Shown: positions 1 to 64,000 of the stretch, piece by piece
How the letters are laid out: each line of letters opens with the position of its first letter
Position numbering within the stretch: the first letter of the stretch is position 1
Source of the DNA: a virus
IMG/VR virus record: IMGVR_UViG_3300044826_000112
Reading direction: 5' to 3' (one strand)
DNA length: 64,000 nucleotides
Made by a program: the position numbers and the translations under genes
The notes under the pieces: model-generated
Told to the model about the DNA's origin: nothing
The model's database searches: none
What the model saw: the letters and a program-made list of their open reading frames with translations, nothing else

Positions 1-1458
1 CGGAGAGATACGCTCACCGTACTGCGGCATCGGAGTTACACGTTGCTTCTCTGCAGACTTCTGCATAGGAGCGGACATGACGATCTCCACCTTACCCTTC
101 TCTTCGGCAGACTTCATGAAGCGTTCTGCATCACCCAGTTGCAGACCTTGGTCGACAACCATGATGCGAACTACGTCAGCCTTGCCACCTACTTCACGGC
201 CGTCAATAGAGAACACACCGCCGCGGGCAACCAGAGTGTGACGCTCAGCCAGGTGAGACATAGCACGCATCTCGTGACGACGTAGGGCTACGCCCAGGTC
301 AGTCTCGAACTCGTTGCTCACGTGGGTGTACGGAGCATAGGTGCACACCGGGTTCAGGAACCATACATCGCGTTCCTTGACGGATAGGCCATGCATGTTG
401 TTCAGGACTTCGATACGCTCTACACCATCACGGCAGGAGATGGTCAGACCTTGAGGGGTACGCAGGACGGAGCGGATGGAGGCTGTGTCGTAGTTGGTAC
501 CGTTAAAGATAACAACACGACCGTCTACCTGGCCGATTTCACCGATCTTCTTCAACTTAAGACGGTCGATGATGTCCTTGTAGTTGATCTCTTGATCCAC
601 GATCACTGGAGGACGGCTGTGAGTGAAGTCACGCACGGAGCCATCTTCGAAGGCAACGAGGAACTTCAGGTCGTTGGTCGGCAGGATTGCACCACCGATC
701 AGGTTACCGTCACGCTTAACGAACATGTAGCCGCGGCCAGAGTCGTTACGCTTAGCGTAGCCGAAGTTGTTTGCACCAAAGCTTTCCACCGCAACGCGAA
801 GAGTAGCCGGAGCACCCTTAACGTGGTAGCCCTTCTGGAGGATGTCCTGAATAGCTTGTTCATCCAGACCCTTACCGGAAGTGATCACCTGGGGGATCTC
901 TACGGACACGGTCTCTTCGACAGGCAGATTGCTCTTAACTGCTTCAACCAAGCCCTCTACGTCGAGGAACTTGGAGAGAGTAGCTACGAGGCTAGCGTCT
1001 TCAGTCAGAAGCTGCAGGAGCTCCTTACGCATCTCAGGATTCATAGCTGCCGCCATGTCAGCAATTCGGCTACCGGATGCATAGACGTACTTGCCGGTAC
1101 GGGGCGGCACGATTACGTCTTTAAGGTCAGGGTTACGGACGGCAGAAGACGGAGTCTTAGCCTTACGACCCATGTTTTCGTTCTGGTTAGCGGTAATCTG
1201 TTCGACGGTCTTCTTGGTCAGAGGCATGAATTGCTTCTTGTCTGCCATGAAGATGGAGTCGATGGGATACACAGTACCGTCTTTGGCGATAACCGGAACG
1301 AAGAAGTTGCTGCCGCCTTGGGCAAGCACGAAGCAGCCAACCTGCACGCCGGAGTTTTCTGGAAGCTCTTCAGTCATGTCGTTGAACGACAGGATGAACT
1401 TCGTCAGCTCCGGGGCAATCTTGGCCAGCTTCTCTTGAGCTAGTTCGCCTAAATTCAT
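1..1458 (-). CDS. Hypothetical protein, probably virion-associated; runs off the window edge
   Basis: ATG at 1458 with AGGAG RBS; open frame MNLGELAQEKLAKIAPELTKFILSF... appears to continue to position 1 (absent from the ORF track, consistent with no stop in the window); lies in the minus-strand block with the portal and RNAP genes. Confidence 0.75.
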   Translation of the reverse strand, partial: MNLGELAQEKLAKIAPELTKFILSFNDMTEELPENSGVQVGCFVLAQGGSNFFVPVIAKDGTVYPIDSIFMADKKQFMPLTKKTVEQITANQNENMGRKAKTPSSAVRNPDLKDVIVPPRTGKYVYASGSRIADMAAAMNPEMRKELLQLLTEDASLVATLSKFLDVEGLVEAVKSNLPVEETVSVEIPQVITSGKGLDEQAIQDILQKGYHVKGAPATLRVAVESFGANNFGYAKRNDSGRGYMFVKRDGNLIGGAILPTNDLKFLVAFEDGSVRDFTHSRPPVIVDQEINYKDIIDRLKLKKIGEIGQVDGRVVIFNGTNYDTASIRSVLRTPQGLTISCRDGVERIEVLNNMHGLSVKERDVWFLNPVCTYAPYTHVSNEFETDLGVALRRHEMRAMSHLAERHTLVARGGVFSIDGREVGGKADVVRIMVVDQGLQLGDAERFMKSAEEKGKVEIVMSAPMQKSAEKQRVTPMPQYGERISP

Positions 1459-1501
1459 CGATGGATTCTCCTAGGTAATCATCAATAGTTTATCATTGAC
1501 G

Positions 1502-1521
1502 AAGGGGTTGTTGCCAACCCC
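1502..1521 (-). terminator. Hairpin after the RNAP beta' C-terminal gene
   Basis: AGGGGTTG-TTGC-CAACCCCT inverted repeat just past the stop codon; weak U-tract. Confidence 0.45.
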
Positions 1522-1529
1522 TATCAGAA

Positions 1530-3365
1530 TTAGTACTTACCGTCCTTGCCTTCACCGAACGCCCCACCGATCATGTATGGAGTAATCGGGTCGGTACCGC
1601 TGGTTTCAGCCTTGTGGCCCATAACCATGGCTTCACGCAGGCTCTTACCGAGCTGTTTGAACGCCAGACGGGATACCCAGTTGTCATCGTACAGCTTGGC
1701 AGTCTTGATGCCAGGTACGAGTGGGGTGATGGATAGACCGCTCTTAGATACCACTACGTTCTTCACGCCGTGAGATACTAAGTATGCCACATGGTTCTTA
1801 TCCAGCAGAGTACCCGGGGTGTATTCCAGAGCATGCTCAGCCAGTTGGCGACCAAAGGCCTTTTCAGTAGGGATGGTTTCCGCATCTTCACGCAGAGCGT
1901 TGTGGATGTGGTTGATGGAAACTACCTGGCCAGGCAGGAAGCCTGTGTTACCAGCGTCCTTGACTGTCACATACTTGACCAGGTTGCGAGCAATCAGGTC
2001 GAAGTGACGAGGATCCAGCTTGTTGCCGCCTTCTTGGTAGATGTGACGCAGCTGGTTGGACATGTAGGCACGACCAGTACCGATACCTCTTAATGAAGTC
2101 AGTTTACGCGGGTTTACAGTACCACTGGACAGAGGATCACCCTGTTTGATGGCATCACCTACGTGAACCTCTACATCCTGGCTGTTAGGAACGAAGTGCA
2201 TGGTGTTACCCACGAATACTCGGTGGTCCTTCAGTTCAGTCTGCTCGATCTTGCTCACGACACCGTCTACAGTGGAGATAACGGCTTCATCCTGGAAGTT
2301 CTCCGGGTTGGTCAGCAGGTTATCTGTCAGTTCGTACGGGTTGCTTGCCTTACCGGCTTTCGCATCGTGCTTGGTAGACAGGATCATCTGGGTCAGAACT
2401 TCGGATGCTGACTGAGCAGCTACTACACCTACGTTCTCCCCGATTTCCGGAACCTTACCGCGGGCGTTCAGCCCGTAGCACTTGCAGCACACGCCATCCT
2501 TAGCTTCACAGGTAAGTGTGGTGCGGATCTTGATGTTCGTCTTACCGGAGTGCTTGAGCTCGGAGTAATACGCCTCATCGATCAGCTTGTTGGTGCCGGC
2601 TTCGTAGTGGAACATGACACGCTTCTTGTCAGCTACTGGATACATCATACCGTTAGCAGTATGACAATCAGGTACGGTCACAACCTCATGATAGAGGTTA
2701 GGAGTGATCGACTTGAACATGTCACCTGGCTTACTGGTAGACAGCTGTGCCTGTACAACGTTACCACGACCCCAATAGGACATCGCCAGCTGCTCAGCAG
2801 CAGACAGACCTTCAGCGAAGGAGTGAGTGATGGCCAGAGGGATAGGAGTCCCGTCGATCTTCTTACTTTGGATAGGAGAAGAAGTACCTTGTTGCAGCTG
2901 GGATGGGTTACCACGAGCACCGGTCTGAGCCATGATTGCCGCGGTAGACTTCTTACCGAGCATGTACTCCAGGTTCTGCTTAGTCAGCAGCCCTTGATAC
3001 TTAGTGGTCGTGTCGATCAGCTTCTCGTTACGCTCACGAGTAGAGATATCTCCCAGGCCCATAATGTGGTTAACCTGTGTCTCATACTCCGCCAGCATAG
3101 CCTTACGCTCTTCACTGTCGTTGTAGTAGTCGGACAGCGGAGTGGAGTAGCCATGGTCAGTAGCAGTATTGAAGAACAGATTGGACACAGCAGTAATGGC
3201 ACGAGGGGCATCTTCTCCGCCGTGCGTAACGATGTCAGCGATAAGGTCCTTCACGCCGTTCTTGTCCAGAACACGGGTAGGATCGAATCGCTTTTGCACT
3301 TCCGGAGGCAGAAGACGCTTAACGCGAAGAGCTCCGGGTGTGATGATTCTTTCTGAATTGCTCAT
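1530..3365 (-). CDS. rpoC: DNA-directed RNA polymerase beta' subunit, C-terminal part (rpoC2-like)
   Basis: GARGNPSQLQQ and SFAEGL (pre-bridge and bridge helix), Zn site DCHT...TCEAKDGVCCKCYG, trigger loop GVVAAQSASEVLTQMILSTKH, DPRHFDLIARN; ATG at 3365 behind AAGAAGG. Confidence 0.93.
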   Translation of the reverse strand: MSNSERIITPGALRVKRLLPPEVQKRFDPTRVLDKNGVKDLIADIVTHGGEDAPRAITAVSNLFFNTATDHGYSTPLSDYYNDSEERKAMLAEYETQVNHIMGLGDISTRERNEKLIDTTTKYQGLLTKQNLEYMLGKKSTAAIMAQTGARGNPSQLQQGTSSPIQSKKIDGTPIPLAITHSFAEGLSAAEQLAMSYWGRGNVVQAQLSTSKPGDMFKSITPNLYHEVVTVPDCHTANGMMYPVADKKRVMFHYEAGTNKLIDEAYYSELKHSGKTNIKIRTTLTCEAKDGVCCKCYGLNARGKVPEIGENVGVVAAQSASEVLTQMILSTKHDAKAGKASNPYELTDNLLTNPENFQDEAVISTVDGVVSKIEQTELKDHRVFVGNTMHFVPNSQDVEVHVGDAIKQGDPLSSGTVNPRKLTSLRGIGTGRAYMSNQLRHIYQEGGNKLDPRHFDLIARNLVKYVTVKDAGNTGFLPGQVVSINHIHNALREDAETIPTEKAFGRQLAEHALEYTPGTLLDKNHVAYLVSHGVKNVVVSKSGLSITPLVPGIKTAKLYDDNWVSRLAFKQLGKSLREAMVMGHKAETSGTDPITPYMIGGAFGEGKDGKY

Positions 3366-3454
3366 TGCACACACCTTCTTGGTTGATCAACTAGCTCTAT
3401 TTTAGAGCTTACTGGTTTAGGCACATGTGTGTGGCCTCTTTGGGTCTGTGGCCG

Positions 3455-3775
3455 GTGTGTTCCAGGCCTCAAACCGCGTCCTGACAGCATTCTACTACAA
3501 AATGTGTGCGATGTGTCGATGTTCCACCTCCCAAACACACCCTATATCAGAAAATCCCAACCACCCCTCTCTATTTATTTATTTATATTTTCCTTACGAG
3601 AGATAGAGAGATATATAGAGAACGACACATTAGGTGTTTTAAGGAAGTAGGTATGTATTTTGGGGTGGAACACACGACACAACCGACACATACTGGCCGA
3701 AAAGCCTATGAAATCGTTGTTTTATGTGTCGATTAGACTCAAAATGACCCGACACATGACCTAAAAATGTTCCAG
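3455..3775. repeat. Palindromic iteron-rich non-coding element, copy 1
   Basis: Core 3502-3709 is the reverse complement of about 45716-45925 (shared TTTTCCTTACGAGAGATAGAGAGATATATAG and GTATGTATTTTGGGGTGGAACA..CGACACAACCGACACA); many GACACA/TGTGTC and TGTTCCA/TGGAACA units around an AT-rich centre. Confidence 0.9.
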
Positions 3776-3821
3776 TTAGAAAGCAAAATGTGCACATCAG
3801 GAGGCCTGTGTGCACACTTTC

Positions 3822-4046
3822 TTACTTGATGATCCGATTTAGGATCCGATTGTCTGGCGAGAAGTTGACTGGTTTGCCATCCCGGGAGACCGGACGTGTA
3901 GTTCCACCATATGAGGACGACTTTGGAGAGAAGTCCGTAGGTTTTCCTACCTTAGCTTGCGTTAAGTTGGCCGGAATACGGGTTGTCGGAGTCGACGTCT
4001 TCGGATTGGTCATCTGTCTGACCTTCGCCAGTAGTCTTGCTGACAT
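3822..4046 (-). CDS. Small basic Thr/Pro/Ser/Lys-rich hypothetical protein
   Basis: GGAGG RBS 5 nt before the ATG at 4046; MSARLLAKVRQMTNPKTSTP...; overlaps the 3' end of 3952..4659 in another frame. Confidence 0.55.
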   Translation of the reverse strand: MSARLLAKVRQMTNPKTSTPTTRIPANLTQAKVGKPTDFSPKSSSYGGTTRPVSRDGKPVNFSPDNRILNRIIK

Positions 4047-4659
4047 AGTAACCTCCAATGCTACCTACGGCTCTGCCGATTAGGTTGCCTGTAGCTGCAC
4101 TGTTCAGAACAGTGCTCAATCTGGCCAGTTGTGACACCTTACCAGCTGCCGGCATGGCCTTAGCAGCGTACAAACCACGAGCCAAACCTGCCAGAATACC
4201 TACATTGCCGCCCATTTCGACGCCACGACGGTGAATTTCGTCTCTTGGAGCCTGCAGGACTCCAGGAAGCTTGTTCTTGTAGTCTAGATACGCCATGGTG
4301 CCGCCAGTAGCCAGTCCGCCAAGCATGCCACCTACCAGCATCGGTCCAAAAGTCCCGACTGTGGAGCTCATAGGTGTGAATAGACGAGCTTTGTGAACTA
4401 GTGCATTGCCTGCACGAGCCCCTAGCTTCAATCCACCCAGTACACCAGCTTGTACAATGGCATCCTGAAGAGGATTATCTTCAGCCAGCTTGGTGAAATT
4501 ACCAGTTTGGCTGTTGGAGCCATTGCGGTTGAACACTGACATCATCTTTGAGCGGACATATAGACCAAAACGGCGACGTGGGTCACCGTGCTGGAGGTAT
4601 TGTGCCACCTGTTTGACCTCAGGGGTCAAAACGGTAGAGTTGTTGGTGCTGTCTGCCAT
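3952..4659 (-). CDS. Hypothetical protein with Gly/Ala-rich hydrophobic (glycine-zipper-like) helices, possible internal virion/ejection protein
   Basis: GGMLGGLATGG, GGNVGILAGLARG, GNLIGRAVGSIGG segments; structural operon context. Confidence 0.65.
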   Translation of the reverse strand: MADSTNNSTVLTPEVKQVAQYLQHGDPRRRFGLYVRSKMMSVFNRNGSNSQTGNFTKLAEDNPLQDAIVQAGVLGGLKLGARAGNALVHKARLFTPMSSTVGTFGPMLVGGMLGGLATGGTMAYLDYKNKLPGVLQAPRDEIHRRGVEMGGNVGILAGLARGLYAAKAMPAAGKVSQLARLSTVLNSAATGNLIGRAVGSIGGYYVSKTTGEGQTDDQSEDVDSDNPYSGQLNAS

Positions 4660-4811
4660 TATAACCCCTTCATTCTTCGTAGCAGCTTGATCACCCTGTT
4701 AGCCGTATGACGTCTCTCTTTGTTGAACGTACGGATTGCCTTGATGGCACCGATGCTCATACCTAGAGTCATCCCTTGGCGTAGGTAATCTGGGCTGTAG
4801 TTATCGTTCAT
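4659..4811 (-). CDS. Small hypothetical protein (50 aa)
   Basis: GAGG RBS before the ATG at 4811; stop overlaps the next start. Confidence 0.55.
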   Translation of the reverse strand: MNDNYSPDYLRQGMTLGMSIGAIKAIRTFNKERRHTANRVIKLLRRMKGL

Positions 4812-4846
4812 AGACACCTCAATAGAGGGCCCGAAGGCCCTCATCC

Positions 4847-7800
4847 TTACCCCTTGATCTTAATCGGAGTATTGTCGTCAATCTCGCCGCGTTCAAGAGC
4901 CTTCATAGCTTCATCTTCCGATGCAAACTCGACGACTGCCTTCTCGTGGTCCGGCTTGGTCAGGTGTACAGAACCCAGGATAGCTTCGTGACCAGGAGCA
5001 AACATCGGGTTACCGAAGCCCTTACGAGCATCGTGTAGGTGGTGTTCTGGCAACAGCTTCTCTTTCGCTTCCTTGATGGCCTCTGGGGACATCGGAACGA
5101 ACGCAGACATAGCGTCACCGTCATAGTCAGCAGCATAACCCGGCAGGTGCAGAATGTTAAGACCGATAGTCTTACCTGCAACTGGAATCGGCTTCAGGGC
5201 CATGATGTTGGTACGCATCAGGGTTGGAGCACGGTTCAGGATCAGCGGAACCTCGTCTACCATCTTGTTGAAGGACGCAGTAGCAGCGGTGTTACGCTCT
5301 TCGTACGCCTTCTTAGCAGCAGCCAGGTCGTAACCCTTCTGAGACAGGTCGCGGATGATGTGCATCTTGTACATCTCCCACAGCTGCTCTTTAGGGAACT
5401 TCGCTTCGTTGAAGCCTACGTCCGGAGCCGCGTAGATTACAGCACGACCAGAGAAGTCCTGCTTCTTACGCAGAATCTTGTCGTGGAAGTAACCGTACTT
5501 CGGAGAGGTAGTACCTGTGATGGAAGTCATCAGGCCCTTCACACCCTTCTGCTTGGATTCATAGTCGATAGGGTCACCACCGGCCATGATAGCCTTCGCA
5601 CCGGCATACAGGTCACGACGCAGATCCGCCATACCTTCCATATCCGGCAGTACCATATCCTTTCCGCCTGCCTCTTCGTAGATCTTGTTGATCCGATTGG
5701 AGACCAGCATGTGGTGTTGGTACAGCTTGTTCACGTCACCATACTCGATGTTCTGGTTGGTGATGGAGATTGGACGCATCTTCGGAGGGATGACCGGTAC
5801 ATGGTGCAGAACCATCGCCTTATCCAGCTCCTTGTGACCCTGAGAGTGCAGACCGTGCAGGAACTTCAGACGCTTGATGGCGTCGTTACGCTTGCTCACG
5901 GAGGTGCTCTTCTTGATAGCCTCTTTCAGGGCTTCAATTTCCTCTGCAGGATCGATGTCTTGAAGCATCTGCTTGAATGCTTCGCCGCCAACCTGAGGCT
6001 CGACGTACTCGTCGTACTTCTCGGCCTTCTTGGTGATGCCACCAATGATGCCTACCTGACGTAGAACCTTGTCGTTATCGTGGGTGTCGACGATGTCGTA
6101 CAGACCCTTCTCACGACGAACCACACCGTAACGGCCAGAAGTGATGTTGTCGAACTCCTTCTGGTTGATGTTCAGGATGGTCTTCAGCGGGTTCTCCAGG
6201 TTCGGGTTAACGATTGGCTCCGCCAGAGTGTAGTGAGACCACTTGCTCCCTTCGAAACCACCAGTGATGGTCTGGTCGAAGATAGAGCCAGGTTCGCCCT
6301 TCTGAGTACGAGCTTTCATGCTGATGGTGTTAGTCACCTGACCCTTGGAAAGGTTCAGCACGTCGTTATCGGTCATCGGACCGGCCTGCAGGAAACCTTC
6401 CTTATGGCTTACCTTGATACCAGAACCACGCAGGTAGTCCAGGAACTTCTTGGTAGCGAAGGTAGTCTTCGGCTGTGGCAGAGGCATACCCTTCATCAGA
6501 CGTTCCCAGTAATCGTGGGTGTCGGAGTTGATACCACCTTCGGACTTCACAGTGCCAATTTCCTTCAGGTTCTTACGAGCATCGGAGCCCAGCAGACCCA
6601 GGAATTCCATGTAAGACACGGCCTTGGCACCATCGTCACCGCCTTTGGTAGGTTGTGCGTTGTTGTCATAGCCACCTACGGAACGGGCAGAGTAGTTCGC
6701 GTCGGTAGTCTTGTTCAGCTTGATGATGTACTGAGGACCTGCAAGAACCTTGTCACCGATGGTCTTCCCGGAAACCGGGTCGTAAATTTCTTCGGTGTCA
6801 GACAGGTTGTGCTTCTTCAGATCATCCATCACTTTGACGATGTTGTTCTGGTTTTCGTAAACGACAGTCTTGTAAGGCTCGCCGGTCTTCTTGGCGATCT
6901 TCGCAGCTGCAGTTTCCAGAACTTGGCCCAGGTTGATACGAGAAGTAACAGACGCAGGGTTCAGCACCAGATCAACAGGCTTACCTGTATCACGGCTGTG
7001 CGGCATCTCGTGGTCTTCCATGATGTGGGAGATAACCCCCTTGTTACCGTGCAGACCAGTGATCTTGTCACCAATCTCCAGGTCACGCTCACAGCGAACC
7101 AGGATACGTACGTTCTCGGAGTCGGTGTAGACGTCTACAACTTCGCCCGGCTCTTCGTGATCCCACACCTCGGACACAACCTTGTACGGGTTGGTCAGAG
7201 TCTTGTAGAGACGACCTAGGACCTTGTCGGTCTCGGTAGCCTGACGCTCTTCCAGAACTGCAAAGACCGGATCACCGTACTCCAGCTTAGTGCCCTTCTT
7301 AGGGAAACCACGCTCATCCAGCTTAGCCAGCTGAGACGGAGTGAACTTGGAAGTCTGCTTGGACAGCAGAGCCTTGTTCGTCTTGGTAATCTTGGTGATG
7401 GTGTAGTCGAACTTGTAGGCATGGTGGCTACGCAGAGACTTAGTCGCAGAGCGAGATGCGACGATACCATCTTCGTGGTTGTAACCCTTGTAAGGCATGT
7501 AGGCCACGTGCAGGTTCTTACCGATGGCCAGTACGCCATCCTTGGTGTAGTTGTTGTCAGCCAGAGTCTGGCCGGCAGTCACCTTGTCACCTACCTTGTG
7601 CTGGTACGGTTCGTCATCATGGAATCCTTTCATGTTGAACGGCAGGTTCTTCACGAAGTCAACTACATGGTTCTTACCATCAGCACCCTTGATGTGGACT
7701 TCCTCGTCGGTAGCCTTGGTGATGATGCCGTCGGTAGGAGCCAGAGTAGAGATGATCTTCCCGATGTGGTGAACATAGGAGTGACCAGAGTTCGGATCCA

Positions 7801-9436
7801 CGGTTTGCACCAGCGGAGCTTCGCGACCAACCAGAGACAGAGCCTGCGGCAGTGCTTTACCAGCCATGGTCAGACGACCTGGGTGGTTACTGTTCAGGAA
7901 CGGCACAAGGTTAGTGGTGATGGTGTACATATCTGTACCAGACGGGATCCAGTACTGTACTTGCTCACGAGGAACTTTACGGAATTCCCCATTGACCTGG
8001 GCAGTAACGACAGGTTTGCCGTTATCTTTTTCTCCCGGGAAGCCAACTACGTGAACCATCAGCTCGTGGGTAGACAGGTACACTTCCTTGCCAGTCTTCG
8101 CATCGAGTGCACGGGAGTACATGGTACCCTCTTTGTCACGACGAGCGGTGATAGTGAAGCGTTGGTCCAGACCAGCCATACGGGATTCAGGCGTACGGGA
8201 CGGGTCGATGATGCCCAGATGGGATGGGTGCACGTTACGTGACTCCATAGGGGCAGACTGGTCGTCCTTGATACCACCCTCACCTTGACCGATGATGGTT
8301 ACCTTACCGACGTTCTCGAGGGATTCGATAGGGTTGGTTTCGTCCGGAGTACTTGCCAGCTGGGACTTGATGATGAAGTCTTCGAAGACGCGATTAAACG
8401 GCTTGGAAGGCAGAACCTTACGCAGGTCAGGAGCTGCATCATCGAGACGGCTCAGGTTGTACTTGATACGGTCGAAGCTACGGGTAACAGTCTGGTGTGC
8501 CTTGTTCTCGTCAAAACGACGAGCAATGAAGTCAGGCAGGTTCTGTACACGCTTGAACTGGAGGCTGTCACGGTTATCTTCCGGACGCTCACGACGGTAC
8601 AGAGCAACCAGGTTGCTGATGGCACGCAGGAAGACTTCACCATTCACATGGCTGAAGGATTTACCCAGGGTGATGCCAGTAGTGTCTTCGTTCAGAGAAC
8701 CTTCTTGGATACGACGACGAAGAGCCTCGATACGTTCCTCGTAAGAAGCGTTAGGGTTCATGTCACGTTGGTTCATCATACGGCGATACAGATCGCGGAT
8801 GATGCGGTCTTTCTGAGGCAGAACGGCCTTGTTGGCCTCCCAGATTTCCTTACGGATGAACTGGGTGATCTGAGCATCAGTGTAGCCGAAGACCTCGGTC
8901 AGTACTGGAGCTACAGGGAGCTTCACAGACTTATCGCCGATCTTGCTGAAGGTGATGATGTAAGTAGTCGGGTCCATCGCAATGGAGTAGCCCACACCGA
9001 CACCCGTGTTGAAATGGTTCTCTGGCTCGCCTGTGTTCTTACGGCGAGTGTACACACCAGGACGCAGCTGGATCAGGTTGGCAACGGAGTAGTTGTTACC
9101 CTTGTAGATCAGCGTGTGCTTGTTGGTGATGTGGAAAGTATCAGCCAGAGAGAAACGCTCGATCTTGTCGACGAGTTCTCCAGAGGCGATATCGTACAGA
9201 AGCAGAGTACCTTTCACCGGATAGGTTAGGGAGCCGGATTTCAGAATGGCTTCCTTCTCATGCTTATGAGAGAAATCCTTCTTGTCAACGTACAGGTCCT
9301 TTACATCAAGACGGTACTTGCCCGTCTCGATAGGGAACTGACGTTTGATCCCGTCCAGCATAGCCTGGTCGGTAGACTCGTTCATGTCTACTGGGCTGCT
9401 GAAAATAGGGATCAGTTGGTCAGGGCTCTTAGGCAT
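4847..9436 (-). CDS. rpoB: DNA-directed RNA polymerase: full beta subunit fused to the N-terminal/catalytic part of beta'
   Basis: Beta motifs RNVHPSHLGIIDPSRTPES, AYMPYKGYNHEDG, GDKITGLHGNKGVIS, LNPASVTSRINLGQVLE; beta' motifs VPVIPPKMRP, KKQDFSGRAVI, LNRAPTL and catalytic AADYDGD (5114-5134); junction near nt 6400. Confidence 0.95.
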   Translation of the reverse strand: MPKSPDQLIPIFSSPVDMNESTDQAMLDGIKRQFPIETGKYRLDVKDLYVDKKDFSHKHEKEAILKSGSLTYPVKGTLLLYDIASGELVDKIERFSLADTFHITNKHTLIYKGNNYSVANLIQLRPGVYTRRKNTGEPENHFNTGVGVGYSIAMDPTTYIITFSKIGDKSVKLPVAPVLTEVFGYTDAQITQFIRKEIWEANKAVLPQKDRIIRDLYRRMMNQRDMNPNASYEERIEALRRRIQEGSLNEDTTGITLGKSFSHVNGEVFLRAISNLVALYRRERPEDNRDSLQFKRVQNLPDFIARRFDENKAHQTVTRSFDRIKYNLSRLDDAAPDLRKVLPSKPFNRVFEDFIIKSQLASTPDETNPIESLENVGKVTIIGQGEGGIKDDQSAPMESRNVHPSHLGIIDPSRTPESRMAGLDQRFTITARRDKEGTMYSRALDAKTGKEVYLSTHELMVHVVGFPGEKDNGKPVVTAQVNGEFRKVPREQVQYWIPSGTDMYTITTNLVPFLNSNHPGRLTMAGKALPQALSLVGREAPLVQTVDPNSGHSYVHHIGKIISTLAPTDGIITKATDEEVHIKGADGKNHVVDFVKNLPFNMKGFHDDEPYQHKVGDKVTAGQTLADNNYTKDGVLAIGKNLHVAYMPYKGYNHEDGIVASRSATKSLRSHHAYKFDYTITKITKTNKALLSKQTSKFTPSQLAKLDERGFPKKGTKLEYGDPVFAVLEERQATETDKVLGRLYKTLTNPYKVVSEVWDHEEPGEVVDVYTDSENVRILVRCERDLEIGDKITGLHGNKGVISHIMEDHEMPHSRDTGKPVDLVLNPASVTSRINLGQVLETAAAKIAKKTGEPYKTVVYENQNNIVKVMDDLKKHNLSDTEEIYDPVSGKTIGDKVLAGPQYIIKLNKTTDANYSARSVGGYDNNAQPTKGGDDGAKAVSYMEFLGLLGSDARKNLKEIGTVKSEGGINSDTHDYWERLMKGMPLPQPKTTFATKKFLDYLRGSGIKVSHKEGFLQAGPMTDNDVLNLSKGQVTNTISMKARTQKGEPGSIFDQTITGGFEGSKWSHYTLAEPIVNPNLENPLKTILNINQKEFDNITSGRYGVVRREKGLYDIVDTHDNDKVLRQVGIIGGITKKAEKYDEYVEPQVGGEAFKQMLQDIDPAEEIEALKEAIKKSTSVSKRNDAIKRLKFLHGLHSQGHKELDKAMVLHHVPVIPPKMRPISITNQNIEYGDVNKLYQHHMLVSNRINKIYEEAGGKDMVLPDMEGMADLRRDLYAGAKAIMAGGDPIDYESKQKGVKGLMTSITGTTSPKYGYFHDKILRKKQDFSGRAVIYAAPDVGFNEAKFPKEQLWEMYKMHIIRDLSQKGYDLAAAKKAYEERNTAATASFNKMVDEVPLILNRAPTLMRTNIMALKPIPVAGKTIGLNILHLPGYAADYDGDAMSAFVPMSPEAIKEAKEKLLPEHHLHDARKGFGNPMFAPGHEAILGSVHLTKPDHEKAVVEFASEDEAMKALERGEIDDNTPIKIKG

Positions 9437-9722
9437 TTAAGCGTCTCTCCAAATAAGTAACAACAATGGTGTAAGTACCAGTAGCCGGAGAGATGGAGTC
9501 TTTACGTTCAACGATCATGACACCACCGTCCGGGCGGATGCTACGGGTCATCAAAGCTTCAAGTTCGGCTTGGGAATCAAAGCCGTTCTCTCCGCCAATC
9601 TGGTAGTAGCCAATGCGGTACTGGAACTCATCGGGGCTTGGTTTCTGAGAAACACCCCCGGTCGTTAGACCGGGAAGTGATACTTCTTGGGAAACCGAAT
9701 CAAACGGATTCAGTCCACTCAT
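9429..9722 (-). CDS. Hypothetical protein (97 aa)
   Basis: ORF overlapping both neighbours between the portal and RNAP genes. Confidence 0.75.
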   Translation of the reverse strand: MSGLNPFDSVSQEVSLPGLTTGGVSQKPSPDEFQYRIGYYQIGGENGFDSQAELEALMTRSIRPDGGVMIVERKDSISPATGTYTIVVTYLERRLNA

Positions 9723-11542
9723 TCCTTATCTCCACTCTTCTTAGGAGCCGGCTTCTTCTCAGCAGGCTTCTTCGGTTCAGGCTTCTTGGCTTCCGGCTTA
9801 GGAGCCGGAGCTCCACCGCCTTCTTCCATTTCCTCTTCCGGCATACCTTGAGCAACCATAGAGTGGTCGCTCAGCATCTGCTGGATGATCTCTAGAACGC
9901 TATTGTACAGCGTAGGATCGCTTTGTTGAAGCTGAGTTAGAGCTGCACGCTGCTCGGCAGGGTCAGTCATCTGGTTCAGGATCTTGTTGGCGATCTGGTA
10001 CGCTTGCTGCTGGTTCTGTTGGAAACCGTTATCGTCTTGGTTCTCAGAGTTCACGTCCTTGGACTTCATGAACTTGGCAATCTTCAGTTCGTGTTCGACC
10101 TGAACATCACTTTCAACCTTAGCGACAGCATCCTTACGCATCTTCTCCAGCTCTTCGCTGTACTCGATGCCGCTAGCTTCCAGGAAGGTGCTAGTGGAGA
10201 TAAGTTGAGCCTTCCACATCTCGAGCATGAGCTGCTTCAGGTTCTCGTTATCCGTAAGTTTAAACGGAACGAGGCTGATCGGAACGATTTCCAGACCGAG
10301 GTATTGGGAGATCTTCTCCATTACCCACTTGATGAAGTCTTCGATCTGACCAACGTAGTTGTTCATAGTGTTTTCCAGCAGGCGTAGGCCTACAGTGGAG
10401 CTGGTCCAGTTGGTAGTACCGGACAGAAGCTCGCGGGAAACACCCATAGACATCAGCATTGTCTCTTCAGCGAACTGCAGTTCCTGGCTAACCAGCAGGG
10501 ATTTACCCTGACCGCCCAGGTTCTGGTAACCCACCGGCACTGGAGCGATGATTACGTGGTTCGGGTCCTTCTTGAAGTGACGGATGTTCTGCTTCATCTG
10601 GTCCGCAAAGTTACGCATAGACATCATCGCAACCGGGTCACCTTGACCGGAGGACTGCTGAGGGAACATTACTCGCAGAGGAGTCATGTGCTCAGAGGCT
10701 ACCGCTTCGTTTGCCTTACGCAGCATTGCTTGGTAGAACACCAGGCCGTACTGGGAGATGAGCGGAGGCACACCCATACCGTCAATCATGCCACCCATAG
10801 AGATGGTCTTCAGGTGGTACACGTTAGAGCGGTCGAACAGGAAGTCCGTATTGCTCTTAACTGCATCCACGAAAGGCCACGGCACAGAGGAGATGAACAG
10901 GGGGTCACCTGTCATGATCTTCCGCTTCACATCACCTGGGATGGTGTAGTAGTAGTCAGCCTCATCGGTGATCGGGTTGTGGTTGATCGCGATGTTTTCA
11001 GGCTTCCACTTCACCAAGTTGATGCGGGAGATGTCCATGCTCTTCTTGTCGATGCGATTGAAGATGCCTTTCATAGCACAACGAGGGCATTCACCCACGA
11101 ACTCATAACGTTTGAACTTGACGAAGCCCTTAGTAAGAGCGTTCTTGGCTTCATAGGAGCTCTTGCAGCTAGGGCACTCGACGTAGCGATCGACCGGGAA
11201 GTAGATCGAGGAGATCACGTTACCCAGAGTGTAGTAGTCAAAGCCGATGTCCGTCAGCTTGTACTTCAGACGGATGCTGTCGATGATCTTGCGGTACGAT
11301 GCACGAGTCTTTTCCTGCTTGGTATCGATAACGAAGTCCGTGATCGGGTACGAGGAAAGCTTCCGGATTACCTCAGTGGTAGTCGGAGCCTGAGTCGTGA
11401 TGTAACGAGACCATTTGATCACGTCATGGAAGTTGCGAGGGACGAACTGGTTGGCAACCGTGAAGAACGGGTTGGGCAACTGGCCAATGCCATATTGTTC
11501 GTACATACCCGCCATTTGTGGCGCCATGCCTGGAATATTCAT
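9719..11542 (-). CDS. Putative portal protein with a zinc-ribbon insertion
   Basis: About 607 aa; DYYTLGNVISSIYFP, VYHLK...GMGVPPL, and LLVSQELQFAEETMLMSMGVSRELLSG resemble the portal layout; CPSC...CPRC insertion; low-complexity E/K/P tail. Confidence 0.6.
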   Translation of the reverse strand: MNIPGMAPQMAGMYEQYGIGQLPNPFFTVANQFVPRNFHDVIKWSRYITTQAPTTTEVIRKLSSYPITDFVIDTKQEKTRASYRKIIDSIRLKYKLTDIGFDYYTLGNVISSIYFPVDRYVECPSCKSSYEAKNALTKGFVKFKRYEFVGECPRCAMKGIFNRIDKKSMDISRINLVKWKPENIAINHNPITDEADYYYTIPGDVKRKIMTGDPLFISSVPWPFVDAVKSNTDFLFDRSNVYHLKTISMGGMIDGMGVPPLISQYGLVFYQAMLRKANEAVASEHMTPLRVMFPQQSSGQGDPVAMMSMRNFADQMKQNIRHFKKDPNHVIIAPVPVGYQNLGGQGKSLLVSQELQFAEETMLMSMGVSRELLSGTTNWTSSTVGLRLLENTMNNYVGQIEDFIKWVMEKISQYLGLEIVPISLVPFKLTDNENLKQLMLEMWKAQLISTSTFLEASGIEYSEELEKMRKDAVAKVESDVQVEHELKIAKFMKSKDVNSENQDDNGFQQNQQQAYQIANKILNQMTDPAEQRAALTQLQQSDPTLYNSVLEIIQQMLSDHSMVAQGMPEEEMEEGGGAPAPKPEAKKPEPKKPAEKKPAPKKSGDKE

Positions 11543-11606
11543 TATCAAACCTCACTTAGCTAGTCTGCTTTAAGTTTAAGTGGATTCAATTCTACACTGT
11601 GGCTCC

Positions 11607-11677
11607 GGTATAAGGAAGATAGAGTGGAGCAATAGGTTCACTTCTAAACCATTTTTCCTACACCTTACCGGTATAAG
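11607..11677 (+). promoter_or_regulatory. Two GGTATAAG phage promoter motifs (11607, 11670), the second inside a hairpin
   Basis: Motif recurs upstream of many plus-strand genes; TTCCTACAC...GTGTAGGAA flanks the second copy. Confidence 0.6.
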
Positions 11678-11722
11678 ATCAGTGTAGGAAACCTTACATA
11701 TACTCAATTGAGGAATTTTGCT

Positions 11723-12220
11723 ATGAACAACTCCAACAAGAAAGCCCAAGGTCAACAAGGTCAATCCACCGAAGCCAAAGATCTGCTCGACGCCTTGGCA
11801 GGCAAGACAGCAGAAGAACAGAACCAGATTCTGGCTGCTGCCATCGAAGGCACCCGTCAGACCATGGAAGATGACATTGGTAAGCTGACCCGCAGCCAAG
11901 AAGAGATGGCTCGCAAGCTGGATGCTCTGGCCGGTGCGGCTGTGAAAGGTCAAGTAGACGAGACCGCCAAGGTCGAGAAGAAAGGCCTGGCCTCCAGTGC
12001 TCTGGACACCATCAAGAACCGTCCGATCGTGGTTGGTGCTGCTGTGGCTACTACTGTGGCCGTCGGCGTAGGCGGCGTGTATGCCTACAAGAAGTATCAG
12101 GAAAGCAAAGCTGCAGCCACCACTGGCGAGACCAGCGAAGCCGTACTGCTGCTGGACCAACCGTCTGCTGTTGAAGTCAGCAAAGACGCAGCTGTAGCGG
12201 CCGCCCTGGGCGATCGCTAA
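11723..12220 (+). CDS. Hypothetical membrane-anchored coiled-coil protein
   Basis: GAGG RBS; heptad-like N-terminal half; single TM segment IVVGAAVATTVAVGVGGVYAY followed by KKY; strong codon bias. Confidence 0.8.
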   Translation: MNNSNKKAQGQQGQSTEAKDLLDALAGKTAEEQNQILAAAIEGTRQTMEDDIGKLTRSQEEMARKLDALAGAAVKGQVDETAKVEKKGLASSALDTIKNRPIVVGAAVATTVAVGVGGVYAYKKYQESKAAATTGETSEAVLLLDQPSAVEVSKDAAVAAALGDR

Positions 12221-12230
12221 GCTGTAAACT

Positions 12231-12259
12231 AAAGAGGGGGCACATGCCCCTTCTTTTTT
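12231..12259 (+). terminator. Rho-independent terminator
   Basis: AAAGAGGGGGCACATGCCCCTTCTTTTTT. Confidence 0.75.
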
Positions 12260-12267
12260 ACTAGGAG

Positions 12268-12561
12268 ATGGTTATGACACCAATGGAAATGCTGGAGTAC
12301 ATTAGGGTTCCCGGTTTGCCCGGTAATCCATTCCAGGAGTTGACCGCTAAGGTCGACAAAGTGATCGCAAAGTTGCGTTGGGGGCAGGATGGTGGAGGCC
12401 TAGTTAAGCGTATCGGCAACAATGTCGACCGTTTGAACAAGCTGAAGTACGTATTGATGTCCAACTCAGTCTCGGAAGACGAGCTCAAAAAAGCCGCCGA
12501 GGAGATTGAACCCCTCATGGCGGCTATTCACAGAGATGCTGACCTATTGCTTACGCTTTAG
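12268..12561 (+). CDS. Hypothetical protein
   Basis: AGGAG RBS, 97 aa helical ORF. Confidence 0.7.
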   Translation: MVMTPMEMLEYIRVPGLPGNPFQELTAKVDKVIAKLRWGQDGGGLVKRIGNNVDRLNKLKYVLMSNSVSEDELKKAAEEIEPLMAAIHRDADLLLTL

Positions 12562-13465
12562 GGAGAATCTTCGTTTGCTGAATCAGAACCGTACCATTCT
12601 GAACCATCGGACCACCAAGCGAAACAGTCTTCGCGGTGGCGTTGATGGTGAAGGTCGTCTGATACAGACCTGAGACGTATACTTCGATACTGTCTTTACC
12701 TAGTCCCAAGTCCATGCCGGCCACGGCACCTACGTTGATCACCTGGTCACCCTTAGCAAGGGAGACTTCGTGGCGGATCTTCGTGATACGTGCGTCGGCA
12801 AGGGATACTGGACCCAGGGTACCAATCGCAATCAGCTTGGACATGTCCTTCATGTTCAGCATCTTGATATCAGCTGCTGTCAGAGCGGTTTGACCATAGC
12901 CAAGAGTGAAGCTCAGGACCGGAATCTGACCGGAGTCAGGAGCAAGACCTGGTTCAGTACCAGTTTCTACGTACTCAGCGGTGTTCTTGATGGACAAGCG
13001 GCACACCTTGATCAGGGAGTTGTTAGATGGCACCCGATCGTTTTCAGTAGGCTCATCTAGACGTGCCTGTACCAAGTACTTGATACGGCGGCCTGGAGTG
13101 GAAGACGCCTGGATGTTCGAGAAGGTAGTCGGCTTGTCATGGATGCCCAGTACCGGGATCTTGAAATCCGGATCCTGAGGGTTGATGATCTGGCTTTGTA
13201 CCATGTATCCGAACATGAACTTCAGACGGAGTCCGCCCGGGTAGTTCAGTAATCCCGCGAATTGGTCAAGACCAACGATGGACATCGCAGTAGCTGCGGC
13301 ACCAAGAGCGGAACGGTCAGCACCACCAGTAACAAGGTCAAGCTCGTTACAGATGGTCAGCATGTTCTGGTGCAGGTCCTGCAGTGGACGGTTATCCACT
13401 GTGTAGTAGTACGGATCTAGCGGGGTGTAGAAACGTACGGCGGTAAGTTTGCTTGCGGTTGTCAT
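12551..13465 (-). CDS. Hypothetical protein, probable virion/baseplate component
   Basis: GAGG RBS; N-terminal YYYTVDNRPLQDL and beta-rich C-terminus (IEVYVSGLYQ); TAAAAT motif upstream as for other structural genes. Confidence 0.65.
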   Translation of the reverse strand: MTTASKLTAVRFYTPLDPYYYTVDNRPLQDLHQNMLTICNELDLVTGGADRSALGAAATAMSIVGLDQFAGLLNYPGGLRLKFMFGYMVQSQIINPQDPDFKIPVLGIHDKPTTFSNIQASSTPGRRIKYLVQARLDEPTENDRVPSNNSLIKVCRLSIKNTAEYVETGTEPGLAPDSGQIPVLSFTLGYGQTALTAADIKMLNMKDMSKLIAIGTLGPVSLADARITKIRHEVSLAKGDQVINVGAVAGMDLGLGKDSIEVYVSGLYQTTFTINATAKTVSLGGPMVQNGTVLIQQTKILPKA

Positions 13466-13509
13466 ATAGTGGTATCCTCTTAACCGTGCTTATTTTACGA
13501 GAGAATGGT

Positions 13510-15417
13510 ATGCGTCTCAACTTAACAGAAGATCAGCGATACATCGAGTTTAGGCCGGCGGATGCGGTAGAGCGTAATATGCTCGACAACTTCCCCGCCT
13601 TTATCCGAAAGGCTGGCCGGAGATTACTCCCAGCCAAGCCACATGTTGTCCAGAGTGTAATCTCTCGCTTGAAGAAGATCTACAAAAAGCCGATCAAGGT
13701 CGATCAAAAAGAGATCGTCGATATGGTTCGTAGTCAGCTCAAGCTGAAAGAGATTCCCTCTGATTTTACCTATTTCACAAACCCTCTTGAACACCAAGAG
13801 ATTGCCTTGCGGTACATGTACACCGTAGGCTCTGCTGGTTTGCTGCTTGACCCGGGCCTGGGTAAGACCAAAGTGATTCTCGACTTCATTGCTCTGATGA
13901 AGTTCGCCAAGTCACTGATCGTCTGTCCGAAGGCTCTCTTGTTCGTCTGGGAAGATGAGCAGAAGAAGCATCGTCCGGATAAGTCCATCTATGTAATCGA
14001 GTCCACCTCTTGGGGTGAACGGATTCAGGGTGCCCAGAAGCGGAAGATCAAGTGGGAAGAGGAGATGTTGGCATGCAAGGAAGGCTCTGACGAGTACAAG
14101 CGTGCACGCATCAACTTCAACAAGGCCTGCAAGGACCTTGAAGAGCTCCCGAAGGCAGCTGCTGCTGACCTGGAGCGTGCTAAGGCTGCTGATATCGTGG
14201 TCGTGAACTACGACAAAGTGGCTAACGGCTTGGATTACTTCAAGCGGCACTTCAAGTTCGACTTCATGGCTCTGGATGAAGGTCTCATCAAGTCTCACGA
14301 CTCCAAGCGTACCAAGGCAGTGACTGAGCTGGGTGCCAAGACTCCATACCGCTGTGTGATGTCTGGTACTTTGATCAACAACACTGCTCTGGATGCATAC
14401 TCCCCTATCCGCTTCATCGAGCCGGCTCTAGTAGGTACTGGTCACGGTCGCTTCGTGAACAAGTACGCCAAGCGGATTGACCTTAAGGATGGCCGTTCGT
14501 TCATTGCCGGCGTCAGTAAGGAAAACATCGAGGAGATTCGAACAATCCTTGAGTCGTGCTCTATCGTTATGCGGAAGGAAGAGTGGCTGAAGAATCTGCC
14601 TGGCAAGACCTTCAACGTCATTACTTCGGAGATGACACAAGAGCAAAAAGACGTCTTGGAACCCCTGGTTTCTACCTACATCACAAGGTTCCAAGAGAAG
14701 GAGGTGGCAGTTGAGAACCCCCTGAGCCTCATGGCTAAGGTCTCACAGATCACCAACGGATTCCTGTACGTTTACGACGAGGTGAAAGATGAAGATGACT
14801 ATCTGGCAGACCTATTTGGCCTTCAAGACGATGCCAAACCCAAGACTAAGGGCCCGCGGGAAACGCTGTACTTCGGGCAGCAGCCGAAGCTTCAGAGTCT
14901 TATCGATCTGGTTACGGGCCCTCTCCGTCAGCGAAAAGCCATCGTATGGTATAACTGCACGGCTGAGTTCGATCTGTTGTCTCAAACGTTCAAGCGACTG
15001 GGTATCAAGTTCCTATCCATCCGTGGCGGCAGTAAGACGACAGGTGAAGTGGTCCGGATGTTCAACCAAAGCGATGAGTACCAGTTCCTTATCTGCCAAG
15101 CCAAGGCGGTTAACTATGGGATCACGGTACTCGGGAAGAACCCTGAGGCGTTAGAGGGTGACATCGATGGCTTGATGCCTGAGATTGACACTCGGGTTTA
15201 CACCCACATCTTCTACAGCCTCAACTACAGTCTGGAGGTTTTCCTACAGCAACAGGACCGATCTCACCGTATCGGTCAGACCATGCCTGTGGATTACTAC
15301 ATCCTACTCTCTGACTGCTATGCCGATCAGGCCATCTACAACGCCCTGTCTACCAAGATGGAGGTGCGAGAGGCGACTCTGATCGACATCTCAAGAAGAT
15401 TGAAGGAACTGGTATAA
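13510..15417 (+). CDS. SNF2-family helicase/ATPase
   Basis: LLDPGLGKT (motif I), LIVCPK, Walker B ALDEG, MSGT (III), QQQDRSHRIGQT (VI). Confidence 0.9.
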   Translation: MRLNLTEDQRYIEFRPADAVERNMLDNFPAFIRKAGRRLLPAKPHVVQSVISRLKKIYKKPIKVDQKEIVDMVRSQLKLKEIPSDFTYFTNPLEHQEIALRYMYTVGSAGLLLDPGLGKTKVILDFIALMKFAKSLIVCPKALLFVWEDEQKKHRPDKSIYVIESTSWGERIQGAQKRKIKWEEEMLACKEGSDEYKRARINFNKACKDLEELPKAAAADLERAKAADIVVVNYDKVANGLDYFKRHFKFDFMALDEGLIKSHDSKRTKAVTELGAKTPYRCVMSGTLINNTALDAYSPIRFIEPALVGTGHGRFVNKYAKRIDLKDGRSFIAGVSKENIEEIRTILESCSIVMRKEEWLKNLPGKTFNVITSEMTQEQKDVLEPLVSTYITRFQEKEVAVENPLSLMAKVSQITNGFLYVYDEVKDEDDYLADLFGLQDDAKPKTKGPRETLYFGQQPKLQSLIDLVTGPLRQRKAIVWYNCTAEFDLLSQTFKRLGIKFLSIRGGSKTTGEVVRMFNQSDEYQFLICQAKAVNYGITVLGKNPEALEGDIDGLMPEIDTRVYTHIFYSLNYSLEVFLQQQDRSHRIGQTMPVDYYILLSDCYADQAIYNALSTKMEVREATLIDISRRLKELV

Positions 15418-15463
15418 CCACTAAGGGGCACCATCACGGTGCCCTTTGTCTAAGGAGGTTTTG

Positions 15464-17056
15464 ATGATCAACATTCAAAACGTCTTCCCCTTTGCAGAAC
15501 CGCGAGATACTCAAATAGATGTCATTGAGCAGATCGACTATCACTTCTCGAGGGGGAAGCGTTTCATCGTCTTGCAGAGTCCAGTTGGCTCGGGTAAGAG
15601 TGCGATTGCTTTAGCTGTGGCTCGCCACTTCCAGAGCTCGTACATCCTGACGCCGAGGAAGTCCCTGCAAGACCAGTACTATGAGGACTTCGGGCAATAC
15701 GTCACCCTGCTGAAGGGTCGTGCAGCCTATCCATGTCCTCGTATCTGTACGGTCACGCAGGAGGATTACGCCATTGTGCAGTCTGGCGGGTCACCTATGA
15801 CGCCGGCAGTTCTGTCCTGTGCACGAGGCCCATGTGTATCGGAGACAGATGTGCCTCGGGAGGACCGGGAGTATGGTCCAGAAGAGTGTGCTCGGGAAGG
15901 GTACCCATGCCCCTACCAGATGGCCCTAGATCGAGCTCTGAGCCATCCGCACGTAGTCTGTAACCTCCACTCCTTCATCTTCCAGGCGGCGTTCCTAGGA
16001 CGCTTCCAGAGGCGTCCTGTGCTGATTATCGATGAGGCCCATGACGTGGAGGGGATCATCCGGGATTTCCTGGACAAGACCTTCTTCTGCTACGGGCAGT
16101 TCTTCGATAACCAGCTAGTAGATGACTTCCCCAACGCGGCATCCATCCGCACTTATCTGCTTAGGCATGCTAAACCGCCGCTCGAGTATGGACGTTCTCG
16201 TGACGACCCTGCTTACCGGGCTAAGGTGGAGGCCTTCGAGGCGAACGTAGCGACCATCACTGACGATTCTTTACGTTACATGGTGGCCACTACGGAAGAG
16301 GACCGCAATGGTACTCGTATCCGCTTCAAGCAGAAGAACATCGGGATGAAGGCTCATGAGTACATGTTCGATATGGCCGATCGAGTGCTCTTGATGTCCG
16401 GCACTATCTATGACCATCGCGAGTACTGTCAGCGTCTTGGCATTAACCCCAACGTTACTGCCTTCATTGACGTCGATAGTGAGTTCCCGTTAGAGACCAG
16501 ACCAATCGTCATTGACCGAAACCTCACGGTCAATACGAGCTTTTCTGACTGGTATAAGAATAATGGGAAGGAAGATGCAATACTTTCACTGCGTGAGGTG
16601 ATGAGGGGCAACCCAGATAAGGGGCTCATACACGCATCTTCCTATGCGATGGCACGCGAACTAGCGGAAGGCCTAGCTGACACTGGACGGGTAATTACAC
16701 ACGAACCCCATGACTTCCAGAGTCAGCTAGAGCTCTTCCGCAACTCGCGTAACGGAGCCGTTTTTATCTCCCCCGTATGTTCCCAAGGCGTAGACTTCAA
16801 ATATGACTACGCAAGATGGCAAGCCATCGTCAGAGTACCGCACCCGAATTACGGGGATCGCCTAGTTTCGTCCATGAGTTTCAACTGGAAAAACTGGGTG
16901 GCATTGGTCACGTTCGGTCAGCAGATCGGACGGATCAACCGTGCTCCTGATGATTTCGGTGTGACTTATCTAATCGACGCTAGATTTGATTCCTGGATTC
17001 GTTCCAACAGAGTCAGACTTCCACGATGGCTACGAGAGGCCATCGAGATTAGATAA
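15464..17056 (+). CDS. DinG/XPD-family helicase
   Basis: Q motif PRDTQ, SPVGSGKS, KGRAAYPC and CPY Fe-S cysteines, IIDEAH, LMSGT, QGVDF, QQIGRINR. Confidence 0.9.
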   Translation: MINIQNVFPFAEPRDTQIDVIEQIDYHFSRGKRFIVLQSPVGSGKSAIALAVARHFQSSYILTPRKSLQDQYYEDFGQYVTLLKGRAAYPCPRICTVTQEDYAIVQSGGSPMTPAVLSCARGPCVSETDVPREDREYGPEECAREGYPCPYQMALDRALSHPHVVCNLHSFIFQAAFLGRFQRRPVLIIDEAHDVEGIIRDFLDKTFFCYGQFFDNQLVDDFPNAASIRTYLLRHAKPPLEYGRSRDDPAYRAKVEAFEANVATITDDSLRYMVATTEEDRNGTRIRFKQKNIGMKAHEYMFDMADRVLLMSGTIYDHREYCQRLGINPNVTAFIDVDSEFPLETRPIVIDRNLTVNTSFSDWYKNNGKEDAILSLREVMRGNPDKGLIHASSYAMARELAEGLADTGRVITHEPHDFQSQLELFRNSRNGAVFISPVCSQGVDFKYDYARWQAIVRVPHPNYGDRLVSSMSFNWKNWVALVTFGQQIGRINRAPDDFGVTYLIDARFDSWIRSNRVRLPRWLREAIEIR

Positions 17057-17062
17057 GGAGAA

Positions 17063-17182
17063 ATGCACATGTCTACTACTTCCATCTGGAATTGGGGCTT
17101 CATGCCCAATGGTGGCGGCAATGGTAATCAACATCAACCAAAACCCACTTCCGGAGGTAGTAGACCGCGACCGAAGAAGTAA
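17063..17182 (+). CDS. Small peptide ORF (39 aa)
   Basis: AAGGAG RBS; MHMSTTSIWNWGFMPNGGGNGNQHQPKPTSGGSRPRPKK; followed by a terminator. Confidence 0.5.
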   Translation: MHMSTTSIWNWGFMPNGGGNGNQHQPKPTSGGSRPRPKK

Positions 17183-17184
17183 TA

Positions 17185-17215
17185 GAGAGGCCTCCGCTTG
17201 GAGGCCTTTTACTCT
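17185..17215. terminator. Terminator between convergent genes
   Basis: AGGCCTCC-GCTT-GGAGGCCT-TTT. Confidence 0.7.
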
Positions 17216-17219
17216 TGGG

Positions 17220-18008
17220 TTACTCTTTTAGGTTTGGGTCTGATTCGAGGATTTGGTAGACACGTTTACGTACATCCCGTACGTACTCAGCGGTCACTTC
17301 TGGATCGTTAAGGATCTCGACGATCTCGAGAGGTCTTTTCTCCACGCCGTCTTCAATACCGAACAGCATGATGGCAATGTGGCAATCTCGCGGAGGAAGC
17401 TCCTTCAGCTTGCCCATAATGTATGCCTCCATATTGTCTTGCTCTACAAGCTCAAATGGATTGTCTTCAGGCATATCAGTCGGGTTCATCTCTTCGAAGT
17501 AGAAGGTCAGATATTGGGTTTGACTGAGTTCATTGAGATCCTTCACCGGTACGTTAGGGAACTCCTTCTGCAGATCTCGCAGCGGTGGATGGCGTTCGCA
17601 CGAATCCATGTAGCGTTTGATCTTGGCGGCCAGTTGCTGTTTCTGCGTGGGCAGTGACACAAGACGCCATCTCGACATCTCCTTGAGCTGACGCTGCATG
17701 ACCCACCATCCAGAGTACGTCAAAAGTCTGACGCCTGAGTTCGGATCATACTTATCCAGACCGACAATGAGCCCTTCGTTTCCCACTGCGATCAGCTCTT
17801 CGAGTTGGTCTGCATTACCTTTGGCGTACTTCTTTGCCTTCTTAAAGACGTAGCGTAGGTTGGCGTTGATCAGGCGATCTCGGACAACCTTCTTCCTGGT
17901 AGGGGAAACATCGGGGTCAAAGTACTCGCCTAGTAGAACTTGCTCCTCCTCCTTACTTAGAGGGGGATGCTTTCGATAAATCTCTTCGTAATATTGTGAT
18001 AATTCCAT
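17220..18008 (-). CDS. Phage sigma70-family RNA polymerase sigma factor
   Basis: Region 1.2 (YYEEI..HPPLSKEEE), region 2 (RLINANLRYVFKKAKKY; ELIAVGNEGLIVGLDKYDPNSGVRLLTYSGWW), region 4-like LPPRD...FGIEDG...VTAEYVRDV. Confidence 0.9.
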   Translation of the reverse strand: MELSQYYEEIYRKHPPLSKEEEQVLLGEYFDPDVSPTRKKVVRDRLINANLRYVFKKAKKYAKGNADQLEELIAVGNEGLIVGLDKYDPNSGVRLLTYSGWWVMQRQLKEMSRWRLVSLPTQKQQLAAKIKRYMDSCERHPPLRDLQKEFPNVPVKDLNELSQTQYLTFYFEEMNPTDMPEDNPFELVEQDNMEAYIMGKLKELPPRDCHIAIMLFGIEDGVEKRPLEIVEILNDPEVTAEYVRDVRKRVYQILESDPNLKE

Positions 18009-18079
18009 GGTGGCTTGATCTCCGATGACCAAGCGTATAGTATCTACCCGGACATGTTTAGTCAAACAAAGGAGTTTAC

Positions 18080-18301
18080 ATGATCAAGGTAACTGCACGC
18101 CAACTAGATAACGGAATTGTCCGTTTGACCTTCCAAAGCAACTCTCCTGAGGCTGATAAAGATCAGCTGGATCTTATCGGAGCATCAGTCGTCAATGCCG
18201 AATACGTTCGTCGTGGTGGCTTTTCCATCTCTACACCTGGTACGCTAACTATCGAAGCCCTCGATACGACCTTTTCAACAAAAACGCATACGGAGGTATA
18301 A
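18080..18301 (+). CDS. Hypothetical protein
   Basis: AAGGAG RBS, 73 aa. Confidence 0.75.
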   Translation: MIKVTARQLDNGIVRLTFQSNSPEADKDQLDLIGASVVNAEYVRRGGFSISTPGTLTIEALDTTFSTKTHTEV

Positions 18302-18306
18302 CTACT

Positions 18307-18480
18307 ATGGAGAAATCGGGATCTGTCACGCTGACGATGACTCCGGAGGACTGGTCTTATTTCGAAAAAGGCCTAGTATCTCCGCGAATTCACCGTGATT
18401 GGGGATTGACTTTTAGTGAGCTTCGAGCTATGATCCAAGCACAATCTGACAACACGAAACCTCAAGAGGTAAATATCTAA
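18307..18480 (+). CDS. Small hypothetical protein (57 aa)
   Basis: GGAGG upstream; MEKSGSVTLTMTPEDWSYFEKG...; stop abuts the SSB start. Confidence 0.5.
   Translation: MEKSGSVTLTMTPEDWSYFEKGLVSPRIHRDWGLTFSELRAMIQAQSDNTKPQEVNI
18406..18434 (+). promoter_or_regulatory. Host sigma70-type promoter upstream of SSB
   Basis: TTGACT-N17-TATGAT. Confidence 0.55.
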
Positions 18481-19146
18481 ATGGCTGAACAACAGAAGTA
18501 CCCCCGCGTTAAGCTGCCGAAGTCTACTCTGTCCTGGGCTTACCTGGTAAACCCTGACACCAAGTTCAACGAACTGGGTGACTTCAAGGCTAACGCCACC
18601 GTGCCTGGTGAAATCGGTAAAGCTTTCATTGCTGAAGTCCTGCAGCCTCTGCTGGATGCCGCTCTGGTGGAAGCTCAAGAAGAAGCCAAGTCCAAAGCTA
18701 CCGGCGGCCGCAAGCCGAAGGAAGTTCGCATCTCCGAGTTCCTCCCTTGGGAAGAGCTGGAAAACGGCGACATCATGTTCAAGGTCAAGCGTAAGGCCAA
18801 GATCGTGAAAGACGACGGCTCCGTTCAGGAGTTCCGCGTTGATCTGATCAAGCCGGATCGCAAGATCTTCACCGAAGAAGAAAAGGCTGCACTGAACATC
18901 GGCAACGGTACCATCGGTATCCCGCTTGTCACTGTTGTTCCGTACAACATGCCGACTCAAGGTGTTGGTCTGACTCTGCGTCTCGAGAAGATGCAGCTGC
19001 TGGAAATCAAGGAATACAGCCGTGACTCCGATAACGAGTTCGACGACGAATCCGGTGAGTACGAAGTGCCCGTAGTGGCAACTGGTGCTCCGGCCGGTGA
19101 TTCCGAGTTCCAGGATGAAGAAGCCGGTCAAGGCTACACCGTCTAA
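18481..19146 (+). CDS. Single-stranded DNA-binding protein (T7 gp2.5-like)
   Basis: WAYLVNPDTKFN..GDFK, IGNGT, GVGLTLRLEKMQLLEIKEY, acidic C-terminal tail with an aromatic residue near the end. Confidence 0.85.
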   Translation: MAEQQKYPRVKLPKSTLSWAYLVNPDTKFNELGDFKANATVPGEIGKAFIAEVLQPLLDAALVEAQEEAKSKATGGRKPKEVRISEFLPWEELENGDIMFKVKRKAKIVKDDGSVQEFRVDLIKPDRKIFTEEEKAALNIGNGTIGIPLVTVVPYNMPTQGVGLTLRLEKMQLLEIKEYSRDSDNEFDDESGEYEVPVVATGAPAGDSEFQDEEAGQGYTV

Positions 19147-19165
19147 CTTTAGGTTAGGCTGTGAG

Positions 19166-19192
19166 AAGGGGGCGATGAGCCCCCTTTGTTTT
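19166..19192 (+). terminator. Rho-independent terminator
   Basis: AAGGGGGCGATGAGCCCCCTTTGTTTT. Confidence 0.75.
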
Positions 19193-19202
19193 AGGAGTAA
19201 AC

Positions 19203-20102
19203 ATGGACCTATCCTACCTTGCGGACGCACCGGTACTTGCTGAGATTACGCCGGAAGCCCTAGGGCCCTGGTCTCCATCTCGGATGAAGTGCCTTGAGAA
19301 ATGTCCACTTCAGTTCTACCTCAAGTACATCGCTAAAGTAAGCATCCCGGATGAAGAAATGGGCGATGTGGATACGCTTAACCGAGACATCGGTACAGCA
19401 GCCCACCTGGTCATTGAGTTGATGATCCAGAAGAACCTCACCGCTAATGACGCATTCGATATGGTGAAGCACATCTATCGGACTCGCTTTAACGAGGAGG
19501 AAATGGAGTACTTCGAAGGTCTACGGCAGACCATCCGTGAGTTCAAGTATTGGCTGTTCCAACTTGAAGAGTCCAGACCAGAAGGTCGAATCAAGGATGC
19601 CATTGCAGAGCTGGAGTTAGCGGTCGACAAGAACTTCTTGCCGGTGCCTTATGATTCTCCCAAAGCATTCCTGCGTGGCAGTATCGACTTGAAGCTGGAT
19701 TTCTTCGATGGTGGTCGCATTCTGCTTGACCATAAGCACGGGGGGAACCCTGCCTTCGGCATCAAGTACCACATGCCTCAACTCAACATCTACACGCTGC
19801 TTGCTCACTTCGGCCATGAAGCTTGCAAGTACTCATCTTCCGGGATCAACTTCCTCCGTCAAGCAGGCCGTACTATCAGCCCTACAGCTCACCGCGACGA
19901 GATTGAGAAGGTTCTGACCGTGTGGTTCCATAACCGCATGAAGAAGATGTTCGACGCCATCTATGATGCCGGCGAGATGTTCTACAAGCGTAGCAGTATG
20001 TGTCAGTATTGTGAGTTCCAGGCGATGTGTACTAACGGTAAACGAGGGACCTCTGGTGAACTGCATAACCTGCAGATCGCTACGAGAGTACTCTTCAGCT
20101 AA
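19203..20102 (+). CDS. PD-(D/E)XK exonuclease (RecB/Cas4-like)
   Basis: WSPSRM..CPLQFY, GTAAH, LRGSIDL, LLDHKHG, QLNIY, C-terminal CQYCEFQAMC. Confidence 0.85.
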   Translation: MDLSYLADAPVLAEITPEALGPWSPSRMKCLEKCPLQFYLKYIAKVSIPDEEMGDVDTLNRDIGTAAHLVIELMIQKNLTANDAFDMVKHIYRTRFNEEEMEYFEGLRQTIREFKYWLFQLEESRPEGRIKDAIAELELAVDKNFLPVPYDSPKAFLRGSIDLKLDFFDGGRILLDHKHGGNPAFGIKYHMPQLNIYTLLAHFGHEACKYSSSGINFLRQAGRTISPTAHRDEIEKVLTVWFHNRMKKMFDAIYDAGEMFYKRSSMCQYCEFQAMCTNGKRGTSGELHNLQIATRVLFS

Positions 20103-20114
20103 AACAAAGGAGGC

Positions 20115-21071
20115 CTAGGCCTCCTTTTTAGCTTCCAAGATGCAATCTAAGCACTTATGACTGATAACCCCTACTTTGAGATAGAATTCATCCACCGCTG
20201 ATAGGAATTCTGGCTCTAGAAGTTCTGCATACTGATGACACTTATCTCGATACATAAAGTACGGCATGCTGATAACTCTATGGGCCACAGCTTCTATGTG
20301 TAGAGCAACCTTAGGTTTAGACCAAGGCTTCAATCCTCCAGCGAAATGAACGACGCCAACATCTCCATTAACCGCTTTGAAAAGCATGAGAAGGGAGTAG
20401 TTGATGTGATTAGCTGCCCTAGATCTTGGGTCGCCGAAGTAGTTGTATCTACTGCTCAGAAGTGTGACGTCTTCTTTTAGCTTACGGAACAGATACTCTT
20501 GATCCGGCAGTAGGAATTCCTTGAATCCATATCGATCTGGAGTTAACCCCTCTGGATACTTCCTTCTAACCTGCTCGAGATCTACTAGCATCAATCCGCT
20601 GTTGAAGGTGGCGAAAGGATCTTTGTACACATACATATAGGCGGAGTCTGCCGCATACATAGAGTTGCTGGCTGGACCGATATCTCTAACGGCCCCTAGC
20701 GTACGGCCTTGAAGATCTACGTTCCAAATGTCTAGAAGAGATGGGCGTAGAACCATATCTGCATCAAGATATAGCACCTTATCCACACCTCTAGCTGCCA
20801 ACTCATCTATAGCCAAGATCCTCATGACTAATGGGTTGGGGTCGCCGTAGATTATAGGCACATCCGCATGGAACTCGAAATCCCGATACTCTATGTGCAT
20901 AGTCTCAATGCAACTCTTGCCGAATTTATCCCGCACATAGGACTCTAAGTCGTCACTGGATGTGGCCAAGTAGATGTAGGCAGAGGGGTCCACCTCCATG
21001 ATATTGGCCATTAGAAGAACTACTTGGTTTCTCCAATTCCAGTCTGATGTGACCAGGTACCGTCTAGTCAT
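20115..21071 (-). CDS. Glycosyltransferase family 8
   Basis: VLYLDADMV, FNSGLMLVDL, PDQEYL, HFAGGLKPW. Confidence 0.9.
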   Translation of the reverse strand: MTRRYLVTSDWNWRNQVVLLMANIMEVDPSAYIYLATSSDDLESYVRDKFGKSCIETMHIEYRDFEFHADVPIIYGDPNPLVMRILAIDELAARGVDKVLYLDADMVLRPSLLDIWNVDLQGRTLGAVRDIGPASNSMYAADSAYMYVYKDPFATFNSGLMLVDLEQVRRKYPEGLTPDRYGFKEFLLPDQEYLFRKLKEDVTLLSSRYNYFGDPRSRAANHINYSLLMLFKAVNGDVGVVHFAGGLKPWSKPKVALHIEAVAHRVISMPYFMYRDKCHQYAELLEPEFLSAVDEFYLKVGVISHKCLDCILEAKKEA

Positions 21072-22150
21072 ACCTGGGCATCCATGTAGGTCGTAACGTC
21101 TTCAAACTTCTTCATTACCCTTAGGTCTCTGGGATGAGTCATCTTGTGGATGGCCGACAAGACTGACTTATTGACGTCCGCAGTCATCTCACCCTTCATC
21201 ATCTTATTCCAGTAGTACTTGAGGTACGTCAGACGCACATCATCGATGTCATCCCGTAGCTGCGGTACGAAGTGTACCGGATACTCCAAGGAGGCGATGT
21301 TGAAGCGGAACTGCTTGCCAAACTCAGAGTACAGGAACTCGATGTAGTCAGGCAGGTCGTGGGCGTTCATATTGCTCATCGTGAAGTGCGATTCGCAGTA
21401 GATACCCAGACGCTGGCAGAGGGCTACGTTCTTGGCGATCAGGTCGTTCTTCACCTTTACACGGATCTTCTCGTTCACCTCAGGAGAGCCATCAATGGAG
21501 AACGTGATGGTAATACGGCAGGCGTTGTCCCTCAAGATGGGGAACACACGATGCTTCTCAATGTCCACAGAACCGTTGCTCAGGAAGGAGACAGTAGCGT
21601 TGGTGCGGGTAATCACCTGCTCGACGATGTCATAGATGTCACGAGTCATGAACGGCTCACCTCCATACAGGATTACCTGCTTGGGGTTCGACTTGATGAT
21701 ATGCTCGAGGTCACTACGGTGTTGCTTGTACGGCTCATAGTCTTGACGTACCGGGATGATGAGCTCAGGGAAGATCTTCTCGAACATGTCGCTGTACGAG
21801 TTATCGCAGGTACGGCACGCCAAGTTGCACTTGTTGCCTAGGAAGTAGAAGATCTGGCCAGGCTGAGCTGCAACTTCACCAGTCTCAGGGTTGTAGCCGA
21901 CTTCCTTCACGACGTTCATAGTCGGAGAGTAGGTGTGGTCACCAGTATCACCAGACGCCATGCACTTCTTGCAGTCATCTGGCACATCGCCTGACAGCAT
22001 CTGTTTGCGGAAGTTCTTCAGGTACTCTGAGTTCCACCATTCGTCTACGCTATCCATAGACTGAGGGGTCGCCCGGCGAGAGCAGCATGGACGGAAACCA
22101 TCCGGCTTCACCGAGAAGACGTAAAACGGGGCACTGCATAGTGGGATCAT
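21068..22150 (-). CDS. Radical SAM protein with an N-terminal twitch/SPASM-like domain
   Basis: N-terminal C..PF...DG.RPCC...WWNSEYLKNFRKQMLSG...CKKC; CNLACRTC cluster motif; GGEPF; SIDG. Confidence 0.9.
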   Translation of the reverse strand: MIPLCSAPFYVFSVKPDGFRPCCSRRATPQSMDSVDEWWNSEYLKNFRKQMLSGDVPDDCKKCMASGDTGDHTYSPTMNVVKEVGYNPETGEVAAQPGQIFYFLGNKCNLACRTCDNSYSDMFEKIFPELIIPVRQDYEPYKQHRSDLEHIIKSNPKQVILYGGEPFMTRDIYDIVEQVITRTNATVSFLSNGSVDIEKHRVFPILRDNACRITITFSIDGSPEVNEKIRVKVKNDLIAKNVALCQRLGIYCESHFTMSNMNAHDLPDYIEFLYSEFGKQFRFNIASLEYPVHFVPQLRDDIDDVRLTYLKYYWNKMMKGEMTADVNKSVLSAIHKMTHPRDLRVMKKFEDVTTYMDAQV

Positions 22151-23103
22151 TCTAATAAGTCTCCTACGATACGCCCGATAAAGGCGTAGTTATCATGATT
22201 GTCACGGCAAGCGTACAGGAACCTAGTGTCGATACAGCCTACCTCTTCGACAGCCTCGTTGCATGCCTTATAGTACACATCGTATCGGATGTGGGCAAAT
22301 ACCTCTCTCGGGATGGCTCCTGTGAATGCCACCCAAGGCTTAAGCTTACCTGCAAAGTGCATCACCCGGGCGGTGTGATAGGCAGCCACTCGGTCCTGCA
22401 GTAGGGTCACTGCACTCATAGCCTCTGCGACCAACAGCTCTGGCATCCAGTTGAACACTCTGGGCAGGATCACTGTAGGCTTCCTGGACAAGATCTTGTT
22501 CAGATAGTCTTGATCTGGAAGGATCCAGCGACCGTCATACGACTCGATGAACCCATTGGCAATTCCCTGTGGGAAATCCTGCCGGATGAGGTCTAAGTTG
22601 AGCATCATTACGCCACTATTGAAGTAGTTACGATTGAGGCTCATACGGCGGTTCCAGTCGAAATGCTTGCGGTACAGATTCGGCATCTCTTGGACTCTCT
22701 GGTAATCCAGAGCAGCAGCCACATACGAGTTGTCTAACGGGGCATTCCAGATTCCAGCCAGGCTCGTTCTGACAACGATATCACTATCTAAATAGAATAG
22801 CCGAGAGACGTCTGGTCTATGCTCGGCTAGGTAATCGATAGCCTTGAGTCTCAAGCACATTCCTTCCACTTCAATCGGGCAGAAGTAACTATTTGGGAAC
22901 CAAGAGGTATCGTTGGGTTCCAACAGGACGACTGACACCTTGTACTTGCTGAGTACTTCCTTGTACTTAAGGGCATTCTGCGTGGCGGTGGTAGCGAATA
23001 CCATCACCTCATCATCGGGGTTGTGCCGCAGGTAACTGTTGATAGTCACCACGCCTTGATTCAGATACGCACCGTTGATGGTAAAGATTGTCAGACGTCC
23101 CAT
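22147..23103 (-). CDS. Glycosyltransferase family 8
   Basis: FYLDSDIVV, YFNSGVMMLNL, PDQDYLN, HFAGKLKPW. Confidence 0.92.
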   Translation of the reverse strand: MGRLTIFTINGAYLNQGVVTINSYLRHNPDDEVMVFATTATQNALKYKEVLSKYKVSVVLLEPNDTSWFPNSYFCPIEVEGMCLRLKAIDYLAEHRPDVSRLFYLDSDIVVRTSLAGIWNAPLDNSYVAAALDYQRVQEMPNLYRKHFDWNRRMSLNRNYFNSGVMMLNLDLIRQDFPQGIANGFIESYDGRWILPDQDYLNKILSRKPTVILPRVFNWMPELLVAEAMSAVTLLQDRVAAYHTARVMHFAGKLKPWVAFTGAIPREVFAHIRYDVYYKACNEAVEEVGCIDTRFLYACRDNHDNYAFIGRIVGDLLE

Positions 23104-23106
23104 TGC

Positions 23107-24054
23107 TTACTCCATGTAATCTCTCAAGAACTTGCCTACGAAAGAGTTCAGATCTGCGTTCACTTGGACTTGGCCTACGAATGTGTTGCACAGCTTCACA
23201 TCAGAGACCAGCAGGCGCTTGACGATAGCGTAGTACACGTCATAGCGGATGGTTCCTGCCCGCTCATCTGGGATGAGACGAGGTTGAGACCATGGCTTCA
23301 GTCTGCCTGCATAGTGATACAGGAGAGCGTTAGAGCCCAAGTCTCGCTGACCAATCAGCATGGAGCTCGACATCTGGCGGAACATCTGGATCTCCGGCAT
23401 GAAGTTGAAGATCCGCGGCATGATCAGAGTCGGAGTGTTCTCCGAGAACACCATGTTCAGGTAATCCTGGTCATCTTGCTTCCAGCTTGGGTCGTAGCGA
23501 TCCTTGAAGCCTTGCTCAAGTTTGCCTTTGAACACTTCGCGGATACGCGGCATGTTCAGCAGCATGACTCCACTGTTGAAGTAGTTGTCATTGATATCCA
23601 ATCTGCGGTCCCAATCCGGGTGCAACTTGTACAGGTGCTCCAGTTCAGGCAGAGCTGGGTAGTCCAGAGCAGCAGCCACAAGGGAATTCCGCAGAGGTGC
23701 TGCCCATACGCTTGCCATGGGACGCATACAGACGGTATCGGAATCCAGATACAACGCCAGACGTACGTCAGGCATCTGAGTGTCGATGTAGTCGATAGCA
23801 GCCAGGCGTAGCAGGGCTCCATTGACCTCGTCCGGTGCGAAGACCGAACTCTTATGCCAAGAGCTGTCCATAGGGGTGAGCACTTGGGTTTCAATCTCAA
23901 TCTTTCCGAGATCTGCTTTGAACTTCTCGGCATCCACATCGGGCGTGTGGAACACCATTACTGGGATACTTGGATTGACCTTCTTAAAGGAGGCCACTGC
24001 GACTTTGGCAGGTTCCAAGTACAGATTGTTAATGCAGAAGAAGGTTAAGTTCAT
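23107..24054 (-). CDS. Glycosyltransferase family 8
   Basis: LYLDSDTV, YFNSGVMLLNM, DDQDYLN, HYAGRLKPW; close paralog of 22147..23103. Confidence 0.92.
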   Translation of the reverse strand: MNLTFFCINNLYLEPAKVAVASFKKVNPSIPVMVFHTPDVDAEKFKADLGKIEIETQVLTPMDSSWHKSSVFAPDEVNGALLRLAAIDYIDTQMPDVRLALYLDSDTVCMRPMASVWAAPLRNSLVAAALDYPALPELEHLYKLHPDWDRRLDINDNYFNSGVMLLNMPRIREVFKGKLEQGFKDRYDPSWKQDDQDYLNMVFSENTPTLIMPRIFNFMPEIQMFRQMSSSMLIGQRDLGSNALLYHYAGRLKPWSQPRLIPDERAGTIRYDVYYAIVKRLLVSDVKLCNTFVGQVQVNADLNSFVGKFLRDYME

Positions 24055-24755
24055 CGTAAGACTTTCCTTAAGTGGTTCGAACGGTCATTAAAGTATCGGT
24101 ACACATGATAATCCAATACTCCTCGAAAATCTTGTGATAATAGCTGTCTGACCCTTCTTTTTAGCCCCTCCGGCAGCGGGACGTCCTTGAACATCTCTCC
24201 GGAGATCATCAATCGCTGTACCGAAGAGTCGTGGTGCACGAAGTCCCGGTAACCCAACGCAAAGGCTTGCAGCATAAAGAAGAAGCACTCGTTGTAGTTA
24301 TGGCGGCCTACCGTGAACGACTCCATGACTTCCCGTGCCATTTTGGTACGGAAGATCTGGCAGCTACAGGCCGTCAGGAAGGCCCTTGAGAGCTCGTCTA
24401 CGACGACGCTGCCGTTGAAGACTCTAGGTATCAGCTGGTACATGTCGTGGCCTCCTGGAGCGTCGTAGGCGTCCTCAGAGAGGTAATCGTCCGCATCCAG
24501 GAAGTGTACGTACTCGGTGTCGACATGTGCCAACCCTTCACGTCTAGTCTCCCACTGCCCTAAGTTCTGCTCCCGATAGATCAGCTTCTTGACGTTGCTT
24601 TGATCGATCAATGGGAGCAGGTCAGGATCTCCACTATCAACAATGACAATGTTATTGCCAGATGGAATTCGAGATAGTGTTTCGTTAAGAGCGTAGAGAC
24701 GGTCTTGCTGAAGGAGAACCGGTACGATAGTCGTGATAGAATCTTTGATAAGCAT
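24051..24755 (-). CDS. Glycosyltransferase family 2-like
   Basis: TTIVPV, IVIVDSG, QNLGQWETRREGL, EYVHFLDADDYL. Confidence 0.8.
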   Translation of the reverse strand: MLIKDSITTIVPVLLQQDRLYALNETLSRIPSGNNIVIVDSGDPDLLPLIDQSNVKKLIYREQNLGQWETRREGLAHVDTEYVHFLDADDYLSEDAYDAPGGHDMYQLIPRVFNGSVVVDELSRAFLTACSCQIFRTKMAREVMESFTVGRHNYNECFFFMLQAFALGYRDFVHHDSSVQRLMISGEMFKDVPLPEGLKRRVRQLLSQDFRGVLDYHVYRYFNDRSNHLRKVLR

Positions 24756-25545
24756 CCAGATATTCCTCCATTCTCTCCTCTACTCCTGGGACATCCAGGA
24801 ACAGCCCGGACTCCGGGAACTCGATCATATCCCATAGATATCCTCTAAACAACGCATGATAGAAGGCATAGTAGGGGCCTGTGTGCTCACGAGAAGGGAT
24901 AATGTGCACGTTCTTCTCTAAGATGCCTGCAGTAAGGCCTACCTCAGAGCACTTCAAGGTGTACACGTTCTGACTACGCTCAACCAGATACATGCCGGAG
25001 AACTGAGGTGCCATTACATATGCTCCAGTCCCTCTCAAGAACCCCTCCAGCTGAGCATAATCCTGAGCTAGGATCAGAGGATGCGGCTTGAAGATAGCCC
25101 CGGGGTGGCGAAGAGCAATGTCGATAAGGTCTTGCTGGGCGATTGTCTTAATGATATTCGAACCTGGCAGGATCACTACGGTGTCCGAGTGATACAGAGG
25201 AAGCAGCTGATTGCTGTACTTGTCACCTACATGGTCTGCAATGAGATTGCGGTAAGAGAGGCCGATACAGCCACGCTCTTTAAGCGAGTCCACCATGTTC
25301 AACGTGAAGGCGTTATCGCACGGACGAACATATAGTCCGCCGAGGTTGACGAACATCTCGGTGTACGTGAGGTTTTCAGGACGTCCAGGGTAGGACATAT
25401 CGTATTCGATGAAGATGCCGCGGGCTCTAGCCTTGGCAACGAAGATATCCGCTAGCTTCTTACTGCTAGCGAATCCATCTTTAGGTGCGGTAAAACCGCA
25501 GCGGCCCATAAGGACCGCTGGGGAGTTGTGATCATTTAGTAGCAT
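24685..25545 (-). CDS. Putative GT-B glycosyltransferase resembling capsule-synthesis (KpsC/KpsS-like) domains
   Basis: VILPGSN, IFKPHP, SGMYLVERSQNVYTLKCSEVGLTAGILEKNV resemble the HP motif and 'V.T..S.VG..A....K.V' signature. Confidence 0.55.
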   Translation of the reverse strand: MLLNDHNSPAVLMGRCGFTAPKDGFASSKKLADIFVAKARARGIFIEYDMSYPGRPENLTYTEMFVNLGGLYVRPCDNAFTLNMVDSLKERGCIGLSYRNLIADHVGDKYSNQLLPLYHSDTVVILPGSNIIKTIAQQDLIDIALRHPGAIFKPHPLILAQDYAQLEGFLRGTGAYVMAPQFSGMYLVERSQNVYTLKCSEVGLTAGILEKNVHIIPSREHTGPYYAFYHALFRGYLWDMIEFPESGLFLDVPGVEERMEEYLDAYQRFYHDYRTGSPSARPSLRS

Positions 25546-25711
25546 TGGCCAGCACCAACTCAACTTGCTTTCTGTAGTGAGACAGCACGTCGTTCATGCG
25601 GGTTTCGTACTTCAAAATGAACTCGAGGAATGCAGCTGCTTGAGCATCCTGAGAGCGGATGACTTCGTTCAGCTTGGCTTCCAATTCTGCAACTTTAGCT
25701 TCAAGACTCAT
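25532..25711 (-). CDS. Small coiled-coil protein (59 aa)
   Basis: AAGGAG RBS; MSLEAKVAELEAKLNEVIRSQDAQAAAFLEFILKYETRMNDVLSHYRKQVELVLANATK; below the ORF-track cutoff; overlaps the next start. Confidence 0.8.
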   Translation of the reverse strand: MSLEAKVAELEAKLNEVIRSQDAQAAAFLEFILKYETRMNDVLSHYRKQVELVLANATK

Positions 25712-25745
25712 GGTAATCTCCTTATGTCGGTGCGGTAACTATACA

Positions 25746-26165
25746 TCAACGCCAGAAGGTTGACCAGTACGAAGTCCATGCTGTTGTGGTTGGTCTGCTC
25801 TTCCAAGCTGACTTGGCCAAGGATTTACCGATAGCGGTCCCTCGAGAAACCTGCCAACTAGTCGTAGTAGTACTATTACTACACCCACCAGAGGCAGTTT
25901 GCTGAGAGGTAGTCCAATAGGTCGTCCAGTACGAGGTCCAGTAGGAAGTCCAGTATGAAGTCCAACCAGTGGTCGTAGATCTGCTTACTGCTAAGCTAGT
26001 CGTGTGGTAAGCACTCTTGCTGTAGAAGTGAGAAAGACTGATCGAGCCACTTGCGGGGATTCCAGGAGCTGCTCCGTAGTATTCATTAAGGGAGATCGGG
26101 TTTGTACCCCCGAACTCCGCTTGAACTTGAGCCATTGTGATGGCCCCACTCGCTTGCATAACCAT
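25746..26165 (-). CDS. Tail-fibre tip/adhesin-like protein with Thr/Ser/Trp repeats, paralog A
   Basis: N-terminal fibre-attachment-type module (SGAITMAQVQAEFGG..ISLNEYY..IPASGSISLSHFYSKS) followed by WTSYWTSYWTSYWTTYWTT. Confidence 0.75.
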   Translation of the reverse strand: MVMQASGAITMAQVQAEFGGTNPISLNEYYGAAPGIPASGSISLSHFYSKSAYHTTSLAVSRSTTTGWTSYWTSYWTSYWTTYWTTSQQTASGGCSNSTTTTSWQVSRGTAIGKSLAKSAWKSRPTTTAWTSYWSTFWR

Positions 26166-26168
26166 GAT

Positions 26169-26570
26169 TTATCTCCAGAATGTTGCCCAGGAGGTCCACC
26201 ACGCAGTGCTTGTACTCATGCTCTTAGGGATCGACGTAGATTGGGAAGTCGTACGGGAAACCTGCCAGGTTGTCGTGTAGTAGATGGTGGAACCACAGCT
26301 ACCAGACATTGTGGTTTGACGGCTTGTATTCCAAGTCGTTACCCATGCAGTCGTCCAGAAAGACACCCAAGAGGTTGTGGTATTCTGGCTGGTTACGCGG
26401 CTGGTCGTGTGATACGCACTCTTACCGTAGAACTGGGAGATGCTGATGGTACCGCTGCCAGGGATCCCAGCAGCAGCTCCGTAGTACTCGCCAAGATCGA
26501 TAGGGGCAGTTCCTCCGAATTCGTTTTGAATGTCGAGGAATCCAATTAAGCCACTAGATGGAAGTGTCAT
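26169..26570 (-). CDS. Tail-fibre tip/adhesin-like protein with Thr/Ser/Trp repeats, paralog B
   Basis: MTLPSSGLIGFLDIQNEFGG...GTISISQFYGKS then WVSFWTTAWVTTWNTS...WWTSWATFWR. Confidence 0.75.
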   Translation of the reverse strand: MTLPSSGLIGFLDIQNEFGGTAPIDLGEYYGAAAGIPGSGTISISQFYGKSAYHTTSRVTSQNTTTSWVSFWTTAWVTTWNTSRQTTMSGSCGSTIYYTTTWQVSRTTSQSTSIPKSMSTSTAWWTSWATFWR

Positions 26571-26581
26571 AGATTGCTCCG

Positions 26582-27196
26582 TTAGTTGTACTGCCAGATA
26601 TCGTCGGGGATCTGGCTGGAAATGTCAGAGTAATCAACGGTGATAGCCTGAACATCGTCTAGCGTCTTAGCCTTCTGAAGTCTATCCTCCAGGCCTTGAC
26701 GGCGTCCGAAGGTGGCACCGGAGATTTGTGCGAACAGATTTGCCTTCTCGATGATCCGATCGACCAGAATCTCCTTGTCGATGCCGCGGTAAAGGGCGAT
26801 AGCATCAGTCATAGGAGTCGGGTAGTTCGGGTCTCTGCGATAGTGCAAAGCTTCGATCTCTTGCTTGTACCATGAGACGATCTCCATCACAGGATAGATG
26901 GAGGTCACCTTGGATAAGGCCTCATCGGCCTTCAAATTGATCTCATTGAGTTTAGATCTTTTGGCCAAATCAAGAGTGTTGTAGATGGTATCACGGAATT
27001 CTAACCGGCCACTAACAACATACACGACTTTCCCTTTGTTTTGCTGACGGATGGCCGTGTCATAGACGTCATAGCTCACCTCTAGCGATGGGTACGGGAC
27101 TGTCGGAGAGGTGTTGGTGTCATAGAACCCCTTCACCTTGCCTGTACCTACGTCGTAGTGGATGTAATAGTAGATTACACCTTGAGAATCAGACAT
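26582..27196 (-). CDS. Tail fibre assembly protein/chaperone
   Basis: Directly after a fibre gene; GFYD...P N-terminus; AKRSKLNEI...YP..EI.SW..QE.EA...RGIDKEILVDRII pattern typical of fibre-assembly proteins. Confidence 0.75.
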   Translation of the reverse strand: MSDSQGVIYYYIHYDVGTGKVKGFYDTNTSPTVPYPSLEVSYDVYDTAIRQQNKGKVVYVVSGRLEFRDTIYNTLDLAKRSKLNEINLKADEALSKVTSIYPVMEIVSWYKQEIEALHYRRDPNYPTPMTDAIALYRGIDKEILVDRIIEKANLFAQISGATFGRRQGLEDRLQKAKTLDDVQAITVDYSDISSQIPDDIWQYN

Positions 27197-28571
27197 TTTG
27201 CTTACCCTCCAGCTTTTCCAGACGACGAGTCAGAGCAGTAATCGCAGCAGCTTGTACAGCAACGACACGCTCGTAAGTCATAGTCTTGTAGTTCTCCCCA
27301 GATTTAGAGACGATGGAGCCATCTTCTAAGGTTTCGTAATCGAACGGGGCGAGCGGAGTCAGCTCTGGGAAGTCCTTATTGACCTCGCCGGCCAACAGGC
27401 CTACTTCCAGCTTCCTAGGGTCATATCCGTACTTAGCACCTAGATCGTTAGCGTGGTAGCGAACTTTACGCCAGCGGTTCACAGCATCCAGGCAGAACTC
27501 CGGATCTAGCTCTTCGATAACCTCTTTGAGGCGCTCATCGGAGTAGTACGCAGTTACGTTGCTACCGAAAGCCCCTTCGCCTGCCGTGTAGAAGTTCTTA
27601 CCGTTGTACACACGGACCCAGGTGGTGTCGGTCATGTGCATGCCGCCACCGTAGGTTTCACTGTACCAACCGGAACCACCAATAGATCTGAACCAGTTAT
27701 TCGTGTACACGGTTCCGTAAGATCCGCCGTCTGCCATAGCACCGATTTCTGCCGGAGTAGGTTTTTGGTTACCGTTGTAGTTGACTACCCAGGCAGTCCA
27801 AGCCCCAGCGTTTACCTTGTAGCGGTAAGCGTGGCGTCCACTGGTATCCATGTAGTCCTGCCAGATCCAGTTGTTAGTGTTGTTGTGCGTGCCACCATCT
27901 GAAACCATGACCATAAGACGACCATAGATACCGCCGGCCCATGGGGCGTTAGGGACGTTAGCAGCTGATCCGAAGGTGTAGAAACCGTCAGAAAGTGCTG
28001 CGTTGAAGTCAGTCAGACTACCTCTATTTGTGTTGAAGTAGAGGGCATCGTGGTTGTGACTTGCAGACGCCGCACCGAGCCACGTCATCACCGCGGCAGG
28101 GTTGCTGCAGTATCGGGTGTAGTTATCCGTGCTGCTATTGGTGCGAAAAGCAATAGCACCATTCATAGTAGTCTGATCCGCGTAGCTAGCCCGCAGTAGA
28201 CGCACACTAATATCAGCACTGCCGTCGCGAAGGGCTAGTGTATTAGCAGTTGCGGCAGATGACTGATTGTTCAGGTCAGTGATATCAGCAGCAGTATGCG
28301 TGTGGGCAGTAGCTGGGAAAGTAGATGGCTTACCAGTGATACTCCCCCAGGCCGGAGACCCGAGGCCTGCAATGGCCGCCATGGCAGCGTCATAGGCTGC
28401 CTTTACGGCAGCACTTGTTGCGTACGTAGTAGAAGACGCAGTCGTGTAGCTATCAGACGCACCCCAGTTGTTAACACTGCCAAGACCGACAGTGGTTTTA
28501 TCCGGGAAGTAGTTCCCTGCGTGGTACGCAGCGAACCCCCCGATAGTTGTTCCAATTGATAAATCAGCCAT
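27189..28571 (-). CDS. Tail fibre protein with a C-terminal intramolecular chaperone (peptidase S74)
   Basis: ATSAAVKAAYD fibre repeat, KPTPAEIGA, NVTAYYSDERLKE autocleavage site, GLLAGEV...YERVVA. Confidence 0.9.
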   Translation of the reverse strand: MADLSIGTTIGGFAAYHAGNYFPDKTTVGLGSVNNWGASDSYTTASSTTYATSAAVKAAYDAAMAAIAGLGSPAWGSITGKPSTFPATAHTHTAADITDLNNQSSAATANTLALRDGSADISVRLLRASYADQTTMNGAIAFRTNSSTDNYTRYCSNPAAVMTWLGAASASHNHDALYFNTNRGSLTDFNAALSDGFYTFGSAANVPNAPWAGGIYGRLMVMVSDGGTHNNTNNWIWQDYMDTSGRHAYRYKVNAGAWTAWVVNYNGNQKPTPAEIGAMADGGSYGTVYTNNWFRSIGGSGWYSETYGGGMHMTDTTWVRVYNGKNFYTAGEGAFGSNVTAYYSDERLKEVIEELDPEFCLDAVNRWRKVRYHANDLGAKYGYDPRKLEVGLLAGEVNKDFPELTPLAPFDYETLEDGSIVSKSGENYKTMTYERVVAVQAAAITALTRRLEKLEGKQNV

Positions 28572-28600
28572 GAAAATGTCCTCTTAGGTCTACGTCTAGT

Positions 28601-30367
28601 TTAGATTTCCTTCAGACGGAATGCGTTCACACCATCGCGTTTACTCATACGCAAAGTGTTGAGTGGGATAAGCATTGGCATCGCCCACTGAGATTTAGCT
28701 ACTGCGTTTCCGTTGTAGTAATCCAAGAAGCGAAGTCTCAGCTTAGCGGTCGAGTTGGCCAGCTTAAAGAAGCCTTGACCTCCTGCGTTCGGAGCCACGA
28801 TCATACTGGCAAACATGCGGTCACTGGAGATGTCAGCTTTGACAAACTCTGTGACTTGAGCAGCCGTCCAAGATTCCGGCAGGATCAATCCTACCATAAG
28901 TCTCCACTCAGATAACCCGTTGTTAGCAACCTCAGCTGCACTATGGATGTTGAAGTACTGGTTGCTATCTACTGCCGCGGTAGCCCGCTGTAAAGACCCT
29001 ACTTGCGTATCTTTGACGTCATACGTATACATGCCGAAATAGAGAGATCCAGCAGTCTTAATCTCCGACTTAACCCAGATAGCTGCTAAATACGGAGTAT
29101 CAGGCTTGATACTTACGATAGGTAGAAGGAACTGAGTATCTGCGTTAGAGGTATCAGTTGCCAGCTTGCTGTAGCGAGTACAATCAGCATTCGCCAAGGT
29201 TCTCGTGAAGATCTTTACCGGCTCAGCTGTGGCGCCGCCGTTGAGCATATCTGCAGGCATCACACCTGTGTAGAGGTTCTGGGCACTGCTGTAGATCTCC
29301 CAGTAGCTATCACGATTGAACAAATCAAACGGAAGCCCTTCGTGGAATCCTCTGGCTGAAAGGATATGGTCACTTGTGATCACGCGGTTCACAAAAGAAG
29401 ATGCTGTAGGAGATACTCCAGAGCGGACAACTGTTAGGTTGCGGAACTCCGACTTACCTACGGAGATGTTGCTGGGGGAGTGATATGCGGCAGCCGTGAA
29501 GTTGAGCTCAGGCTTACCGGAAGTACCGTGACGCCATGCAGGATCCCTCTTCAGGAACAGGTTGACGTCTGTCCACTCAGTATCTCCGATAGAGATAGAT
29601 GCAGAACGCCCCCACTCACCAGCATCAGTTGTCGCATAGATATACATTGCGATCTTACCGTTAGCTGCCGCACGATCAGGGCTTACACGAGCCTGACACT
29701 TGAGCCAGATGTAGTCATCTTCCCAAATATCATTAGGTCCCGTGCCAGCCACCCCTAGATGCTTCTGGTAGAAGCTGTATCCGCTTGTGGCGAAGATCGG
29801 ATCCGAAGTGTTAGCTAAAAGAGGGCCATAGCCAGTGCGACCTAGCGAGTTGATAGACTCGAACGAGGTTTCGAACATGGCGAATGGATAGATAGCCTCT
29901 TGAGGATAGCAGATCTCTTTCACAATGCCATGTTTGGACGAACCAAATGCAGCATAAGGGAATCTTCCGATGCCGGTGACGTATCGGATAAATTCGGTAG
30001 ATCGTGCATTGGTCATTGCAGTGGTCAGGTTAGCATTCGTACCGATAGCATCATAGGATGTCAAAACGAATAGTACATTAGGAGTTGCCATGACTTCGTT
30101 CAGCTTGGTAGCCAAAGCAGTCTTTGCCGCGTCCTTAAGGTAGACATCGTAGACGAGATCAAACGTGACAGCCATATTGTAGTCCAGCACGGTCAGCCGT
30201 AAGCCTCTACCGCCTGTAGCATCGTATTTGGCTACGCCATTGACATACAACTGACGTGGCCCATCATTATTCAGCCCAGTCCCCTGGACTTTGATCTTGA
30301 AGCGTCCAGCAGACCCTTCAGAGAAAAGAGGGGCCTCCAGGGCCCCATTCTTGTTTACATTTAGCAT
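28601..30367 (-). CDS. Tail-associated protein with an ILEI/PANDER-like lectin domain and further beta-sandwich domains
   Basis: GRGLRLTVLD...YDVY...LATKLNEV...FVLTSYDA...RFPYAAFG; located between fibre genes. Confidence 0.6.
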   Translation of the reverse strand: MLNVNKNGALEAPLFSEGSAGRFKIKVQGTGLNNDGPRQLYVNGVAKYDATGGRGLRLTVLDYNMAVTFDLVYDVYLKDAAKTALATKLNEVMATPNVLFVLTSYDAIGTNANLTTAMTNARSTEFIRYVTGIGRFPYAAFGSSKHGIVKEICYPQEAIYPFAMFETSFESINSLGRTGYGPLLANTSDPIFATSGYSFYQKHLGVAGTGPNDIWEDDYIWLKCQARVSPDRAAANGKIAMYIYATTDAGEWGRSASISIGDTEWTDVNLFLKRDPAWRHGTSGKPELNFTAAAYHSPSNISVGKSEFRNLTVVRSGVSPTASSFVNRVITSDHILSARGFHEGLPFDLFNRDSYWEIYSSAQNLYTGVMPADMLNGGATAEPVKIFTRTLANADCTRYSKLATDTSNADTQFLLPIVSIKPDTPYLAAIWVKSEIKTAGSLYFGMYTYDVKDTQVGSLQRATAAVDSNQYFNIHSAAEVANNGLSEWRLMVGLILPESWTAAQVTEFVKADISSDRMFASMIVAPNAGGQGFFKLANSTAKLRLRFLDYYNGNAVAKSQWAMPMLIPLNTLRMSKRDGVNAFRLKEI

Positions 30368-30378
30368 TACCTACTCCA

Positions 30379-33300
30379 TTACGCGAAGGTGATCTCAAGG
30401 CATCCGGTGGTGCTATTGTACGCCATAGTTGGCCCGCCGATAAGCGTTAACGCATCGGTGACCAGACCAGTGCTGTTCACACGAGCTCTGGTAGTACCGC
30501 CGATACGCAACTGAATGTCTCTTGCTGCGTCTGCACTCAGATACAAGTTGTCGCCCGATTGGTGGATCTCGTTGGTATCGATACCTAGACCGTTGGCAGC
30601 AGTGCCGAACAGAGCCCAAGCTTTAGTCAGATCACCTCCACCGCCGATAGTGTTAGTACCGTTGGAGAAGATCATCTGGGCAGTAAAGGTGTCGCCACCC
30701 TTAGATGCCTTGCTTGTGTTCAATGCGTTGTACGCATCTGTCACCGCCTTCTCTGTAGCGTACTTGGAGGCAGAGCCGCCAGTGTAGCTGTTAGAGTACG
30801 TCCAGTTCTGCACGGAACCTAGGCCAACTTGAGCCGCGGTAGGAGCATTCCCCGTATGGAATACGGTACCAGATGCACCTGGGTTGATAGTCACTACACC
30901 GTTGTTAACACCCGCATCGCTACGAGTGATAATGTTAAGGGCACCGCTCGGGTTCATCTCAAAGATGGTGCGACGAACGTTATCCGCGTTACCGGTAGCT
31001 CTTAGTTCAAAGCCTGGGTAACTAGGGGTTTCCACTTTAACACCACTTGCTGAAGCACCTAATGCTACAGTTAGTGCACCAGACAAGATACCGCCGTTGG
31101 ACGGCAGAGCTCCTACCTGAGCAGCTGTAGGTAGGTAATTAGCGTGGAAGATGCGAGAGGTTGCACCGATACGCCAATCATCCGGGCCGTAGTAGCGAAG
31201 AGCTTGAGCCCACACCGGAATAGTGTCTGCGTTGAGTAGAGGAGCAATCTCTGCGTATCCATCTCCACCACCGATATGGATACCGCCAGAGGTAGTCCCT
31301 GCAACCTTACTGCGAATCACGCCAGTATCCGAGAAGATAGAGCCGTTAGCTACGATTCCTCCAGAGAAGATGCCGCCAGTCTTAGGCATTGCTGCCGCAG
31401 CCAGGTCATAGGCAGTCTTCACAGCACCAGCAGTTGCGTACTTGGTGTTGCTCGCATCATTTACCGCTGAGGTTGCACCCCAGTTGTTCACAGAACCAAG
31501 ACCTACGTCCGTAGCAGTAGGTTTGTTGCCAGCATGATACGCAAGGTTGCCCCTGATCTTCAGACCGGTATTGTCGATGCGAACCCATTCAACGCTAGCC
31601 CCACTCCCATCCATCCCAGTAGTGTAATGGCGGAATACGAAAGGCTCTACGTCATCATCGGTACTGTAGAACTCTAGTTCACCAGTATTAGTGTCCGGGT
31701 TAACACAGCGAATACCGAAGGCATCATTAGTCCCAGTAGGTAGGAATCGTAACCCTGAAGATAGACCGTTGCCAGTGAACAGAATTTCTCCAGAGATGTT
31801 ACCCCCAGTGCTGCTAAGGGCTCCTACTTCAGAGGCTGTTGGTTTGAATCCTTGGTGATATACGGTATATTCACTGTAGGTCTTATCGCCAACTCCTGAG
31901 TCCATACGGAATCTCATCTGACTAGCATTGTTGATGCTGATGAATTCGTCAGACTTGGTAGTGCTTCCGTTTCTTCTCCACAGCATGACATGACCGCCTT
32001 CTGCAGAAATACCTGCATAAGAACCATCTGCCTGTGTAGTGGTACGGAAACCGTTAGCAGCAAGACCGGTCAGAACACCAGTAAGGGTTGCTCCGCTCTT
32101 AGGTACGGCGGCGGCTGCTAGATCATACGCAGTTTTCACGGCAGCTGAAGTTGCGGCCATAGTTGCACTGGTGCTGTTTGTCGCACTGCTCAGCTGAACG
32201 ATACCCGCTGCAGACACAGAAGCTACCGGTACGCCGGTAATCTGAGCCCATGGGTGCGTGTGAGCAGCCGGAGTGAACGTAGTAGGAACGTTCAGAAGCT
32301 CGGTGTAATCAACACGATCCAGCTTGGTATAAACCTGAGTCCAATCAGTCCAAGATCCGCCAGCAGCTTTAGCACGCAGCATAAGCTTGTTGGCATCGCT
32401 CAACATGATTTGACCGCTTACGTCACCATGCAGGTTCAGCACGTTACCGTAATCAAGCGGATATCCGTTAGCAAACGCCTGGACCATAGACAGACCTGTA
32501 TAGGTCGGATCTGTAGTACCTGCCCATGCAGTTTGACGTCCTTGACTGATCACGTTGTAGTGGTTGTGAGCACTTGGCGTGAAGGTAGCTGGCTTATCGG
32601 TGATCTCACCCCAGATGTGGGTGTGAGCACTTGGAGCAAACTCAGTCGGCTTGTCAGTAATGTGAGCCCAAAGGTGAGTGTGGGCAGTCGGGGTGAATTC
32701 GGTTGGTTTACCGGTCACCTCAGCATAAGTCGGCCAGCGAGTAGCTTCAGCCGGCTTGTTAGTCACGTTAGCCCAATCTGGCAGGTTACCAAGGGAGAAT
32801 ACGCGGTTTGCACCGTCGAATACGCCTTGAGCCAGGATAGTCCCACGGAACTCCCAGTTGTTGCTGTTGTTGGCGTTACGAGCAGTCCACTCACGAACAC
32901 CTGCCGCAGTCTGACGGTATAGGATCAGGTTGTTCACACCGCCGCCAGCAAGGGCTACCCCTGCTGTGGATGCATCTGCAACCCCGCCGAATACCATACC
33001 GCCACCGATGGCGTTGCTTTTACCAACGTAGACTTCACCGGCACCAGTACCGTTACTGTAGGCGTTCAGGGAGCCTTTAACAGTAGATCCGTTACCTTGT
33101 ACGTTCACAGCTCGGCTGCTAGTGCTCGAGATGGTGATGTTGCCGGCCCCAGAGGAGTCAGCATCTGCACGATAGTAGCGACCATCGTGGTTGTGCGTAG
33201 TCAAAGAACGGTTGGTGATGTCAGTACGAATAGTCGTGATGACAGCCTGAGTGTTCAGCTTGGTGTTGAAGTTACCATCGTGGACGAAGTAGCCGATAGC

Positions 33301-35058
33301 CTGACCGTTGAACAGAGTGGAATCTACGGCCTTACCATTGATAGCCAGCTTGCCGTCAAGAGCCGCTTGTAGGCCTGCGATGTTGGCAATACCTAGGTTT
33401 TCCAAGTCGTGACGGTTCTGCTCGATGAAGTCTACGATCTCCTGAAGGCTGTTCAGGCTTTCGTTATCGACAGACATCAAGTTCTTCAGAGCGGCAATCT
33501 CGCCGCGAACAGTAGCAATGCCAGTAGAGGCATCCAGCTTCTCTTCGAAGTTACCATTGTGAGCGAAGTAGCCGATCTCTTTACCCATGAATAGGGCAGT
33601 ATCGGCAGCACGCTCAAGCTTACGCAGGTACTCTGTATCCAGCTGGGTGACACGCAGGTCAACGTATTCACGTTGTTCATCTACGTGCTGAGCGATACCG
33701 ATGATCTGAACGGTCTTGTTGCTGACGTCCAGAGACAACGCTTGCACTTCGTTACGAAGGCTACGAGTATCGTTGTTCAGCACCAGAGCTTCTGCCTTAG
33801 TATCTGCAAGAACCTTGTTGGTACTTACTACTTTGGCATCTAGATCAGCCTTGGCGACAACCAGATCATCGTTAAGATGCTGGATGTTTTGGTTCGCTTG
33901 GTTAGCCTGGTTGGTGTACTCCACCATCTGAGCTGTCAGAGTGGACACTTGAGACGCCAAGGACTCCGCAGAGGTGTTGGCAGTCTTAGCTGCACTGGTA
34001 GCTGCAGAGATTTGGTTGCGAACGTCTACGCTCAGAGTCTGGTAGTCCAGATTCAGCGTTGCGATGTTGGCATCTAGCTGAGTTAACAGCGAGTTAGCCT
34101 GGTCCAGCTTGATACCGGCAGCCTGAAGATCACTCTCCATGGCAGCTAAGCGGTTGGTCAGCTGGGTAGTAGTCGTGTTCACACTGGTAATCAGGTTGTT
34201 CACATCGCCGTTCACCTTGTTGACGTTAGCCTCAGCATCAGCAAGAGATGCGTTCAGCTGGTTGTAGGTGTTGGTGATCTGATCAAGCCGAGTAGAAAGC
34301 ACGTTAACGTCCACGACCAAAGAGTTGACCGTAGCGTACGCAGTGTTGGCAAGAGCCAGGGCATCCTTACTCTTGATGTCGCTTTCGTTAATGCGTTGGT
34401 TGATGGTGTTGATGTCAGCTACGCACTTAGCGATTTGATCGCTGATGGAGCTGATATTCGTGGCCGCAGTGACTACTTTCTGCTCCAGCACGCTCATACG
34501 AGACTCAAAGTCAGCTACGGATAGCTGGCTCTGTTGCAGATCAGTTGCTAGAGAAGTCAGTTGAGCACGCAGACCAGTAATGTCAGTTTCGGCCTGAGCG
34601 ATACGCCCCTGGATGTCACGTACCTTGATATTGGACGTGTTGATATCCGCCTCGATGGCTTTTGCAAGCACACCAAGGTTAGTGTAGAGGGTTTCCAGGT
34701 CTCGTTGAGCACCCTCAAGGGTGTCAAGTCGTCTGTCTAAGTCGTCTGCCTGAGTGTACATTCCGGCAAGGTCGTTACGAAGCTTCTGCGATTCTTGCAT
34801 GAACACTTCGTAAACGCCGGAGATGTCTTCTTGGGCTTGGTGGATGTCCTGTAAAGTCTTGTCTCTGACCTCTTCAAGGTCCGCTACCCCAGCATCAATC
34901 TTGTCGGTAGCGGCCTTGAGTTGAACGATCAGCGAATCCACATCGACGGAGACAGAATCGAGTAACGAGATCACGTACTTCGTCAGCTCGTTCGTAGAGA
35001 GAACAAGCTCGGACACTACTGTACGAGTCGGATCGTTGTACTTATTCTGGTCTGTCAT
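30379..35058 (-). CDS. Long tail fibre protein with an extended N-terminal coiled coil
   Basis: About 450 aa of heptad repeats, LNSLQEIVDFI, HTHxWxxITDKP repeats, GIVQLSSATNS..ATSAAVKTAYD repeats, KPTAxxVG linkers. Confidence 0.9.
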   Translation of the reverse strand: MTDQNKYNDPTRTVVSELVLSTNELTKYVISLLDSVSVDVDSLIVQLKAATDKIDAGVADLEEVRDKTLQDIHQAQEDISGVYEVFMQESQKLRNDLAGMYTQADDLDRRLDTLEGAQRDLETLYTNLGVLAKAIEADINTSNIKVRDIQGRIAQAETDITGLRAQLTSLATDLQQSQLSVADFESRMSVLEQKVVTAATNISSISDQIAKCVADINTINQRINESDIKSKDALALANTAYATVNSLVVDVNVLSTRLDQITNTYNQLNASLADAEANVNKVNGDVNNLITSVNTTTTQLTNRLAAMESDLQAAGIKLDQANSLLTQLDANIATLNLDYQTLSVDVRNQISAATSAAKTANTSAESLASQVSTLTAQMVEYTNQANQANQNIQHLNDDLVVAKADLDAKVVSTNKVLADTKAEALVLNNDTRSLRNEVQALSLDVSNKTVQIIGIAQHVDEQREYVDLRVTQLDTEYLRKLERAADTALFMGKEIGYFAHNGNFEEKLDASTGIATVRGEIAALKNLMSVDNESLNSLQEIVDFIEQNRHDLENLGIANIAGLQAALDGKLAINGKAVDSTLFNGQAIGYFVHDGNFNTKLNTQAVITTIRTDITNRSLTTHNHDGRYYRADADSSGAGNITISSTSSRAVNVQGNGSTVKGSLNAYSNGTGAGEVYVGKSNAIGGGMVFGGVADASTAGVALAGGGVNNLILYRQTAAGVREWTARNANNSNNWEFRGTILAQGVFDGANRVFSLGNLPDWANVTNKPAEATRWPTYAEVTGKPTEFTPTAHTHLWAHITDKPTEFAPSAHTHIWGEITDKPATFTPSAHNHYNVISQGRQTAWAGTTDPTYTGLSMVQAFANGYPLDYGNVLNLHGDVSGQIMLSDANKLMLRAKAAGGSWTDWTQVYTKLDRVDYTELLNVPTTFTPAAHTHPWAQITGVPVASVSAAGIVQLSSATNSTSATMAATSAAVKTAYDLAAAAVPKSGATLTGVLTGLAANGFRTTTQADGSYAGISAEGGHVMLWRRNGSTTKSDEFISINNASQMRFRMDSGVGDKTYSEYTVYHQGFKPTASEVGALSSTGGNISGEILFTGNGLSSGLRFLPTGTNDAFGIRCVNPDTNTGELEFYSTDDDVEPFVFRHYTTGMDGSGASVEWVRIDNTGLKIRGNLAYHAGNKPTATDVGLGSVNNWGATSAVNDASNTKYATAGAVKTAYDLAAAAMPKTGGIFSGGIVANGSIFSDTGVIRSKVAGTTSGGIHIGGGDGYAEIAPLLNADTIPVWAQALRYYGPDDWRIGATSRIFHANYLPTAAQVGALPSNGGILSGALTVALGASASGVKVETPSYPGFELRATGNADNVRRTIFEMNPSGALNIITRSDAGVNNGVVTINPGASGTVFHTGNAPTAAQVGLGSVQNWTYSNSYTGGSASKYATEKAVTDAYNALNTSKASKGGDTFTAQMIFSNGTNTIGGGGDLTKAWALFGTAANGLGIDTNEIHQSGDNLYLSADAARDIQLRIGGTTRARVNSTGLVTDALTLIGGPTMAYNSTTGCLEITFA

Positions 35059-35067
35059 TGGTTCACC

Positions 35068-36108
35068 TTATTTGGCGTCGATTTGTGCCTTCAGATCCTT
35101 GACTGCTTCAATCAGCAGAGCAGCCAGCAGACCATAGTCTACCGTCAGATCCCCGTCGATTTCCACAACTAGTTCTGGCAGAACTGCTTGTACTTCCTGG
35201 GCGATAACACCAATGGACGGACGTCCACTGTTCTTCCAGTTGAAGCTGTAGCCGTTAAGCCCATCAAGCTTGTCCCAAACCCCTGCCAGCTTCTGGATGT
35301 TGTCCTTCAGACGGCGGTCGGAGTAAGCAGTGATGTTGCTACCTGCAGAGATGGTGGACGAAACGGTCAGGATACCGTTAACGTTGATACCTGCAGAAGT
35401 GGCCTGAGCACGGCTGGTAGAGCCGTAGTACAGGTCAGATTCCAGCTTGTCGTACGCAGTCTTGACAGCCTTAGAGGTTGCCAGAGTGGTAGAGCTGGTG
35501 CTGCTTACGGAGTCTGAGCGGTTGTTGAACAGAGCATCTGCATAGGAGCGAGCAGCTGCGGCATCAGAGATACCCTTAGCAGCTTGCTGAGAAGCAACCA
35601 GAGCTGCGTCGTAAGTCACCTTCACCGCCTTGGAAGTTGCCAGAGAGGCAGAGCTATCAAAGGTTGTGGAGTCTGACTTGGCGTTAGGCAGGTTAGCCCA
35701 ACGGTCGTACGCAGCATCCGCCTTAGTCTGAGCGTTGATAGCACGAGTACGGGCGTCTTCAGCACGGTCGTAAGTGGTCTTGACCGCCATAGAGGTAGCC
35801 AAAGTGTTGCTGTCAGCCAGAGACACGGAGTCAGACTTGCTGTTAGGCAAGTTAGTCGTCGCGTTAGCAGCATCTTGAGCCAGTGTGTAAGCGGCATTCG
35901 CACGGGACAGAGCTTCTACACCCTTATCGTACGCCACTTTGACAGCGGAGCTAGAACCAACAGTAGTGGTTGAAGTGCTGTTTACGGCGTTGGAAATGCT
36001 CGTCTTGGCAACTTTAGCGTCAAGAGCAGCCATTAAGCCTGGGATGTTTTCAACCTGCAGGACCCCCAGACGGTCACGTAGCAGATCTTGAAGTCTTACT
36101 TGAGACAT
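35068..36108 (-). CDS. Short tail fibre protein with a C-terminal S74 chaperone domain
   Basis: Four xxSxAVKxxYD repeats; NITAYSDRRLKDNI, GVIAQEV, VDYGLLAALLIEAVK. Confidence 0.88.
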   Translation of the reverse strand: MSQVRLQDLLRDRLGVLQVENIPGLMAALDAKVAKTSISNAVNSTSTTTVGSSSAVKVAYDKGVEALSRANAAYTLAQDAANATTNLPNSKSDSVSLADSNTLATSMAVKTTYDRAEDARTRAINAQTKADAAYDRWANLPNAKSDSTTFDSSASLATSKAVKVTYDAALVASQQAAKGISDAAAARSYADALFNNRSDSVSSTSSTTLATSKAVKTAYDKLESDLYYGSTSRAQATSAGINVNGILTVSSTISAGSNITAYSDRRLKDNIQKLAGVWDKLDGLNGYSFNWKNSGRPSIGVIAQEVQAVLPELVVEIDGDLTVDYGLLAALLIEAVKDLKAQIDAK

Positions 36109-36818
36109 TACAGTACCCACTCAAAGTTGTTCCAGATCAGACGTACTTCTTCGCCAGGAACATCGACGAGGATAGAAGTAGCTTCACCACGAGCAGTGTT
36201 GATCTTCGTGGTAGACGCATGAGTGTTAACTACCGGTACCGCGGCACGAGTAGCTTCCAGCACGACACTGTCACCACGAGCCAGACCGGTCGGGTTAGGC
36301 AGGTAGAAGTTACCGTTGGCGTTCAGCATGTACTTCTTACCGCCAGCAACAAGGCTACCGGTAGCGTCACGATACTCAACAGAGCCGGATTCCACACGGG
36401 AAGCGTTGGACTGGTCGATCCAGTTAACGCCGTCGGAAACGAACTCGTACTCACCCTTGTTCTTGATGTCCAGGTTACTAACTTGGCCACCACCACGGGT
36501 AAGGATCACACCGGACAGGGCTTTTACTTTAACGACGCGGTCAGACAGAAGGATCTGTACCTTACGGCCGATTGCGTGACCTGGCAGAGTGATCGTGATG
36601 TTTGCTGTCGGATACAGCTTTTGCACTGGTGCATCTGGGCAAGTGTAGTTGGTTCCAATCTGTTTCCAGTCCCAACTCTCCACGTTACCAAGAGCTTCTT
36701 CCAGGGCGATGATGCGACGTTGGTTGTCTACGATGGTTGCAGACAGTGCGTCCAGGTCGCTGTCAGTTGCAATTTGAGTAGAGGCTCCCGCCTCTTGCAA
36801 CAGAGTTAATCCAGCCAT
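36108..36818 (-). CDS. Tail fibre-associated/baseplate protein
   Basis: First gene of the fibre operon; ITITLP...FVSDGVNW and LPNP..LARGDSV...LIWNNFEW modules typical of fibre-proximal domains. Confidence 0.65.
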   Translation of the reverse strand: MAGLTLLQEAGASTQIATDSDLDALSATIVDNQRRIIALEEALGNVESWDWKQIGTNYTCPDAPVQKLYPTANITITLPGHAIGRKVQILLSDRVVKVKALSGVILTRGGGQVSNLDIKNKGEYEFVSDGVNWIDQSNASRVESGSVEYRDATGSLVAGGKKYMLNANGNFYLPNPTGLARGDSVVLEATRAAVPVVNTHASTTKINTARGEATSILVDVPGEEVRLIWNNFEWVL

Positions 36819-36862
36819 GATTTACCTCTCTTAGGGGTGTTTACAGGAATCCACATATGAGG

Positions 36863-36877
36863 ATTTTAAGGTATAAC
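36863..36877. promoter_or_regulatory. Back-to-back promoter motifs: TAAAAT (- strand, tail operon) and GGTATAAC (+ strand, RNase H/primase operon)
   Basis: ATTTTAAGGTATAAC in the divergent intergenic gap. Confidence 0.55.
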
Positions 36878-36907
36878 TACCATGTAACCCTTTACTAAGG
36901 AGGTTGT

Positions 36908-37381
36908 ATGGCACCAACGCTAAATCTGAATAACGTCCACATGTACACGGACGGCTCTTGTAAGAACAACCCAGGCCCGGCAGGCTGGGGTCTGTATGTC
37001 CAATTTCCCGATGGCGGCGAGGAAAGACTCTGTGGTCCAGCTGGCATGCGTTCAACCAATAATCGTGGTGAACTCATGGCGATGATTGAGGCGCTGCGGA
37101 AAGTTGAGTTTTTAGAGTCCTCTGGGTACCTAGACGACCGCCAAGTCGATGTGTATACTGACTCGACTTACGTGAAGAATGGGCTCTTGGAGTGGGGACC
37201 CGGCTGGGCCCGCACTGCATTCCGAGGGGTGAAGAACAGTGACCTCTGGGAGGTTGCCTACCCGCTCTTCCTCTCTATCCGTCATACTATGAACATCTAC
37301 TGGGTCAAAGGTCACGCCGGCACCCCGGGCAACGTCATAGCTGACGAATTGGCAAATCAAGGGGTACTAATGAATGTTTAA
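36908..37381 (+). CDS. rnhA: Ribonuclease HI
   Basis: YTDGSCKNNPGPAGWG, STNNRGEL, YTDSTYV, KNSDLW, WVKGHAG..GN..ADELA. Confidence 0.97.
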   Translation: MAPTLNLNNVHMYTDGSCKNNPGPAGWGLYVQFPDGGEERLCGPAGMRSTNNRGELMAMIEALRKVEFLESSGYLDDRQVDVYTDSTYVKNGLLEWGPGWARTAFRGVKNSDLWEVAYPLFLSIRHTMNIYWVKGHAGTPGNVIADELANQGVLMNV

Positions 37382-40247
37382 GGAAATCAAAGAGCAGGTC
37401 GACTTTCTCGAGCTGTACAACTTCTATCTGGGCGACGAATTCCCACTGAAACAAGCCACATCTGACACCATCATGACAGAAGATGACGTGTGTCCGTGGC
37501 ATGGCGGTCATGGAAGCTTCCGCATCAAGTATGTAGAAGATGACCGTGAGCAGCAGTATGCGAACTGCTTTGGCCATTGCCACTTCGATGGTCCGGCAGA
37601 CCACATCGAGTTCGTACGTCGTACTCTCGGTCTGGACTCCGCACGTGAAGCGGCAGAGCGTATCATTGCAGACTTCAAGCTGGACATCCAAAGCGGCATG
37701 TCTGTAAGCCAGAAGATCTTCTTCGCAGCAGCTGAGTATTACCGGGATGCCTTCCTGCTGACTAATCGTCCACAGCCGAACTTGCAGGGTAAGACTCCTG
37801 TTCAGTATCAAATCGAAAACCGAGGCCACCTCGAGAGTACGCTTAACCGCATCAACATCGGCTGGACCGATGGTGGTCTGTGTGCTCACCTGTTGTCTTT
37901 AGGTTTCAGTCAGGACTCCATCATCAACTCCGGCTTGGGCCATATGGTCAAAGTTCGTGGACAACAGACGGAAATCTTGATCGACTACTTCATGGCCGGA
38001 TGCTTTATCTATCCGCACTATGTACAAGGACGCCCGTCGGACTTCACCATCAAGCACATGCCATTGCCTGGTAAAGAGCGGAAGGAGTATCGCCTCAAGA
38101 ACTCCTATCGCCTGAACAACCCAGTGTTCTACGGGATGGAAGACCTCAACAGTGGCAAGATCGCTATCGTTGAAGGTGAGAACGACCGGGCGTCTCTGCT
38201 TGATGCCAAGTGGGACGGCTGCGTGCTGTGCTGCAACGGTCAGCTGAAGAACGAACAGCTCAAGTACATCCAGGATAAGCTCGCTGACCGTGAAATCTTC
38301 ACGTTCTTCGATGCTGACGAAGCCGGTACCAAGTACATCGAGAAGATGTGGAAGGTAGCCGCAGCAGGCCGTATCCCGAACCTCTATCAGTTCGGTGTGC
38401 CGGAAGAGAAGTACAAGGATATCGACGACTTCATCAAGAATGAAGGACGTGGTGCCTTTATCCGCATGATTGAGAGTGGTGAGTTCCTTCTGGAACGTCC
38501 GTCTGATGAAGAGGTAGTTGAGGTGTCCGTAGAGAACCGCGGCTCCAAGTCTATCCTCGTCAAGAACGGTCGCTACTACGCAGTCAAGGTGGACAACGAA
38601 GGCGGTGAGCGTCACATCGAAATCTCCAACTTCATCATCAAGCCGCGTAACACCTACGACTATGTCGAACAGGGTATGCTGCTGCGTGAGGTTGTGGTGG
38701 TTCGCTATGATGGCCGTAGCTCTCGCCCGATGACCATCGACTCAGCCCAGAAGACCAGCCTTCGTCTGTTCAAACAGAAGATGGCGGACATCATGGACTG
38801 TGCGTTCAAGGGTACCGAGCAAGACCTCGCCAACATGTGGGACTTCATCCAAGAGACCAGCAAGGAGCGGAACGTGCAAATCGTTCATGGTATCGGGCAT
38901 ATCCCGTCCATGAAGGGTTGGCTGTTCGGTAACGTGTACGTCTCCGAAGAGGGTGCCATCATGACTCCTGATAATGAAGGGGTTATCTGGGTTCAGCAGG
39001 ACACCGGCATCATGGCTAGGTCTCCGTCTGGTTCCAGTATTGGTGTGGACGTACCGTGCCTCAAGACAGATATCGGCCCGCACGATGTAGAGGGCTTCCT
39101 CGACTATCAAGGCAAAGTCCTGCGAGCTTTCGTAGGTGCTGCCGGTAGTATCGGTGCAGGTTTGACTATGCTGGCTTGGAGCCGAATGCAGGCAGAGTCG
39201 GATGCCATTCACGCTTCCTTTAACTTCGTGCCGTTCCTGCACTACTGGGGTAAGCACGGTAAGGGTAAATCCACTATGGCAGGCTGGCTGACCGGCATGT
39301 GGGACATGCACAACAAGGGTGTGTTCACCGTGGGCAACCTGCGTTCCACCGTAGGCTTCGAGCGTCTGGCGGGCTACTATCGTAGTCTTCCGATGGCGAT
39401 TGATGAACTGCGGGCTGACGAGCAGGCCTTGAAGTACTCGGATATCTGGCGTGGTTACTACAACCGCTACAGCCGTGTGATGGCTAGCCGTGAACTGGAA
39501 GGTGGTGTGAAGGTCAATCCTATCCACTCCAACTTCATCTTCTGCGGCCAGGATACCTTCGCTGACCCGGCTATGGCTAAGCGTTGTGTGACCTTGAAGA
39601 TGCCTGAGATGGGTGGTGACGCCCCTGCGTTTAACTTCCTGACCAATGAGCACGATGTGGGGAACTTCTCCCGTCTGGGCTTCCATTGGATTCTGGAAGC
39701 AGCTCGCGACGGTACTCCTAACAACCTCAACGGGATTCGTGAGTATGAGGCTACCTTGGAAATCGAGGACAACCGGGCACGTCTGAACTGGTCTGTGGTC
39801 GGCTTCTATGCCGAGCGTCTGGCCAAGCTCTACTATCCGGACTTCGACTTCAAGAAGTTCATCTACTCCTGCCTGAACGAGACCATGGAAGACGTGGCGT
39901 TGACTGACCTGTCCAAGACCTTTTGGCAGGCCGTAGCAGTACTGATGCAAGACGAGATGAAGAACCCGTTTACCGACGGTGACTTCAAGATCTTCAACAA
40001 CCAACTGCGGATGTGGTCCACTTCGGTAATCCCGAAGGTGCTGGCCAACCATGTAGTTCCTATGAAGGGGTTCTCTGCGTCGTCTGTACGCAGTGCTCTT
40101 GCAGAGGAGCCGTACTACGCCGGCAAGATCAAGTGCCGGATGCACAGCTCTACTAGCCCAGTCTCGACTGACATCTTCGAACCTTCGAAGGTAGAGGATG
40201 AGAACTTCAAGCTGGTAATGTCTATGTTCGCAGGCGGTACAGCTTAA
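37374..40247 (+). CDS. DNA primase-helicase (Zn finger + DnaG-type TOPRIM + C-terminal P-loop NTPase)
   Basis: CPWH...NCFGHC; IVEGEND, FFDADEAG, KDIDD; GKHGKGKST Walker A; AIDE Walker B. Confidence 0.9.
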   Translation: MFKEIKEQVDFLELYNFYLGDEFPLKQATSDTIMTEDDVCPWHGGHGSFRIKYVEDDREQQYANCFGHCHFDGPADHIEFVRRTLGLDSAREAAERIIADFKLDIQSGMSVSQKIFFAAAEYYRDAFLLTNRPQPNLQGKTPVQYQIENRGHLESTLNRINIGWTDGGLCAHLLSLGFSQDSIINSGLGHMVKVRGQQTEILIDYFMAGCFIYPHYVQGRPSDFTIKHMPLPGKERKEYRLKNSYRLNNPVFYGMEDLNSGKIAIVEGENDRASLLDAKWDGCVLCCNGQLKNEQLKYIQDKLADREIFTFFDADEAGTKYIEKMWKVAAAGRIPNLYQFGVPEEKYKDIDDFIKNEGRGAFIRMIESGEFLLERPSDEEVVEVSVENRGSKSILVKNGRYYAVKVDNEGGERHIEISNFIIKPRNTYDYVEQGMLLREVVVVRYDGRSSRPMTIDSAQKTSLRLFKQKMADIMDCAFKGTEQDLANMWDFIQETSKERNVQIVHGIGHIPSMKGWLFGNVYVSEEGAIMTPDNEGVIWVQQDTGIMARSPSGSSIGVDVPCLKTDIGPHDVEGFLDYQGKVLRAFVGAAGSIGAGLTMLAWSRMQAESDAIHASFNFVPFLHYWGKHGKGKSTMAGWLTGMWDMHNKGVFTVGNLRSTVGFERLAGYYRSLPMAIDELRADEQALKYSDIWRGYYNRYSRVMASRELEGGVKVNPIHSNFIFCGQDTFADPAMAKRCVTLKMPEMGGDAPAFNFLTNEHDVGNFSRLGFHWILEAARDGTPNNLNGIREYEATLEIEDNRARLNWSVVGFYAERLAKLYYPDFDFKKFIYSCLNETMEDVALTDLSKTFWQAVAVLMQDEMKNPFTDGDFKIFNNQLRMWSTSVIPKVLANHVVPMKGFSASSVRSALAEEPYYAGKIKCRMHSSTSPVSTDIFEPSKVEDENFKLVMSMFAGGTA

Positions 40248-40255
40248 GGTGCATT

Positions 40256-40477
40256 ATGATCTCCTCATGGGTCTTAAAAGTCTCTCATAGTGAAGTGTTC
40301 GTTAAAGGCTATCTGGCTAGACGACGCTTGATTATTCAGGGGCGCGTGGATGGAGACCCCGATTGGGGTCTCATATTCGATCAACTTGTGCAATACTATC
40401 ACGTAGATGATGTAAGCATGGGTGGAACAATCATGAAGGCGTTCAACGCCGTACAGACACTTAAGGAGAAACGCTAA
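40256..40477 (+). CDS. Hypothetical protein
   Basis: AAGG RBS; coupled to the next gene (TAATG). Confidence 0.6.
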   Translation: MISSWVLKVSHSEVFVKGYLARRRLIIQGRVDGDPDWGLIFDQLVQYYHVDDVSMGGTIMKAFNAVQTLKEKR

Positions 40478-40722
40478 TGGCACTATGGATGAAGGTTGAT
40501 TTCAGAACGGCACTTCCTGTTGACGGCAATGAGGATGCGCTTCAGCTGCAGAAGTATCAACTGAAGTTCAAACTGACCACTAAAGATCTTCATGACACCC
40601 GTCATGAGACTTGGAAAGCCAGGGTTCAGGAGGTCCTCCATCAATGGGAAGGGCGTCCAGAGAACTGGCCGGTAATGGTCCTTGGGACCGAGATCATTGA
40701 ACAGGAGGACGAAGAACAATGA
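40477..40722 (+). CDS. Hypothetical protein
   Basis: AAGGAG RBS; overlapping stop/start. Confidence 0.7.
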   Translation: MALWMKVDFRTALPVDGNEDALQLQKYQLKFKLTTKDLHDTRHETWKARVQEVLHQWEGRPENWPVMVLGTEIIEQEDEEQ

Positions 40723-41381
40723 TCGATTTAGAAGCAGCCCGCAAGGCGATTCACTTTGTAATGCCCGACTCTATCTTTATGTGTGACCTGGAGACTGTGG
40801 CCCTGACTGAGGATGCGTACATCCTCTCTATCGGCGGCCTGGTGTTCAAGCCATCTGAAGGTATCGGCGGGATCATCGATGCTGACGGTAAGTTGATCTG
40901 CCCTAGCTTTGAGATCTTCATCTCTGGCGAAGGCCAAGAAGGCCGCTTCCAGGACCCCAACACGGTTAAGTGGTGGGATGGTCAGCCGGCATCTAGCCGG
41001 GAGCTGATGTTTGGTCCTGATACTCCTCGCATGAGCCTGGAGCAGGGGATCGACTTCATGCTGGCGTTCCTGGACAAGACCAAGCCTACCCACGGCTCGG
41101 CCAACTCCCCGTCGTTCGACTTCAACATCCTGAAGCACGCGATGCGTCCGTACACCAAGAAGTTCAACTTCCCCTTCTGGAACGAGATCGACTACCGCTC
41201 CATCGAGAGCTTCGTATTCGGTACCAACGTCCGTAAAGAAGGCATGCCGTTCCACTTCGGGACCAAGCATACTGCCCTGGATGACTCCATCTCCCAGGCA
41301 ATCGCCCTGTGCTACATGTATCAGTGGCGTCGTGAGATCGATCAGGCTTACGGCGGTGGTGCCCGCACTCGCGGCGGCTGA
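40719..41381 (+). CDS. DEDDh 3'-5' exonuclease
   Basis: CDLETV, ILSIG, TVKWW, ANSPSFDFNIL, HTALDDSISQA. Confidence 0.88.
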   Translation: MIDLEAARKAIHFVMPDSIFMCDLETVALTEDAYILSIGGLVFKPSEGIGGIIDADGKLICPSFEIFISGEGQEGRFQDPNTVKWWDGQPASSRELMFGPDTPRMSLEQGIDFMLAFLDKTKPTHGSANSPSFDFNILKHAMRPYTKKFNFPFWNEIDYRSIESFVFGTNVRKEGMPFHFGTKHTALDDSISQAIALCYMYQWRREIDQAYGGGARTRGG

Positions 41382-41407
41382 CCTGCTCACTACATATGTA
41401 CCATGCA

Positions 41408-41415
41408 GGTATAAG
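41408..41415 (+). promoter_or_regulatory. GGTATAAG phage promoter motif
   Basis: Intergenic, 20 nt before the next ATG; same motif at 42698, 44068, 51795, 59562. Confidence 0.6.
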
Positions 41416-41435
41416 TGATGTAGGAGGGCAACACT

Positions 41436-41708
41436 ATGCTTACTACATTACTTCTCACAGTGGCAGTTTCGGCTGCCACTCCTCAAGAATCTTGCCAGCT
41501 GGAAGCCAACAAAGTCTTCGTTCACGAAGTCGTGCAGGTAACCAACGGCAAACCCCTGATGCTCACCCGTGTTGGAACTTGTGACAAAGGCGATCCAATT
41601 AACATCGTGGAAAAAGAAGTGGTGGTATATCGATTACCTCCGCAGAAGCCTCTCGTCCCCAAAACCGGTGGTGACTACGAATACACAGCAGTCTTGGAGA
41701 TTAACTAA
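41436..41708 (+). CDS. Hypothetical exported protein
   Basis: GGAGG RBS; signal peptide-like MLTTLLLTVAVSA. Confidence 0.7.
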   Translation: MLTTLLLTVAVSAATPQESCQLEANKVFVHEVVQVTNGKPLMLTRVGTCDKGDPINIVEKEVVVYRLPPQKPLVPKTGGDYEYTAVLEIN

Positions 41709-42694
41709 TGCACGAACTACATGATGCGTATGAGGAAGTAACATTTGGCGGTCATCACAAGAGTGACCGCACTGGAACCGGGACGATCTCCCGGTTCGGT
41801 AACTTCAAAAGTTATGACCTCTTCCCCAACCGTCTTCCTTTAGCTACCGGCAAGAAGACGAATATCAAAGCCATTGTTCGTGAGCTTGAATGGTTCTTCC
41901 GCGGCGAGACCAACATCAAGACTCTCGACTCAAAGATCTGGGATGAGTGGGCCGATGAGAACGGCGAGCTAGGCCCGATCTACGGCAAGCAATGGCGTCG
42001 TTGGGAAGACATCAAACTGTGTGATGCCGGTGTCGAATCCATGTGGGAAGCTGCAGGTTACAGTGCTATTGGCACTACTGAAGATGGCCAATTCGTCATG
42101 CGTCGTGAGATCGACCAGATTGCCAAGGTCATCGAGCAGCTGAAGACCGATCCAGACTCTCGCCGCATTCTCCTGTCTGCCTGGAACGTAGGTGATCTCG
42201 AGCAGATGGCTCTGAACCCCTGCCATGTACTGGTCCAGTTCTACACTCACGAAGCTACTCTCACTGAGCGTCGTATCTACCTGCGTGAAGTTGTCTCCAC
42301 AGAGAAGCTGAACTACATGGATACCGCCAGCCTCACTCATGAGCAACTAGATGAGCTGAAGATCCCTCGCCGTATGCTGAGCAGCATGCTGTATCAGCGT
42401 TCCGGTGACATGTTCCTTGGGGTTCCTTTTAACATCGCCAGTTACTCCATCCTGACCCACCTGCTGGCCAAGGAATGTGGTATGATTGCCTATGAATTCA
42501 AGCATATCATCGGCGATGCTCACGTGTACTCTAACCACCGCGAGCAGATCGATCAGTATCTGGAGCTGCCAATATATAAGTGCCCATCGATCACTTTCGA
42601 CGCCGATACTACTGTCGAGAACTTCTGCTTCGAGAAGATGCACGTTCACGACTATATCCACGGCCCCGTCATTAAAGCACCAGTGGCCGTCTGA
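41708..42694 (+). CDS. thyA: Thymidylate synthase
   Basis: DRTGTGT, ELEWF, IWDEWAD, LGPIYGKQWR, DSRRILLSAWN, ALNPCH, YQRSGDMFLGVPFNIASY, GDAHVYSNH. Confidence 0.97.
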   Translation: MHELHDAYEEVTFGGHHKSDRTGTGTISRFGNFKSYDLFPNRLPLATGKKTNIKAIVRELEWFFRGETNIKTLDSKIWDEWADENGELGPIYGKQWRRWEDIKLCDAGVESMWEAAGYSAIGTTEDGQFVMRREIDQIAKVIEQLKTDPDSRRILLSAWNVGDLEQMALNPCHVLVQFYTHEATLTERRIYLREVVSTEKLNYMDTASLTHEQLDELKIPRRMLSSMLYQRSGDMFLGVPFNIASYSILTHLLAKECGMIAYEFKHIIGDAHVYSNHREQIDQYLELPIYKCPSITFDADTTVENFCFEKMHVHDYIHGPVIKAPVAV

Positions 42695-42697
42695 TCA

Positions 42698-42705
42698 GGT
42701 ATAAG
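42698..42705 (+). promoter_or_regulatory. GGTATAAG phage promoter motif
   Basis: Intergenic, upstream of the ligase RBS. Confidence 0.6.
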
Positions 42706-42722
42706 TAACGTAGGAGGAATTT

Positions 42723-43811
42723 ATGGCTCAATATCCAGTGTTGTATAAGAAGGATCGAAAAGGTCGTGTCCGAACCTGGACTGCATACGTCAGCCCGATG
42801 CCCGATGGATCTGCTGTATTGGGCACTTCTTCAGGGTTGCTCGGAGGTAAGATGGTGGTCCAAGAGATCGCCATCACTGAAGGGAAGAACATTGGGCGTT
42901 CCAATGAGACTACTCCACTCGAGCAGGCTCATAAGGAGGCGGCAGCTCTCGTTCAGTTCAAGATCAACCGTGATCGTATGGCTGAAACCTTGATTGACGA
43001 CGACGAGATTCACCCTGCACAAGCCCAGTACTACAACAAGTATGCATACAAGTTGCCTGAGATCGTCATCGCTCAGCCAAAGCTGAACGGTATCCGAGCC
43101 TTCATCCGCAAGATTGAAGGTGAGATCCTGGTATTCTCCAAGCGTGGCGTCCGCTACCCAGTAATGGAAGCCAAGTTCGGAGCATACCTGAAGGTGATGA
43201 TGCGGGATGGTGAGATTCTGGATGGGGAGTTCTACATCCATGGCGTTGCTCTTCGTCTCATCGGGTCTGCAGTTAAGAAGCAAGGTCCTCTTACCCCTCA
43301 GGTGGAGTTCCATGTCTTCGATATGCCATCCCTACGGGTACGAGCAGAAGACCGTCTTCGTGCGGTTCATGAGCGGTTCCATAACACGGCCACTCGTGGT
43401 GCACAGATCATGGTCGTACCATCAGAGAAGATCAACAAGGCTGACTGCCCGGTGTACCGTCGCCGCCAGGAAGACTTGGGCTTCGAGGGTGCGATGTACC
43501 GCGATCCTGATGGTGAATACGAAGGCGGTGTTCGTGGTTACACCATCATGAAGGATAAGGATGAGTTCGATAGCGAGTTCCTCTGCATCGACACAACTAT
43601 TGACCGAGAAGGTCAAGGTCTCCTAGTCTGCGTGATGGATAATGGCGGTACCTTTGAGGTCCGTATGACCGGTCCGGATGCTGTCCGTACCGATATCGTT
43701 CAACATCCTGAGAACTGGAAAGGTAAGATGATCACCGTCAAGTACAACGATGTGCTCGATAGTGGGATTCCCCAATTCGCTCGAGGGATTGCCGCAAGGG
43801 ATTATGAGTAA
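42723..43811 (+). CDS. ATP-dependent DNA ligase
   Basis: Motif I QPKLNGIR, LDGEFY, FHVFD, GFEGAMYR, MKDK, OB domain ITVKY...GIPQF. Confidence 0.93.
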   Translation: MAQYPVLYKKDRKGRVRTWTAYVSPMPDGSAVLGTSSGLLGGKMVVQEIAITEGKNIGRSNETTPLEQAHKEAAALVQFKINRDRMAETLIDDDEIHPAQAQYYNKYAYKLPEIVIAQPKLNGIRAFIRKIEGEILVFSKRGVRYPVMEAKFGAYLKVMMRDGEILDGEFYIHGVALRLIGSAVKKQGPLTPQVEFHVFDMPSLRVRAEDRLRAVHERFHNTATRGAQIMVVPSEKINKADCPVYRRRQEDLGFEGAMYRDPDGEYEGGVRGYTIMKDKDEFDSEFLCIDTTIDREGQGLLVCVMDNGGTFEVRMTGPDAVRTDIVQHPENWKGKMITVKYNDVLDSGIPQFARGIAARDYE

Positions 43812-44020
43812 TGCAATGTAGCTGTGGTGGTACTGCAAAGGGTGTCGATCAGGAACGCACCAAGAAAGGTGTTGTTCTTGCTAGACTGACTTACAACGAG
43901 TGCACCTCCTGCGGGAGAGTGTCGGATGCAGATCTGTTCAAACTCAATGAGAAGTCGGGGGAACTCGAGTACGTAACATCTGGAAGGCCGGGTCCGCATT
44001 GGGCGGATCACGGTTTCTAA
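43811..44020 (+). CDS. Small zinc-ribbon protein
   Basis: CSCGG...CTSCGR; TAATG coupling. Confidence 0.7.
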   Translation: MQCSCGGTAKGVDQERTKKGVVLARLTYNECTSCGRVSDADLFKLNEKSGELEYVTSGRPGPHWADHGF

Positions 44021-44021
44021 C

Positions 44022-44043
44022 AAAGGGCCTTCGGGCCCTTTTT
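44022..44043 (+). terminator. Rho-independent terminator (UUCG loop)
   Basis: AAAGGGCC-TTCG-GGCCCTTTTT. Confidence 0.85.
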
Positions 44044-44067
44044 AGTCAATAATGGGGATTTCGCCCT

Positions 44068-44075
44068 GGTATAAG
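44068..44075 (+). promoter_or_regulatory. GGTATAAG phage promoter motif
   Basis: Directly after a terminator. Confidence 0.6.
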
Positions 44076-44164
44076 TAAAGTACAGGAGAGATAACCACAA
44101 AGGTGATCTATCCTTTAACCACTATAATGAGATTCAAAAAGAAACACTTTAAGGGAAAACGCAA

Positions 44165-44302
44165 ATGAAAAGATACGTAGCTATTCTGTTGATCGTCGCA
44201 TTCGGTGTAGCCGGCAACATAGACTACCAAGATCAACTCTATCGTCAGTGCAAAGCTAGTCAACCTGACGACATCAAGGCCTGTGTGGAGAATTCAAAAT
44301 GA
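44165..44302 (+). CDS. Small membrane/exported protein (45 aa)
   Basis: MKRYVAILLIVAFGVAGNIDYQDQLYRQCKASQPDDIKACVENSK; ATGA overlap with the next gene. Confidence 0.65.
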   Translation: MKRYVAILLIVAFGVAGNIDYQDQLYRQCKASQPDDIKACVENSK

Positions 44303-44610
44303 TCCAACAGATCCTTGCAGACCGAAAAATTCCCACGTTGCCGTGTGATCTTCAGTATCTCGACGCGGCAACTATAAGTATCCTGTTCCACAACCCATCT
44401 GATTCTCTGGATGCGTGGGCAGTTAGACTTCGCAGTGGCGAGGTCGTACTATTGATTCCTGACACAGAGGATAAGGCGTGGTTGTTCGTAGAGGAAGAGG
44501 GTCAGATCTGGATCTTAGGCGATGACGGCATACGTGTCCGAATGACTAGAGCTCAAATCGAATCCCGGATAGATGAACCTCTGAGACGCTGCCGACATCG
44601 TCTGCGTTGA
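44299..44610 (+). CDS. Hypothetical protein
   Basis: GGAG RBS, 103 aa. Confidence 0.65.
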   Translation: MIQQILADRKIPTLPCDLQYLDAATISILFHNPSDSLDAWAVRLRSGEVVLLIPDTEDKAWLFVEEEGQIWILGDDGIRVRMTRAQIESRIDEPLRRCRHRLR

Positions 44611-44681
44611 GTGGTGTGGTGTAACTAAGAGAGGTCAACTCTCTTTTTTACCTAAAATCACCCCAACGATAGGAGATTTGT

Positions 44682-45305
44682 ATGGACTGGACTGAACTAG
44701 ACATCGACCAAGCTGCAGAAGAAGTTTGGAAAAGAAACCACACACGCACAAAACTTGATACAATCAAGGCGATGATGCGTGGAGAAAAGGAGACACCACA
44801 TGCCCTTACAGGTTATAGACGAGATGCTGATTTCAAACAGCAACAGATCGCTCTCGGACAGGTTGCTGAACGACTGGCTGCTGCCCGCCTTGACAAGCTT
44901 GACCCTACTGCACGTCATTTGCTCGCTCCCGATAACAACAACAGCCGTGATATCTACGTTGCTCGGGGTGGGAATCTGGCACCTGATCAAGGCTATCAGG
45001 TTAAAGTGGGTGACCCGAACGAACACATCTACTATACGCTACGTGACAGACTCCGATCAGGAAATAACGATTCAATCATCCTCGACGGGAGTCTCTATCA
45101 CTCAGGGTCGCTACAAGGGTTCACTCCATATAAAGGTGAAACCTTAAAGCAGCTGCTGGATGAGACTGGTACAGAGGTGATCGGGATGCCTGGGCTGACC
45201 TCGTTGGCCAAAACTATCCGGGATCGAGAGGCTTCTAACAGTACTCTGGAACGTGGAATGCTAAAGATCGTTGAGATTGCAAAAAAACTTCGATATGGCT
45301 ATTGA
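44682..45305 (+). CDS. Hypothetical protein
   Basis: AGGAG RBS; preceded by a terminator and a TAAAAT motif (44653). Confidence 0.75.
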   Translation: MDWTELDIDQAAEEVWKRNHTRTKLDTIKAMMRGEKETPHALTGYRRDADFKQQQIALGQVAERLAAARLDKLDPTARHLLAPDNNNSRDIYVARGGNLAPDQGYQVKVGDPNEHIYYTLRDRLRSGNNDSIILDGSLYHSGSLQGFTPYKGETLKQLLDETGTEVIGMPGLTSLAKTIRDREASNSTLERGMLKIVEIAKKLRYGY

Positions 45306-45329
45306 CACAACGATCCTATGAGCTATTAT
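45302..45329 (+). promoter_or_regulatory. Host sigma70-type promoter
   Basis: TTGACA-N16-TATTAT upstream of 45354..45581. Confidence 0.5.
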
Positions 45330-45353
45330 GAGCATACTTCCTCAACAACCTAA

Positions 45354-45581
45354 ATGGTGAATGACATGAACGCTCGTAAAGCTCGCTTTGTAAAACCTTC
45401 TGGCTCTACCTACGAAGTACGTCCTGTAATGCCCAAGGGCAAAACCGGCCGTTACGGTAAAGCTCCGGAGAGCATCCGCCTCCAGGCCGCATCCTCTGAA
45501 GATGCAATCCGCCGGGCCGTAGTTTCTGGGTTCATCCCCAGCAACACCGTGATGCAGTACTACGAAGCTGCCCTGATTTAA
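45354..45581 (+). CDS. Small basic hypothetical protein
   Basis: 75 aa ORF with phage codon bias, own promoter and terminator (about 45612-45653). Confidence 0.7.
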   Translation: MVNDMNARKARFVKPSGSTYEVRPVMPKGKTGRYGKAPESIRLQAASSEDAIRRAVVSGFIPSNTVMQYYEAALI

Positions 45582-45659
45582 GATTTGCCCGTTTTGATGA
45601 CATAGCTCCCCAGCTTCCCCCGGTGGTCCTCCTCAGCCCCGGGGGCTTTTTCTTTGTGC

Positions 45660-46003
45660 GATCGACACATGTGTCTGGTCACTTTGAGTCCTCACCACAC
45701 CGCATATCGTTGATTCCATAGGCTTTTTAAGGCCGATGTGTCGGTTGTGTCGATTGTTCCACCCCAAAATACATACTCCTTTCCTTAGAACACCCAATGT
45801 GTCTTATTCTATATATCTCTCTATCTCTCGTAAGGAAAATAAAAATAAATAAATAAGAGGGGCGGTTAGGGATTTTCATGTACGGGGTGTTTTTGGGCCC
45901 TGGAACACCGACACATCGCACACATCCGACCGGTTTTCATTGAGATACTCAAGAACTCCTAATCGACACATCGAAAAGTGCCTGGAACACATACGTGCAC
46001 ATT
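45660..46003. repeat. Palindromic iteron-rich non-coding element, copy 2 (inverted relative to copy 1)
   Basis: Reverse complement aligns with 3455-3760; arms ATGTGTCGGTTGTGTCGATTGTTCCA / TGGAACACCGACACATCGCACACAT; inner TTCCTTA...TAAGGAA; AT-rich centre. Confidence 0.9.
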
Positions 46004-46016
46004 TAGGCAGATCCTT

Positions 46017-46024
46017 GGTATAAT
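46017..46024 (+). promoter_or_regulatory. GGTATAAT promoter motif (also fits extended -10 TGnTATAAT)
   Basis: TTGGTATAAT about 33 nt upstream of the polymerase N-part ATG. Confidence 0.65.
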
Positions 46025-46056
46025 AACTATGTAGCGATCTTACTAAGGGAGGACGC

Positions 46057-47418
46057 ATGGCAGTCGTCAAAAAGCTCAAGCCAATTGATATGACTCTTGA
46101 GCAACTATATGCTCATGAGAAATTCACACCTACTATCCGTAAAGCAATTCTCCTCAAGGAGGACTTCAGCAAGATCCAAGTGGACTATTGCGACAAGGTC
46201 TGTACTGTACCCAGTCGTATGAAGTGCCCGGACAACGTGTATCTGCAAACGTTCGATGAGCCGGTAGATATCCTGATTCTCCAAGAGCAAGTCCCTCTTG
46301 ATGAGAAGTGGAAAACCGGTCAGCAGGTCAACCGTATTCACCGCAAGATCATGGGCTACATGATGAACCAGGTGAATGACACCAACTTGTCTGTGGCATA
46401 CCTAGATCTCGTTAAGTGTCCGAACAAGTTCAACCCTGTGAAGGGTAAGCACAAGAATGCTACTGCTACGCAGATGGCGTCCTGTGCACCTTATCTTTAC
46501 GAGCAAATCCGGCAGGCTCGTCCAAAGGTAATCGTCAGTACCTCATCTGTGGCAACGAAGGTGCTGGGCTTGAAGAAGTCCAACTACAACAACCGTGGAG
46601 AGTTCCATCTGACAGACATCCCAGGCCTGGACTACCAGGTACCTGTGGTTCTGACTCTACACGCTTCTGTTTTAGTCATGATCCGGCAGAACGCCTCAGG
46701 CAAGATGTACGGTCCTGACTTCTTCTCAGTCATCCGTCGCGACTTCCAGAAGGCATGCGATCTGGCCAACCAGAAGTATGCAGCTGGTGATGTCCGCCTA
46801 GCTATTCAGCAGCTGAAAGCCAGGGGTGCAATCCAGTACTGCAAGAACATGGATGACGTTAAGAAGTACTATAACGAAATCATGGCCTTGCCTGAGAACG
46901 CAGTGTTCTCCTGGGATACGGAAACGACATCTCTCGACCCATGGTCAGACGATGCTCGACTCCTCTGCTCGCAGTTCGGATGGCGCCGGCCAGATGGCTC
47001 TCTCATTGGGGTATCCTTCCCGCTTTGGCACAAGGACAACCCGATGAATCCAGATATCATCTGGGACTATGTAGTGGACATCTTGATGCGGCCTAACCCG
47101 AAGGTTGGCCACAACGTCAAGTTTGATATCGTGTTCACTGAGGTGACCACAGGTATCCGTCCGGTCAACGTCTGCTTCGATACTCTGCTATGTGCTCACA
47201 GCATCAACAGTGGTATTCAGCAGAACTATAGCCTGAAGACTGTCATCTGGGATTGGACTCCGGAGACTGGCCTGGGCGGCTATGAAGACCTTCTGGATGA
47301 AAGTCTGACCGAGGAGCAGGTTGCCCTCATCAAGGCGGAGCTCAAGAAGGAACGTGACGCCAAGAAGGCGTTGGGATTAACCGACTCCGACGACGAAGAA
47401 GAGGAGTCAGAAGAATGA
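46057..47418 (+). CDS. DNA polymerase family A, N-terminal part (UDG-like domain plus partial 3'-5' exonuclease)
   Basis: UDG family-4-like LVKCP...CAPYLYEQIRQARPKVIV...LTLHAS; ExoI WDTETTSLD; ExoII GHNVKFDI; FDTLL..H; acidic tail. Confidence 0.85.
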   Translation: MAVVKKLKPIDMTLEQLYAHEKFTPTIRKAILLKEDFSKIQVDYCDKVCTVPSRMKCPDNVYLQTFDEPVDILILQEQVPLDEKWKTGQQVNRIHRKIMGYMMNQVNDTNLSVAYLDLVKCPNKFNPVKGKHKNATATQMASCAPYLYEQIRQARPKVIVSTSSVATKVLGLKKSNYNNRGEFHLTDIPGLDYQVPVVLTLHASVLVMIRQNASGKMYGPDFFSVIRRDFQKACDLANQKYAAGDVRLAIQQLKARGAIQYCKNMDDVKKYYNEIMALPENAVFSWDTETTSLDPWSDDARLLCSQFGWRRPDGSLIGVSFPLWHKDNPMNPDIIWDYVVDILMRPNPKVGHNVKFDIVFTEVTTGIRPVNVCFDTLLCAHSINSGIQQNYSLKTVIWDWTPETGLGGYEDLLDESLTEEQVALIKAELKKERDAKKALGLTDSDDEEEESEE

Positions 47419-47780
47419 GGATGTTCTTGATGGTTTTTCTACTGTTCGCCCTGTACTGCGGTGTCCTGTACCTGATCTGGTACAAGTTCAAGCAGCCAAG
47501 CTACGTGGGTATGTTGGATAGGCTCTATAAGGAGTTCCCGAACTGTGAGTTCGTGATCCTTTATGGGGCCAAGTCGAAAAAGCCTTACGGCTTTACATTC
47601 GAGCCCAAACTGAGTATGCTCCTTATCGTTGACATGGAATCTCTCAATCGCTTCCACAGGCCTCCAGAGCCTATGATAGCTTCTCCATTGGGGACTGATG
47701 AGATTCATGAGTTCGAGCTGATCGACTACATAAAGGAGAAACTCAATGTCCCTCAATCGCGACATCCAAATTCTGGTTGA
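47415..47780 (+). CDS. Hypothetical membrane-anchored protein
   Basis: N-terminal TM helix; ATGA overlap. Confidence 0.7.
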   Translation: MRMFLMVFLLFALYCGVLYLIWYKFKQPSYVGMLDRLYKEFPNCEFVILYGAKSKKPYGFTFEPKLSMLLIVDMESLNRFHRPPEPMIASPLGTDEIHEFELIDYIKEKLNVPQSRHPNSG

Positions 47781-48042
47781 CGATATCGGTGCCGTACTGG
47801 ACCAAGCCGGCGTACCTACTACTGACCAGCAAGGCCGCGGTATGAACACCTTCGCTCGTGTGAACCTGGTTCTGCAGTTCAATGCGAATCTGCAACAAGG
47901 TCTGAACGATGCCAACGCAGGTCTCGGCCTGCTGGGTGAGATCCTCGAGAAGCACGGTCTGAACCGTGAAGAAGAGCTGGCAATCCTCTTGGAAGACAAG
48001 AAGGCTGCCGAAGCTGCCAAGGCAGAAAAACCCGCTGAGTAA
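47746..48042 (+). CDS. Hypothetical protein
   Basis: AAGGAG RBS; followed by a UUCG hairpin terminator (about 48059-48082). Confidence 0.75.
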   Translation: MSLNRDIQILVDDIGAVLDQAGVPTTDQQGRGMNTFARVNLVLQFNANLQQGLNDANAGLGLLGEILEKHGLNREEELAILLEDKKAAEAAKAEKPAE

Positions 48043-48093
48043 TCAGCAAACCACCATAAGGCCCTTCGGGGCCTTTTCTTTTGGAGAGTAAAA

Positions 48094-48384
48094 ATGGAAA
48101 ACGTTGCAATGCCCCGTACTGCAGAGCCTATCGCTCCGGCTCTGGATAAGATCAAAACCCATCCCAACAACTGCCTGTTGGTAATCGACTTCGAAGCTTC
48201 CGGCCAAGGCACCATCGGACGCATCGTTAAGAGTGACGTAGGTGAGTATGCCGTCGGCACTAAAGTAGCGTTTCGTCGCAGCCCCTCTCAAGCCCTTCTG
48301 GGATTCGTAGAGGGTCAGCAAGAACCGCGTGTACTTCGCATCATCGTACACGCCCGTCAAATCATGGCAGTTATCGAGGAGTAA
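48094..48384 (+). CDS. Putative GroES-like co-chaperonin
   Basis: 96 aa; KIKTHPNNCLLV, GRIVKSD..YAVGTKVAF, C-terminal IIVHARQIMAVIEE resemble the GroES fold. Confidence 0.45.
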   Translation: MENVAMPRTAEPIAPALDKIKTHPNNCLLVIDFEASGQGTIGRIVKSDVGEYAVGTKVAFRRSPSQALLGFVEGQQEPRVLRIIVHARQIMAVIEE

Positions 48385-48386
48385 TC

Positions 48387-48881
48387 ATGCAAGGTCGTGA
48401 CTATCTCTTGGGCGTACAGCCCATCTCTCAAGTAATCGGTGAGATTATTCATCCAACCGATCCCCTGTTCTCTCAGATCCCCGGCATGTATGCCGTCAAG
48501 GTTCTGTCCCTGCCGATTCTCCCAAGCATGTACGAGGATATCTCTCGTAGTGCTGCGAGTGTTCTCTCGGTAGGTGACATCATCCTGGTCAGCGGATTCA
48601 CTACTGTGTACACCGATGAGCAGCTGCGTTCTGACGCAGCAGAGAACTCCTGGAACAGCGTTATAACTAGCGAGCTTCGCTACACGCAACGTCTGATAGA
48701 GGAGACTCGAGACGGTGGGGCTGAAGTTGGACATCCCGTGGCTGTAGATGATTCTCCAGTGCTTAACGGAGATCTGGCTCAAGCTACCATCCGTCGTTCT
48801 ATCGAAGACGATGTAACCCTGTACGCATCTATTAACCCGAGCAATATCTTCGGGAAGGTGTTGCAAGGTTGTGCTCGTTGA
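48387..48881 (+). CDS. Hypothetical protein
   Basis: GAGGAG RBS, 164 aa. Confidence 0.75.
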   Translation: MQGRDYLLGVQPISQVIGEIIHPTDPLFSQIPGMYAVKVLSLPILPSMYEDISRSAASVLSVGDIILVSGFTTVYTDEQLRSDAAENSWNSVITSELRYTQRLIEETRDGGAEVGHPVAVDDSPVLNGDLAQATIRRSIEDDVTLYASINPSNIFGKVLQGCAR

Positions 48882-48948
48882 ACTATATTATCCCAAGTGC
48901 GGAGTTGACCGCCTAACTACAACTTACCCTCATCTAGGAGTTGACCTT

Positions 48949-50199
48949 ATGAGTAAGAAAGCCACCCTTGCCGTGATCTTTGGTCGCTGGCAGCCCCTCC
49001 ACAACGGCCACCTGACCCTGTTTCAGGAAGCCGTTAAAAGTGCCAAGCATGTTCTCGTGTTCGTTGGCTCTTCCAATAAACCCCGTACCCCACAGAACCC
49101 GTTCTCAGCTGAAGAACGTATCGACATGATCTACAAGGTCTTCGAGAGCGGTCTCGAAGAGCAGCTTGAAGGCATGTACGACGTCGTCCCTTTGCCTGAC
49201 TCTTACATGGATTCCGTGTGGAGTACTGACGTTCGCCGCCTGGTTAACTCCTTTGCGTGTGACGTCGTTGCTGATTACGGTGATGAGATCCTCGATTCGG
49301 ATATCCTCGTCGTAGGTCACGAGAAGGATGACTCCAGCTACTATCTGAACATCTTCCCTGAGTGGAACGTGAAGAAAGTGCCGAACTTCAATGGCTTGAA
49401 CGCCACTGATATTCGTAACGAGCTGTTCAATCGTAAGCGTCCGGTAGACCCAGGATTCACTAACCGCATCGCCAAGTACTTGGCAGTGTGGTGCGGTAAG
49501 TCTGAGACTGAAGTCCAGATGTTCATGGACACTCGTCTGCGGAAGGACCTGCCTGCCCAAGTCGATCCTAAGGCCTCTGAGGAGCTCTCTAAGCAACTCC
49601 GACCGCTGGACCTAACCTACCTATCCATCAACGTGCCGGAAGGCGTACGCGAGTTCCTACGCGGTTACATGACTACAGACTCATACTTGGACATGATCGA
49701 GGAGACCTTCTCTTATGCATGCAACAAGATGACCTGGGGTCTGGCTCCGTACGCTCCTACCTTCGTGACTGTCGATGCGGTAGTGACCATGAAGGGTCAC
49801 GTACTGTTGATCCGTCGCAAGCAGTCTCCTGGCCGCGGCCTGTGGGCTCTGCCTGGCGGGTTCATCGATCAGGAAAATCCCCTGGTCGACAACGTGATTC
49901 GCGAGCTTCGTGAGGAGACTCGCATCTCCATCCCGAACAACAAGCTCAAGGACTGCATCACCAAGATGATTACTGTGGATGATCCGTACCGCAGTAAGCG
50001 TGGCCGCACTATCACCCATGCTGCTCACATCGATCTGGACAAACTCCCTGATAGTGACATTCAACAGCTCCCGACCGTACGCGGTTGTGACGATGCCGAG
50101 AAGGCACGCTGGTTCACCTTCAGTGAAGTTCTGGATTTCGGCTCTACCCTGTTCGAAGACCATGCAGAAATCATCAAACGTCTCGTATTCAGCAAGTAA
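48949..50199 (+). CDS. Bifunctional NMN adenylyltransferase / Nudix ADP-ribose pyrophosphatase (NadM-Nudix)
   Basis: GRWQPLHNGH, GHEKDDSSYYL..FPEW, NATDIR; TFVTVDAVV, ALPGGF...RELREET Nudix box, DDAEKARW, FEDH. Confidence 0.93.
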   Translation: MSKKATLAVIFGRWQPLHNGHLTLFQEAVKSAKHVLVFVGSSNKPRTPQNPFSAEERIDMIYKVFESGLEEQLEGMYDVVPLPDSYMDSVWSTDVRRLVNSFACDVVADYGDEILDSDILVVGHEKDDSSYYLNIFPEWNVKKVPNFNGLNATDIRNELFNRKRPVDPGFTNRIAKYLAVWCGKSETEVQMFMDTRLRKDLPAQVDPKASEELSKQLRPLDLTYLSINVPEGVREFLRGYMTTDSYLDMIEETFSYACNKMTWGLAPYAPTFVTVDAVVTMKGHVLLIRRKQSPGRGLWALPGGFIDQENPLVDNVIRELREETRISIPNNKLKDCITKMITVDDPYRSKRGRTITHAAHIDLDKLPDSDIQQLPTVRGCDDAEKARWFTFSEVLDFGSTLFEDHAEIIKRLVFSK

Positions 50200-50209
50200 G
50201 GAAACTGCT

Positions 50210-51736
50210 ATGAACACTATGCAAAACTCTCTCGTTAACCTGTACCGCTCCCACATCCAGGCCGGCCACGTGCGTGTCGAAATGAACGGCATCGCCCGGG
50301 AATTCGAACGCATGTTCAGTCCGAACCGTAACGTTCTGACCAATGCCGACGGCTACAAGTACAGCCAGTACCTGCAATACCCTGAAGGTACCACCTACGT
50401 TGCTTCCTACATCGAAGCTCGTGTCGGTGCCAAGCACAGTCGCATCCTCTGGTGTGGTCTGCAGGCTTTCCTGAAGGAAACTCTGACCGTCCGTATCACC
50501 AAGAAGATGGTCGACAAGATGGCCAAGATCGCCAAGTCTGCAGGTGCTCCGTTCAACTACGATGGCTTCATGCGTATCGTGAACGAGTTCGACGGCCGTT
50601 GGCCGCTGCGTATCCGTGCTCTGCCGGAAGGTGCAGTAGTCAAGCCTGGCACCGTACTGGCTCTGGTGGAGAATACCCACCCGGACTTCTTCTGGTGCAC
50701 CTCCTTCATCGAGACTATGCTGCTGCGTGCGGCCTGGTACATGACTACCGTAGCTACTGTCTCCAAAGACATCTACGACCTGTGCCTGGGTACTCTGGTC
50801 GAGTTCACTGACCTGAAGGGCGAAGCTCTGAAGATGGTTCTGAAGTTCATGCTGAACGACTTCGGTGCACGCGGTGCTTCCTGCCACGAAGCTGCGGTAC
50901 TGGGCGGCATGGGTCACCTGATGACTGGTTTCCGTGGTTCTGACACTACTGAAGCCTCTGAGGGTGCCGAGCTGTACTACAACCACAACATCGAGGAAGA
51001 TGCTCCGACCAAGACCGTACCGGCCTCTGAGCACTCCACCGCTGCGTCCGAAGGTGAAAAGGGTGAACATATCTTCAACTCCCGCATGATCAAGGCGTTC
51101 GGGGATGGCTTCATCTTCGCCTCTGTATGTGACAGCTTCGACCACTTCAAGAACGTGGCTGAGAACTGGCTTGGCAAGAATGCAGTAGAAGTCATGAACA
51201 TGAATGCCCGTCTGGTTATCCGTCCGGACTCTGGTGATCCTGTAGACATGGCTCTGGCTACTGTGGAGCTGCTGGATGAGAAGGTGGGTTCCACCCCGAA
51301 CTCCAAAGGCCTGAAGGTCCTGCATCCGAAGTTCCGTGTGATCTACGGTGACGGTATCGACTACAGCACTATCCTGGCCATCTTCACCGCTCTCATCGAG
51401 AACGGTTACTCCCCGGAGAACATCTGCTTCGGTATGGGTGGGGCTCTGCTTCAGAAGTGCGACCGTGACTGGGAACGCTTCGCTATGAAGGCCTGTGAGC
51501 TGGAAGTCATGGGCGTCAAGCGTCACGTCGGTAAGAAGCCGAAGACTGATCCTTCCAAGACCTCCAAGTTCGGCATCTACACGCCGCACCTGGTAGACGC
51601 GGAGATTGTCAACGTGGCTGCAGATGGTCCGGTTCCGGAGGGTGCCGTGGAAGTCTTCCCGGTAGTATTCGAGAACGGCTTCCTTCTGAAGGACTGGAGC
51701 CTGGACGAGATCTCCTCGTTCTCTGCCATGCAGTAA
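50210..51736 (+). CDS. nadV: Nicotinamide phosphoribosyltransferase (NAMPT)
   Basis: DGYKYSQYLQYP, GLQAFLK, ETMLLRAAWY..TVAT, NDFGARG, PASEHS, VIRPDSGDP, GDGI, FGMGGALLQ..DRD..FAMK. Confidence 0.93.
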   Translation: MNTMQNSLVNLYRSHIQAGHVRVEMNGIAREFERMFSPNRNVLTNADGYKYSQYLQYPEGTTYVASYIEARVGAKHSRILWCGLQAFLKETLTVRITKKMVDKMAKIAKSAGAPFNYDGFMRIVNEFDGRWPLRIRALPEGAVVKPGTVLALVENTHPDFFWCTSFIETMLLRAAWYMTTVATVSKDIYDLCLGTLVEFTDLKGEALKMVLKFMLNDFGARGASCHEAAVLGGMGHLMTGFRGSDTTEASEGAELYYNHNIEEDAPTKTVPASEHSTAASEGEKGEHIFNSRMIKAFGDGFIFASVCDSFDHFKNVAENWLGKNAVEVMNMNARLVIRPDSGDPVDMALATVELLDEKVGSTPNSKGLKVLHPKFRVIYGDGIDYSTILAIFTALIENGYSPENICFGMGGALLQKCDRDWERFAMKACELEVMGVKRHVGKKPKTDPSKTSKFGIYTPHLVDAEIVNVAADGPVPEGAVEVFPVVFENGFLLKDWSLDEISSFSAMQ

Positions 51737-51741
51737 ACCTC

Positions 51742-51769
51742 AAAGGGCCCTACGGGGCCCTTTATTTTT
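51742..51769 (+). terminator. Rho-independent terminator (UACG loop)
   Basis: AAAGGGCCC-TACG-GGGCCCTTTATTTTT; followed by GGTATAAG at 51795. Confidence 0.85.
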
Positions 51770-51822
51770 ACCCACCAACTATGCCTCATTTCTCGGTATA
51801 AGTACTCTGAGGAGGGCCACAT

Positions 51823-52650
51823 ATGACAGCCTTAGATATCGTAATGGGATTGGATCCCGAGTTCCACATACGTGATGTAGTGGACAAACTGAAAATAGTG
51901 AGGACTTTCCAGGGCAAACTGAATGGTTACAACCTGGACCTCATGATCCCCATCGAGGACCGTGACGGAGAAATCAGTCACATGTCAGCTGCTCAGATCT
52001 CTGGGCGTACTCGCCAGGTGATCAATGAGGAGTTAACCGCAAGAGAGAACTACCTGCTCCAGGAGACGGGCATTCTTACCTCTCTTCGCACCTATCTCTC
52101 AGTCTCTCCAGAGCTCGATCGTCACCACGTAGATGATCTGTTCGAAGAGCTGCGAGAGTATGCCACTCCGGCATTGGCAATAGCAGACGAAATGACTGGT
52201 CCGATGATAGTCGGTCTCATCTTCTCACGGCTGAAGATGCGTCACTTCATTGAGAATGGTCAGTTCGAAGACCCTTACTTCCTGACGCAGATCGACTTCC
52301 CGATGTACGAACGTCGGCAGTTGGTCCATGCGGTACTGCGAAGTGGCGGTATGGGTTTTGTAGTTGAGAGCTACAAGAACCGCTTGATGAAGTACGATTT
52401 GGACTCCCTATCTGTGATAGATCGGCGTGTTAATCACTATCTCACACGGATGTTTTCTGAGATAATGGAAATCCGTAAAGGTGGTGAATCCTATCTCGAG
52501 ATGCGTGACATCAACATCTCTCGGGATGACGAGAGTCGCATCCTGCGACTGCTCGAGCAGATGGAAGCCGAGACTCCCTTGCATGGCGATGAAGTCATAT
52601 TCGGGCTGATCTCTGATTGCTATCTGCAGGGGTTCAACCTGTTCAAATAG
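51823..52650 (+). CDS. Hypothetical protein
   Basis: GAGGAGG RBS, 275 aa; own GGTATAAG motif. Confidence 0.8.
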   Translation: MTALDIVMGLDPEFHIRDVVDKLKIVRTFQGKLNGYNLDLMIPIEDRDGEISHMSAAQISGRTRQVINEELTARENYLLQETGILTSLRTYLSVSPELDRHHVDDLFEELREYATPALAIADEMTGPMIVGLIFSRLKMRHFIENGQFEDPYFLTQIDFPMYERRQLVHAVLRSGGMGFVVESYKNRLMKYDLDSLSVIDRRVNHYLTRMFSEIMEIRKGGESYLEMRDINISRDDESRILRLLEQMEAETPLHGDEVIFGLISDCYLQGFNLFK

Positions 52651-52680
52651 GGCCCTACGGGGCCCTCAACAGGAGGAAAT

Positions 52681-54243
52681 GTGAGAAAACATAAAGGGTT
52701 CACGTATGAGTGGTACGACTACGACGCTCTGATGACGTATGCGGCTATCGATAACTACGTGACAAGTGCCATTCTGGCGGCCATGTGGCCAACGCTCAAT
52801 GAGCGACGAGACTACACTTTCTTTAAGCGTGGTCAGGCTCAAGTCGTGAAGACTCCGTCTATTCGTAATGAACAGTTGGAGGTCAAAAAGCTGGCGTTAG
52901 ACTTCGTGTGCGATATGGAAGTGGCAGGTATGGCTTACGACATCCCTGCTAACCGACGTATGCATCAAGCCATGTTGGAAGACTTGGCGATTACTGAGGA
53001 TCAGATCTTCACCGCCATCGGTAAGCGGATTGATCTGAACTCCGGTGCTGCTCTGGGTGATTTTCTTTACCGTGAACGCGGTTTTGACGTCCCTCTGCAG
53101 ACGAAGAGTGGTGGCGATTCAACATCTGGTGATGCTCTGAAGGCTCTGCACAAGATCCACGAGCATGACTGGCTGAAGGACATCATCAAGCGTAACGACG
53201 TGCACGCTATGCATGGCAACTTCATCAAGACCTATGTAGAGGACTGGGTGAAGAGCGACGGTCGGATCCATCCTCAGTACAACCTGTTCGGCACCAGTTC
53301 GCACCGTATCAGCTCCAGTGAGCCGAACCTGCTGAACCTGCCGCGTGGCTATTACGGCTACAACATCCGGGAACTCTACATCACTGTCCCGCCGATGGCC
53401 TTCCTGACCTTCGACTTCTCCTCGTGTGAAGTGAAGATCTTGGCGGCCCTCTGTAAGGATGAGGCAATGATGGATGCCTGTGCGAAGGGTTGGGACTTCC
53501 ACTCCTTCACCGCATCGATGATTGCAGGCGTACCGTACGAGGACTTCGTTAAGATTGCTAAGGATGAAGACCATCCGGAGCACAAGAAGTACAAGGGAAT
53601 CCGTCAGGATGCCAAGGCGACCACCTTCGGTCTGCTGTATGGCTCCACTGTAAACGGTATCGCCATGAACCTTGGCAAGTCCCTGGAAGAGACCCAGAAG
53701 ATCGTGGATACCTACTTCCGCTTGTTCCCGAAGGTAAAAGACTTCATCGAAGACTGCCACAAGATGGCTCTGGCCAACCAGTTCGTCTTCTCGCCATTCG
53801 GTCAGAGAAAGATGGAGTACGGTGCTCAGGACGTCTTCCGTGGCACTGCCGTGTACAACGCTGCTCTGCGGAACAGCCAGAACGTATCCATCCAAGGTCC
53901 GGCTTCTACTTTAGGTCTGATTGTGTTCGCCAAGCTGAACGAAGAGCTCAAGAAGATTGGTGGCCGGGCAATCTGTACGGTATACGACTCGGTGGAAATC
54001 GAAGTCCCGATGAATCGCATGGCAGAAGCCATCGAGCTCGGCTTCTACATGATGGATGACTGGCCTGTCGAGAACTTCGACTGGTTGGACTTCAAGATCG
54101 GTGCGGATGCTGAAATCGGTTGGGATTGGGGTAATGTACACGGCGTCAAACGTGGCATCACCCAAGAGAAGTGTGAAGAAATCCTCTCTGCAGCCAATGA
54201 AGAGAAGTATGTGACCTCCCGTCTGGTACTGGCGGCGGCGTAA
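52681..54243 (+). CDS. DNA polymerase family A, C-terminal part (ExoIII motif plus polymerase domain)
   Basis: YAAID (ExoIII), TSSHRISSSEPNLLNLP, motif A DFSSCEVKILA, motif B RQDAKATTFGLLYG, NVSIQG, motif C TVYDSV; AGGAGG RBS, GTG start. Confidence 0.95.
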   Translation: MRKHKGFTYEWYDYDALMTYAAIDNYVTSAILAAMWPTLNERRDYTFFKRGQAQVVKTPSIRNEQLEVKKLALDFVCDMEVAGMAYDIPANRRMHQAMLEDLAITEDQIFTAIGKRIDLNSGAALGDFLYRERGFDVPLQTKSGGDSTSGDALKALHKIHEHDWLKDIIKRNDVHAMHGNFIKTYVEDWVKSDGRIHPQYNLFGTSSHRISSSEPNLLNLPRGYYGYNIRELYITVPPMAFLTFDFSSCEVKILAALCKDEAMMDACAKGWDFHSFTASMIAGVPYEDFVKIAKDEDHPEHKKYKGIRQDAKATTFGLLYGSTVNGIAMNLGKSLEETQKIVDTYFRLFPKVKDFIEDCHKMALANQFVFSPFGQRKMEYGAQDVFRGTAVYNAALRNSQNVSIQGPASTLGLIVFAKLNEELKKIGGRAICTVYDSVEIEVPMNRMAEAIELGFYMMDDWPVENFDWLDFKIGADAEIGWDWGNVHGVKRGITQEKCEEILSAANEEKYVTSRLVLAAA

Positions 54244-54308
54244 AATATAGATGTAAGTCTCCGCACCTGTTGTCCCGACAGGTCACTTCTCTTCACGTAA
54301 GATCCACA

Positions 54309-54329
54309 AGGCCCCGCAAGGGGCCTTTT
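54309..54329 (+). terminator. Rho-independent terminator
   Basis: AGGCCCC-GCAA-GGGGCCTTTT. Confidence 0.8.
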
Positions 54330-54373
54330 ACTTTGGCCTAAAATATAAGCGATGACTTATTCGGAGGATAACT

Positions 54374-54544
54374 ATGAAGAAGATGATCATCGCTATGATG
54401 CTGTCTGCATCCGTGGTCCTGATGGGCTGTGGTGCTTCCGAGCCGACTGTTCTTGACCAGAAATGCGTCGAGATCCAGAAGGCCCGTGGTACTGCTGAAT
54501 CCCAGATCAAGTCCATGTGCACCCGTCCTGCTTCCGCACAGTAA
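54374..54544 (+). CDS. Small lipoprotein (56 aa)
   Basis: GGAGG RBS; MKKMIIAMMLSASVVLMG-C lipobox; two further Cys; own terminator (54559-54588). Confidence 0.8.
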   Translation: MKKMIIAMMLSASVVLMGCGASEPTVLDQKCVEIQKARGTAESQIKSMCTRPASAQ

Positions 54545-54597
54545 GCAGGTCTACCCTCAAGGGCTCCTTCGGGAGCCCTTTTCTTTTGGAGAAACAA

Positions 54598-56049
54598 ATG
54601 GAAATTGTACAAGTCCGTGCAGGTCATGCTACTAACAGCTCTTCCTGTCACTCAATCATCTATCTTCCTGGTGGCGCTAGCGATGATGAAGCGGGGTGCG
54701 ATCAGGATTTCGGATGGGAATGGTTCACTCTCGGCAGTCGTGAAGCCAAAGCCCGCTATGCAGCCCAGTCCTTTAGGAACTTGCTGAGCGATGAGATCTT
54801 GGAGAAGCACCTCGGTGTAGCTCCTGATCCTGAAGGTTACATCGATCATGAATCTGCAGGCCTGCTCGGCTGGGTTCGTGATGAAGAGGATCTGATCAAG
54901 TTCGTCCGTCTGTACCTGGATAATGAGAGCATTGTGATCACCGGCGGTAACGATAACGATGATAGTGGTCCGGTGCCTGTTGGTCAGAGCGTTCCGAGCT
55001 ACAGTTCTCTTAACAAGTGGCGGGATGGTGATAATTACTTGATTATCTACGATCCGGTGACTGGCAACAAAACCCACTTCGCCAAGGGTGACTATCAGAT
55101 CGGGGATGTGCCGGCAGATTTCCCCGAACTTGTTGACCTTAAGATCTCCGACTACTGCGATCTCGGTTGCTCGTTCTGCTATCAGAACAGTACCCGCCGC
55201 GGCAAGCATGGTGATCTACAGGTGATCAAAGATGTCATCTCCAAGCTGGGTCATCTCGGTACCTTTGAGATTGCCATTGGCGGCGGAGAGCCTCTGCAGT
55301 ATCCGCATCTGGAAGAAGTTATCCACCATGCCAATGCATGTGGGATAACCGCCAACTTCACCACCAAAGACTACAAAGCTCTGGCCAAACGTAGCGATCT
55401 GATCCACTACATAGGCGGCGTAGCTGTATCGGTCGCTACCCCAGAGGAAGCCAGAGAAGCTATTAAGTGGTTGGCCGATCTGACCACGGAAGAACGGTCA
55501 CGAGTCAGCTTCCAAGTACCGGTAGGGGCACAGACTTACGAGCAATTCGTTGAACTCATGGCTACCATCGCCTGCTACTCTGTCAACCGGGTGACTCTGC
55601 TGGGTTACAAGCAAGTGGGTCGTGGCACTGCCAGCAAGTACCACAGCTTTGAGGATAAGCTTGGGGATATCTTCTTCAAGCAAGAACCTTATAGCTGGGA
55701 TGAGACTCGCTTCTACACCGCGGCCGTGTACCCAAGGCTGAGCGTTGGGATTGATACTCAGTTGGCCGTGAAGGCTCCTGGGTTCATCGCCAAGCTGCCC
55801 AGCCAGGTAGTAAACAAGGTCGTCATGTACAAGGAAGGCCTGCACAGCTGCTACATCGATGCCGTTCGCCAAGAGATTGCACCGAGCAGCTACTGTGACA
55901 AAGAACTCTATCAAACCCTCGTAATCGATCAAATCGGAGATATTTTCAATGAAATCTCTTCTGCAGCTTGTGAAGACGCCCTTCGTAACAACGCTAGCGG
56001 TAGCACTGTCGTACCCAGTAGTGATTCAGATAGCGGCGAAGCTGTGTAA
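54598..56049 (+). CDS. Radical SAM protein with an N-terminal 'TNSSS' domain
   Basis: VRAGHATNSSSCHS N-terminus, GYIDHES, GGNDN; PELVDLKISDYCDLGCSFCYQ; AIGGGEP. Confidence 0.88.
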   Translation: MEIVQVRAGHATNSSSCHSIIYLPGGASDDEAGCDQDFGWEWFTLGSREAKARYAAQSFRNLLSDEILEKHLGVAPDPEGYIDHESAGLLGWVRDEEDLIKFVRLYLDNESIVITGGNDNDDSGPVPVGQSVPSYSSLNKWRDGDNYLIIYDPVTGNKTHFAKGDYQIGDVPADFPELVDLKISDYCDLGCSFCYQNSTRRGKHGDLQVIKDVISKLGHLGTFEIAIGGGEPLQYPHLEEVIHHANACGITANFTTKDYKALAKRSDLIHYIGGVAVSVATPEEAREAIKWLADLTTEERSRVSFQVPVGAQTYEQFVELMATIACYSVNRVTLLGYKQVGRGTASKYHSFEDKLGDIFFKQEPYSWDETRFYTAAVYPRLSVGIDTQLAVKAPGFIAKLPSQVVNKVVMYKEGLHSCYIDAVRQEIAPSSYCDKELYQTLVIDQIGDIFNEISSAACEDALRNNASGSTVVPSSDSDSGEAV

Positions 56050-56572
56050 CCATAGCATCAACGCCTTCATGGCCTTCTGGTTATCCGTCAGTGTGGTCGC
56101 ATTCTTCATGATAGATTGCCGTAAGTCCCTGAAGGAAACCCGGTTCTATCGAGATCACTGCAATCGCAGCCTCCTTAAGTCTTACATTCCGCCAGAGGAT
56201 TACAGCCGCGGCTTGGTGATGACTGCCATACAGTCCTTCATCTATAGCATGCCTATGTTGGCTCTGGGATTCATCACACCATTTGACGACAACGGATTGA
56301 GAGTCTTCTGGGGTTTGATGGTCATCCTGGCAGTCATCTACGGCAACATAGGTGCCTGGTACAGCTCCAAGCGCTGGGAGATAGCTACTTGGAAGCAGTT
56401 CGGGCTGACCTGCTGGGTACCTCTGCCGATGCTGCTTGTAGTTATCATGTGGCTGATGATCTTCAACGTTAACGTTAACAATGAGATCACCATCATCTTT
56501 GCGAACATGATATCTAGCGGGCTGTCGGTCCTGGCAATCCTTTACTTCCGCAGTGGCATGAGGAAAAGCTGA
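55949..56572 (+). CDS. Multi-pass membrane protein
   Basis: Several hydrophobic helices; GGAG RBS; overlaps the rSAM 3' end. Confidence 0.7.
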   Translation: MKSLLQLVKTPFVTTLAVALSYPVVIQIAAKLCNHSINAFMAFWLSVSVVAFFMIDCRKSLKETRFYRDHCNRSLLKSYIPPEDYSRGLVMTAIQSFIYSMPMLALGFITPFDDNGLRVFWGLMVILAVIYGNIGAWYSSKRWEIATWKQFGLTCWVPLPMLLVVIMWLMIFNVNVNNEITIIFANMISSGLSVLAILYFRSGMRKS

Positions 56573-57153
56573 TGGATAAGTTCTTTATGATCAAGAGGTC
56601 CTGGTGGACCCCTTTCATTGTAATGATTAACGTTACCCTCACCAGGATGGGTTTTCATACTCATATTGCTGGCCCGGAATTCGTAGTGATTCCAGCATTG
56701 GCCCTTATCCTAGTATTCCTCCCGGGCATAATTCAGTATGCATTCGTGGGGGCATACGCGGTGGGAGGCTTTGCTTCGGCGTCTGGATGGGCTCCGGAGG
56801 GGTATTTGATAGCCATCATCTTGGGTAGCGGAATCTTGTGCTTGGCCGGCTGGTTTAAGTGCAAGGAGATCTTGTTCAACCCGGAAGGTCTCAATGCTAA
56901 GTCCATCAAGCATGTGCAGGATACCTCCGATACGCTACGCCTAGCTCTTCTAGTGTTTCCCCTCGCCGGATGGGCTGCCCTAGGAGGCTGGTATCTGGAC
57001 TTCGAGTTCACATACCGCATGGCCATAAGCATAGCCGCGGTGTATCTGTTCGTAATCATGGTGCTCGGGCTGAGTCTCCTGTCCGACGTATACACTTTCT
57101 CAACTGGTAAAACAAAGGAGTACGTAGAAAATGTCGATAGCTGTTGTTACTAA
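56572..57153 (+). CDS. Multi-pass membrane protein
   Basis: Several hydrophobic helices; TGATG coupling. Confidence 0.75.
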   Translation: MDKFFMIKRSWWTPFIVMINVTLTRMGFHTHIAGPEFVVIPALALILVFLPGIIQYAFVGAYAVGGFASASGWAPEGYLIAIILGSGILCLAGWFKCKEILFNPEGLNAKSIKHVQDTSDTLRLALLVFPLAGWAALGGWYLDFEFTYRMAISIAAVYLFVIMVLGLSLLSDVYTFSTGKTKEYVENVDSCCY

Positions 57154-57805
57154 CCTCAAAGCAATGCCCTACAAGGCCGAGCGTATCGCTGCAGCATCTC
57201 TTATGCTGACGGTACTGATCCTCCCTCAGTACTTCCTCCATGGGTTCGACTACATGGGCTGGTTCCTGAAGGTCGGTATGGTCCTCTGGTACATCTACCT
57301 CCCGCTGGCTATCGATCACGATATGATTGATAACGACGGAATGAAGAACATCTGGGTGGCCCCTCTGATCACCGGTCTGTTCATGCTGCCGATATCCTTC
57401 GCCCAGCAGTACACAGTCGGGTTCCACGTCGTAGCCTCATTGGCATTCGTGGTGTCTACCATTCTGATCGAAGGCTGGTGCAACATCCAGGTTAACCGCA
57501 AGGTTCTCTTCGAGCTGAACCCGAAGGTTAGTCTGTATGAGTACGAAGATACCAAGTACGGAGTCCTCGGGTTGGTTGTAATAGGAGGGGTTCTCAGCTT
57601 CGTATCCGGTATGGAACCTATGATCGTAGCGTCATTCTCTCTGGGCACCTTGATCTTCATCGCGGTAGAGACCGTCAAGATCAACGACACTTTCAAATCC
57701 TACATCAACTCCGAACGCAACCGCATCGAGCGAGAAGAGCGAGAAGCTCAGGCGAAGGAGTTGGAAAAATTCATGAACATAGATGACGAGGAATACTATG
57801 ACTGA
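57131..57805 (+). CDS. Multi-pass membrane protein with a charged C-terminal tail
   Basis: About six hydrophobic segments; AAGGAG RBS. Confidence 0.75.
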   Translation: MSIAVVTNLKAMPYKAERIAAASLMLTVLILPQYFLHGFDYMGWFLKVGMVLWYIYLPLAIDHDMIDNDGMKNIWVAPLITGLFMLPISFAQQYTVGFHVVASLAFVVSTILIEGWCNIQVNRKVLFELNPKVSLYEYEDTKYGVLGLVVIGGVLSFVSGMEPMIVASFSLGTLIFIAVETVKINDTFKSYINSERNRIEREEREAQAKELEKFMNIDDEEYYD

Positions 57806-58094
57806 TACCGTATTGGCCGTATGCGAAGTGTACGACCGTGAGAATGAGCCGGATTGGGGTGTGCGGCACGACCCTTGTGGCATTCTGATCGGCGTCTCTA
57901 GTGAGGCTTTGGAAGCTCAGAAGAGGGAGATGGCTAAGCGTGATACTGCTAACTTCTCCTACGAGTACAATCCGATCAAAGTGTTCCGCACTTCGAACAT
58001 GGAGATTGCCCGAGAGGTAATCGAGAACCAGGTGCTGCACGTGGTCAACAACGATCGCGTGAAGTGGATCATGTCCGAGCTCAAACCGTTCTGA
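57798..58094 (+). CDS. Hypothetical protein
   Basis: GAGG RBS; overlap with the upstream stop. Confidence 0.7.
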   Translation: MTDTVLAVCEVYDRENEPDWGVRHDPCGILIGVSSEALEAQKREMAKRDTANFSYEYNPIKVFRTSNMEIAREVIENQVLHVVNNDRVKWIMSELKPF

Positions 58095-58226
58095 CCATGA
58101 TCTTTATCATCCAGTCCTTACTCAAGAGCATCCTAGTGATGCTCTTTTCACTTCTACTCGCGACCTACGGCATGGTCTACGCGATCGTAGAGGATGATCC
58201 AATCACTCAAATCAAGGAGGTCATTC

Positions 58227-59183
58227 ATGTGGAATGACGTAGAAGTACTCACCTCTTCCAATGAGAGCGTCAAGAAGTTCATCTTCAAGAAGCCCAACGC
58301 TATCGCCGAATCGGTACTGTACAAGTACCCAACCTACGGTGAGCGTACCGTCATGTGCATCTCTGTGATGTCCGGATGCCCGGTAGGCTGCACCTTCTGC
58401 GGTACTGGCAAGTTCTATGGTCGCAACCTGACTGACCTGGAGATCGTCTCCCAGGTTCGTGAGATGCTGTCCGTGATCGAGCAGGAAGAGCCGGATCTCG
58501 ACATCACCGATATCAAGCGCTTCCAGATCATGTTCATGTCTATGGGCGAGCCGCTGCTGAACATGCATAACCTCGAGCGTGCGATCAATGTGCTGAACGA
58601 CATGACTGAAGGTAAGGCCGCACTGCTGGTCTCCACCATCGGCCCGTCTGCCGGCGACTGGTTCGTCTTCAACGGTCTTTCCAAGAAGTTCCCGCAGATC
58701 GGCCTGCAGTTCTCTATCCACGAGAGCACCGACGAGGCCCGTAACAAGCTCATTCCGTTCCGCCACAAGTTCACCTTGGAGCAAATCGCTAACCACGGTG
58801 AGGCCTGGCACAACCTTACTGGCCGCAAGCCGTTCTTTAACTACTGCGTCCATGAAGGTAACTGCTCGGATGCCGATGTCACCCGTCTGACCTTGTTGTT
58901 TGATCCGAAGGTCTGGGAGTGCACCTTGTCGGTTGTGTGTGAGGCTGATTCCAATATGGCCGATGCTGTGAACCATAACCTCGACATGATCAATGAGTTC
59001 TCCGGTAAGTTGGTTGCACGGGGCTTCAATACCCGAGTCTTCAACCCTGCCGGCCAGGACGACATTGGTGGTGGCTGCGGTCAGCTGTGGCAAGTCCAGA
59101 AGTTTGCTGAAGAAAACCCTAAGGCCATGCGTCGGTCTGCAGGTTGCCTCCACGCTGAACGCGATGGAAATTCAGTATCCTGA
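58227..59183 (+). CDS. RlmN/Cfr-family radical SAM RNA methyltransferase
   Basis: CISVMSGCPVGCTFCGTG, GRNLT..EIVSQ, FMSMGEPLLN, VSTIG, QFSIH...RNKLIP, DIGGGCGQL. Confidence 0.9.
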   Translation: MWNDVEVLTSSNESVKKFIFKKPNAIAESVLYKYPTYGERTVMCISVMSGCPVGCTFCGTGKFYGRNLTDLEIVSQVREMLSVIEQEEPDLDITDIKRFQIMFMSMGEPLLNMHNLERAINVLNDMTEGKAALLVSTIGPSAGDWFVFNGLSKKFPQIGLQFSIHESTDEARNKLIPFRHKFTLEQIANHGEAWHNLTGRKPFFNYCVHEGNCSDADVTRLTLLFDPKVWECTLSVVCEADSNMADAVNHNLDMINEFSGKLVARGFNTRVFNPAGQDDIGGGCGQLWQVQKFAEENPKAMRRSAGCLHAERDGNSVS

Positions 59184-59547
59184 GGAGTTTGGGATTGATC
59201 GAGATGGTGAGCCGAAGTTACGCATCAAGTGTAAATGTGGTGAGTATGCTTACCAACGCAACCGATGGCGCAAGACAGGACATCTTTACTACTACTCCTG
59301 TACTGGTTGTGCTGCACGTGTGTCCTTCGACCCATTAGATGGAATCCCAAGAGGTACGCTGGCCGATACGGAGACGAGGAACCTGAGACGAAAGCTGTCG
59401 ATGGGGATCTCTAAGCTCAAGCGTTTCGGCCTGTATGAGCAGTTCCGCGAGAAGACCAAAAAGCGTTTCATCATGATCGGCTACCTAGGTAAAAAGGAGC
59501 TGACCAAGCTGAATGCTTTGGTTGAAGGGTTAATCGAGGGGTCATAA
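59164..59547 (+). CDS. Zinc-finger protein
   Basis: CKCG...YYSCTGCAARV...PRGTLADTETRNLRR. Confidence 0.7.
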   Translation: MEIQYPEEFGIDRDGEPKLRIKCKCGEYAYQRNRWRKTGHLYYYSCTGCAARVSFDPLDGIPRGTLADTETRNLRRKLSMGISKLKRFGLYEQFREKTKKRFIMIGYLGKKELTKLNALVEGLIEGS

Positions 59548-59569
59548 TGACCCCTTTTTTAGGTATAAG
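59537..59569 (+). terminator. Terminator followed immediately by a GGTATAAG promoter motif (59562)
   Basis: AGGGGTCA-TAA-TGACCCCTTTTTT AGGTATAAG. Confidence 0.75.
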
Positions 59570-59596
59570 TAGTGTGAGGATGATTAACTAGAGGAA

Positions 59597-60205
59597 GTGA
59601 TCATGGACCAGTATGTACCTGTACCTGAAGGCTGGGCCTTCAAGATTTTCAAGTGGGTTTGCATCTTGCTGACATTGGCATGGTGTGGCTTTATGCTTAC
59701 CGGCTGCTCCAGTAAACCGGTTATCCCGCAGACGCAGGAGGAGAAGTATGCGTACACTGTTGAGAAGAGCGAGGAGGCTCTGGACGATGAAAGATGTCGA
59801 TATCCAGATGGAAGCTACAATCTCGCACCAGATTGGGTTTGTGAGGATAAGGGCGGCCTGGAATCGGTCAGCAGCTTCCCTAAAGGTGTCGCCGGTGTTC
59901 AACACGCCAAGAACCTTGCGATCGCCCATGGGCTTCGGGAGATTGCCCTTCGCACGCAAGCGAAGATCCAGTCATCTCTTAAAGCGTATACGTCTGGCGG
60001 TAACCACCTGGATGAAGACGTTATCAAGATGACTGTGAACAAGACTATCCAAGGTGCCAGGGTGACCAACATGATCACCAGCCCTGACGGAGATGTTTAT
60101 GTTCGTATCGTGGCCAAAGGGGTTTCCGACTACATCTCTGACAAGGGACAGCGGGAAGCCATTGAGAAAGCATTCGAAGAACTGAAGGAGGAGAGTGGTG
60201 GTTGA
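59597..60205 (+). CDS. Lipoprotein (LPP20-like)
   Basis: LTG-C lipobox; APDWV...AKNLAIAHGLREIA...IQGARV...DGDVYVRI. Confidence 0.7.
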   Translation: MIMDQYVPVPEGWAFKIFKWVCILLTLAWCGFMLTGCSSKPVIPQTQEEKYAYTVEKSEEALDDERCRYPDGSYNLAPDWVCEDKGGLESVSSFPKGVAGVQHAKNLAIAHGLREIALRTQAKIQSSLKAYTSGGNHLDEDVIKMTVNKTIQGARVTNMITSPDGDVYVRIVAKGVSDYISDKGQREAIEKAFEELKEESGG

Positions 60206-60914
60206 TACCATTAAGGAACTGTGCGTGAAGTTCCAGGACTACCACGCTGTAACCCTACTGGACGAGCATGGTGACCGCTGGGTCACCGTGCCATCCATGG
60301 TCATCAGCTTGGGTATGGAGAGCTTTGAGACAGACTTCCCTGTGGAGATGCGTCTCTCGGCAAATGAGGCGGTACCGGTAATTCCAGTATCGATGATCTC
60401 CAAGCTTATCCCTACGAAAAAGGCGGCAGTGCTTCAGGGGAAACTGGAAGCTGAATGGCTGTTCTTCTTCGGCTATGTCAAAGGGCCTAAGGGTGAAGGG
60501 GCTAGCCGTAAGGCTAACCGTGAGAGCCTGCACATGCTCAAGAAGTCTATCCGCCTCGTAAGCCTGCTTCGTGAGAAGCATGGTTTGGACAAGATTGACA
60601 TCGACAAGTACCTGGAGGACTCGCTATACCGAGAGTTGCTTGGTATCATGGGCTATGCTCAGCCTGTGGACTGGGAGGATCTATCTCAATGGGAGTTGCA
60701 GAATCTGACATTCGTTCAGAATGCGTTCTCCTCATCGATCCTTCTCTACTTGAGCCAGGAAGAGATGCACGACCTGATCAAGCCTGAAGAGTGCCTGACG
60801 GTACTACTGCAGCGGCTCAGATGGGATATGAGCAAGACTATGAACAGCATGTTCATGGCGCAAGAACTCTCTGTGAAGCTTGGCGAAGTCGCCGAGTTTC
60901 AAGGGGAATACTGA
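60195..60914 (+). CDS. Hypothetical protein
   Basis: AAGGAGG RBS, 239 aa; UUCG terminator at 60912-60934. Confidence 0.75.
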   Translation: MVVDTIKELCVKFQDYHAVTLLDEHGDRWVTVPSMVISLGMESFETDFPVEMRLSANEAVPVIPVSMISKLIPTKKAAVLQGKLEAEWLFFFGYVKGPKGEGASRKANRESLHMLKKSIRLVSLLREKHGLDKIDIDKYLEDSLYRELLGIMGYAQPVDWEDLSQWELQNLTFVQNAFSSSILLYLSQEEMHDLIKPEECLTVLLQRLRWDMSKTMNSMFMAQELSVKLGEVAEFQGEY

Positions 60915-60959
60915 GGCCTTCGGGCCTCACTTTTATGTCCAAAAAGGGGTATAACCAAT

Positions 60960-61172
60960 ATGAAGATCCACAAGATCACGCCTGATCGCATCTATTTTGT
61001 TATGGATTCCGGGGCGTATGGCTCGATCGCCCGCAAGGACCTCGTCAAACTTCGCATTGCGAACATGGCAGTAGAGCCTATGGAGATCGATGGGCGTCGA
61101 GGAGGATGTATTGTAGAGGGCCACATGAAAAACTATATGGAGATGGCAAATGGAAGCAGCAGTCTTGAGTGA
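60960..61172 (+). CDS. Hypothetical protein
   Basis: GGTATAAC motif at 60948 only a few nt before the ATG (possibly leaderless). Confidence 0.6.
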   Translation: MKIHKITPDRIYFVMDSGAYGSIARKDLVKLRIANMAVEPMEIDGRRGGCIVEGHMKNYMEMANGSSSLE

Positions 61173-61932
61173 TCTTCACTCTGATCATTGGAGAGGTACT
61201 GGTAACATCCTTGATCTTTTACATTTTGATAAGGATAAGGTCGAGGCAGTATTCGTTGCAGGGGATGCTGGGGAGTGGATCGGCGGTATGGGCGAAGACA
61301 ATCCTATGGTTGTCCGTGTGTTCGAACCTTTGAACCGCCTGGGAGTCCCAGTGTTCAGTGTAAGTGGTAACCACGAGTACTACTACACAGATCTCCTCCA
61401 GGTAGACAAAGAGATGGAGGAAGTAAGCCATCTGTTTGAGAACTGGCATCATCTGCAAGGTGGCCAAAGCCGGCTGCTGGGTGATGAATACGCTGTCATC
61501 GGGGCCACTTTGTGGACTCCATTGGCAGGTATGGGCAACCCTATCCGCAGTAAGCGTGGCATGCGGGATATGAATGACCGCAAGTACATCAAGATTGGCG
61601 GGAAGAAGTTCGACTACAAGCAGGTAATTACCCTCCACGAAGCCCATTTGAAGGGCATCCAGGAGGCTTTGGAACGCCACAAGGACCGCAAGTGCATCAT
61701 TATGACGCACCACGCACCGTCCTATAAGCGTATCCCTAAGCGTTACATGTTCGATGCTTGCAACATCGCCTACGCTTCCGAGGTAGCTAACCAGATTCAG
61801 GCCCACGCCTGGATCTCAGGGCATATTCACGAAAGCTTTTACATGGAGATCAACAACACCCTCCATATCTCAAACCCACTTGGCTACCCTGGTGAGGGCC
61901 TGCCGGTATTTGAAGGAACTTACACGTTATGA
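61150..61932 (+). CDS. Calcineurin-like metallophosphoesterase
   Basis: SDLH, AGD, GNHEYY, THHAP, GHIH, SNPLGY. Confidence 0.92.
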   Translation: MEAAVLSDLHSDHWRGTGNILDLLHFDKDKVEAVFVAGDAGEWIGGMGEDNPMVVRVFEPLNRLGVPVFSVSGNHEYYYTDLLQVDKEMEEVSHLFENWHHLQGGQSRLLGDEYAVIGATLWTPLAGMGNPIRSKRGMRDMNDRKYIKIGGKKFDYKQVITLHEAHLKGIQEALERHKDRKCIIMTHHAPSYKRIPKRYMFDACNIAYASEVANQIQAHAWISGHIHESFYMEINNTLHISNPLGYPGEGLPVFEGTYTL

Positions 61933-63074
61933 AACTCAAAAAGATCGATGTGCTAGACAAGCCGTATCAGATCTACGCAGAAGTGCTGGAATCTGGTGCA
62001 ATTGACCAGTTTGTCGACGTAATGGGTCAGGCAGACGTCCGCCAGGGTGCCTTGATGGCGGATGCTCATTCTGGCTACGTACTGCCGATCGGCGGCGTAG
62101 TGGCTACTGAGGGGACCATCTACCCGTCTTTCGTAGGTTATGACATCGGCTGCGGCGTATGTGCAGTCAAGATGAACATCAAACGGGAACAGATCTGGGA
62201 TAAGGCAGCCGAAATTCGCGACGCCATCTACAAGCAGATCCCCGTCGGCTTTAACAAGAACCCTCTGGAGCGTCATGCTCGTGTCCGTAAGCTTCTCAAG
62301 GAGCTGAAAGGCAATCCTACCAAGGTCATCACTGAAGACCTGTGGGGCGAAGCCGTTCTGGGCTGCGGCACCCTAGGTGGCGGTAACCACTTCATCGAGA
62401 TCGGTTATGACGAGAACGATGACATCTGGGTAATCGTACACTCCGGCTCTCGTAGCCTGGGCTTTGGCGTAGGCGAGCACTACATGAAGCTGGCTGCCGG
62501 TCGCGATCGCAAGTTCGAAGGTCTCTACAGCCTGCATGAGCACTCTGATGTCGGTAAAGACTACATCAACGATCTGGATTACTGCCTGGCATACGCCCTG
62601 CTGTCCCGCAAGATCATGGTTAGCCATACCTGCAACATCCTCAAGGACTTCGTTGAGGGTGCCGAGGCGATTGCCGACACCTGGATTAACCGCAACCACA
62701 ATCATGCGGAGAAGAAGGGTGATGTGTGGATCCACCGTAAGGGTGCGACCCATGCTGAACTCGGTATGATGGGCGTTATCCCTGGTAACATGCGGGATGG
62801 CTGCTTCATTACCCGTGGTAAAGGTAATCCGGCGTCCCTGTACTCCAGCTCTCACGGTGCCGGGCGCGTAATGTCCCGGGCGAAAGCCAAGGAAGCAGTC
62901 AATCTGGAGCAGCTGGCGGAGATGATGAAAGATGTACCTGGTGCGTCCGTACGTCCCGGCGTCATCGACGAGGCCCCGGCTGCGTACAAGAACATCTTCG
63001 AAGTCATGGAGCTTCAGAAGGACCTCCTGGAAGTGGTTCACCACGTCAAACCTATTGTCAACGTGAAGGGCTAA
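61929..63074 (+). CDS. rtcB: RtcB RNA ligase
   Basis: MADAHSGY..PIGG, VGYDIGCG, GTLGGGNHFIE, HSGSR, HNH, HRKGAT, IPGNM, SSHGAGR.MSR, DEAPAAYK. Confidence 0.96.
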   Translation: MKLKKIDVLDKPYQIYAEVLESGAIDQFVDVMGQADVRQGALMADAHSGYVLPIGGVVATEGTIYPSFVGYDIGCGVCAVKMNIKREQIWDKAAEIRDAIYKQIPVGFNKNPLERHARVRKLLKELKGNPTKVITEDLWGEAVLGCGTLGGGNHFIEIGYDENDDIWVIVHSGSRSLGFGVGEHYMKLAAGRDRKFEGLYSLHEHSDVGKDYINDLDYCLAYALLSRKIMVSHTCNILKDFVEGAEAIADTWINRNHNHAEKKGDVWIHRKGATHAELGMMGVIPGNMRDGCFITRGKGNPASLYSSSHGAGRVMSRAKAKEAVNLEQLAEMMKDVPGASVRPGVIDEAPAAYKNIFEVMELQKDLLEVVHHVKPIVNVKG

Positions 63075-63107
63075 TTGTAGAATTCCTCTAGAAATGGAGG
63101 AAATCTC

Positions 63108-63260
63108 ATGGCTACACTCACTAAGGCAGACAAAGAACGCGAAATCCCGGATAAAAAGTGGAGCGATGACAAGATCATCGCCTACCTGAAGCAGGTAAAA
63201 GGTATGCCGGAGGACCGGGCGTACTCTTTCTTGCGGGGATGGAAGCAAGTATCAGCATAG
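63108..63260 (+). CDS. Small hypothetical protein (50 aa)
   Basis: GGAGG RBS; MATLTKADKEREIPDKKWSDDKII...; UUCG terminator follows (63259-63284). Confidence 0.7.
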   Translation: MATLTKADKEREIPDKKWSDDKIIAYLKQVKGMPEDRAYSFLRGWKQVSA

Positions 63261-63294
63261 CGACCTTCGGGTCGCTTTTCTTTTGGAGAGAACT

Positions 63295-63807
63295 ATGAAT
63301 CCCTCACTTTTGTCCTACTTTAAGCACCTGATGGGCTTCGATGTCAGCATGGCAAAGAGCTTCTACGAGACCTGTCTGGCAGCCACCAAGCAGTACTACT
63401 GCATGGATATAGATTGCCTCAAGTCAGTAATCGTGAAAGATGGTAAAGGCATCAACGAATCCAACAACTACGACGACATCCTGGCTGTAGTCGATCGCAT
63501 GCTGGCGGATAACCCTGAATCTGATGACCCGAATAAGCCTTACAAGCTCATTCAGGAGTTCAAAGCAGGCATCAAGGCCTGGGTCGAGTCTGATTCCATC
63601 CGTAAATCCTTCATGGCCGCCGAAGAAGGCCAGCATACCTACGATCAAGTATTCGTATGGGGTGACTGGAGCTTCGACATCTGGTATTGGCCGGTCGAGA
63701 AGGTCATCAAGCTGCACGGCAAAGACATCCCGCTGATCGCAGAAGACGTAGCCAAAATGGCTGATATCCTCAAAGAACTCGTAGGAGATGAAAATGGATC
63801 TGTTTGA
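63295..63807 (+). CDS. Hypothetical protein
   Basis: GGAG RBS, about 170 aa. Confidence 0.75.
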   Translation: MNPSLLSYFKHLMGFDVSMAKSFYETCLAATKQYYCMDIDCLKSVIVKDGKGINESNNYDDILAVVDRMLADNPESDDPNKPYKLIQEFKAGIKAWVESDSIRKSFMAAEEGQHTYDQVFVWGDWSFDIWYWPVEKVIKLHGKDIPLIAEDVAKMADILKELVGDENGSV

Positions 63808-64000
63808 ACTGTATCGTGCCATCCGTCGCCATAATCCCAACATGGCAATCCGTATGCACCAAGACCTCTTAGCACTCCGTGAACGCGGGATTGCTATCGA
63901 GATCGATACGGACGATGACTTCTATGTGGAGTTCCAGAACGAGGATGAGGAGGAGATGGGTGGCTTCACCATCAAGTCCTTCTCTGAGTTGCGTGATGCG
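63794..64000 (+). CDS. Hypothetical protein, truncated by the window edge
   Basis: AGGAG RBS; MDLFELYRAIRRHNPN... open to the end of the window. Confidence 0.65.
   Translation, partial: MDLFELYRAIRRHNPNMAIRMHQDLLALRERGIAIEIDTDDDFYVEFQNEDEEEMGGFTIKSFSELRDA

Follow-up and report, generated by a model that had tools for sequence, protein, structure and literature searches.

Two minus-strand genes of the window, a 64,000-nt stretch of viral DNA (IMG/VR record IMGVR_UViG_3300044826_000112), are best explained as encoding the catalytic core of a phage RNA polymerase (RNAP) of bacterial type in two polypeptides. The re-cut architecture proposed in the first-pass annotation is real: the beta and beta'(N) domains share one intact frame, and beta'(C) is a separate gene. 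The explanation as a whole, including the conditional steps on origin, assembly and packaging set out below, is considered fairly probable.

The larger gene (4847..9436, minus strand) is an uninterrupted reading frame of 1529 aa. Its product is a complete beta joined without a linker to the N-terminal part of beta' (~515 residues). Pfam identifies Rpb2_3 (aa 365-432), Rpb2_6 (aa 629-932, E 9e-58), Rpb1_1 (aa 1017-1257) and Rpb1_2 (aa 1362-1459, E 1e-15), and Pfam matches of the phage RNAP reach 197 bits. PDB beta chains align to aa 79-1026 and PDB beta' chains to aa 1127-1529; here, position 831 of T. thermophilus beta' corresponds to about position 550 of E. coli beta'. In a MAFFT alignment with E. 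coli rpoB, beta ends at aa ~1014; in the fused chains, beta' then starts at about its own residue 15-20. The beta double-psi barrel motif GLHGNKG (aa 794-800, nt 7037-7057) and its beta' counterpart AADYDGD (aa 1435-1441, nt 5114-5134) lie on the same chain, as the first-pass annotation had stated, and D1437, D1439 and D1441 are invariant among the 11 relatives compared. The beta C-terminal motif that it quoted is located at aa 998-1009 (nt ~6410-6445). The beta' portion comprises the clamp helices and the catalytic, Mg-binding double-psi barrel and stops ~90 residues beyond the AADYDGD loop with the residues ...IKIKG, the end also given there. The beta' zinc-binding domain is absent: E. coli beta' ~66-95 has no equivalent in the alignment, and not one Cys occurs in aa 1010-1220 of the fused protein.

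The beta'(C) gene was listed as a 614 aa ORF (1530..3374, minus strand) beginning with GTG at 3374. The true start is likely the ATG at 3365, which is preceded by a GAAGG ribosome-binding site and yields 611 aa. The protein matches Rpb1_5 and, weakly, Rpb1_4, and contains the secondary-channel rim, the bridge helix, the second Zn cluster, the trigger loop and the C-terminal clamp. Using PDB chains, its aa 55-492 align to B. subtilis beta' 635-1101 (best PDB beta' match 158.7 bits), and residues 5-13 of cyanobacterial RpoC2 chains align to its aa 33. In single-chain relatives, this part directly continues from the last residue of the fused protein. The gap of 1473 nt between the two genes comprises two small ORFs and a 577-nt ORF-free stretch (Table 1). 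Neither the 61-aa nor the 235-aa ORF has a Pfam or PHROG match, and no homologues were found at that position in related loci. The 577-nt stretch contains no credible ORF, matches no Rfam family and has a GC content of 44.7% compared to ~52% for the window.

Table 1. Features of the RNAP locus and its surroundings (window positions except for the second sigma gene)
Feature	Position	Strand	Basis
Gene following beta'(C), truncated by window edge	1..1458	-	Positional counterpart of Arash gp217 'DNA helicase'
beta'(C) gene, likely start	1530..3365	-	Pfam Rpb1_5, weak Rpb1_4; PDB beta' chains; RBS and ATG
577-nt stretch upstream of beta'(C) gene	3375..3951	.	Short overlapping ORFs only
Two intervening ORFs, coupled to RNAP gene: 61 aa (4659-4844) and 235 aa, Gly/Ala-rich (3952-4659)	3952..4844	-	ORF list
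beta' N-terminal portion, aa ~1015-1529	4847..6394	-	Pfam Rpb1_1 and Rpb1_2; PDB beta' chains
beta portion, aa 1 to ~1014	6395..9436	-	Pfam Rpb2_3 and Rpb2_6; PDB beta chains; MAFFT
97-aa ORF between portal and RNAP	9429..9722	-	Alignment of type II and III loci, where it is conserved
Portal protein gene, first of tightly coupled block with RNAP gene	9719..11548	-	phrog_16240
Sigma-70-family gene, 281 aa	17220..18065	-	Pfam Sigma70_r2, 35.3 bits, above cut-off
Second sigma gene, outside window	G000:C1:50325-51065	-	61% identical to Arash gp10

Relatives are encoded by at least 373 IMG/VR contigs, 80 of which were examined and fall into three architectures. Type I is a single beta::beta' chain of ~2050 aa, type II the two-piece form found in the window and type III a three-piece form, the pieces of which are adjacent in some loci (L069). 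Type II is also present in the complete genome of an isolate, Salmonella phage Arash (gp206, 1525 aa; gp216, 606 aa), in Vibrio phage D69 and in dozens of IMG/VR contigs, so that neither chance nor an assembly error, which the first-pass annotation had considered, accounts for it. In another locus, a 1473-aa Rpb2+Rpb1 fusion is followed after 0.7 kb by a 32%-identical beta'C (P0133). Type I relatives (32-34% identity) carry the two proteins of the window contiguously in one chain: in the single chain L075, residues 34-1529 of the fused protein (P0001) align to 32-1483 and residues 12-614 of the beta'(C) product (P0002) to 1487-2061. Therefore, the separate beta'(C) is most simply read from the sequences as a secondary fission and not as the outcome of beta having joined a beta' that was already split. 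With beta'C, at least 150 representative clusters score 204-636 bits versus 115-159 for bacterial beta' chains. Across the sequences compared, the beta-beta' fusion spans the whole lineage and is the key to its layout.

Two trees were calculated by quick search under LG+G4 with bacteria, but without archaea, as outgroup: one of beta'C (145 rows) and one of concatenated beta and beta' (57 rows x 1969 columns). The phage clade is separate from all sampled bacteria, a campylobacterotan included, and nests in none of the sampled phyla; the bacteria-versus-phage split has a support of 100 in both trees. In the beta'C tree, the 72 rows of stand-alone beta'C are all united in a single clade (99) within a grade of single-chain forms, the basal branching of which is poorly resolved. 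Because of this position of the stand-alone proteins, the fusion is probably older than the fission, a direction that depends on the bacterial rooting of a long phage branch. The concatenated tree recovers type I (99) and types II+III (100) as plain sister clades, with type III (99) nested in type II.

The opposite order, in which the two-piece form is ancestral and the ~2050-aa enzymes arose later by re-fusion of two genes, is judged unlikely. It would fit the reciprocal sister relationship of single-chain and split clades in the concatenated tree, the poor resolution at the base of the beta'C tree and the adjacent pieces in some type III loci, from which a gene fusion would be easy. However, starting from the bacterial state (beta separate, beta' intact), the stem would have to undergo both a fusion and a fission, followed by one or more re-fusions, whereas two events suffice if fusion came first, and with the bacterial outgroup single-chain forms occupy several basal groups. 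It is scarcely conceivable that the locus is an artefact or a recent capture, i.e. a bacterial rpoBC operon carried by the phage in mis-assembled or degenerating form. The only point in its favour is the overall resemblance to bacterial rpoB and rpoC; against it stand the intact frames, the invariant catalytic residues, the same architecture in independent isolates and hundreds of contigs, the split in both trees and an identity to all sampled bacterial phyla of only 27-32%.

The first-pass annotation had placed the break in beta' close to the rpoC1-rpoC2 split of cyanobacteria and plastids. It is indeed near, but not identical: the conserved 'TTxGR' segment lies between the two, immediately following the phage cut and immediately preceding that of Acaryochloris rpoC1/rpoC2, ~20 residues further downstream. 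Both separate the catalytic barrel from the bridge helix within one common region rich in loops (E. coli beta' ~552-590). In contrast to cyanobacterial and plastid rpoC2, phage beta'C lacks the large trigger-loop insertion, and in cyanobacteria beta is not fused to gamma (rpoC1), whereas in the phage it is fused to beta'(N). The cyanobacterium sits inside the bacterial clade; therefore, the cyanobacterial and phage cuts are independent.

Translation of the RNAP gene is coupled to that of the portal gene through the 97-aa ORF: the portal stop overlaps the start of this ORF by 4 nt, and its own stop and the RNAP start codon overlap by 8 nt. The portal ORF occupies the position of Arash gp204 ('portal protein'). 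The portal-to-RNAP synteny is kept in all three architecture types, and the identity of the portal protein to the ORF that immediately precedes RNAP amounts to 41-63% in type II/III and 28-32% in type I loci. For the 97-aa ORF, neither Pfam nor PHROGs yielded a match; its AF2 model (pLDDT 77) has a beta-alpha-beta-beta fold, is not omega-like and found nothing better than E 0.04 in a PDB search. Homologues of the gene at the window edge, the partial product of which has no Pfam match, sit downstream of RNAP in type II/III loci. The 281-aa sigma-70-family protein is a candidate specificity factor for the phage RNAP. In close type II loci, its gene is conserved (45-53% identity) at a distance of ~9.4 kb upstream of RNAP. 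The entire genome (175 kb, 98% complete) contains one RNAP set and two sigma-70-like genes. The first-pass annotation had seen no alpha or omega gene in the window, and the same holds for the 98%-complete genome searched with the profiles PF01000, PF01193, PF03118 and PF01192.

The following course of events is proposed. The ancestor of the lineage would have had a single-chain beta::beta', and the clade of the window would go back to a single fission at a site exposed on the surface, ~20 residues before the cyanobacterial/plastid cut. The two halves would reassemble non-covalently; a split intein would not fit in. The covalent beta-beta' linkage would take over the assembly role of the alpha dimer; this independence is suggested solely by the missing gene, and host alpha could be used. 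The RNAP would be made together with the head proteins and packaged in the capsid with a phage sigma factor; after injection it would transcribe early genes, and the second sigma would later redirect the same core. Packaging is extrapolated here from one mass-spectrometry data set on a 65%-identical relative. In sucrose-gradient-purified Arash virions, gp206 yielded the most spectra of any protein (3516), gp216 yielded 1210 and sigma gp10 467, and the 'DNA helicase' gp217 was also abundant (PMC10585845). The preparation contained ribonucleotide reductases and kinases, too (116/252 proteins), and a carry-over of abundant proteins is possible, as the authors themselves say (PMC10585845).

According to an alternative that these authors themselves put forward (PMC10585845), the RNAP might be real but not delivered by the virion: it would act as an intracellular middle or late enzyme, with host RNAP transcribing the early genes, and both portal adjacency and Arash abundance would reflect only late, high expression. 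The clearly non-structural enzymes in the preparation are in agreement with this, as are ~47 copies of the promoter-like motif GGTATAAGTA (some with a TCAACA element ~17 nt upstream) that resemble sigma-70-type promoters the host enzyme might read. Furthermore, phiKZ-like phages need two RNAP sets for both roles, and here only one is present. Nevertheless, this alternative appears rather improbable: gp206 spectra exceed those of the major capsid protein after sucrose gradient and pelleting, with the sigma factor and gp216 found alongside (PMC10585845), and a portal-RNAP linkage kept down to 28-32% portal identity and across three architectures is hard to explain by expression alone. Slightly more probable, though still unlikely, is a core that becomes assembled or active only with the host's alpha dimer, perhaps also its omega, so that the phage would contribute no more than sigma and the large subunits. 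Over most of their length, phage beta and beta' can be aligned with their bacterial counterparts, the zinc-binding domain excepted; alpha-contact surfaces may therefore persist, and Helicobacter RNAP, a natural beta-beta' fusion, has retained alpha. On the other hand, the multisubunit RNAPs of phiKZ and AR9 function without alpha. The lineage occurs in very different environments, with hosts of isolates as unlike as Salmonella and Vibrio, and at ~30% identity to any bacterial beta/beta' many host alphas would have to fit.

Among known systems, the closest are the orthologues of Arash (gp206 and gp216, OQ632216; 65% identity; PMC10585845) and of the Vibrio phages D69, D181 and D148 (56%). They share the two-piece layout, the order portal, small ORF, RNAP, and the position of a helicase gene behind beta'C. 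The two RNAP genes are separated by 4.8 kb in Arash, a distance that includes genes on the opposite strand, and by 1473 nt in the window; the fused gene of D181 and D148 is interrupted by a group I intron that carries a homing endonuclease. The only experimental data come from Arash, where both RNAP proteins and sigma were detected in purified virions (PMC10585845). In the database records and the Arash paper, the proteins are labelled just 'beta', 'beta-prime' or 'hypothetical', and the RNA polymerase passages of that paper make no mention of a fusion (PMC10585845).

In Helicobacter and Wolbachia, rpoB and rpoC are naturally fused, and the beta C-terminus continues covalently into the beta' N-terminus. 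These proteins have ~2900 aa with a complete beta' including the zinc-binding domain, and alpha and omega are present. The type I phage chains are their counterpart, but comprise ~2050 aa, have practically no linker and lack the zinc-binding domain. The mReC phages (Weinheimer and Aylward 2020, PMC7481178) also encode tailed-phage RNAPs related to bacterial beta/beta' that form a clade outside the cellular enzymes. Like the lineage of the window, they are known mostly from metagenomes, and both TerL proteins match PF03237. However, mReC capsids match PF07068, for which the genome of the window has no match, and in the mReC entries that the supplement lists, beta (~1000 or ~1365 aa) and beta' (~905 or ~1005 aa) are proteins of their own; judged by listed protein sizes, none of them has a 1500+610 or ~2050 layout (PMC7481178). 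A fusion is mentioned in that paper only for crAss-like phages (PMC7481178). Membership of the phage in mReC, a lineage of the kind to which the first-pass annotation had assigned it, is at best tentative. The phiKZ/AR9-type enzymes are likewise phage-encoded two-barrel enzymes without alpha or omega, and one set is packaged in the virion (PMC7824862). In them, beta is divided into 2-3 pieces and beta' into 2, each genome holds two paralogous sets and a sigma factor is lacking, in contrast to one set, two sigma-70-like genes and a fused beta-beta' junction here. That they are far more divergent, as initially assumed, is borne out by the 197-bit Pfam matches of the window's RNAP versus E 1e-26 to 8e-7 with the phiKZ-like PHROG families. 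The single-chain two-barrel RNAPs of crAss-like phages and YonO also carry both barrels on one polypeptide, but share little with beta/beta' apart from them (PMC7481178), whereas the enzyme of the window aligns with bacterial beta/beta' over nearly its full length.

The RNA polymerase (RNAP) genes of this phage encode two proteins, a fusion of beta to the N-terminal part of beta' (beta::beta'N) and a separate C-terminal part of beta' (beta'C), which bears out the first-pass annotation. The fusion gene is an uninterrupted frame of 1529 codons with Rpb2 and Rpb1 domains on a single chain: Pfam assigns Rpb2_3 and Rpb2_6 (beta barrel, E 9e-58) as well as Rpb1 domains 1 and 2 (beta' catalytic barrel, E 1e-15). 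In a PDB search, bacterial beta chains (best 232 bits) cover aa 79-1026, and the beta' N-terminal part (T. thermophilus 436-831) covers aa 1127-1529; E. coli beta' 170-515 is matched to aa 1139-1494. The catalytic loop reads AADYDGD (aa 1435-1441) and deviates from NADFDGD by N to A and F to Y. The three catalytic Asp and the beta motif GLHGNKG are invariant across eleven relatives, down to 44% identity. Aligned by MAFFT to rpoB and rpoC of E. coli, the protein shows the end of beta passing directly, without a linker, into beta' residue ~15-20. The four-Cys zinc-binding domain (E. coli beta' ~66-95) has no counterpart in the alignment of all three phage architectures described below, and aa 1010-1220 of the fused protein lack Cys. 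The clamp helices, which bind sigma region 2, have been kept.

The second protein contains Rpb1_5 (Pfam) and aligns with C-terminal parts of beta' in the PDB, e.g. aa 55-492 with B. subtilis beta' 635-1101. Bridge-helix and trigger-loop motifs are seen in its translation. With beta'C as query, 1.84 billion representative proteins were searched exhaustively and without a profile, which yielded 5616 matches, 959 of them with E < 1e-30. The best 150 of the 5616 all score at least 204 bits, bacterial beta' chains 115-159 bits. Among these 150 are stand-alone proteins of ~600 aa, single chains of 2000-2090 and 2500-2590 aa, C-terminally extended forms and forms with an intein-like insert. A C-terminal extension of ~400 aa is found in one stand-alone subclade (99%; P0127, P0129, P0132, P0134, P0145, P0150 and P0154). 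Many homologues of ~1000 aa owe ~400 aa of extra length to an insert in the trigger-loop region, at about the position that corresponds to aa ~335. One ~1000-aa relative, P0201, has a LAGLIDADG_3 match. This suggests that inteins are present in the beta'C gene of the longer homologues.

An alignment of fused proteins was used to scan IMG/VR, where at least 373 contigs encode a relative. When the ORFs of the best 80 loci were mapped onto the two proteins of the window, three architectures were found. In type I (14 loci, 32-34% identity), both proteins are contiguous in a single ORF of 2020-2470 aa; in locus L075, for example, aa 34-1529 of the fused protein correspond to 32-1483 and aa 12-614 of beta'C to 1487-2061. 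Type II is the layout of the window, with beta'C encoded 0.6 to 4.8 kb downstream and unrelated genes in between. It recurs in Salmonella phage Arash (180.8 kb myovirus), the closest cultured relative, in Vibrio phage D69, which together with D181 and D148 comes next, and in close IMG/VR contigs; this speaks against an assembly artefact. In Arash, the genes between the two halves lie on the opposite strand. In type III (about 40 loci, some 50 protein clusters), a further cut at aa ~1120-1148 divides the first gene, yielding beta with the first ~110 beta' residues (1113-1160 aa), a ~385-aa catalytic-barrel piece and beta'C. Type II is old, because a stand-alone beta'C with only 32% identity has a 1473-aa Rpb2+Rpb1 fusion encoded 0.7 kb upstream of it. 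Among the lineage relatives examined, none was found to have an unfused beta, and the cultured phages of the INPHARED collection include no type I enzyme. No publication describing such a beta-beta' fusion in a phage was found in literature searches. In annotations, 'beta' is the usual label of the fused gene and 'beta-prime' that of the second, and surveys that need separate beta and beta' matches may miss or mis-score the lineage.

Features of the phage genome and of its relatives (plain coordinates refer to the window, C1 to the whole virus contig, L numbers to loci of relatives or excerpts)
Feature	Location	Strand	Remarks
beta::beta'N gene	4847-9436	-	
beta'C gene	1530-3374	-	probable start ATG at 3365, six bases past a GAAGG ribosome-binding site
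Gap ahead of beta'C gene	3375-3951		577 nt, GC 44.7%
orf97	9429-9722		97-codon ORF between portal and RNAP genes
Sigma-70-family gene 1	17220-18065	-	region 2, 35 bits
Sigma-70-family gene 2	C1:50325-51065	-	region 3; adjoins a 1048-aa lysozyme-bearing virion protein
SNF2-family helicase, DEAD/ResIII helicase with Helicase_C_2, PD-(D/E)XK nuclease	13453-17056, 19203-20102	+	between RNAP block and sigma gene
GGTATAA(G/C)TA, examples	15411, 18295, 36870, 41408, 42698, 44068, 51795, 59562, 60948	+	candidate promoter motif
221-aa virion-module protein gene	C1:54494-55159 (L006:9494-10159)	-	outside the window
beta'C-like segment in this gene	C1:54785-55090		~110 aa
P0201 gene	L172:85-3093		~1000-aa beta'C relative
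Group I intron, L023	11536-11817		codon 516/517
Group I intron, Vibrio phage D181 (L002)	9533-9813		codon 516/517
Second intron, D181 (L002)	5736-5943		

Several other readings were considered and rejected. In L023, D181 and D148, the fused gene is interrupted at residue 516/517, which resembles an additional split; this was rejected, as the interruption is due to a group I intron accompanied by a homing endonuclease. The introns in L023 and D181 (RF00028, 100-108 bits) have an adjoining homing-endonuclease ORF, D148 is likewise interrupted, and the GenBank records of D181 and D148 annotate the exons as separate hypothetical proteins. The second intron of D181 adjoins another endonuclease and is located just upstream of or within the portal gene. 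A split intein at the type II cut was considered, too. It was rejected, since beta'C has only ~8 residues beyond the single-chain junction, which is too short for an intein half. The beta'C relatives of 780-1400 aa, which have additional residues at the N-terminus, might represent unfused full-length beta' chains; the two inspected begin at the first bases of their contigs and are therefore truncated longer proteins. Relatives of ~1000 aa were also rejected as beta' subunits of the multisubunit-RNAP-encoding Caudovirales (mReC; Weinheimer and Aylward, 2020), because the one inspected has a LAGLIDADG match and its extra length is thus an intein-like insert. A second RNAP set could be suspected from a weak second beta'C match outside the window. 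This was discarded, as the match is a beta'-like segment within a virion-module protein. PF00562 and PF00623 both match the one ORF only, and the genome contains exactly one beta and one beta' barrel.

To place the enzyme, species-representative genomes were scanned; at least 80 rpoBC loci of bacteria were obtained, and these represent about 20 phyla. Among the matches listed, these loci show 27-32% identity to the phage beta'N region, and no phylum is prominent. Two trees were calculated: a beta'C tree (145 rows, 598 columns; IQ-TREE quick search, LG+G4, bacteria as outgroup) and a concatenated beta+beta' tree (57 rows, 1969 columns). In both, bacteria and phages are separated at 100% (SH-aLRT in the beta'C tree), and in the concatenated tree the branch between them sums to 1.4 changes per site; both are quick searches without mixture model or archaeal outgroup, and the phage stem is long. 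Hence, the phage RNAP does not nest within the sampled bacteria, in agreement with the deep branching that had been proposed. In the beta'C tree, single-chain forms occupy several basal groups when rooted with bacteria, and all 72 stand-alone beta'C rows, those of types II and III and of the window included, form one clade (99%). In the concatenated tree, type I (99%) and types II+III (100%) are merely sisters, and type III (99%) lies inside type II. The simplest history compatible with these sequences would start from a single basal fusion, followed by a fission that led to type II and another that led to type III.

The mReC likewise possess an RNAP outside the cellular clades, a feature shared by the enzyme of the window as far as two trees without archaeal outgroup can tell. 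In the available part of the supplement, their beta (~1000 or ~1365 aa) is listed as a protein apart from beta' (~905 or ~1005 aa; PMC7481178). No entry in this part of the listing has window-type lengths, and fusion is mentioned for crAss-like phages only (PMC7481178). The metagenome identifiers of six relatives' loci are absent from the mReC supplements (PMC7481178). Furthermore, all eight mReC capsids found match the PF07068 (Gp23) family (8/8; PMC7481178), whereas PF07068 has no match at E<=1 in the genome of the window. Because of the different subunit layout and the lack of a PF07068 capsid, the enzyme is regarded as another deep-branching phage RNAP, possibly related to mReC. The enzyme differs from phiKZ-like RNAPs: these have beta in 2-3 and beta' in 2 proteins, two paralogous sets and no sigma, whereas the phage of the window has one set, an intact but fused beta and two sigma-70-like genes.

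The cut between the two proteins was compared with the cyanobacterial/plastid rpoC1/rpoC2 split. The last residues of the fused protein correspond to E. coli beta' ~553-561, and beta'C begins ~8 residues ahead of a conserved segment (ITPGALRV in the phage, TTVGRAILW in E. coli, ~576). The rpoC1 of Acaryochloris extends just past this conserved TTxGR segment (…TTPGRIIYNKTI…), and rpoC2 starts beyond it; the RpoC2 chains in the PDB start at the equivalent of phage beta'C aa ~21-29. Thus, both cuts fall into one loop-rich stretch, ~20 residues apart, with the TTxGR element between them. The first-pass annotation had placed the phage split close to the cyanobacterial one and inferred a convergent split point; the two positions are near but not identical, and the likeness is one of convergence on a permissive region. 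The concatenated tree, in which the Acaryochloris RNAP falls within bacteria and distant from the phage clade, provides no indication of common descent with the cyanobacterial enzyme.

The lack of alpha and omega genes, initially noted for the window, extends to the whole 175,261-bp virus record, of which the window takes up bases 96525-160524 and to which 98% completeness has been assigned: PF01000, PF01193, PF03118 and PF01192 have no match at E<=1, and the same profiles match in 13-14 of 14 cellular genomes. The ORF orf97 was rejected as an omega analogue, since its predicted fold (10-sequence alignment, pLDDT 77) is not Rpb6-like (best PDB match E 0.04). Its counterpart in Arash, gp205, was not found in the accessible part of the virion table (PMC10585845). 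The second of the two sigma-70-family genes encodes a protein 61% identical to the Arash sigma gp10.

The fused RNAP gene is linked to the portal gene. Portal gene and orf97 overlap stop-to-start by 4 nt, orf97 and RNAP gene by 8 nt, and two small ORFs adjoin directly downstream. All three architectures keep the order portal-then-RNAP, even where portal identity is as low as 28-32%. Arash particles purified by sucrose gradient and pelleting contained, in the published data available, the fused protein gp206 as top protein (3516 spectra, 100% coverage), beta'C (gp216, 1210 spectra), gp10 (467) and the 'DNA helicase' gp217 (1148; PMC10585845). Packaging of the RNAP in the virion is only graded as likely, because evident non-structural enzymes were also present in this preparation (PMC10585845).

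From sequence and comparative evidence, beta::beta'N and beta'C would assemble non-covalently into the core. The covalent beta-beta' link would replace alpha-mediated assembly, and the sigma-70-like factors would recognise promoters. The polymerase is probably synthesised late and packed together with one of the sigmas, then injected so as to begin the next infection, and the second sigma might shift specificity later in infection. It is conceivable, if still rather doubtful, that a large lineage of tailed phages, very few of them cultured, possesses a minimal bacterial-type RNAP that was originally a single beta::beta' chain, is independent of alpha and omega, uses sigma-70-family factors and is packed into the capsid and injected. 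Such a virion RNAP would be the first that depends on sigma, would act throughout infection with one core by a two-sigma switch and would have been re-cut at least twice at permissive sites, once converging on the cyanobacterial/plastid cut.

If true, the lineage represents a natural domain-dissection experiment on RNAP. The pairing of beta with beta' and the need for alpha are old questions that have mostly been approached with engineered fusions and splits of E. coli RNAP. The phage enzymes are natural counterparts of such constructs, compact (~2050 residues in total) and bacterial-like enough to be aligned and modelled. They form a graded series of one chain, two pieces and three pieces without alpha, omega and the zinc-binding domain. 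Since two-piece members occur in culturable Salmonella and Vibrio phages, predictions are directly testable. The known virion RNAPs are the single-subunit enzyme of N4 and the multi-piece enzyme of phiKZ. If packaging holds, a third kind would be added, and the first to work with a sigma factor.

A scan with the sigma-70 consensus in window positions 1-12600 found promoter-like sites no commoner than in shuffled sequences. The motif GGTATAA(G/C)TA, often followed by ..TGGAG, has ~47 copies in the genome, 46 of them on the + strand. Most are intergenic, 12-60 nt upstream of + strand genes, and some have TCAACA ~17 nt upstream; none precedes the minus-strand RNAP/portal block. GGTATAAG is present in 9 of 87 upstream regions (expected 0.8). 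The motif is a candidate phage promoter class, with the GGTATAAGTA sites as possible start sites. In the gap that separates the intervening ORFs from the beta'C gene, GC is lower, and neither a credible ORF nor an Rfam match was found; a promoter for the beta'C-helicase unit or an RNA outside the known families may be located there. The SNF2-family and DEAD/ResIII helicases are kept beside the portal-RNAP block in type II and III relatives. The 221-aa virion-module protein, a positional match of the Arash 'structural protein' gp7, looks like the carrier of a duplicated beta' fragment: its ~110-aa stretch is 29% identical to beta'C aa 218-331 (pairwise E 4e-8), the Cys-cluster segment ahead of the trigger loop.

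Follow-up and report, generated by a model that had tools for sequence, protein, structure and literature searches.

Five dispersed palindromic iteron elements as candidate replication origins in a large phage genome and its relatives

Abstract

The genome of a large phage (IMG/VR virus record IMGVR_UViG_3300044826_000112) carries five dispersed copies of a palindromic element, in which inverted arms of short iterons enclose the most easily melted sequences of the whole chromosome. We read these elements as cis-acting DNA sites and, tentatively, as five candidate origins of lytic replication, the likeliest of the functions weighed here from sequence comparison. Families of the same architecture, built on different iterons, were recovered from six related genomes, including those of cultured phages.

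To our knowledge, replication origins have been mapped in only a few large lytic phages, where they are single or irregular. None of the papers listed by literature searches dealt with elements of such a kind in phages. Multiple-origin-like palindromes have not previously been described for the phage group of Salmonella phage Arash, and their fixed copy number, even spacing, positional conservation and concerted evolution are unusual. The paper describing Arash mentions no repeats, promoters, origins or genome ends (PMC10585845).

Results

Copy number and anatomy of the element

The original prediction, made on a 64,000-nt stretch of this record (hereafter the window), placed two intergenic copies of a duplicated element there. 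Both were found at these places, inverted relative to each other: copy A at window positions 3502–3760 (+), for the part homologous to the other copies by blastn and alignment, and copy B at 45668–45925 (−). Their homology is real and extends beyond the ~210-bp shared core first proposed, over ~257 nt with 82% identity (blastn E 2e-63). Searching the parent record (175,261 bp, estimated to be 98% complete) with the element and comparing the genome with itself raised the total from two copies to five, each ~257–260 bp long (E 1e-59 to 1e-84; pairwise identity 81–88%). They lie at genome positions 30,502–30,761 (c30k, −), 71,541–71,799 (c71k, −), 100,026–100,282 (c100k, which is copy A, +), 142,192–142,449 (c142k, which is copy B, −) and 167,475–167,732 (c167k, −). 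Self-comparison revealed this family as the sole large dispersed repeat of the genome, and each locus consists of a single unit with fuzzy ends and no tandem array.

In the five-copy alignment, read in the orientation of copy A, the unit comprises a left arm, a variable spacer, a 47-bp core, a reverse iteron, a second variable spacer, a right arm and a tail. The left arm is formed by ATGTGTGC then ATGTGTCG, with a 9-bp period, followed by TGTTCCA; the right arm is its inverted counterpart, with GGGGTGGAACA followed by the doublet CGACACAAC-CGACACAT; and the tail contains an AAAAGCC box with one to three extra iterons. The two inverted arms of each unit stand ~150–170 bp apart, and all 22 genomic occurrences of the CGACACAT octamer fall inside the five elements.

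On the plus strand of the window, copy A has a left arm (3503–3526) made of the iteron doublet TGTGTGC/TGTGTCG, with a 9-bp period, and TGTTCCA. It continues with the variable spacer V1 (3527–3571), which occurs as two haplotypes across the genome's five copies and whose changes find no compensation in the opposite arm. The 47-bp AT-rich core, a candidate unwinding element (3572–3618), is identical in 5/5 copies except for one A/T position, and is followed by the internal reverse iteron CGACACA (3623–3629). The right arm (3666–3690), the inverse of the left one, joins TGGAACA to the doublet CGACACA/CGACACA, again with a 9-bp period. The tail (3691–3774) holds the AAAAGCC box, iterons at 3725–3731 and 3750–3756, and TGTTCCA at 3768–3774. 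Copy B, read on the minus strand, has its left arm, an iteron doublet with TGTTCCA, at 45901–45924, and an AT-rich core at 45809–45855 that differs from that of copy A at the single variable position. Its right arm (45737–45761) carries TGGAACA and the iteron doublet with its 9-bp period, and its tail (45663–45736) includes the palindromic iteron pair CGACACATGTGTCG at 45663–45676.

Most of the anatomy first described for these two copies held up. The outer arms and the AT-rich TATTTATTTATTT / GAGAGATAGAGAGATATATAG centre are all there, GACACA hexamers number six and seven per copy as counted before, and the nested palindrome is borne out by the strands of copy A, which fold far beyond shuffled sequences (z −5.0 and −5.5). 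The inner TTCCTTA/TAAGGAA arms are present in both copies, but their pairing is preserved in just three of the five genome copies. Both strands of copy A fold equally well, so the palindrome belongs to the duplex and not to one strand. A protein-coding role was considered and rejected: ORFs of 64–81 aa cross the copies, but indels of 1 and 2 nt between copies break the frame, leaving no conserved reading frame.

Equivalent families in related phages

The nearest cultured relatives, as judged by the RNA polymerase beta'C protein, are Salmonella phage Arash (65% amino acid identity) and Vibrio phages D69, D181 and D148 (54%). The element matched none of 50,697 phage records by blastn, and a single-protein search of viral contigs with the N-terminal part of the DNA polymerase found nothing. 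Self-comparison of each relative nevertheless revealed an equivalent repeat family, with five copies of ~210–240 bp in Arash (85–97% alike), five co-oriented copies in each of four IMG/VR genomes (G001, G002, G003 and G004; 172–183 kb, complete), and three copies of ~390 bp, more palindromic, in D69. No comparable five-copy element was found in the distant RNA polymerase-encoding phages Ralstonia RP13 and Rhizobium RHph_TM30.

The architecture is common to all of these families: inverted arms with tandem doublets (8–9-bp period), an AT-rich and near-invariant centre, and two additional repeats in the tail. What changes from phage to phage is the sequence of the repeat, with TGTGTCG in this genome, TGTGACA/TGTCACA in G004, CGTTGTAAC in Arash and G001, GATACG/CGTAC types in G002 and G003, and ATGTTGCAA in D69, and in each of the seven genomes the best iteron 8-mers are almost confined to the elements. 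Co-evolution of the sites with a binding protein would be expected to yield such phage-specific iterons.

The three elements of D69, at 67.3, 125.2 and 185.4 kb, are almost fully palindromic (self-match on both strands), with GC-rich terminator-like hairpins flanking the centre on both sides. The intergenic region upstream of beta'C in D69 is not repeated in that genome. In metatranscriptome run X18, long contigs 90–95% identical to this region break exactly at the repeat core (window 3552–3641). This indicates that a related strain has the element at the same place and that the repeat fragments assemblies.

Conserved positions, even spacing and concerted evolution

The five positions are syntenic in 6/6 five-copy genomes, as established with marker proteins: the HU-like gene, the phosphatase–ribonucleotide reductase operon, the small gene p162, beta'C and the polymerase N-terminal gene. 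Gaps between neighbouring copies measure 31–40 kb in Arash and G001–G004 and 25–42 kb in this genome, and 58, 60 and 69 kb between the three copies of D69. When the observed arrangements were compared with random placement on a circle, using the chance that all gaps equal or exceed the smallest observed gap, the spacing was more even than random in each genome (P 2e-5 to 6e-3 per genome), the five-copy genomes being non-independent in this test through their shared synteny and D69 partly independent.

Copies resemble each other more within a genome (78.5% identity for the pair Arash/G001, 72.7% for G002/G003) than they resemble the copy at the same position in the other genome of the pair (67.7% and 69.3%, respectively), which is the mark of concerted evolution; identity between different positions in different genomes is 64.5% and 65.4%. 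Read from these sequences, the pattern points to an old five-copy arrangement that would have been homogenised inside each genome.

All five copies are co-oriented in 5/6 five-copy genomes, and in the present one copy A alone opposes the other four. Relative to the flanking genes, orientation is kept between this genome and Arash for four of the five copies, copy A being the flipped one. It is only because of this flip that an inversion by recombination can occur here, and recombination between copies could possibly invert the intervening DNA. By eye, the element centre of this genome also matches that of Arash better when reversed relative to the arms and tail.

Duplex stability and word composition

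Nearest-neighbour duplex stability was computed over the whole genome in segments of 50 bp. The five element cores are the five least stable segments (ranks 1–5), at ~−51 to −52 kcal/mol against a genome mean of −71.0 (SD 3.6). The centres also lie ~5 SD under the mean and hold ranks 1–5 in Arash, G001, G002 and G003, as they do here; the corresponding ranks are 1, 2, 3, 5 and 6 in G004 and 4–6 in the AT-richer D69.

The genome contains 11 TATAAT words for ~86 expected; five of its six ATATATA words are within the elements, and TATATAA is likewise almost confined to them. Outside the elements, TATA-type words are strongly avoided both here and in Arash, as if stray −10-like or easily melted stretches were selected against. 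Along the genome, GC and AT skew show no switch at the elements and track the gene strand, and neither host DnaA boxes nor the IHF consensus is enriched at the elements.

Neighbouring genes, promoters and transcripts

Copy A separates a 235-aa ORF from the RNA polymerase beta'C gene, with the gene of a beta-beta'N fusion further upstream. Copy B and the adjacent promoter precede a gene that encodes the N-terminal portion of a family-A DNA polymerase, with uracil-DNA glycosylase (UDG) and 3'-5' exonuclease domains. The association with split polymerases noted originally applies to these two copies and not to the other three. One of these is upstream of an operon for a dNMP phosphatase and ribonucleotide reductase (RNR); c71k is ~275 bp upstream of p162, which is followed by a reverse transcriptase (RT); and another is ~1 kb from an HU/IHF-family gene, with a nucleotidyltransferase-like ORF in between. 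Nor does the orientation claimed to be shared relative to the polymerase halves carry over to Arash, whose copy near beta'C is oriented the opposite way. The association with split polymerase halves is incidental.

An HU-family homologue stands beside one element in 6/6 five-copy genomes, at <0.3 kb in Arash and three relatives and up to ~1 kb in this genome. The gene in question here (genome 166154–166429, −, outside the window) encodes ~91 aa matching PF00216 (E 8e-30). The small gene p162 has no informative look-alike in the protein atlas. A search for a ParB_N domain, relevant to a ParB–parS site, found none in the genome while its controls were positive.

Both polymerases of the window are split. 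The RNA polymerase comprises the beta-beta'N fusion (1529 aa, 4847–9436, −) and a separate beta'C (614 aa, 1530–3374, −); in Arash, the homologous subunits and a sigma-like protein are reported to be the proteins found most abundantly with virions (PMC10585845). The DNA polymerase is divided between 46057–47418 (UDG and 3'-5' exonuclease) and 52681–54243 (polymerase domain), ~5 kb apart, with the NAD-salvage genes NMNAT-NUDIX (48871–50199) and NAMPT (49979–51736) in between. The window also carries three tandem 57-nt (19-codon) repeats at 32560–32730, inside a 1559-aa ORF (30379–35058, −), and a fourth, diverged repeat at 28296–28352 in the neighbouring 460-aa ORF (27189–28571, −), ~4.3 kb away; the proteins that bear these repeats are probably tail or fibre components.

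The operon upstream of copy B has a terminator-like hairpin (45628–45647, +) that stops just short of the element, and a sigma-70-like promoter with an extended −10 (TGGTATAAT; 45996–46024, +) lies between copy B and the polymerase N-terminal gene. Being placed between a terminator and a promoter, copy B is probably outside the flanking mRNAs. A GGTATAA motif pointing away from the element is found 110–194 bp from its centre at the RNR, polymerase N-terminal and p162 copies (3/5) in five of the six five-copy genomes, and at the p162 and polymerase copies only (2/5) in this one. The HU and beta'C copies have no adjacent GGTATAA promoter, at least two of the five copies lack one in every genome, and ~40 GGTATAA sites per genome stand without an element. 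In this genome, the motif occurs 46 times on the plus strand and once on the minus strand (n = 47, e.g. window 46017–46023), often as TGGTATAA, an extended −10, and in Arash 40/41 are on the minus strand. GGTATAA probably serves as promoter for a single temporal class of genes, all read in one direction.

In four RNA libraries, contigs span the genes as well as the element, and in one run the repeat core reaches ~2.4–3.7 times the depth of its flanks, which is expected of a collapsed repeat and says nothing on transcription or replication.

Discussion

A tentative model of five replication origins

The dispersed origin or enhancer role first proposed for the element gained support from its five copies, meltable centres, even spacing, positions conserved in six genomes and phage-specific iterons, features that do not by themselves prove origin activity. 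If the elements are indeed lytic origins, a putative phage-encoded, sequence-specific initiator would bind the iterons, its specificity having drifted along with them, and a bending protein would join the arms. The phage HU/IHF-family protein is a candidate for the latter, given its gene beside one copy in the six five-copy genomes. The AT-rich core would then open, and the Toprim primase-helicase encoded by the genome would be loaded there with the family-A polymerase. With a roughly even spacing of ~35 kb, five such origins would allow rapid replication of the 175-kb genome, while the likeness of the copies would be maintained by gene conversion. Since an early-type promoter is found at a fixed distance from two or three copies out of five, initiation may be linked to transcription, or the element may also serve as an upstream activating site.

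Several observations sit less easily with this model. In the search for a cognate initiator, only the HU-family gene was found beside one copy, and DnaA boxes were not enriched. The near-invariant centre, of 47–110 bp, is more strongly constrained than a plain unwinding element would require, and a promoter or other specific site could lie within it. The promoters at fixed distance, finally, fit an enhancer equally well as an origin.

Weighing the other functions

The main rival, ranked second and in our view less likely, is a transcriptional enhancer or architectural site devoid of origin activity, at which an iteron-binding regulator and the HU-like protein would form a loop complex, switching the early or middle promoters of adjacent operons for replication and nucleotide metabolism. 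The outward GGTATAA motifs near 3/5 copies in 5/6 genomes (2/5 here), the 46:1 strand bias of this motif genome-wide and the neighbours, which are mostly DNA, RNA or nucleotide-metabolism genes, would all agree with such a switch, and TF1 of SPO1, a phage HU homologue that binds specific promoter sites, offers a precedent. This reading is demoted by the promoterless HU and beta'C copies, with at least 2/5 copies in every genome lacking an adjacent promoter, and by the ~40 GGTATAA sites per genome that work without an element; furthermore, a regulator of single promoters explains neither the even spacing nor the location of the most meltable sequences at the element centres. Sites for handling the chromosome, whether pac-like, partition-like, domain-organising or hot spots starting recombination-dependent replication, would account for the roughly even spacing and for the co-orientation of the copies in 5/6 genomes. 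Two clusters of short repeats round a bendable centre are also reminiscent of P1 pac and P1 parS, two sites that work with IHF or HU, and the circle-closing assemblies of the relatives are compatible with headful packaging. We nevertheless consider such sites improbable, as the genome has no ParB_N domain and, in Arash, the elements are all away from the terminase gene; we also know of no precedent for five pac sites. At similarly long odds, the elements could form a genome-wide organising array of about five loading sites, one per ~35 kb, each nucleating the iteron-binding and HU-like proteins and together delimiting equal domains. Were this so, the array would couple replication start, early transcription and perhaps DNA condensation or protection, as a phage counterpart of the hr or oriLyt hubs of eukaryotic viruses, and the unit length itself would be under selection (three sites ~62 kb apart in D69).

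A structured RNA had been put forward as an alternative from the start, as a non-coding RNA gene or conserved 5' leader in five copies, and it now appears very improbable. The sequence does fold into a long hairpin, contigs of RNA libraries cover it, and several G-U pairs occur on one strand of the central hairpin, as the G-U argument had stated for this genome. However, these pairs are not seen in relatives, the centre of Arash pairing through A-T. The covariation term of RNAalifold is positive, hence unfavourable, on both strands; compensated changes affect just 3 and 7 of 83 pairs, and pairing is lost at many of the variable ones, as in an arm where CCACCC and CCAGGG face an invariant GGGGTGG. 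In addition, both DNA strands fold equally, no Rfam family matches at the gathering score or at E<=1 (group I/II introns included), promoters lie between element and downstream gene, and library depth over the element is only about the copy number. Terminal inverted repeats in five dispersed copies, one of them upstream of a small gene and then an RT, could also evoke a MITE-like mobile element, or the template or target of that RT in a retron or diversity-generating retroelement (DGR), which we find hardly credible. The five positions are fixed across six genomes whose proteins are just 35–65% identical, which excludes recent movement; no transposase was seen, and differences between copies are not adenine-specific, which speaks against a DGR. 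The RT adjoins a single copy and is absent from the 6/6 relatives that keep the elements. A tblastn search (E<=1e-3) with this retron-like RT (genome 72421–73434, +, outside the window, beside c71k) gave no match in Arash, G001–G004 or D69. Given this result and the conservation of p162 across the five Arash-type genomes, the RT appears to have been inserted recently in the present genome.

Implications and comparison with known systems

The candidate-origin reading is opened to experiment by the culturable members of this lineage (Salmonella phage Arash; Vibrio phages D69, D148 and D181), as five sequence-defined sites, with iterons changed from phage to phage, raise testable questions. These include whether some phages are multi-origin replicons, as are large DNA viruses of eukaryotes, how an initiator and its iterons co-evolve under gene conversion, and why the spacing is kept. 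For genome reconstruction, the elements also represent repeat boundaries that break the assemblies of these phages.

The layout of iterons next to a DNA unwinding element (DUE) matches that of lambda ori, P1 oriR, SPP1 oriL/oriR and HSV oriS/oriL. As in lambda ori, P1 oriR, P4 ori/crr and SPP1 oriL/oriR, clusters of short repeats adjoin an AT-rich unwinding region; SPP1 and P4 also have two separated repeat-bearing sites, and host or phage bending proteins often help iteron-type origins. By contrast, the known phage cases number one or two sites, usually in or beside the initiator gene, with iterons that are usually direct repeats of 17–22 bp, and we know of no iteron-type phage origin present in five evenly spaced copies that evolve in concert. 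P1 parS and pac share with the element two kinds of short repeats in two clusters round a centre that needs IHF or HU, but each is a single site of 80–160 bp per genome with a known partner, ParB or pacase, and no ParB domain was found here.

The closest parallels come from viruses of eukaryotes. HSV-1 oriS/oriL likewise have an AT-rich, easily melted palindromic centre between inverted boxes, there bound by the origin-binding protein, and occur in several non-coding copies per genome beside promoters of replication genes, oriL lying between the genes for DNA polymerase and ssDNA-binding protein. They differ in sequence, with no similarity to the phage elements, and no UL9-like origin-binding protein was identified here; the phage elements, which are candidate origins only, number five, are roughly evenly spaced and carry tandem 8–9-bp doublets in their arms and sites in their tail. 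Baculovirus hr elements are similarly dispersed, non-coding imperfect palindromes of a large dsDNA virus, considered as candidate origins and enhancers and homogenised within a genome, and from one relative to another they keep their positions but not their sequences. An hr, however, is a tandem array of ~30-bp palindromes set in ~70-bp repeat units that bind IE1, whereas each phage locus is a single unit, ~260 bp long (in D69, ~390 bp), built around a unique AT-rich centre.

Follow-up and report, generated by a model that had tools for sequence, protein, structure and literature searches.

The tail-fibre operon of an uncultured 175-kb phage is closed by a cassette of genes for two small Thr/Ser/Trp-rich proteins and a series of enzymes. 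We analysed this locus within a stretch of 64,000 nt (IMG/VR record IMGVR_UViG_3300044826_000112; in the following called the window). The gene set described in the initial annotation was exact, all 12 open reading frames (ORFs) being found on the minus strand where it had placed them (Table 1). The gene order was also as described, from the fibre genes over the two paralogs, the 59-aa protein, a protein with a KPHP motif (in the following called KPHP enzyme), GT2, GT8 and GT8 to the radical SAM enzyme and the last GT8, as was the tight packing, with junctions consisting of overlaps of 4–71 nt or gaps of 3–34 nt. A terminator-like hairpin detected by consensus scan follows directly 3′ of the last GT8 gene and is shared with a convergent gene for a PD-(D/E)XK nuclease. 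At the place equivalent to that of the probable fibre assembly factor, the fibre operon of phage Arash, the nearest isolate, has gp189, annotated as "tail fiber assembly protein" (a positional match only). Arash lacks the cassette, which counts against the explanation favored below.

Table 1 Features of the tail-fibre operon and its terminal cassette in the window.
Feature	Coordinates	Strand	Basis
Tail-fibre connector-like protein, 588 aa	28601..30367	-	phrog_1154 and phrog_16097 (long-tail-fibre connector families)
Tail fibre, 460 aa, C-terminal Peptidase_S74 intramolecular chaperone	27189..28571	-	PF13884 and fibre PHROGs
Probable fibre assembly factor, 204 aa	26582..27196	-	phrog_2618, E 1e-31
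Thr/Ser/Trp-rich paralog, 133 aa; proposed glycan acceptor	26169..26570	-	Conserved N-terminal module of ~52 aa and tail
Thr/Ser/Trp-rich paralog, 139 aa, same architecture	25746..26165	-	WTSY units correspond to a 12-nt DNA tandem repeat
Helical protein, 59 aa	25532..25711	-	Family alignments
KPHP protein, 292 aa from TTG, predicted GT-B enzyme	24685..25563	-	phrog_26179; 211 clusters; fold; motifs
GT2 glycosyltransferase	24051..24755	-	PF00535; DAD motif
GT8 glycosyltransferase a	23107..24054	-	PF01501; DSD and HxxGxxKPW
GT8 glycosyltransferase b	22147..23103	-	PF01501; DxD and HxxGxxKPW
Radical SAM enzyme with probable N-terminal twitch (auxiliary Fe-S) domain	21068..22150	-	PF04055; NF033640; phrog_14086; Cys pattern
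GT8 glycosyltransferase c	20115..21071	-	PF01501; DAD and HxxGxxKPW
Terminator-like hairpin, operon end	20106..20127	-	Consensus scan only

Past residue 53, the tails of the two paralogs extend over 80 and 86 aa with 50% and 47% Ser+Thr and contain 9 and 10 Trp residues, mostly at a spacing of 4, in agreement with the Ser/Thr-rich, Trp-periodic tails initially described. The paralogs reach 52–53% Ser+Thr in a 60-aa window and contain 6.8–7.2% Trp. No other ORF of at least 80 aa exceeded 42% Ser+Thr (60-aa window) or 4.9% Trp in a whole-genome ranking, from which both paralogs were themselves missing, displaced by a longer antisense ORF. The plus-strand ORF at 26004–26549 was rejected as an antisense artefact because the N-terminal domain encoded on the minus strand is kept in more than 500 IMG/VR loci, where it often lies directly 3′ of S74 fibre genes and is joined to many different C-terminal domains. 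Close homologs share every Trp position of these tails; this could point to a folded, beta-rich domain instead of a disordered, mucin-like one and counts against the explanation favored below.

The KPHP enzyme, whose true start is probably an ATG at 25545 rather than the TTG, had been called GT-B-like, and its predicted fold (AF2 pLDDT 91) is that of a GT-B-type transferase. The top Foldseek matches were KrkA, KpsC, and WbbB (E 1e-5 to 8e-4). With VIA-align, the model superimposed on KpsC (6mgc) over 218 residues in both domains with a Z of 10.1 and an rmsd of 3.9, and reached a Z of 10.0 with KrkA and 9.4 with WbbB, compared to generic GT-B matches spanning only about 100–115 residues. Matches to the structure also include TagF-type CDP-glycerol transferases and polysialyltransferase, a point against our favored explanation. 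Hardly any similarity is seen in sequence (best PDB profile E 0.014), but the profile match to KpsC covers K-x-HP, aligned to the KVHP of KpsC, and S-E/Q-x-G...GK. The enzyme thus resembles KpsC/KpsS (GT107), WbbB (GT99), and KrkA (GT140) in its modified two-domain GT-B architecture, its (K/R)XHP motif and its S-x-x-G...GK motif.

In Kdo transferases and sialyltransferases, (K/R)XHP binds CMP, and a QXXXD motif holds the nucleophilic Asp of the retaining beta-Kdo transferases (PMC12887879). The residues K159, H161, and P162 were invariant in all 66 KPHP-family sequences. In contrast to GT107, GT99, and GT140, the family lacks the QXXXD nucleophile at the sequence level: a QxxxD occurs within 50 residues upstream of HP in just 6 of the 66 sequences, at unaligned places, and this region contains no conserved Q or D but an invariant LPG(S/T)N, with G134 and N136 invariant. 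The chemistry and the donor are therefore uncertain. Because (K/R)XHP is kept and QXXXD is missing, the KPHP protein is predicted to be related to the CMP-Kdo and CMP-sialic acid transferases and to represent a new family of CMP-sugar-type GT-B enzymes. A further difference lies in the acceptor, which is a glycolipid or glycan for GT107, GT99, and GT140, whereas the conserved neighbor of the KPHP enzyme is a protein.

The small helical proteins can all be aligned as one family and are always encoded directly 5′ of the KPHP enzyme. A complex prediction for the two proteins scored 0.55 versus 0.00 for the best control, with at least 71% of contacts agreeing between runs and a partner pLDDT of at least 83. 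Of 80 solved complexes, 58 reached the mark used for this score, as did 2 of 110 mismatched pairs, and scores up to 0.60 comprised only 7 of the 80 solved complexes but both of the passing mismatches, so that the prediction lends weak support to a complex between helical protein and KPHP enzyme.

We searched for further members with a KPHP-family HMM and obtained 30 matching ORFs, 28 without the window and the duplicate locus L001, two of them at contig ends. For the neighborhood analysis we used the loci with upstream sequence and added KVP40, yielding 25 loci. The gene neighborhood to which the initial annotation had pointed as a check was recovered: a Thr/Ser-rich protein (50–78% Ser+Thr in a 60-aa window) is encoded directly upstream of the KPHP enzyme in 24 of these 25, the exception being DLP_6, and most loci have a small helical gene in between. 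Among 1201 ORFs of at least 100 aa in all fetched loci, 55 reach 45% Ser+Thr, and 23 of these 55 are located directly upstream of the enzyme. In 23 further loci, the KPHP enzyme is followed by an ORF related to GT8 (hhalign probability 95.6%, E 1e-8); this GT8-like partner lacks DxD in most other lineages, another point against our favored explanation. By N-terminal type and phage context, and not by a tree, we sorted the carriers into about eight groups. Among them are the Arash-like phage of the window, KVP40-like T4 phages, T4-like contigs with the gene order of DLP_6, T7-like Caulobacter phages, and several marine groups. The N-terminal domains of the Thr/Ser-rich proteins are of at least five kinds. 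The proposal that substrate genes come first and tailoring enzymes after is supported by the conserved gene order and by the GT-B fold of the KPHP enzyme. The radical SAM enzyme and the canonical GT8 and GT2 enzymes are accessories of this phage and lie outside the conserved core.

Phage T4 uses a small helical protein, gp57A, as a fibre chaperone, and the KPHP and helical proteins might, like gp57A and gp38 of T4, be non-catalytic chaperones, here for a beta-rich fibre-tip domain of Thr, Ser, and aromatic residues, with the other glycosyltransferases as an independent add-on. Such a role would fit a small helical gene directly after fibre genes, the conserved Trp positions, the missing QXXXD, and the arrangement in DLP_6, where the helical and KPHP genes follow a fibre-like ORF without a separate Thr/Ser-rich gene. 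However, K-x-HP, S-E-x-G...GK, and G134/N136 are invariant in 66 diverse sequences, as expected for an enzyme and not for a scaffold, and the Thr/Ser-rich repeats vary widely in length and copy number (128–392 aa), which is easier to reconcile with a low-complexity region that is modified than with a fold that needs chaperones. We therefore consider this explanation improbable.

The reading we favor, at a probability of about one half, is a phage-encoded protein glycosylation system that brings its own substrate and carries out cytoplasmic O-glycosylation of a dedicated mucin-like protein. Both paralogs would bind to the virion, probably to S74-type fibres, via the N-terminal module and display the Thr/Ser-rich, Trp-studded tail. 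The KPHP enzyme would begin O-glycosylation of Ser and Thr in this tail within the infected cytoplasm, using a CMP-activated acidic sugar of the host, of which CMP-Kdo is the most generally available, and the 59-aa helical protein may act as its partner or adaptor. The GT2 and the three GT8 enzymes, the latter catalytically intact by their motifs, would lengthen the primer to an oligosaccharide from host UDP-sugars, and the radical SAM enzyme may act on the glycan or else on the Trp-rich tail. Enzymes of the three sugar-nucleotide families searched (CTP_transf_3, NTP_transferase, and Epimerase) were not found in the phage genome; hence, host donors are expected.

The three GT8 enzymes matched PF01501 with 66–94 bits (cut-off 24.3), and all three possess a DxD (LYLDSD, FYLDSD, and LYLDAD) together with H..G..KPW. 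The GT2 enzyme matched PF00535 with 36.1 bits (cut-off 23.3) over its N-terminal 90 residues only and has an FLDADD motif. GT8 b is 30% identical to a GT8 encoded downstream of a radical SAM homolog in Vibrio sp. MEBiC08052, and the nearest bacterial pair of radical SAM enzyme and GT8 is found in Vibrio and Photobacterium, adjoining genes for flagellar export. This last location could suggest that the transferases act on a glycan of the host surface (LPS core, capsule, or flagellin glycan) and remodel it, for instance to block superinfection, and that the Thr/Ser-rich proteins are unrelated neighboring fibre-tip adhesins. The best NCBIfam matches of the GT8 enzymes, LPS alpha-galactosyltransferase-type enzymes (NF011718), point in the same direction, as do the capsule or O-antigen targets of KpsC, WbbB, and KrkA and the interpretation of phage glycosyltransferase clusters as capsule modification systems by Iyer et al. 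(PMC7824862). Nevertheless, the pairing of Thr/Ser-rich gene and enzyme persists across about eight lineages, the background rate of Ser/Thr-rich ORFs makes an adjacency by chance very unlikely, and in the 44-kb T7-like Caulobacter phages these two are the only genes of this kind. Furthermore, the annotations of the cassette genes, not a systematic search, include no membrane or lipid-carrier enzyme. A host glycan as the target thus appears distinctly unlikely.

The radical SAM enzyme aligned to the N_Twi_rSAM family NF033640 from end to end, but with 164.3 bits stayed below the cut-off of 170. Its CX3CX2C motif (C108/C112/C115) and N-terminal cysteines (C5/C22/C23/C60/C63) are kept in phage homologs. 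The initial annotation had compared the cassette to a RiPP or glycoprotein cluster; the RiPP part of this comparison was not borne out, since the radical SAM enzyme was found in only two of the about eight lineages with a Thr/Ser-rich gene, this window and the KVP40-like phages, and family scans of the cassette detected no RiPP recognition element. A RiPP-like system would use the radical SAM enzyme to cross-link or otherwise modify the Trp-rich tails, as in streptide, darobactin, or triceptide-type maturation, with glycosylation being secondary. The core of the enzyme is indeed weakly similar to the SPASM/twitch peptide maturases WgkB, DynA, and YhhB (E 1e-7 to 3e-6, far below cut-offs), and the two lineages in which it accompanies the module are the only ones with periodic-Trp tails. 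Two lineages are, however, too few for a correlation, most lineages with the core module lack the enzyme, its nearest bacterial homologs are paired with a GT8 and not with a peptide gene, and the scans revealed no leader-type peptide either. We regard this as very improbable.

Cytoplasmic glycosylation as we propose it has a counterpart in FlmG, which O-glycosylates flagellin on Ser and Thr from CMP-pseudaminic acid, while Maf uses Neu5Ac or Kdo; FlmG of Caulobacter needs a separate protein-binding element, its TPR domain (PMC7591256). The proposed route would likewise transfer CMP-activated acidic sugars in the cytoplasm to many Ser/Thr residues of a protein bound for an external filament. 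Unlike FlmG and Maf, which act on flagellin, the cassette has neither a TPR nor a Maf domain, and its proposed acceptor is a dedicated low-complexity phage protein. We found no paper on the trio of Thr/Ser-rich protein, helical protein, and KPHP enzyme.

To our knowledge, only a few mycobacteriophages have been shown to glycosylate their own particles. In Che8, Corndog, and Myrna, glycosyltransferases encoded beside structural genes reportedly glycosylate, as proposed or shown by Freeman et al. in 2023, the phages' own particle proteins; the acceptors are said to be capsid and tail-tube subunits and the hosts Actinobacteria. The cassette differs from these in its enzyme families and in its core, which combines a separate small Thr/Ser-rich protein with a putative helper and a predicted GT-B enzyme of CMP type. 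If our reading is correct, it would be a second, unrelated self-glycosylation system, present in many phages of Gram-negative bacteria, including the cultivable carriers KVP40, Caulobacter phages Lullwater and Quill, and Stenotrophomonas phage DLP_6, and the KPHP enzyme would be a new CMP-sugar-type transferase family with a dedicated protein acceptor. This would bear on host recognition and on how therapeutic phages are recognized by the immune system, as well as on the enzymology of Kdo or nonulosonic acids linked to proteins. A more specific version, which we consider unlikely, is that the dedicated mucin-like fibre protein of phages infecting Gram-negative bacteria carries a glycan resembling the LPS core, which the phages themselves would make by new CMP-Kdo-type priming of Ser/Thr, WaaI/J-like GT8 extension, and radical SAM tailoring. 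The particle would then gain a host-mimicking or self-shielding sugar brush, and the Thr/Ser-rich and KPHP core, usually with helper and GT8-like protein, would constitute an undescribed O-glycosylation pathway, KVP40 included.

The placement at the fibre tip, as initially suggested, agrees with the window, where the cassette adjoins fibre genes, but not with the KVP40-like phages, in which the module lies among non-structural genes. We therefore infer a fibre-tip location for this window only. A position outside the structural region would also be compatible with the Thr/Ser-rich protein being the primer or carrier of a long polysaccharide, as in a proteoglycan or in glycogenin, itself a GT8, and possibly a non-virion decoy or matrix. 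The several GT8 enzymes of the cassette would suit such a role, and the virion proteome of 6E35.1a (PMC12028318 Table S4) lists no module protein, with the Thr/Ser-rich ORF being absent from its gene set. We give it little credence, as the gene is found inside a fibre operon or at its end in the window, in T4-like contigs, and in Caulobacter phages, the N-terminal module is widespread beside fibre genes, and no polymerase-type or export genes were seen. The gene for the Thr/Ser-rich protein of KVP40, KVP40.0254, and its relatives are fragmented in the OZ-series re-annotations of the KVP40-like phages D484, F86, and 6E35.1a.

The phage from which the window derives is represented by a 175-kb IMG/VR record with an estimated completeness of 98%. 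Among isolates, this phage is closest to Salmonella phage Arash and the Vibrio phages D69, D181 and D148. Its fibre operon comprises genes for a connector-like protein, for a fibre of 1559 aa and for two others that bear Peptidase_S74 chaperone domains, and runs uninterrupted into the genes of a 204-aa phrog_2618 protein, two Thr/Ser/Trp-rich paralogs and a small helical protein. Then follow a predicted GT-B transferase without a Pfam match (in the following called KPHP enzyme), a GT2, two GT8 enzymes, a radical SAM enzyme and a third GT8. The junctions within this cassette overlap or almost abut, and a terminator-like hairpin lies 3′ of its last gene. Re-examination of gene content and junctions bore out every item observed in the initial annotation, which had proposed a virion-protein glycosylation system here.

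Positions of the features discussed, in the window and in comparison loci (L numbers).
Feature	Locus	Position	Strand
Fibre operon	window	~36.8 kb to 26.6 kb	-
Paralog, 133 aa	window	26169-26570	-
Paralog, 139 aa	window	25746-26165	-
Helical protein, 59 aa	window	25532-25711	-
KPHP enzyme, 292 aa (phrog_26179)	window	24685-25563	-
GT2	window	24051-24755	-
GT8a	window	23107-24054	-
GT8b	window	22147-23103	-
Radical SAM enzyme	window	21068-22150	-
GT8c	window	20115-21071	-
Rejected 181-aa frame	window	26004-26549	+
Exchanged fibre segment	window	27743-28270	
N-terminal module of paralogs	window; L006-L085	25746-26570 (window)	
Syntenic fibre operon, Arash gp185-192	L115	109282-119642	
Split Thr/Ser-rich ORF, OZ-series	L002; L087; L110	9001-9534; 8001-8558; 3946-4479	
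Divergent GT8-like protein	L032; L086; L091; L095	11487-12359; 2696-3448; 4377-5090; 6824-7519	
Radical SAM region, KVP40-like	L109	9943-12049	
QueC-, 2OG- and NAPRT-like genes	L002; L109	11239-13486; 8386-9940	
Radical SAM-GT8 pair, Vibrio sp. MEBiC08052	L116	5869-8019	
Radical SAM-GT8 pair, Photobacterium kasasachensis	L117	5947-8016	
Radical SAM cluster, Bdellovibrionota MAG	L120	3543-9766	

The cassette had no megablast match in isolate phages. In Arash, the syntenic fibre operon abuts a PD-(D/E)XK nuclease gene, and the entire cassette is absent from this site, which holds neither Thr/Ser-rich genes nor transferases. The window's phage thus carries the cassette as an accessory insertion. 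The phage itself, or strains >90% identical to it, turned up in sequencing runs of 11 studies, from freshwater, lake and wastewater samples; three of the runs may be the source of this very DNA. Both strands of the cassette are covered by RNA-library contigs from four runs, which may stem from phage DNA in the libraries and are hence uninformative on (co-)transcription. One of these, a 24.7-kb contig from an RNA-labelled run and a ~93%-identical strain, keeps the cassette and has small indels in nearby compensating pairs. Within the 460-aa S74 fibre gene of the same contig, 526 nt are exchanged for 529 unrelated letters, which looks like a swap of the receptor-binding domain between strains.

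Related loci were found with a sub-alignment of the KPHP family; a single protein or broad alignments gave nothing usable. The family HMM matched 30 ORFs; 28 remain once the window and its duplicate locus L001 are set aside, and two of the loci are cut at contig ends. The gene-neighbourhood comparison suggested in the initial annotation gave a clear result: wherever upstream sequence exists, a Thr/Ser-rich gene precedes the KPHP enzyme, with the sole exception of Stenotrophomonas phage DLP_6, where a fibre-like ORF stands before the helical and KPHP genes. A helical protein of 48-83 aa lies between the Thr/Ser-rich protein and the enzyme in most loci and abuts or overlaps the enzyme start; no small ORF was found at this place in Caulobacter phage Quill and contig L047. 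The helical proteins align as a single family with the core "INK+lE..l..vLEHf...E.R". The Thr/Ser-rich proteins are 128-392 aa long, reach 50-78% Ser+Thr in their best 60-aa window and begin with at least five unrelated N-terminal domains. They carry periodic aromatic residues, often in STTTTFNTSR-type repeats, and NxS/T sequons are abundant in some relatives. As background, 55 of the 1201 ORFs in all fetched loci were Thr/Ser-rich, 23 of them directly before a KPHP enzyme. Many loci are near-duplicates, and about eight groups can be counted by N-terminal type and phage context rather than by a tree. Among the carriers are KVP40 and related phages (genes 0254, 0255 and 0256), T4-like contigs that share their downstream gene order with DLP_6, several marine groups, and T7-like Caulobacter phages, which have no such genes apart from those of the Thr/Ser-rich protein and the KPHP enzyme.

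OZ-series records of KVP40-like vibriophages split the Thr/Ser-rich ORF into two or three tiny CDS, and in MW824377 it is named 'putative cell wall mannoprotein'. Because of such splitting, the published re-annotation of Vibrio phage 6E35.1a, and presumably its virion proteomics too, lacks the Thr/Ser-rich protein. VP6E351A_0311-0320 are all unlisted in that virion proteome, which is uninformative for the Thr/Ser-rich ORF, as it lies outside the gene set used.

An exhaustive HMMER search delineated a KPHP family of 211 clusters of ~200-340 aa, plus a few fragments and longer forms, with the invariant residues K115, Y116, G134, N136, K159, H161 and P162. The AF2 model of the enzyme (66-sequence input) reached a pLDDT of 91, and its best PDB matches by Foldseek were the retaining Kdo transferases KrkA, KpsC and WbbB (E 1e-5 to 8e-4). 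VIA-align superposed these across both domains with Z ~10, whereas ordinary GT-B enzymes aligned with the C-terminal Rossmann half only. In a profile search against PDB sequences, the K-P-H-P motif and the following S-E-x-G...GK aligned with KVHP...SQxGFE..GK of KpsC. Kdo transferases and sialyltransferases share the CMP-binding motif (K/R)XHP, and a QXXXD nucleophile further defines the retaining Kdo enzymes (PMC12887879). In contrast to these, the KPHP family lacks QXXXD; the region is occupied by LPG(S/T)N, with G and N invariant. Because fold and (K/R)XHP match but QXXXD is missing, the protein is a putative transferase working like the CMP-sugar (or CDP-polyol) type, outside GT99, GT107 and GT140.

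The candidate acceptors of the window stand out by composition. Ser and Thr make up 47-50% of the paralog tails (52-53% in the best 60-aa window), with Trp mostly at every fourth residue; Trp makes up about 7% of the whole proteins. In a whole-genome ranking from which the paralogs were absent, no other ORF of ≥80 aa exceeded 42% Ser+Thr per 60-aa window or 4.9% Trp. The WTSY units of the 139-aa paralog correspond to a 12-nt tandem repeat in the DNA, and all Trp positions are kept in seven close homologs (P0001-P0007). The AF2 model of this paralog was unusable (pLDDT 38). A plus-strand frame antisense to both paralogs was rejected: it is an artefact that arises from the repetitive Thr/Ser-coding DNA and could mislead gene callers.

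The first ~52 residues of the paralogs belong to a very common phage module (>536 IMG/VR loci) with the consensus SGxIS..IQ.EFGG.NPISLSEYY...SG.IS.S.FYG, which often starts only a few bases from where an S74-type fibre gene ends. Many unrelated C-terminal domains are fused to it, the Thr/Ser/Trp tail being one rare variant, and in some Rhizobium T4-like phages the overlapping gene is annotated as tail fibre adhesin. The module had no match in Pfam, PHROG or PDB, and ESM Atlas and a PDB profile search gave no lead; we read it as an attachment module.

The best-supported reading of these data is O-glycosylation of the Thr/Ser-rich tail in the cytoplasm, presumably by the KPHP enzyme: a dedicated acceptor-enzyme pair would be expected to show such a conserved, tightly coupled gene order, with a low-complexity, hydroxyl-rich protein as neighbour. 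The donor sugar, the type of site (O-linked or NxS/T sequons), the virion location and the radical SAM target we infer. FlmG and Maf, which O-glycosylate flagellin Ser/Thr from CMP-sugars, provide a precedent and need a separate binding domain (PMC7591256); by analogy with that domain, the helical protein may serve as adaptor for the KPHP enzyme. Complex prediction weakly supports this pairing: helical protein and enzyme scored 0.55 (best control 0.00), in a range (≤0.60) where the mark was reached by only 7 of 80 solved complexes and into which the only two passing pairs among 110 mismatched ones also fell. Contact agreement between runs was at least 71% and partner pLDDT at least 83. As none of three sugar-nucleotide enzyme families searched for was found in the phage genome, host donors are probably used.

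Other explanations remain. The two proteins of the predicted complex could instead be chaperones, the transferases could remodel a host glycan, the tail could prime a polysaccharide, or its Trp residues could undergo RiPP-like chemistry. None of these accounts for the conserved gene set along with the intact nucleotide-binding motifs as well as O-glycosylation does. DNA glycosylation seems unlikely, since the conserved partner gene encodes a protein. For mycobacteriophages, the general idea of phages glycosylating their own particles is already known (Freeman et al. 2023, cited in PMC12619734); our literature searches found no description of the trio of Thr/Ser-rich protein, helical protein and KPHP enzyme, of phage Kdo transferases, or of a twitch radical SAM enzyme with phage glycosyltransferases.

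A GT8-related ORF lies 3′ of the KPHP enzyme in 23 further loci. The divergent members are linked to GT8 via L089 and L090 (E 4e-8 to 3e-9 against the GT8 of the window) and by profile-profile comparison (probability 95.6%); a PDB profile search gave nothing. Most of them lack DxD, and in most other lineages R-G-G or K-S-G replaces it and HxxGxxKPW is missing; this protein may be non-catalytic or perform other chemistry. In the window, its position is taken by three canonical GT8 enzymes with both motifs intact, together with the GT2.

Among the module carriers examined, an N-terminal-twitch radical SAM enzyme accompanies the module only in the window and in KVP40-like phages, the latter having two paralogs. 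In both, the Thr/Ser-rich tails have Trp at regular intervals, a co-occurrence that two lineages are too few to judge. The T4-like and marine contigs have tails without Trp and lack the radical SAM gene, and two isolated Trp occur in the Caulobacter protein. Separate from their 7-deazaguanine cluster, KVP40-like phages have, on the stretch from the KPHP module to the radical SAM gene, genes for a second QueC-like PP-loop protein, for a 2OG-Fe(II)-oxygenase-like protein (recognized by eye from an HxD...H motif) and for a small NAPRT-like protein. The phage radical SAM enzyme has its closest bacterial homologs (35-37% identity) in Vibrio sp. MEBiC08052 and Photobacterium kasasachensis; in both, a GT8 30% identical to GT8b (E 2e-27) comes next, and both pairs adjoin flhB, fliR and TPR genes. 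Because of this pairing, radical SAM and GT8 appear to be a unit of their own, perhaps derived from a flagellar glycosylation locus. The KPHP profile had no match in the Vibrio, Photobacterium and Bdellovibrio genomes carrying the homolog, an empty result that is not informative. A Bdellovibrionota MAG has a cluster of at least four radical SAM genes: three consecutive ones on the plus strand, among them the match, and one on the minus strand; one of the encoded proteins has an N-terminal SPASM-like domain, and homologs occur in several other Bdellovibrionota genomes.
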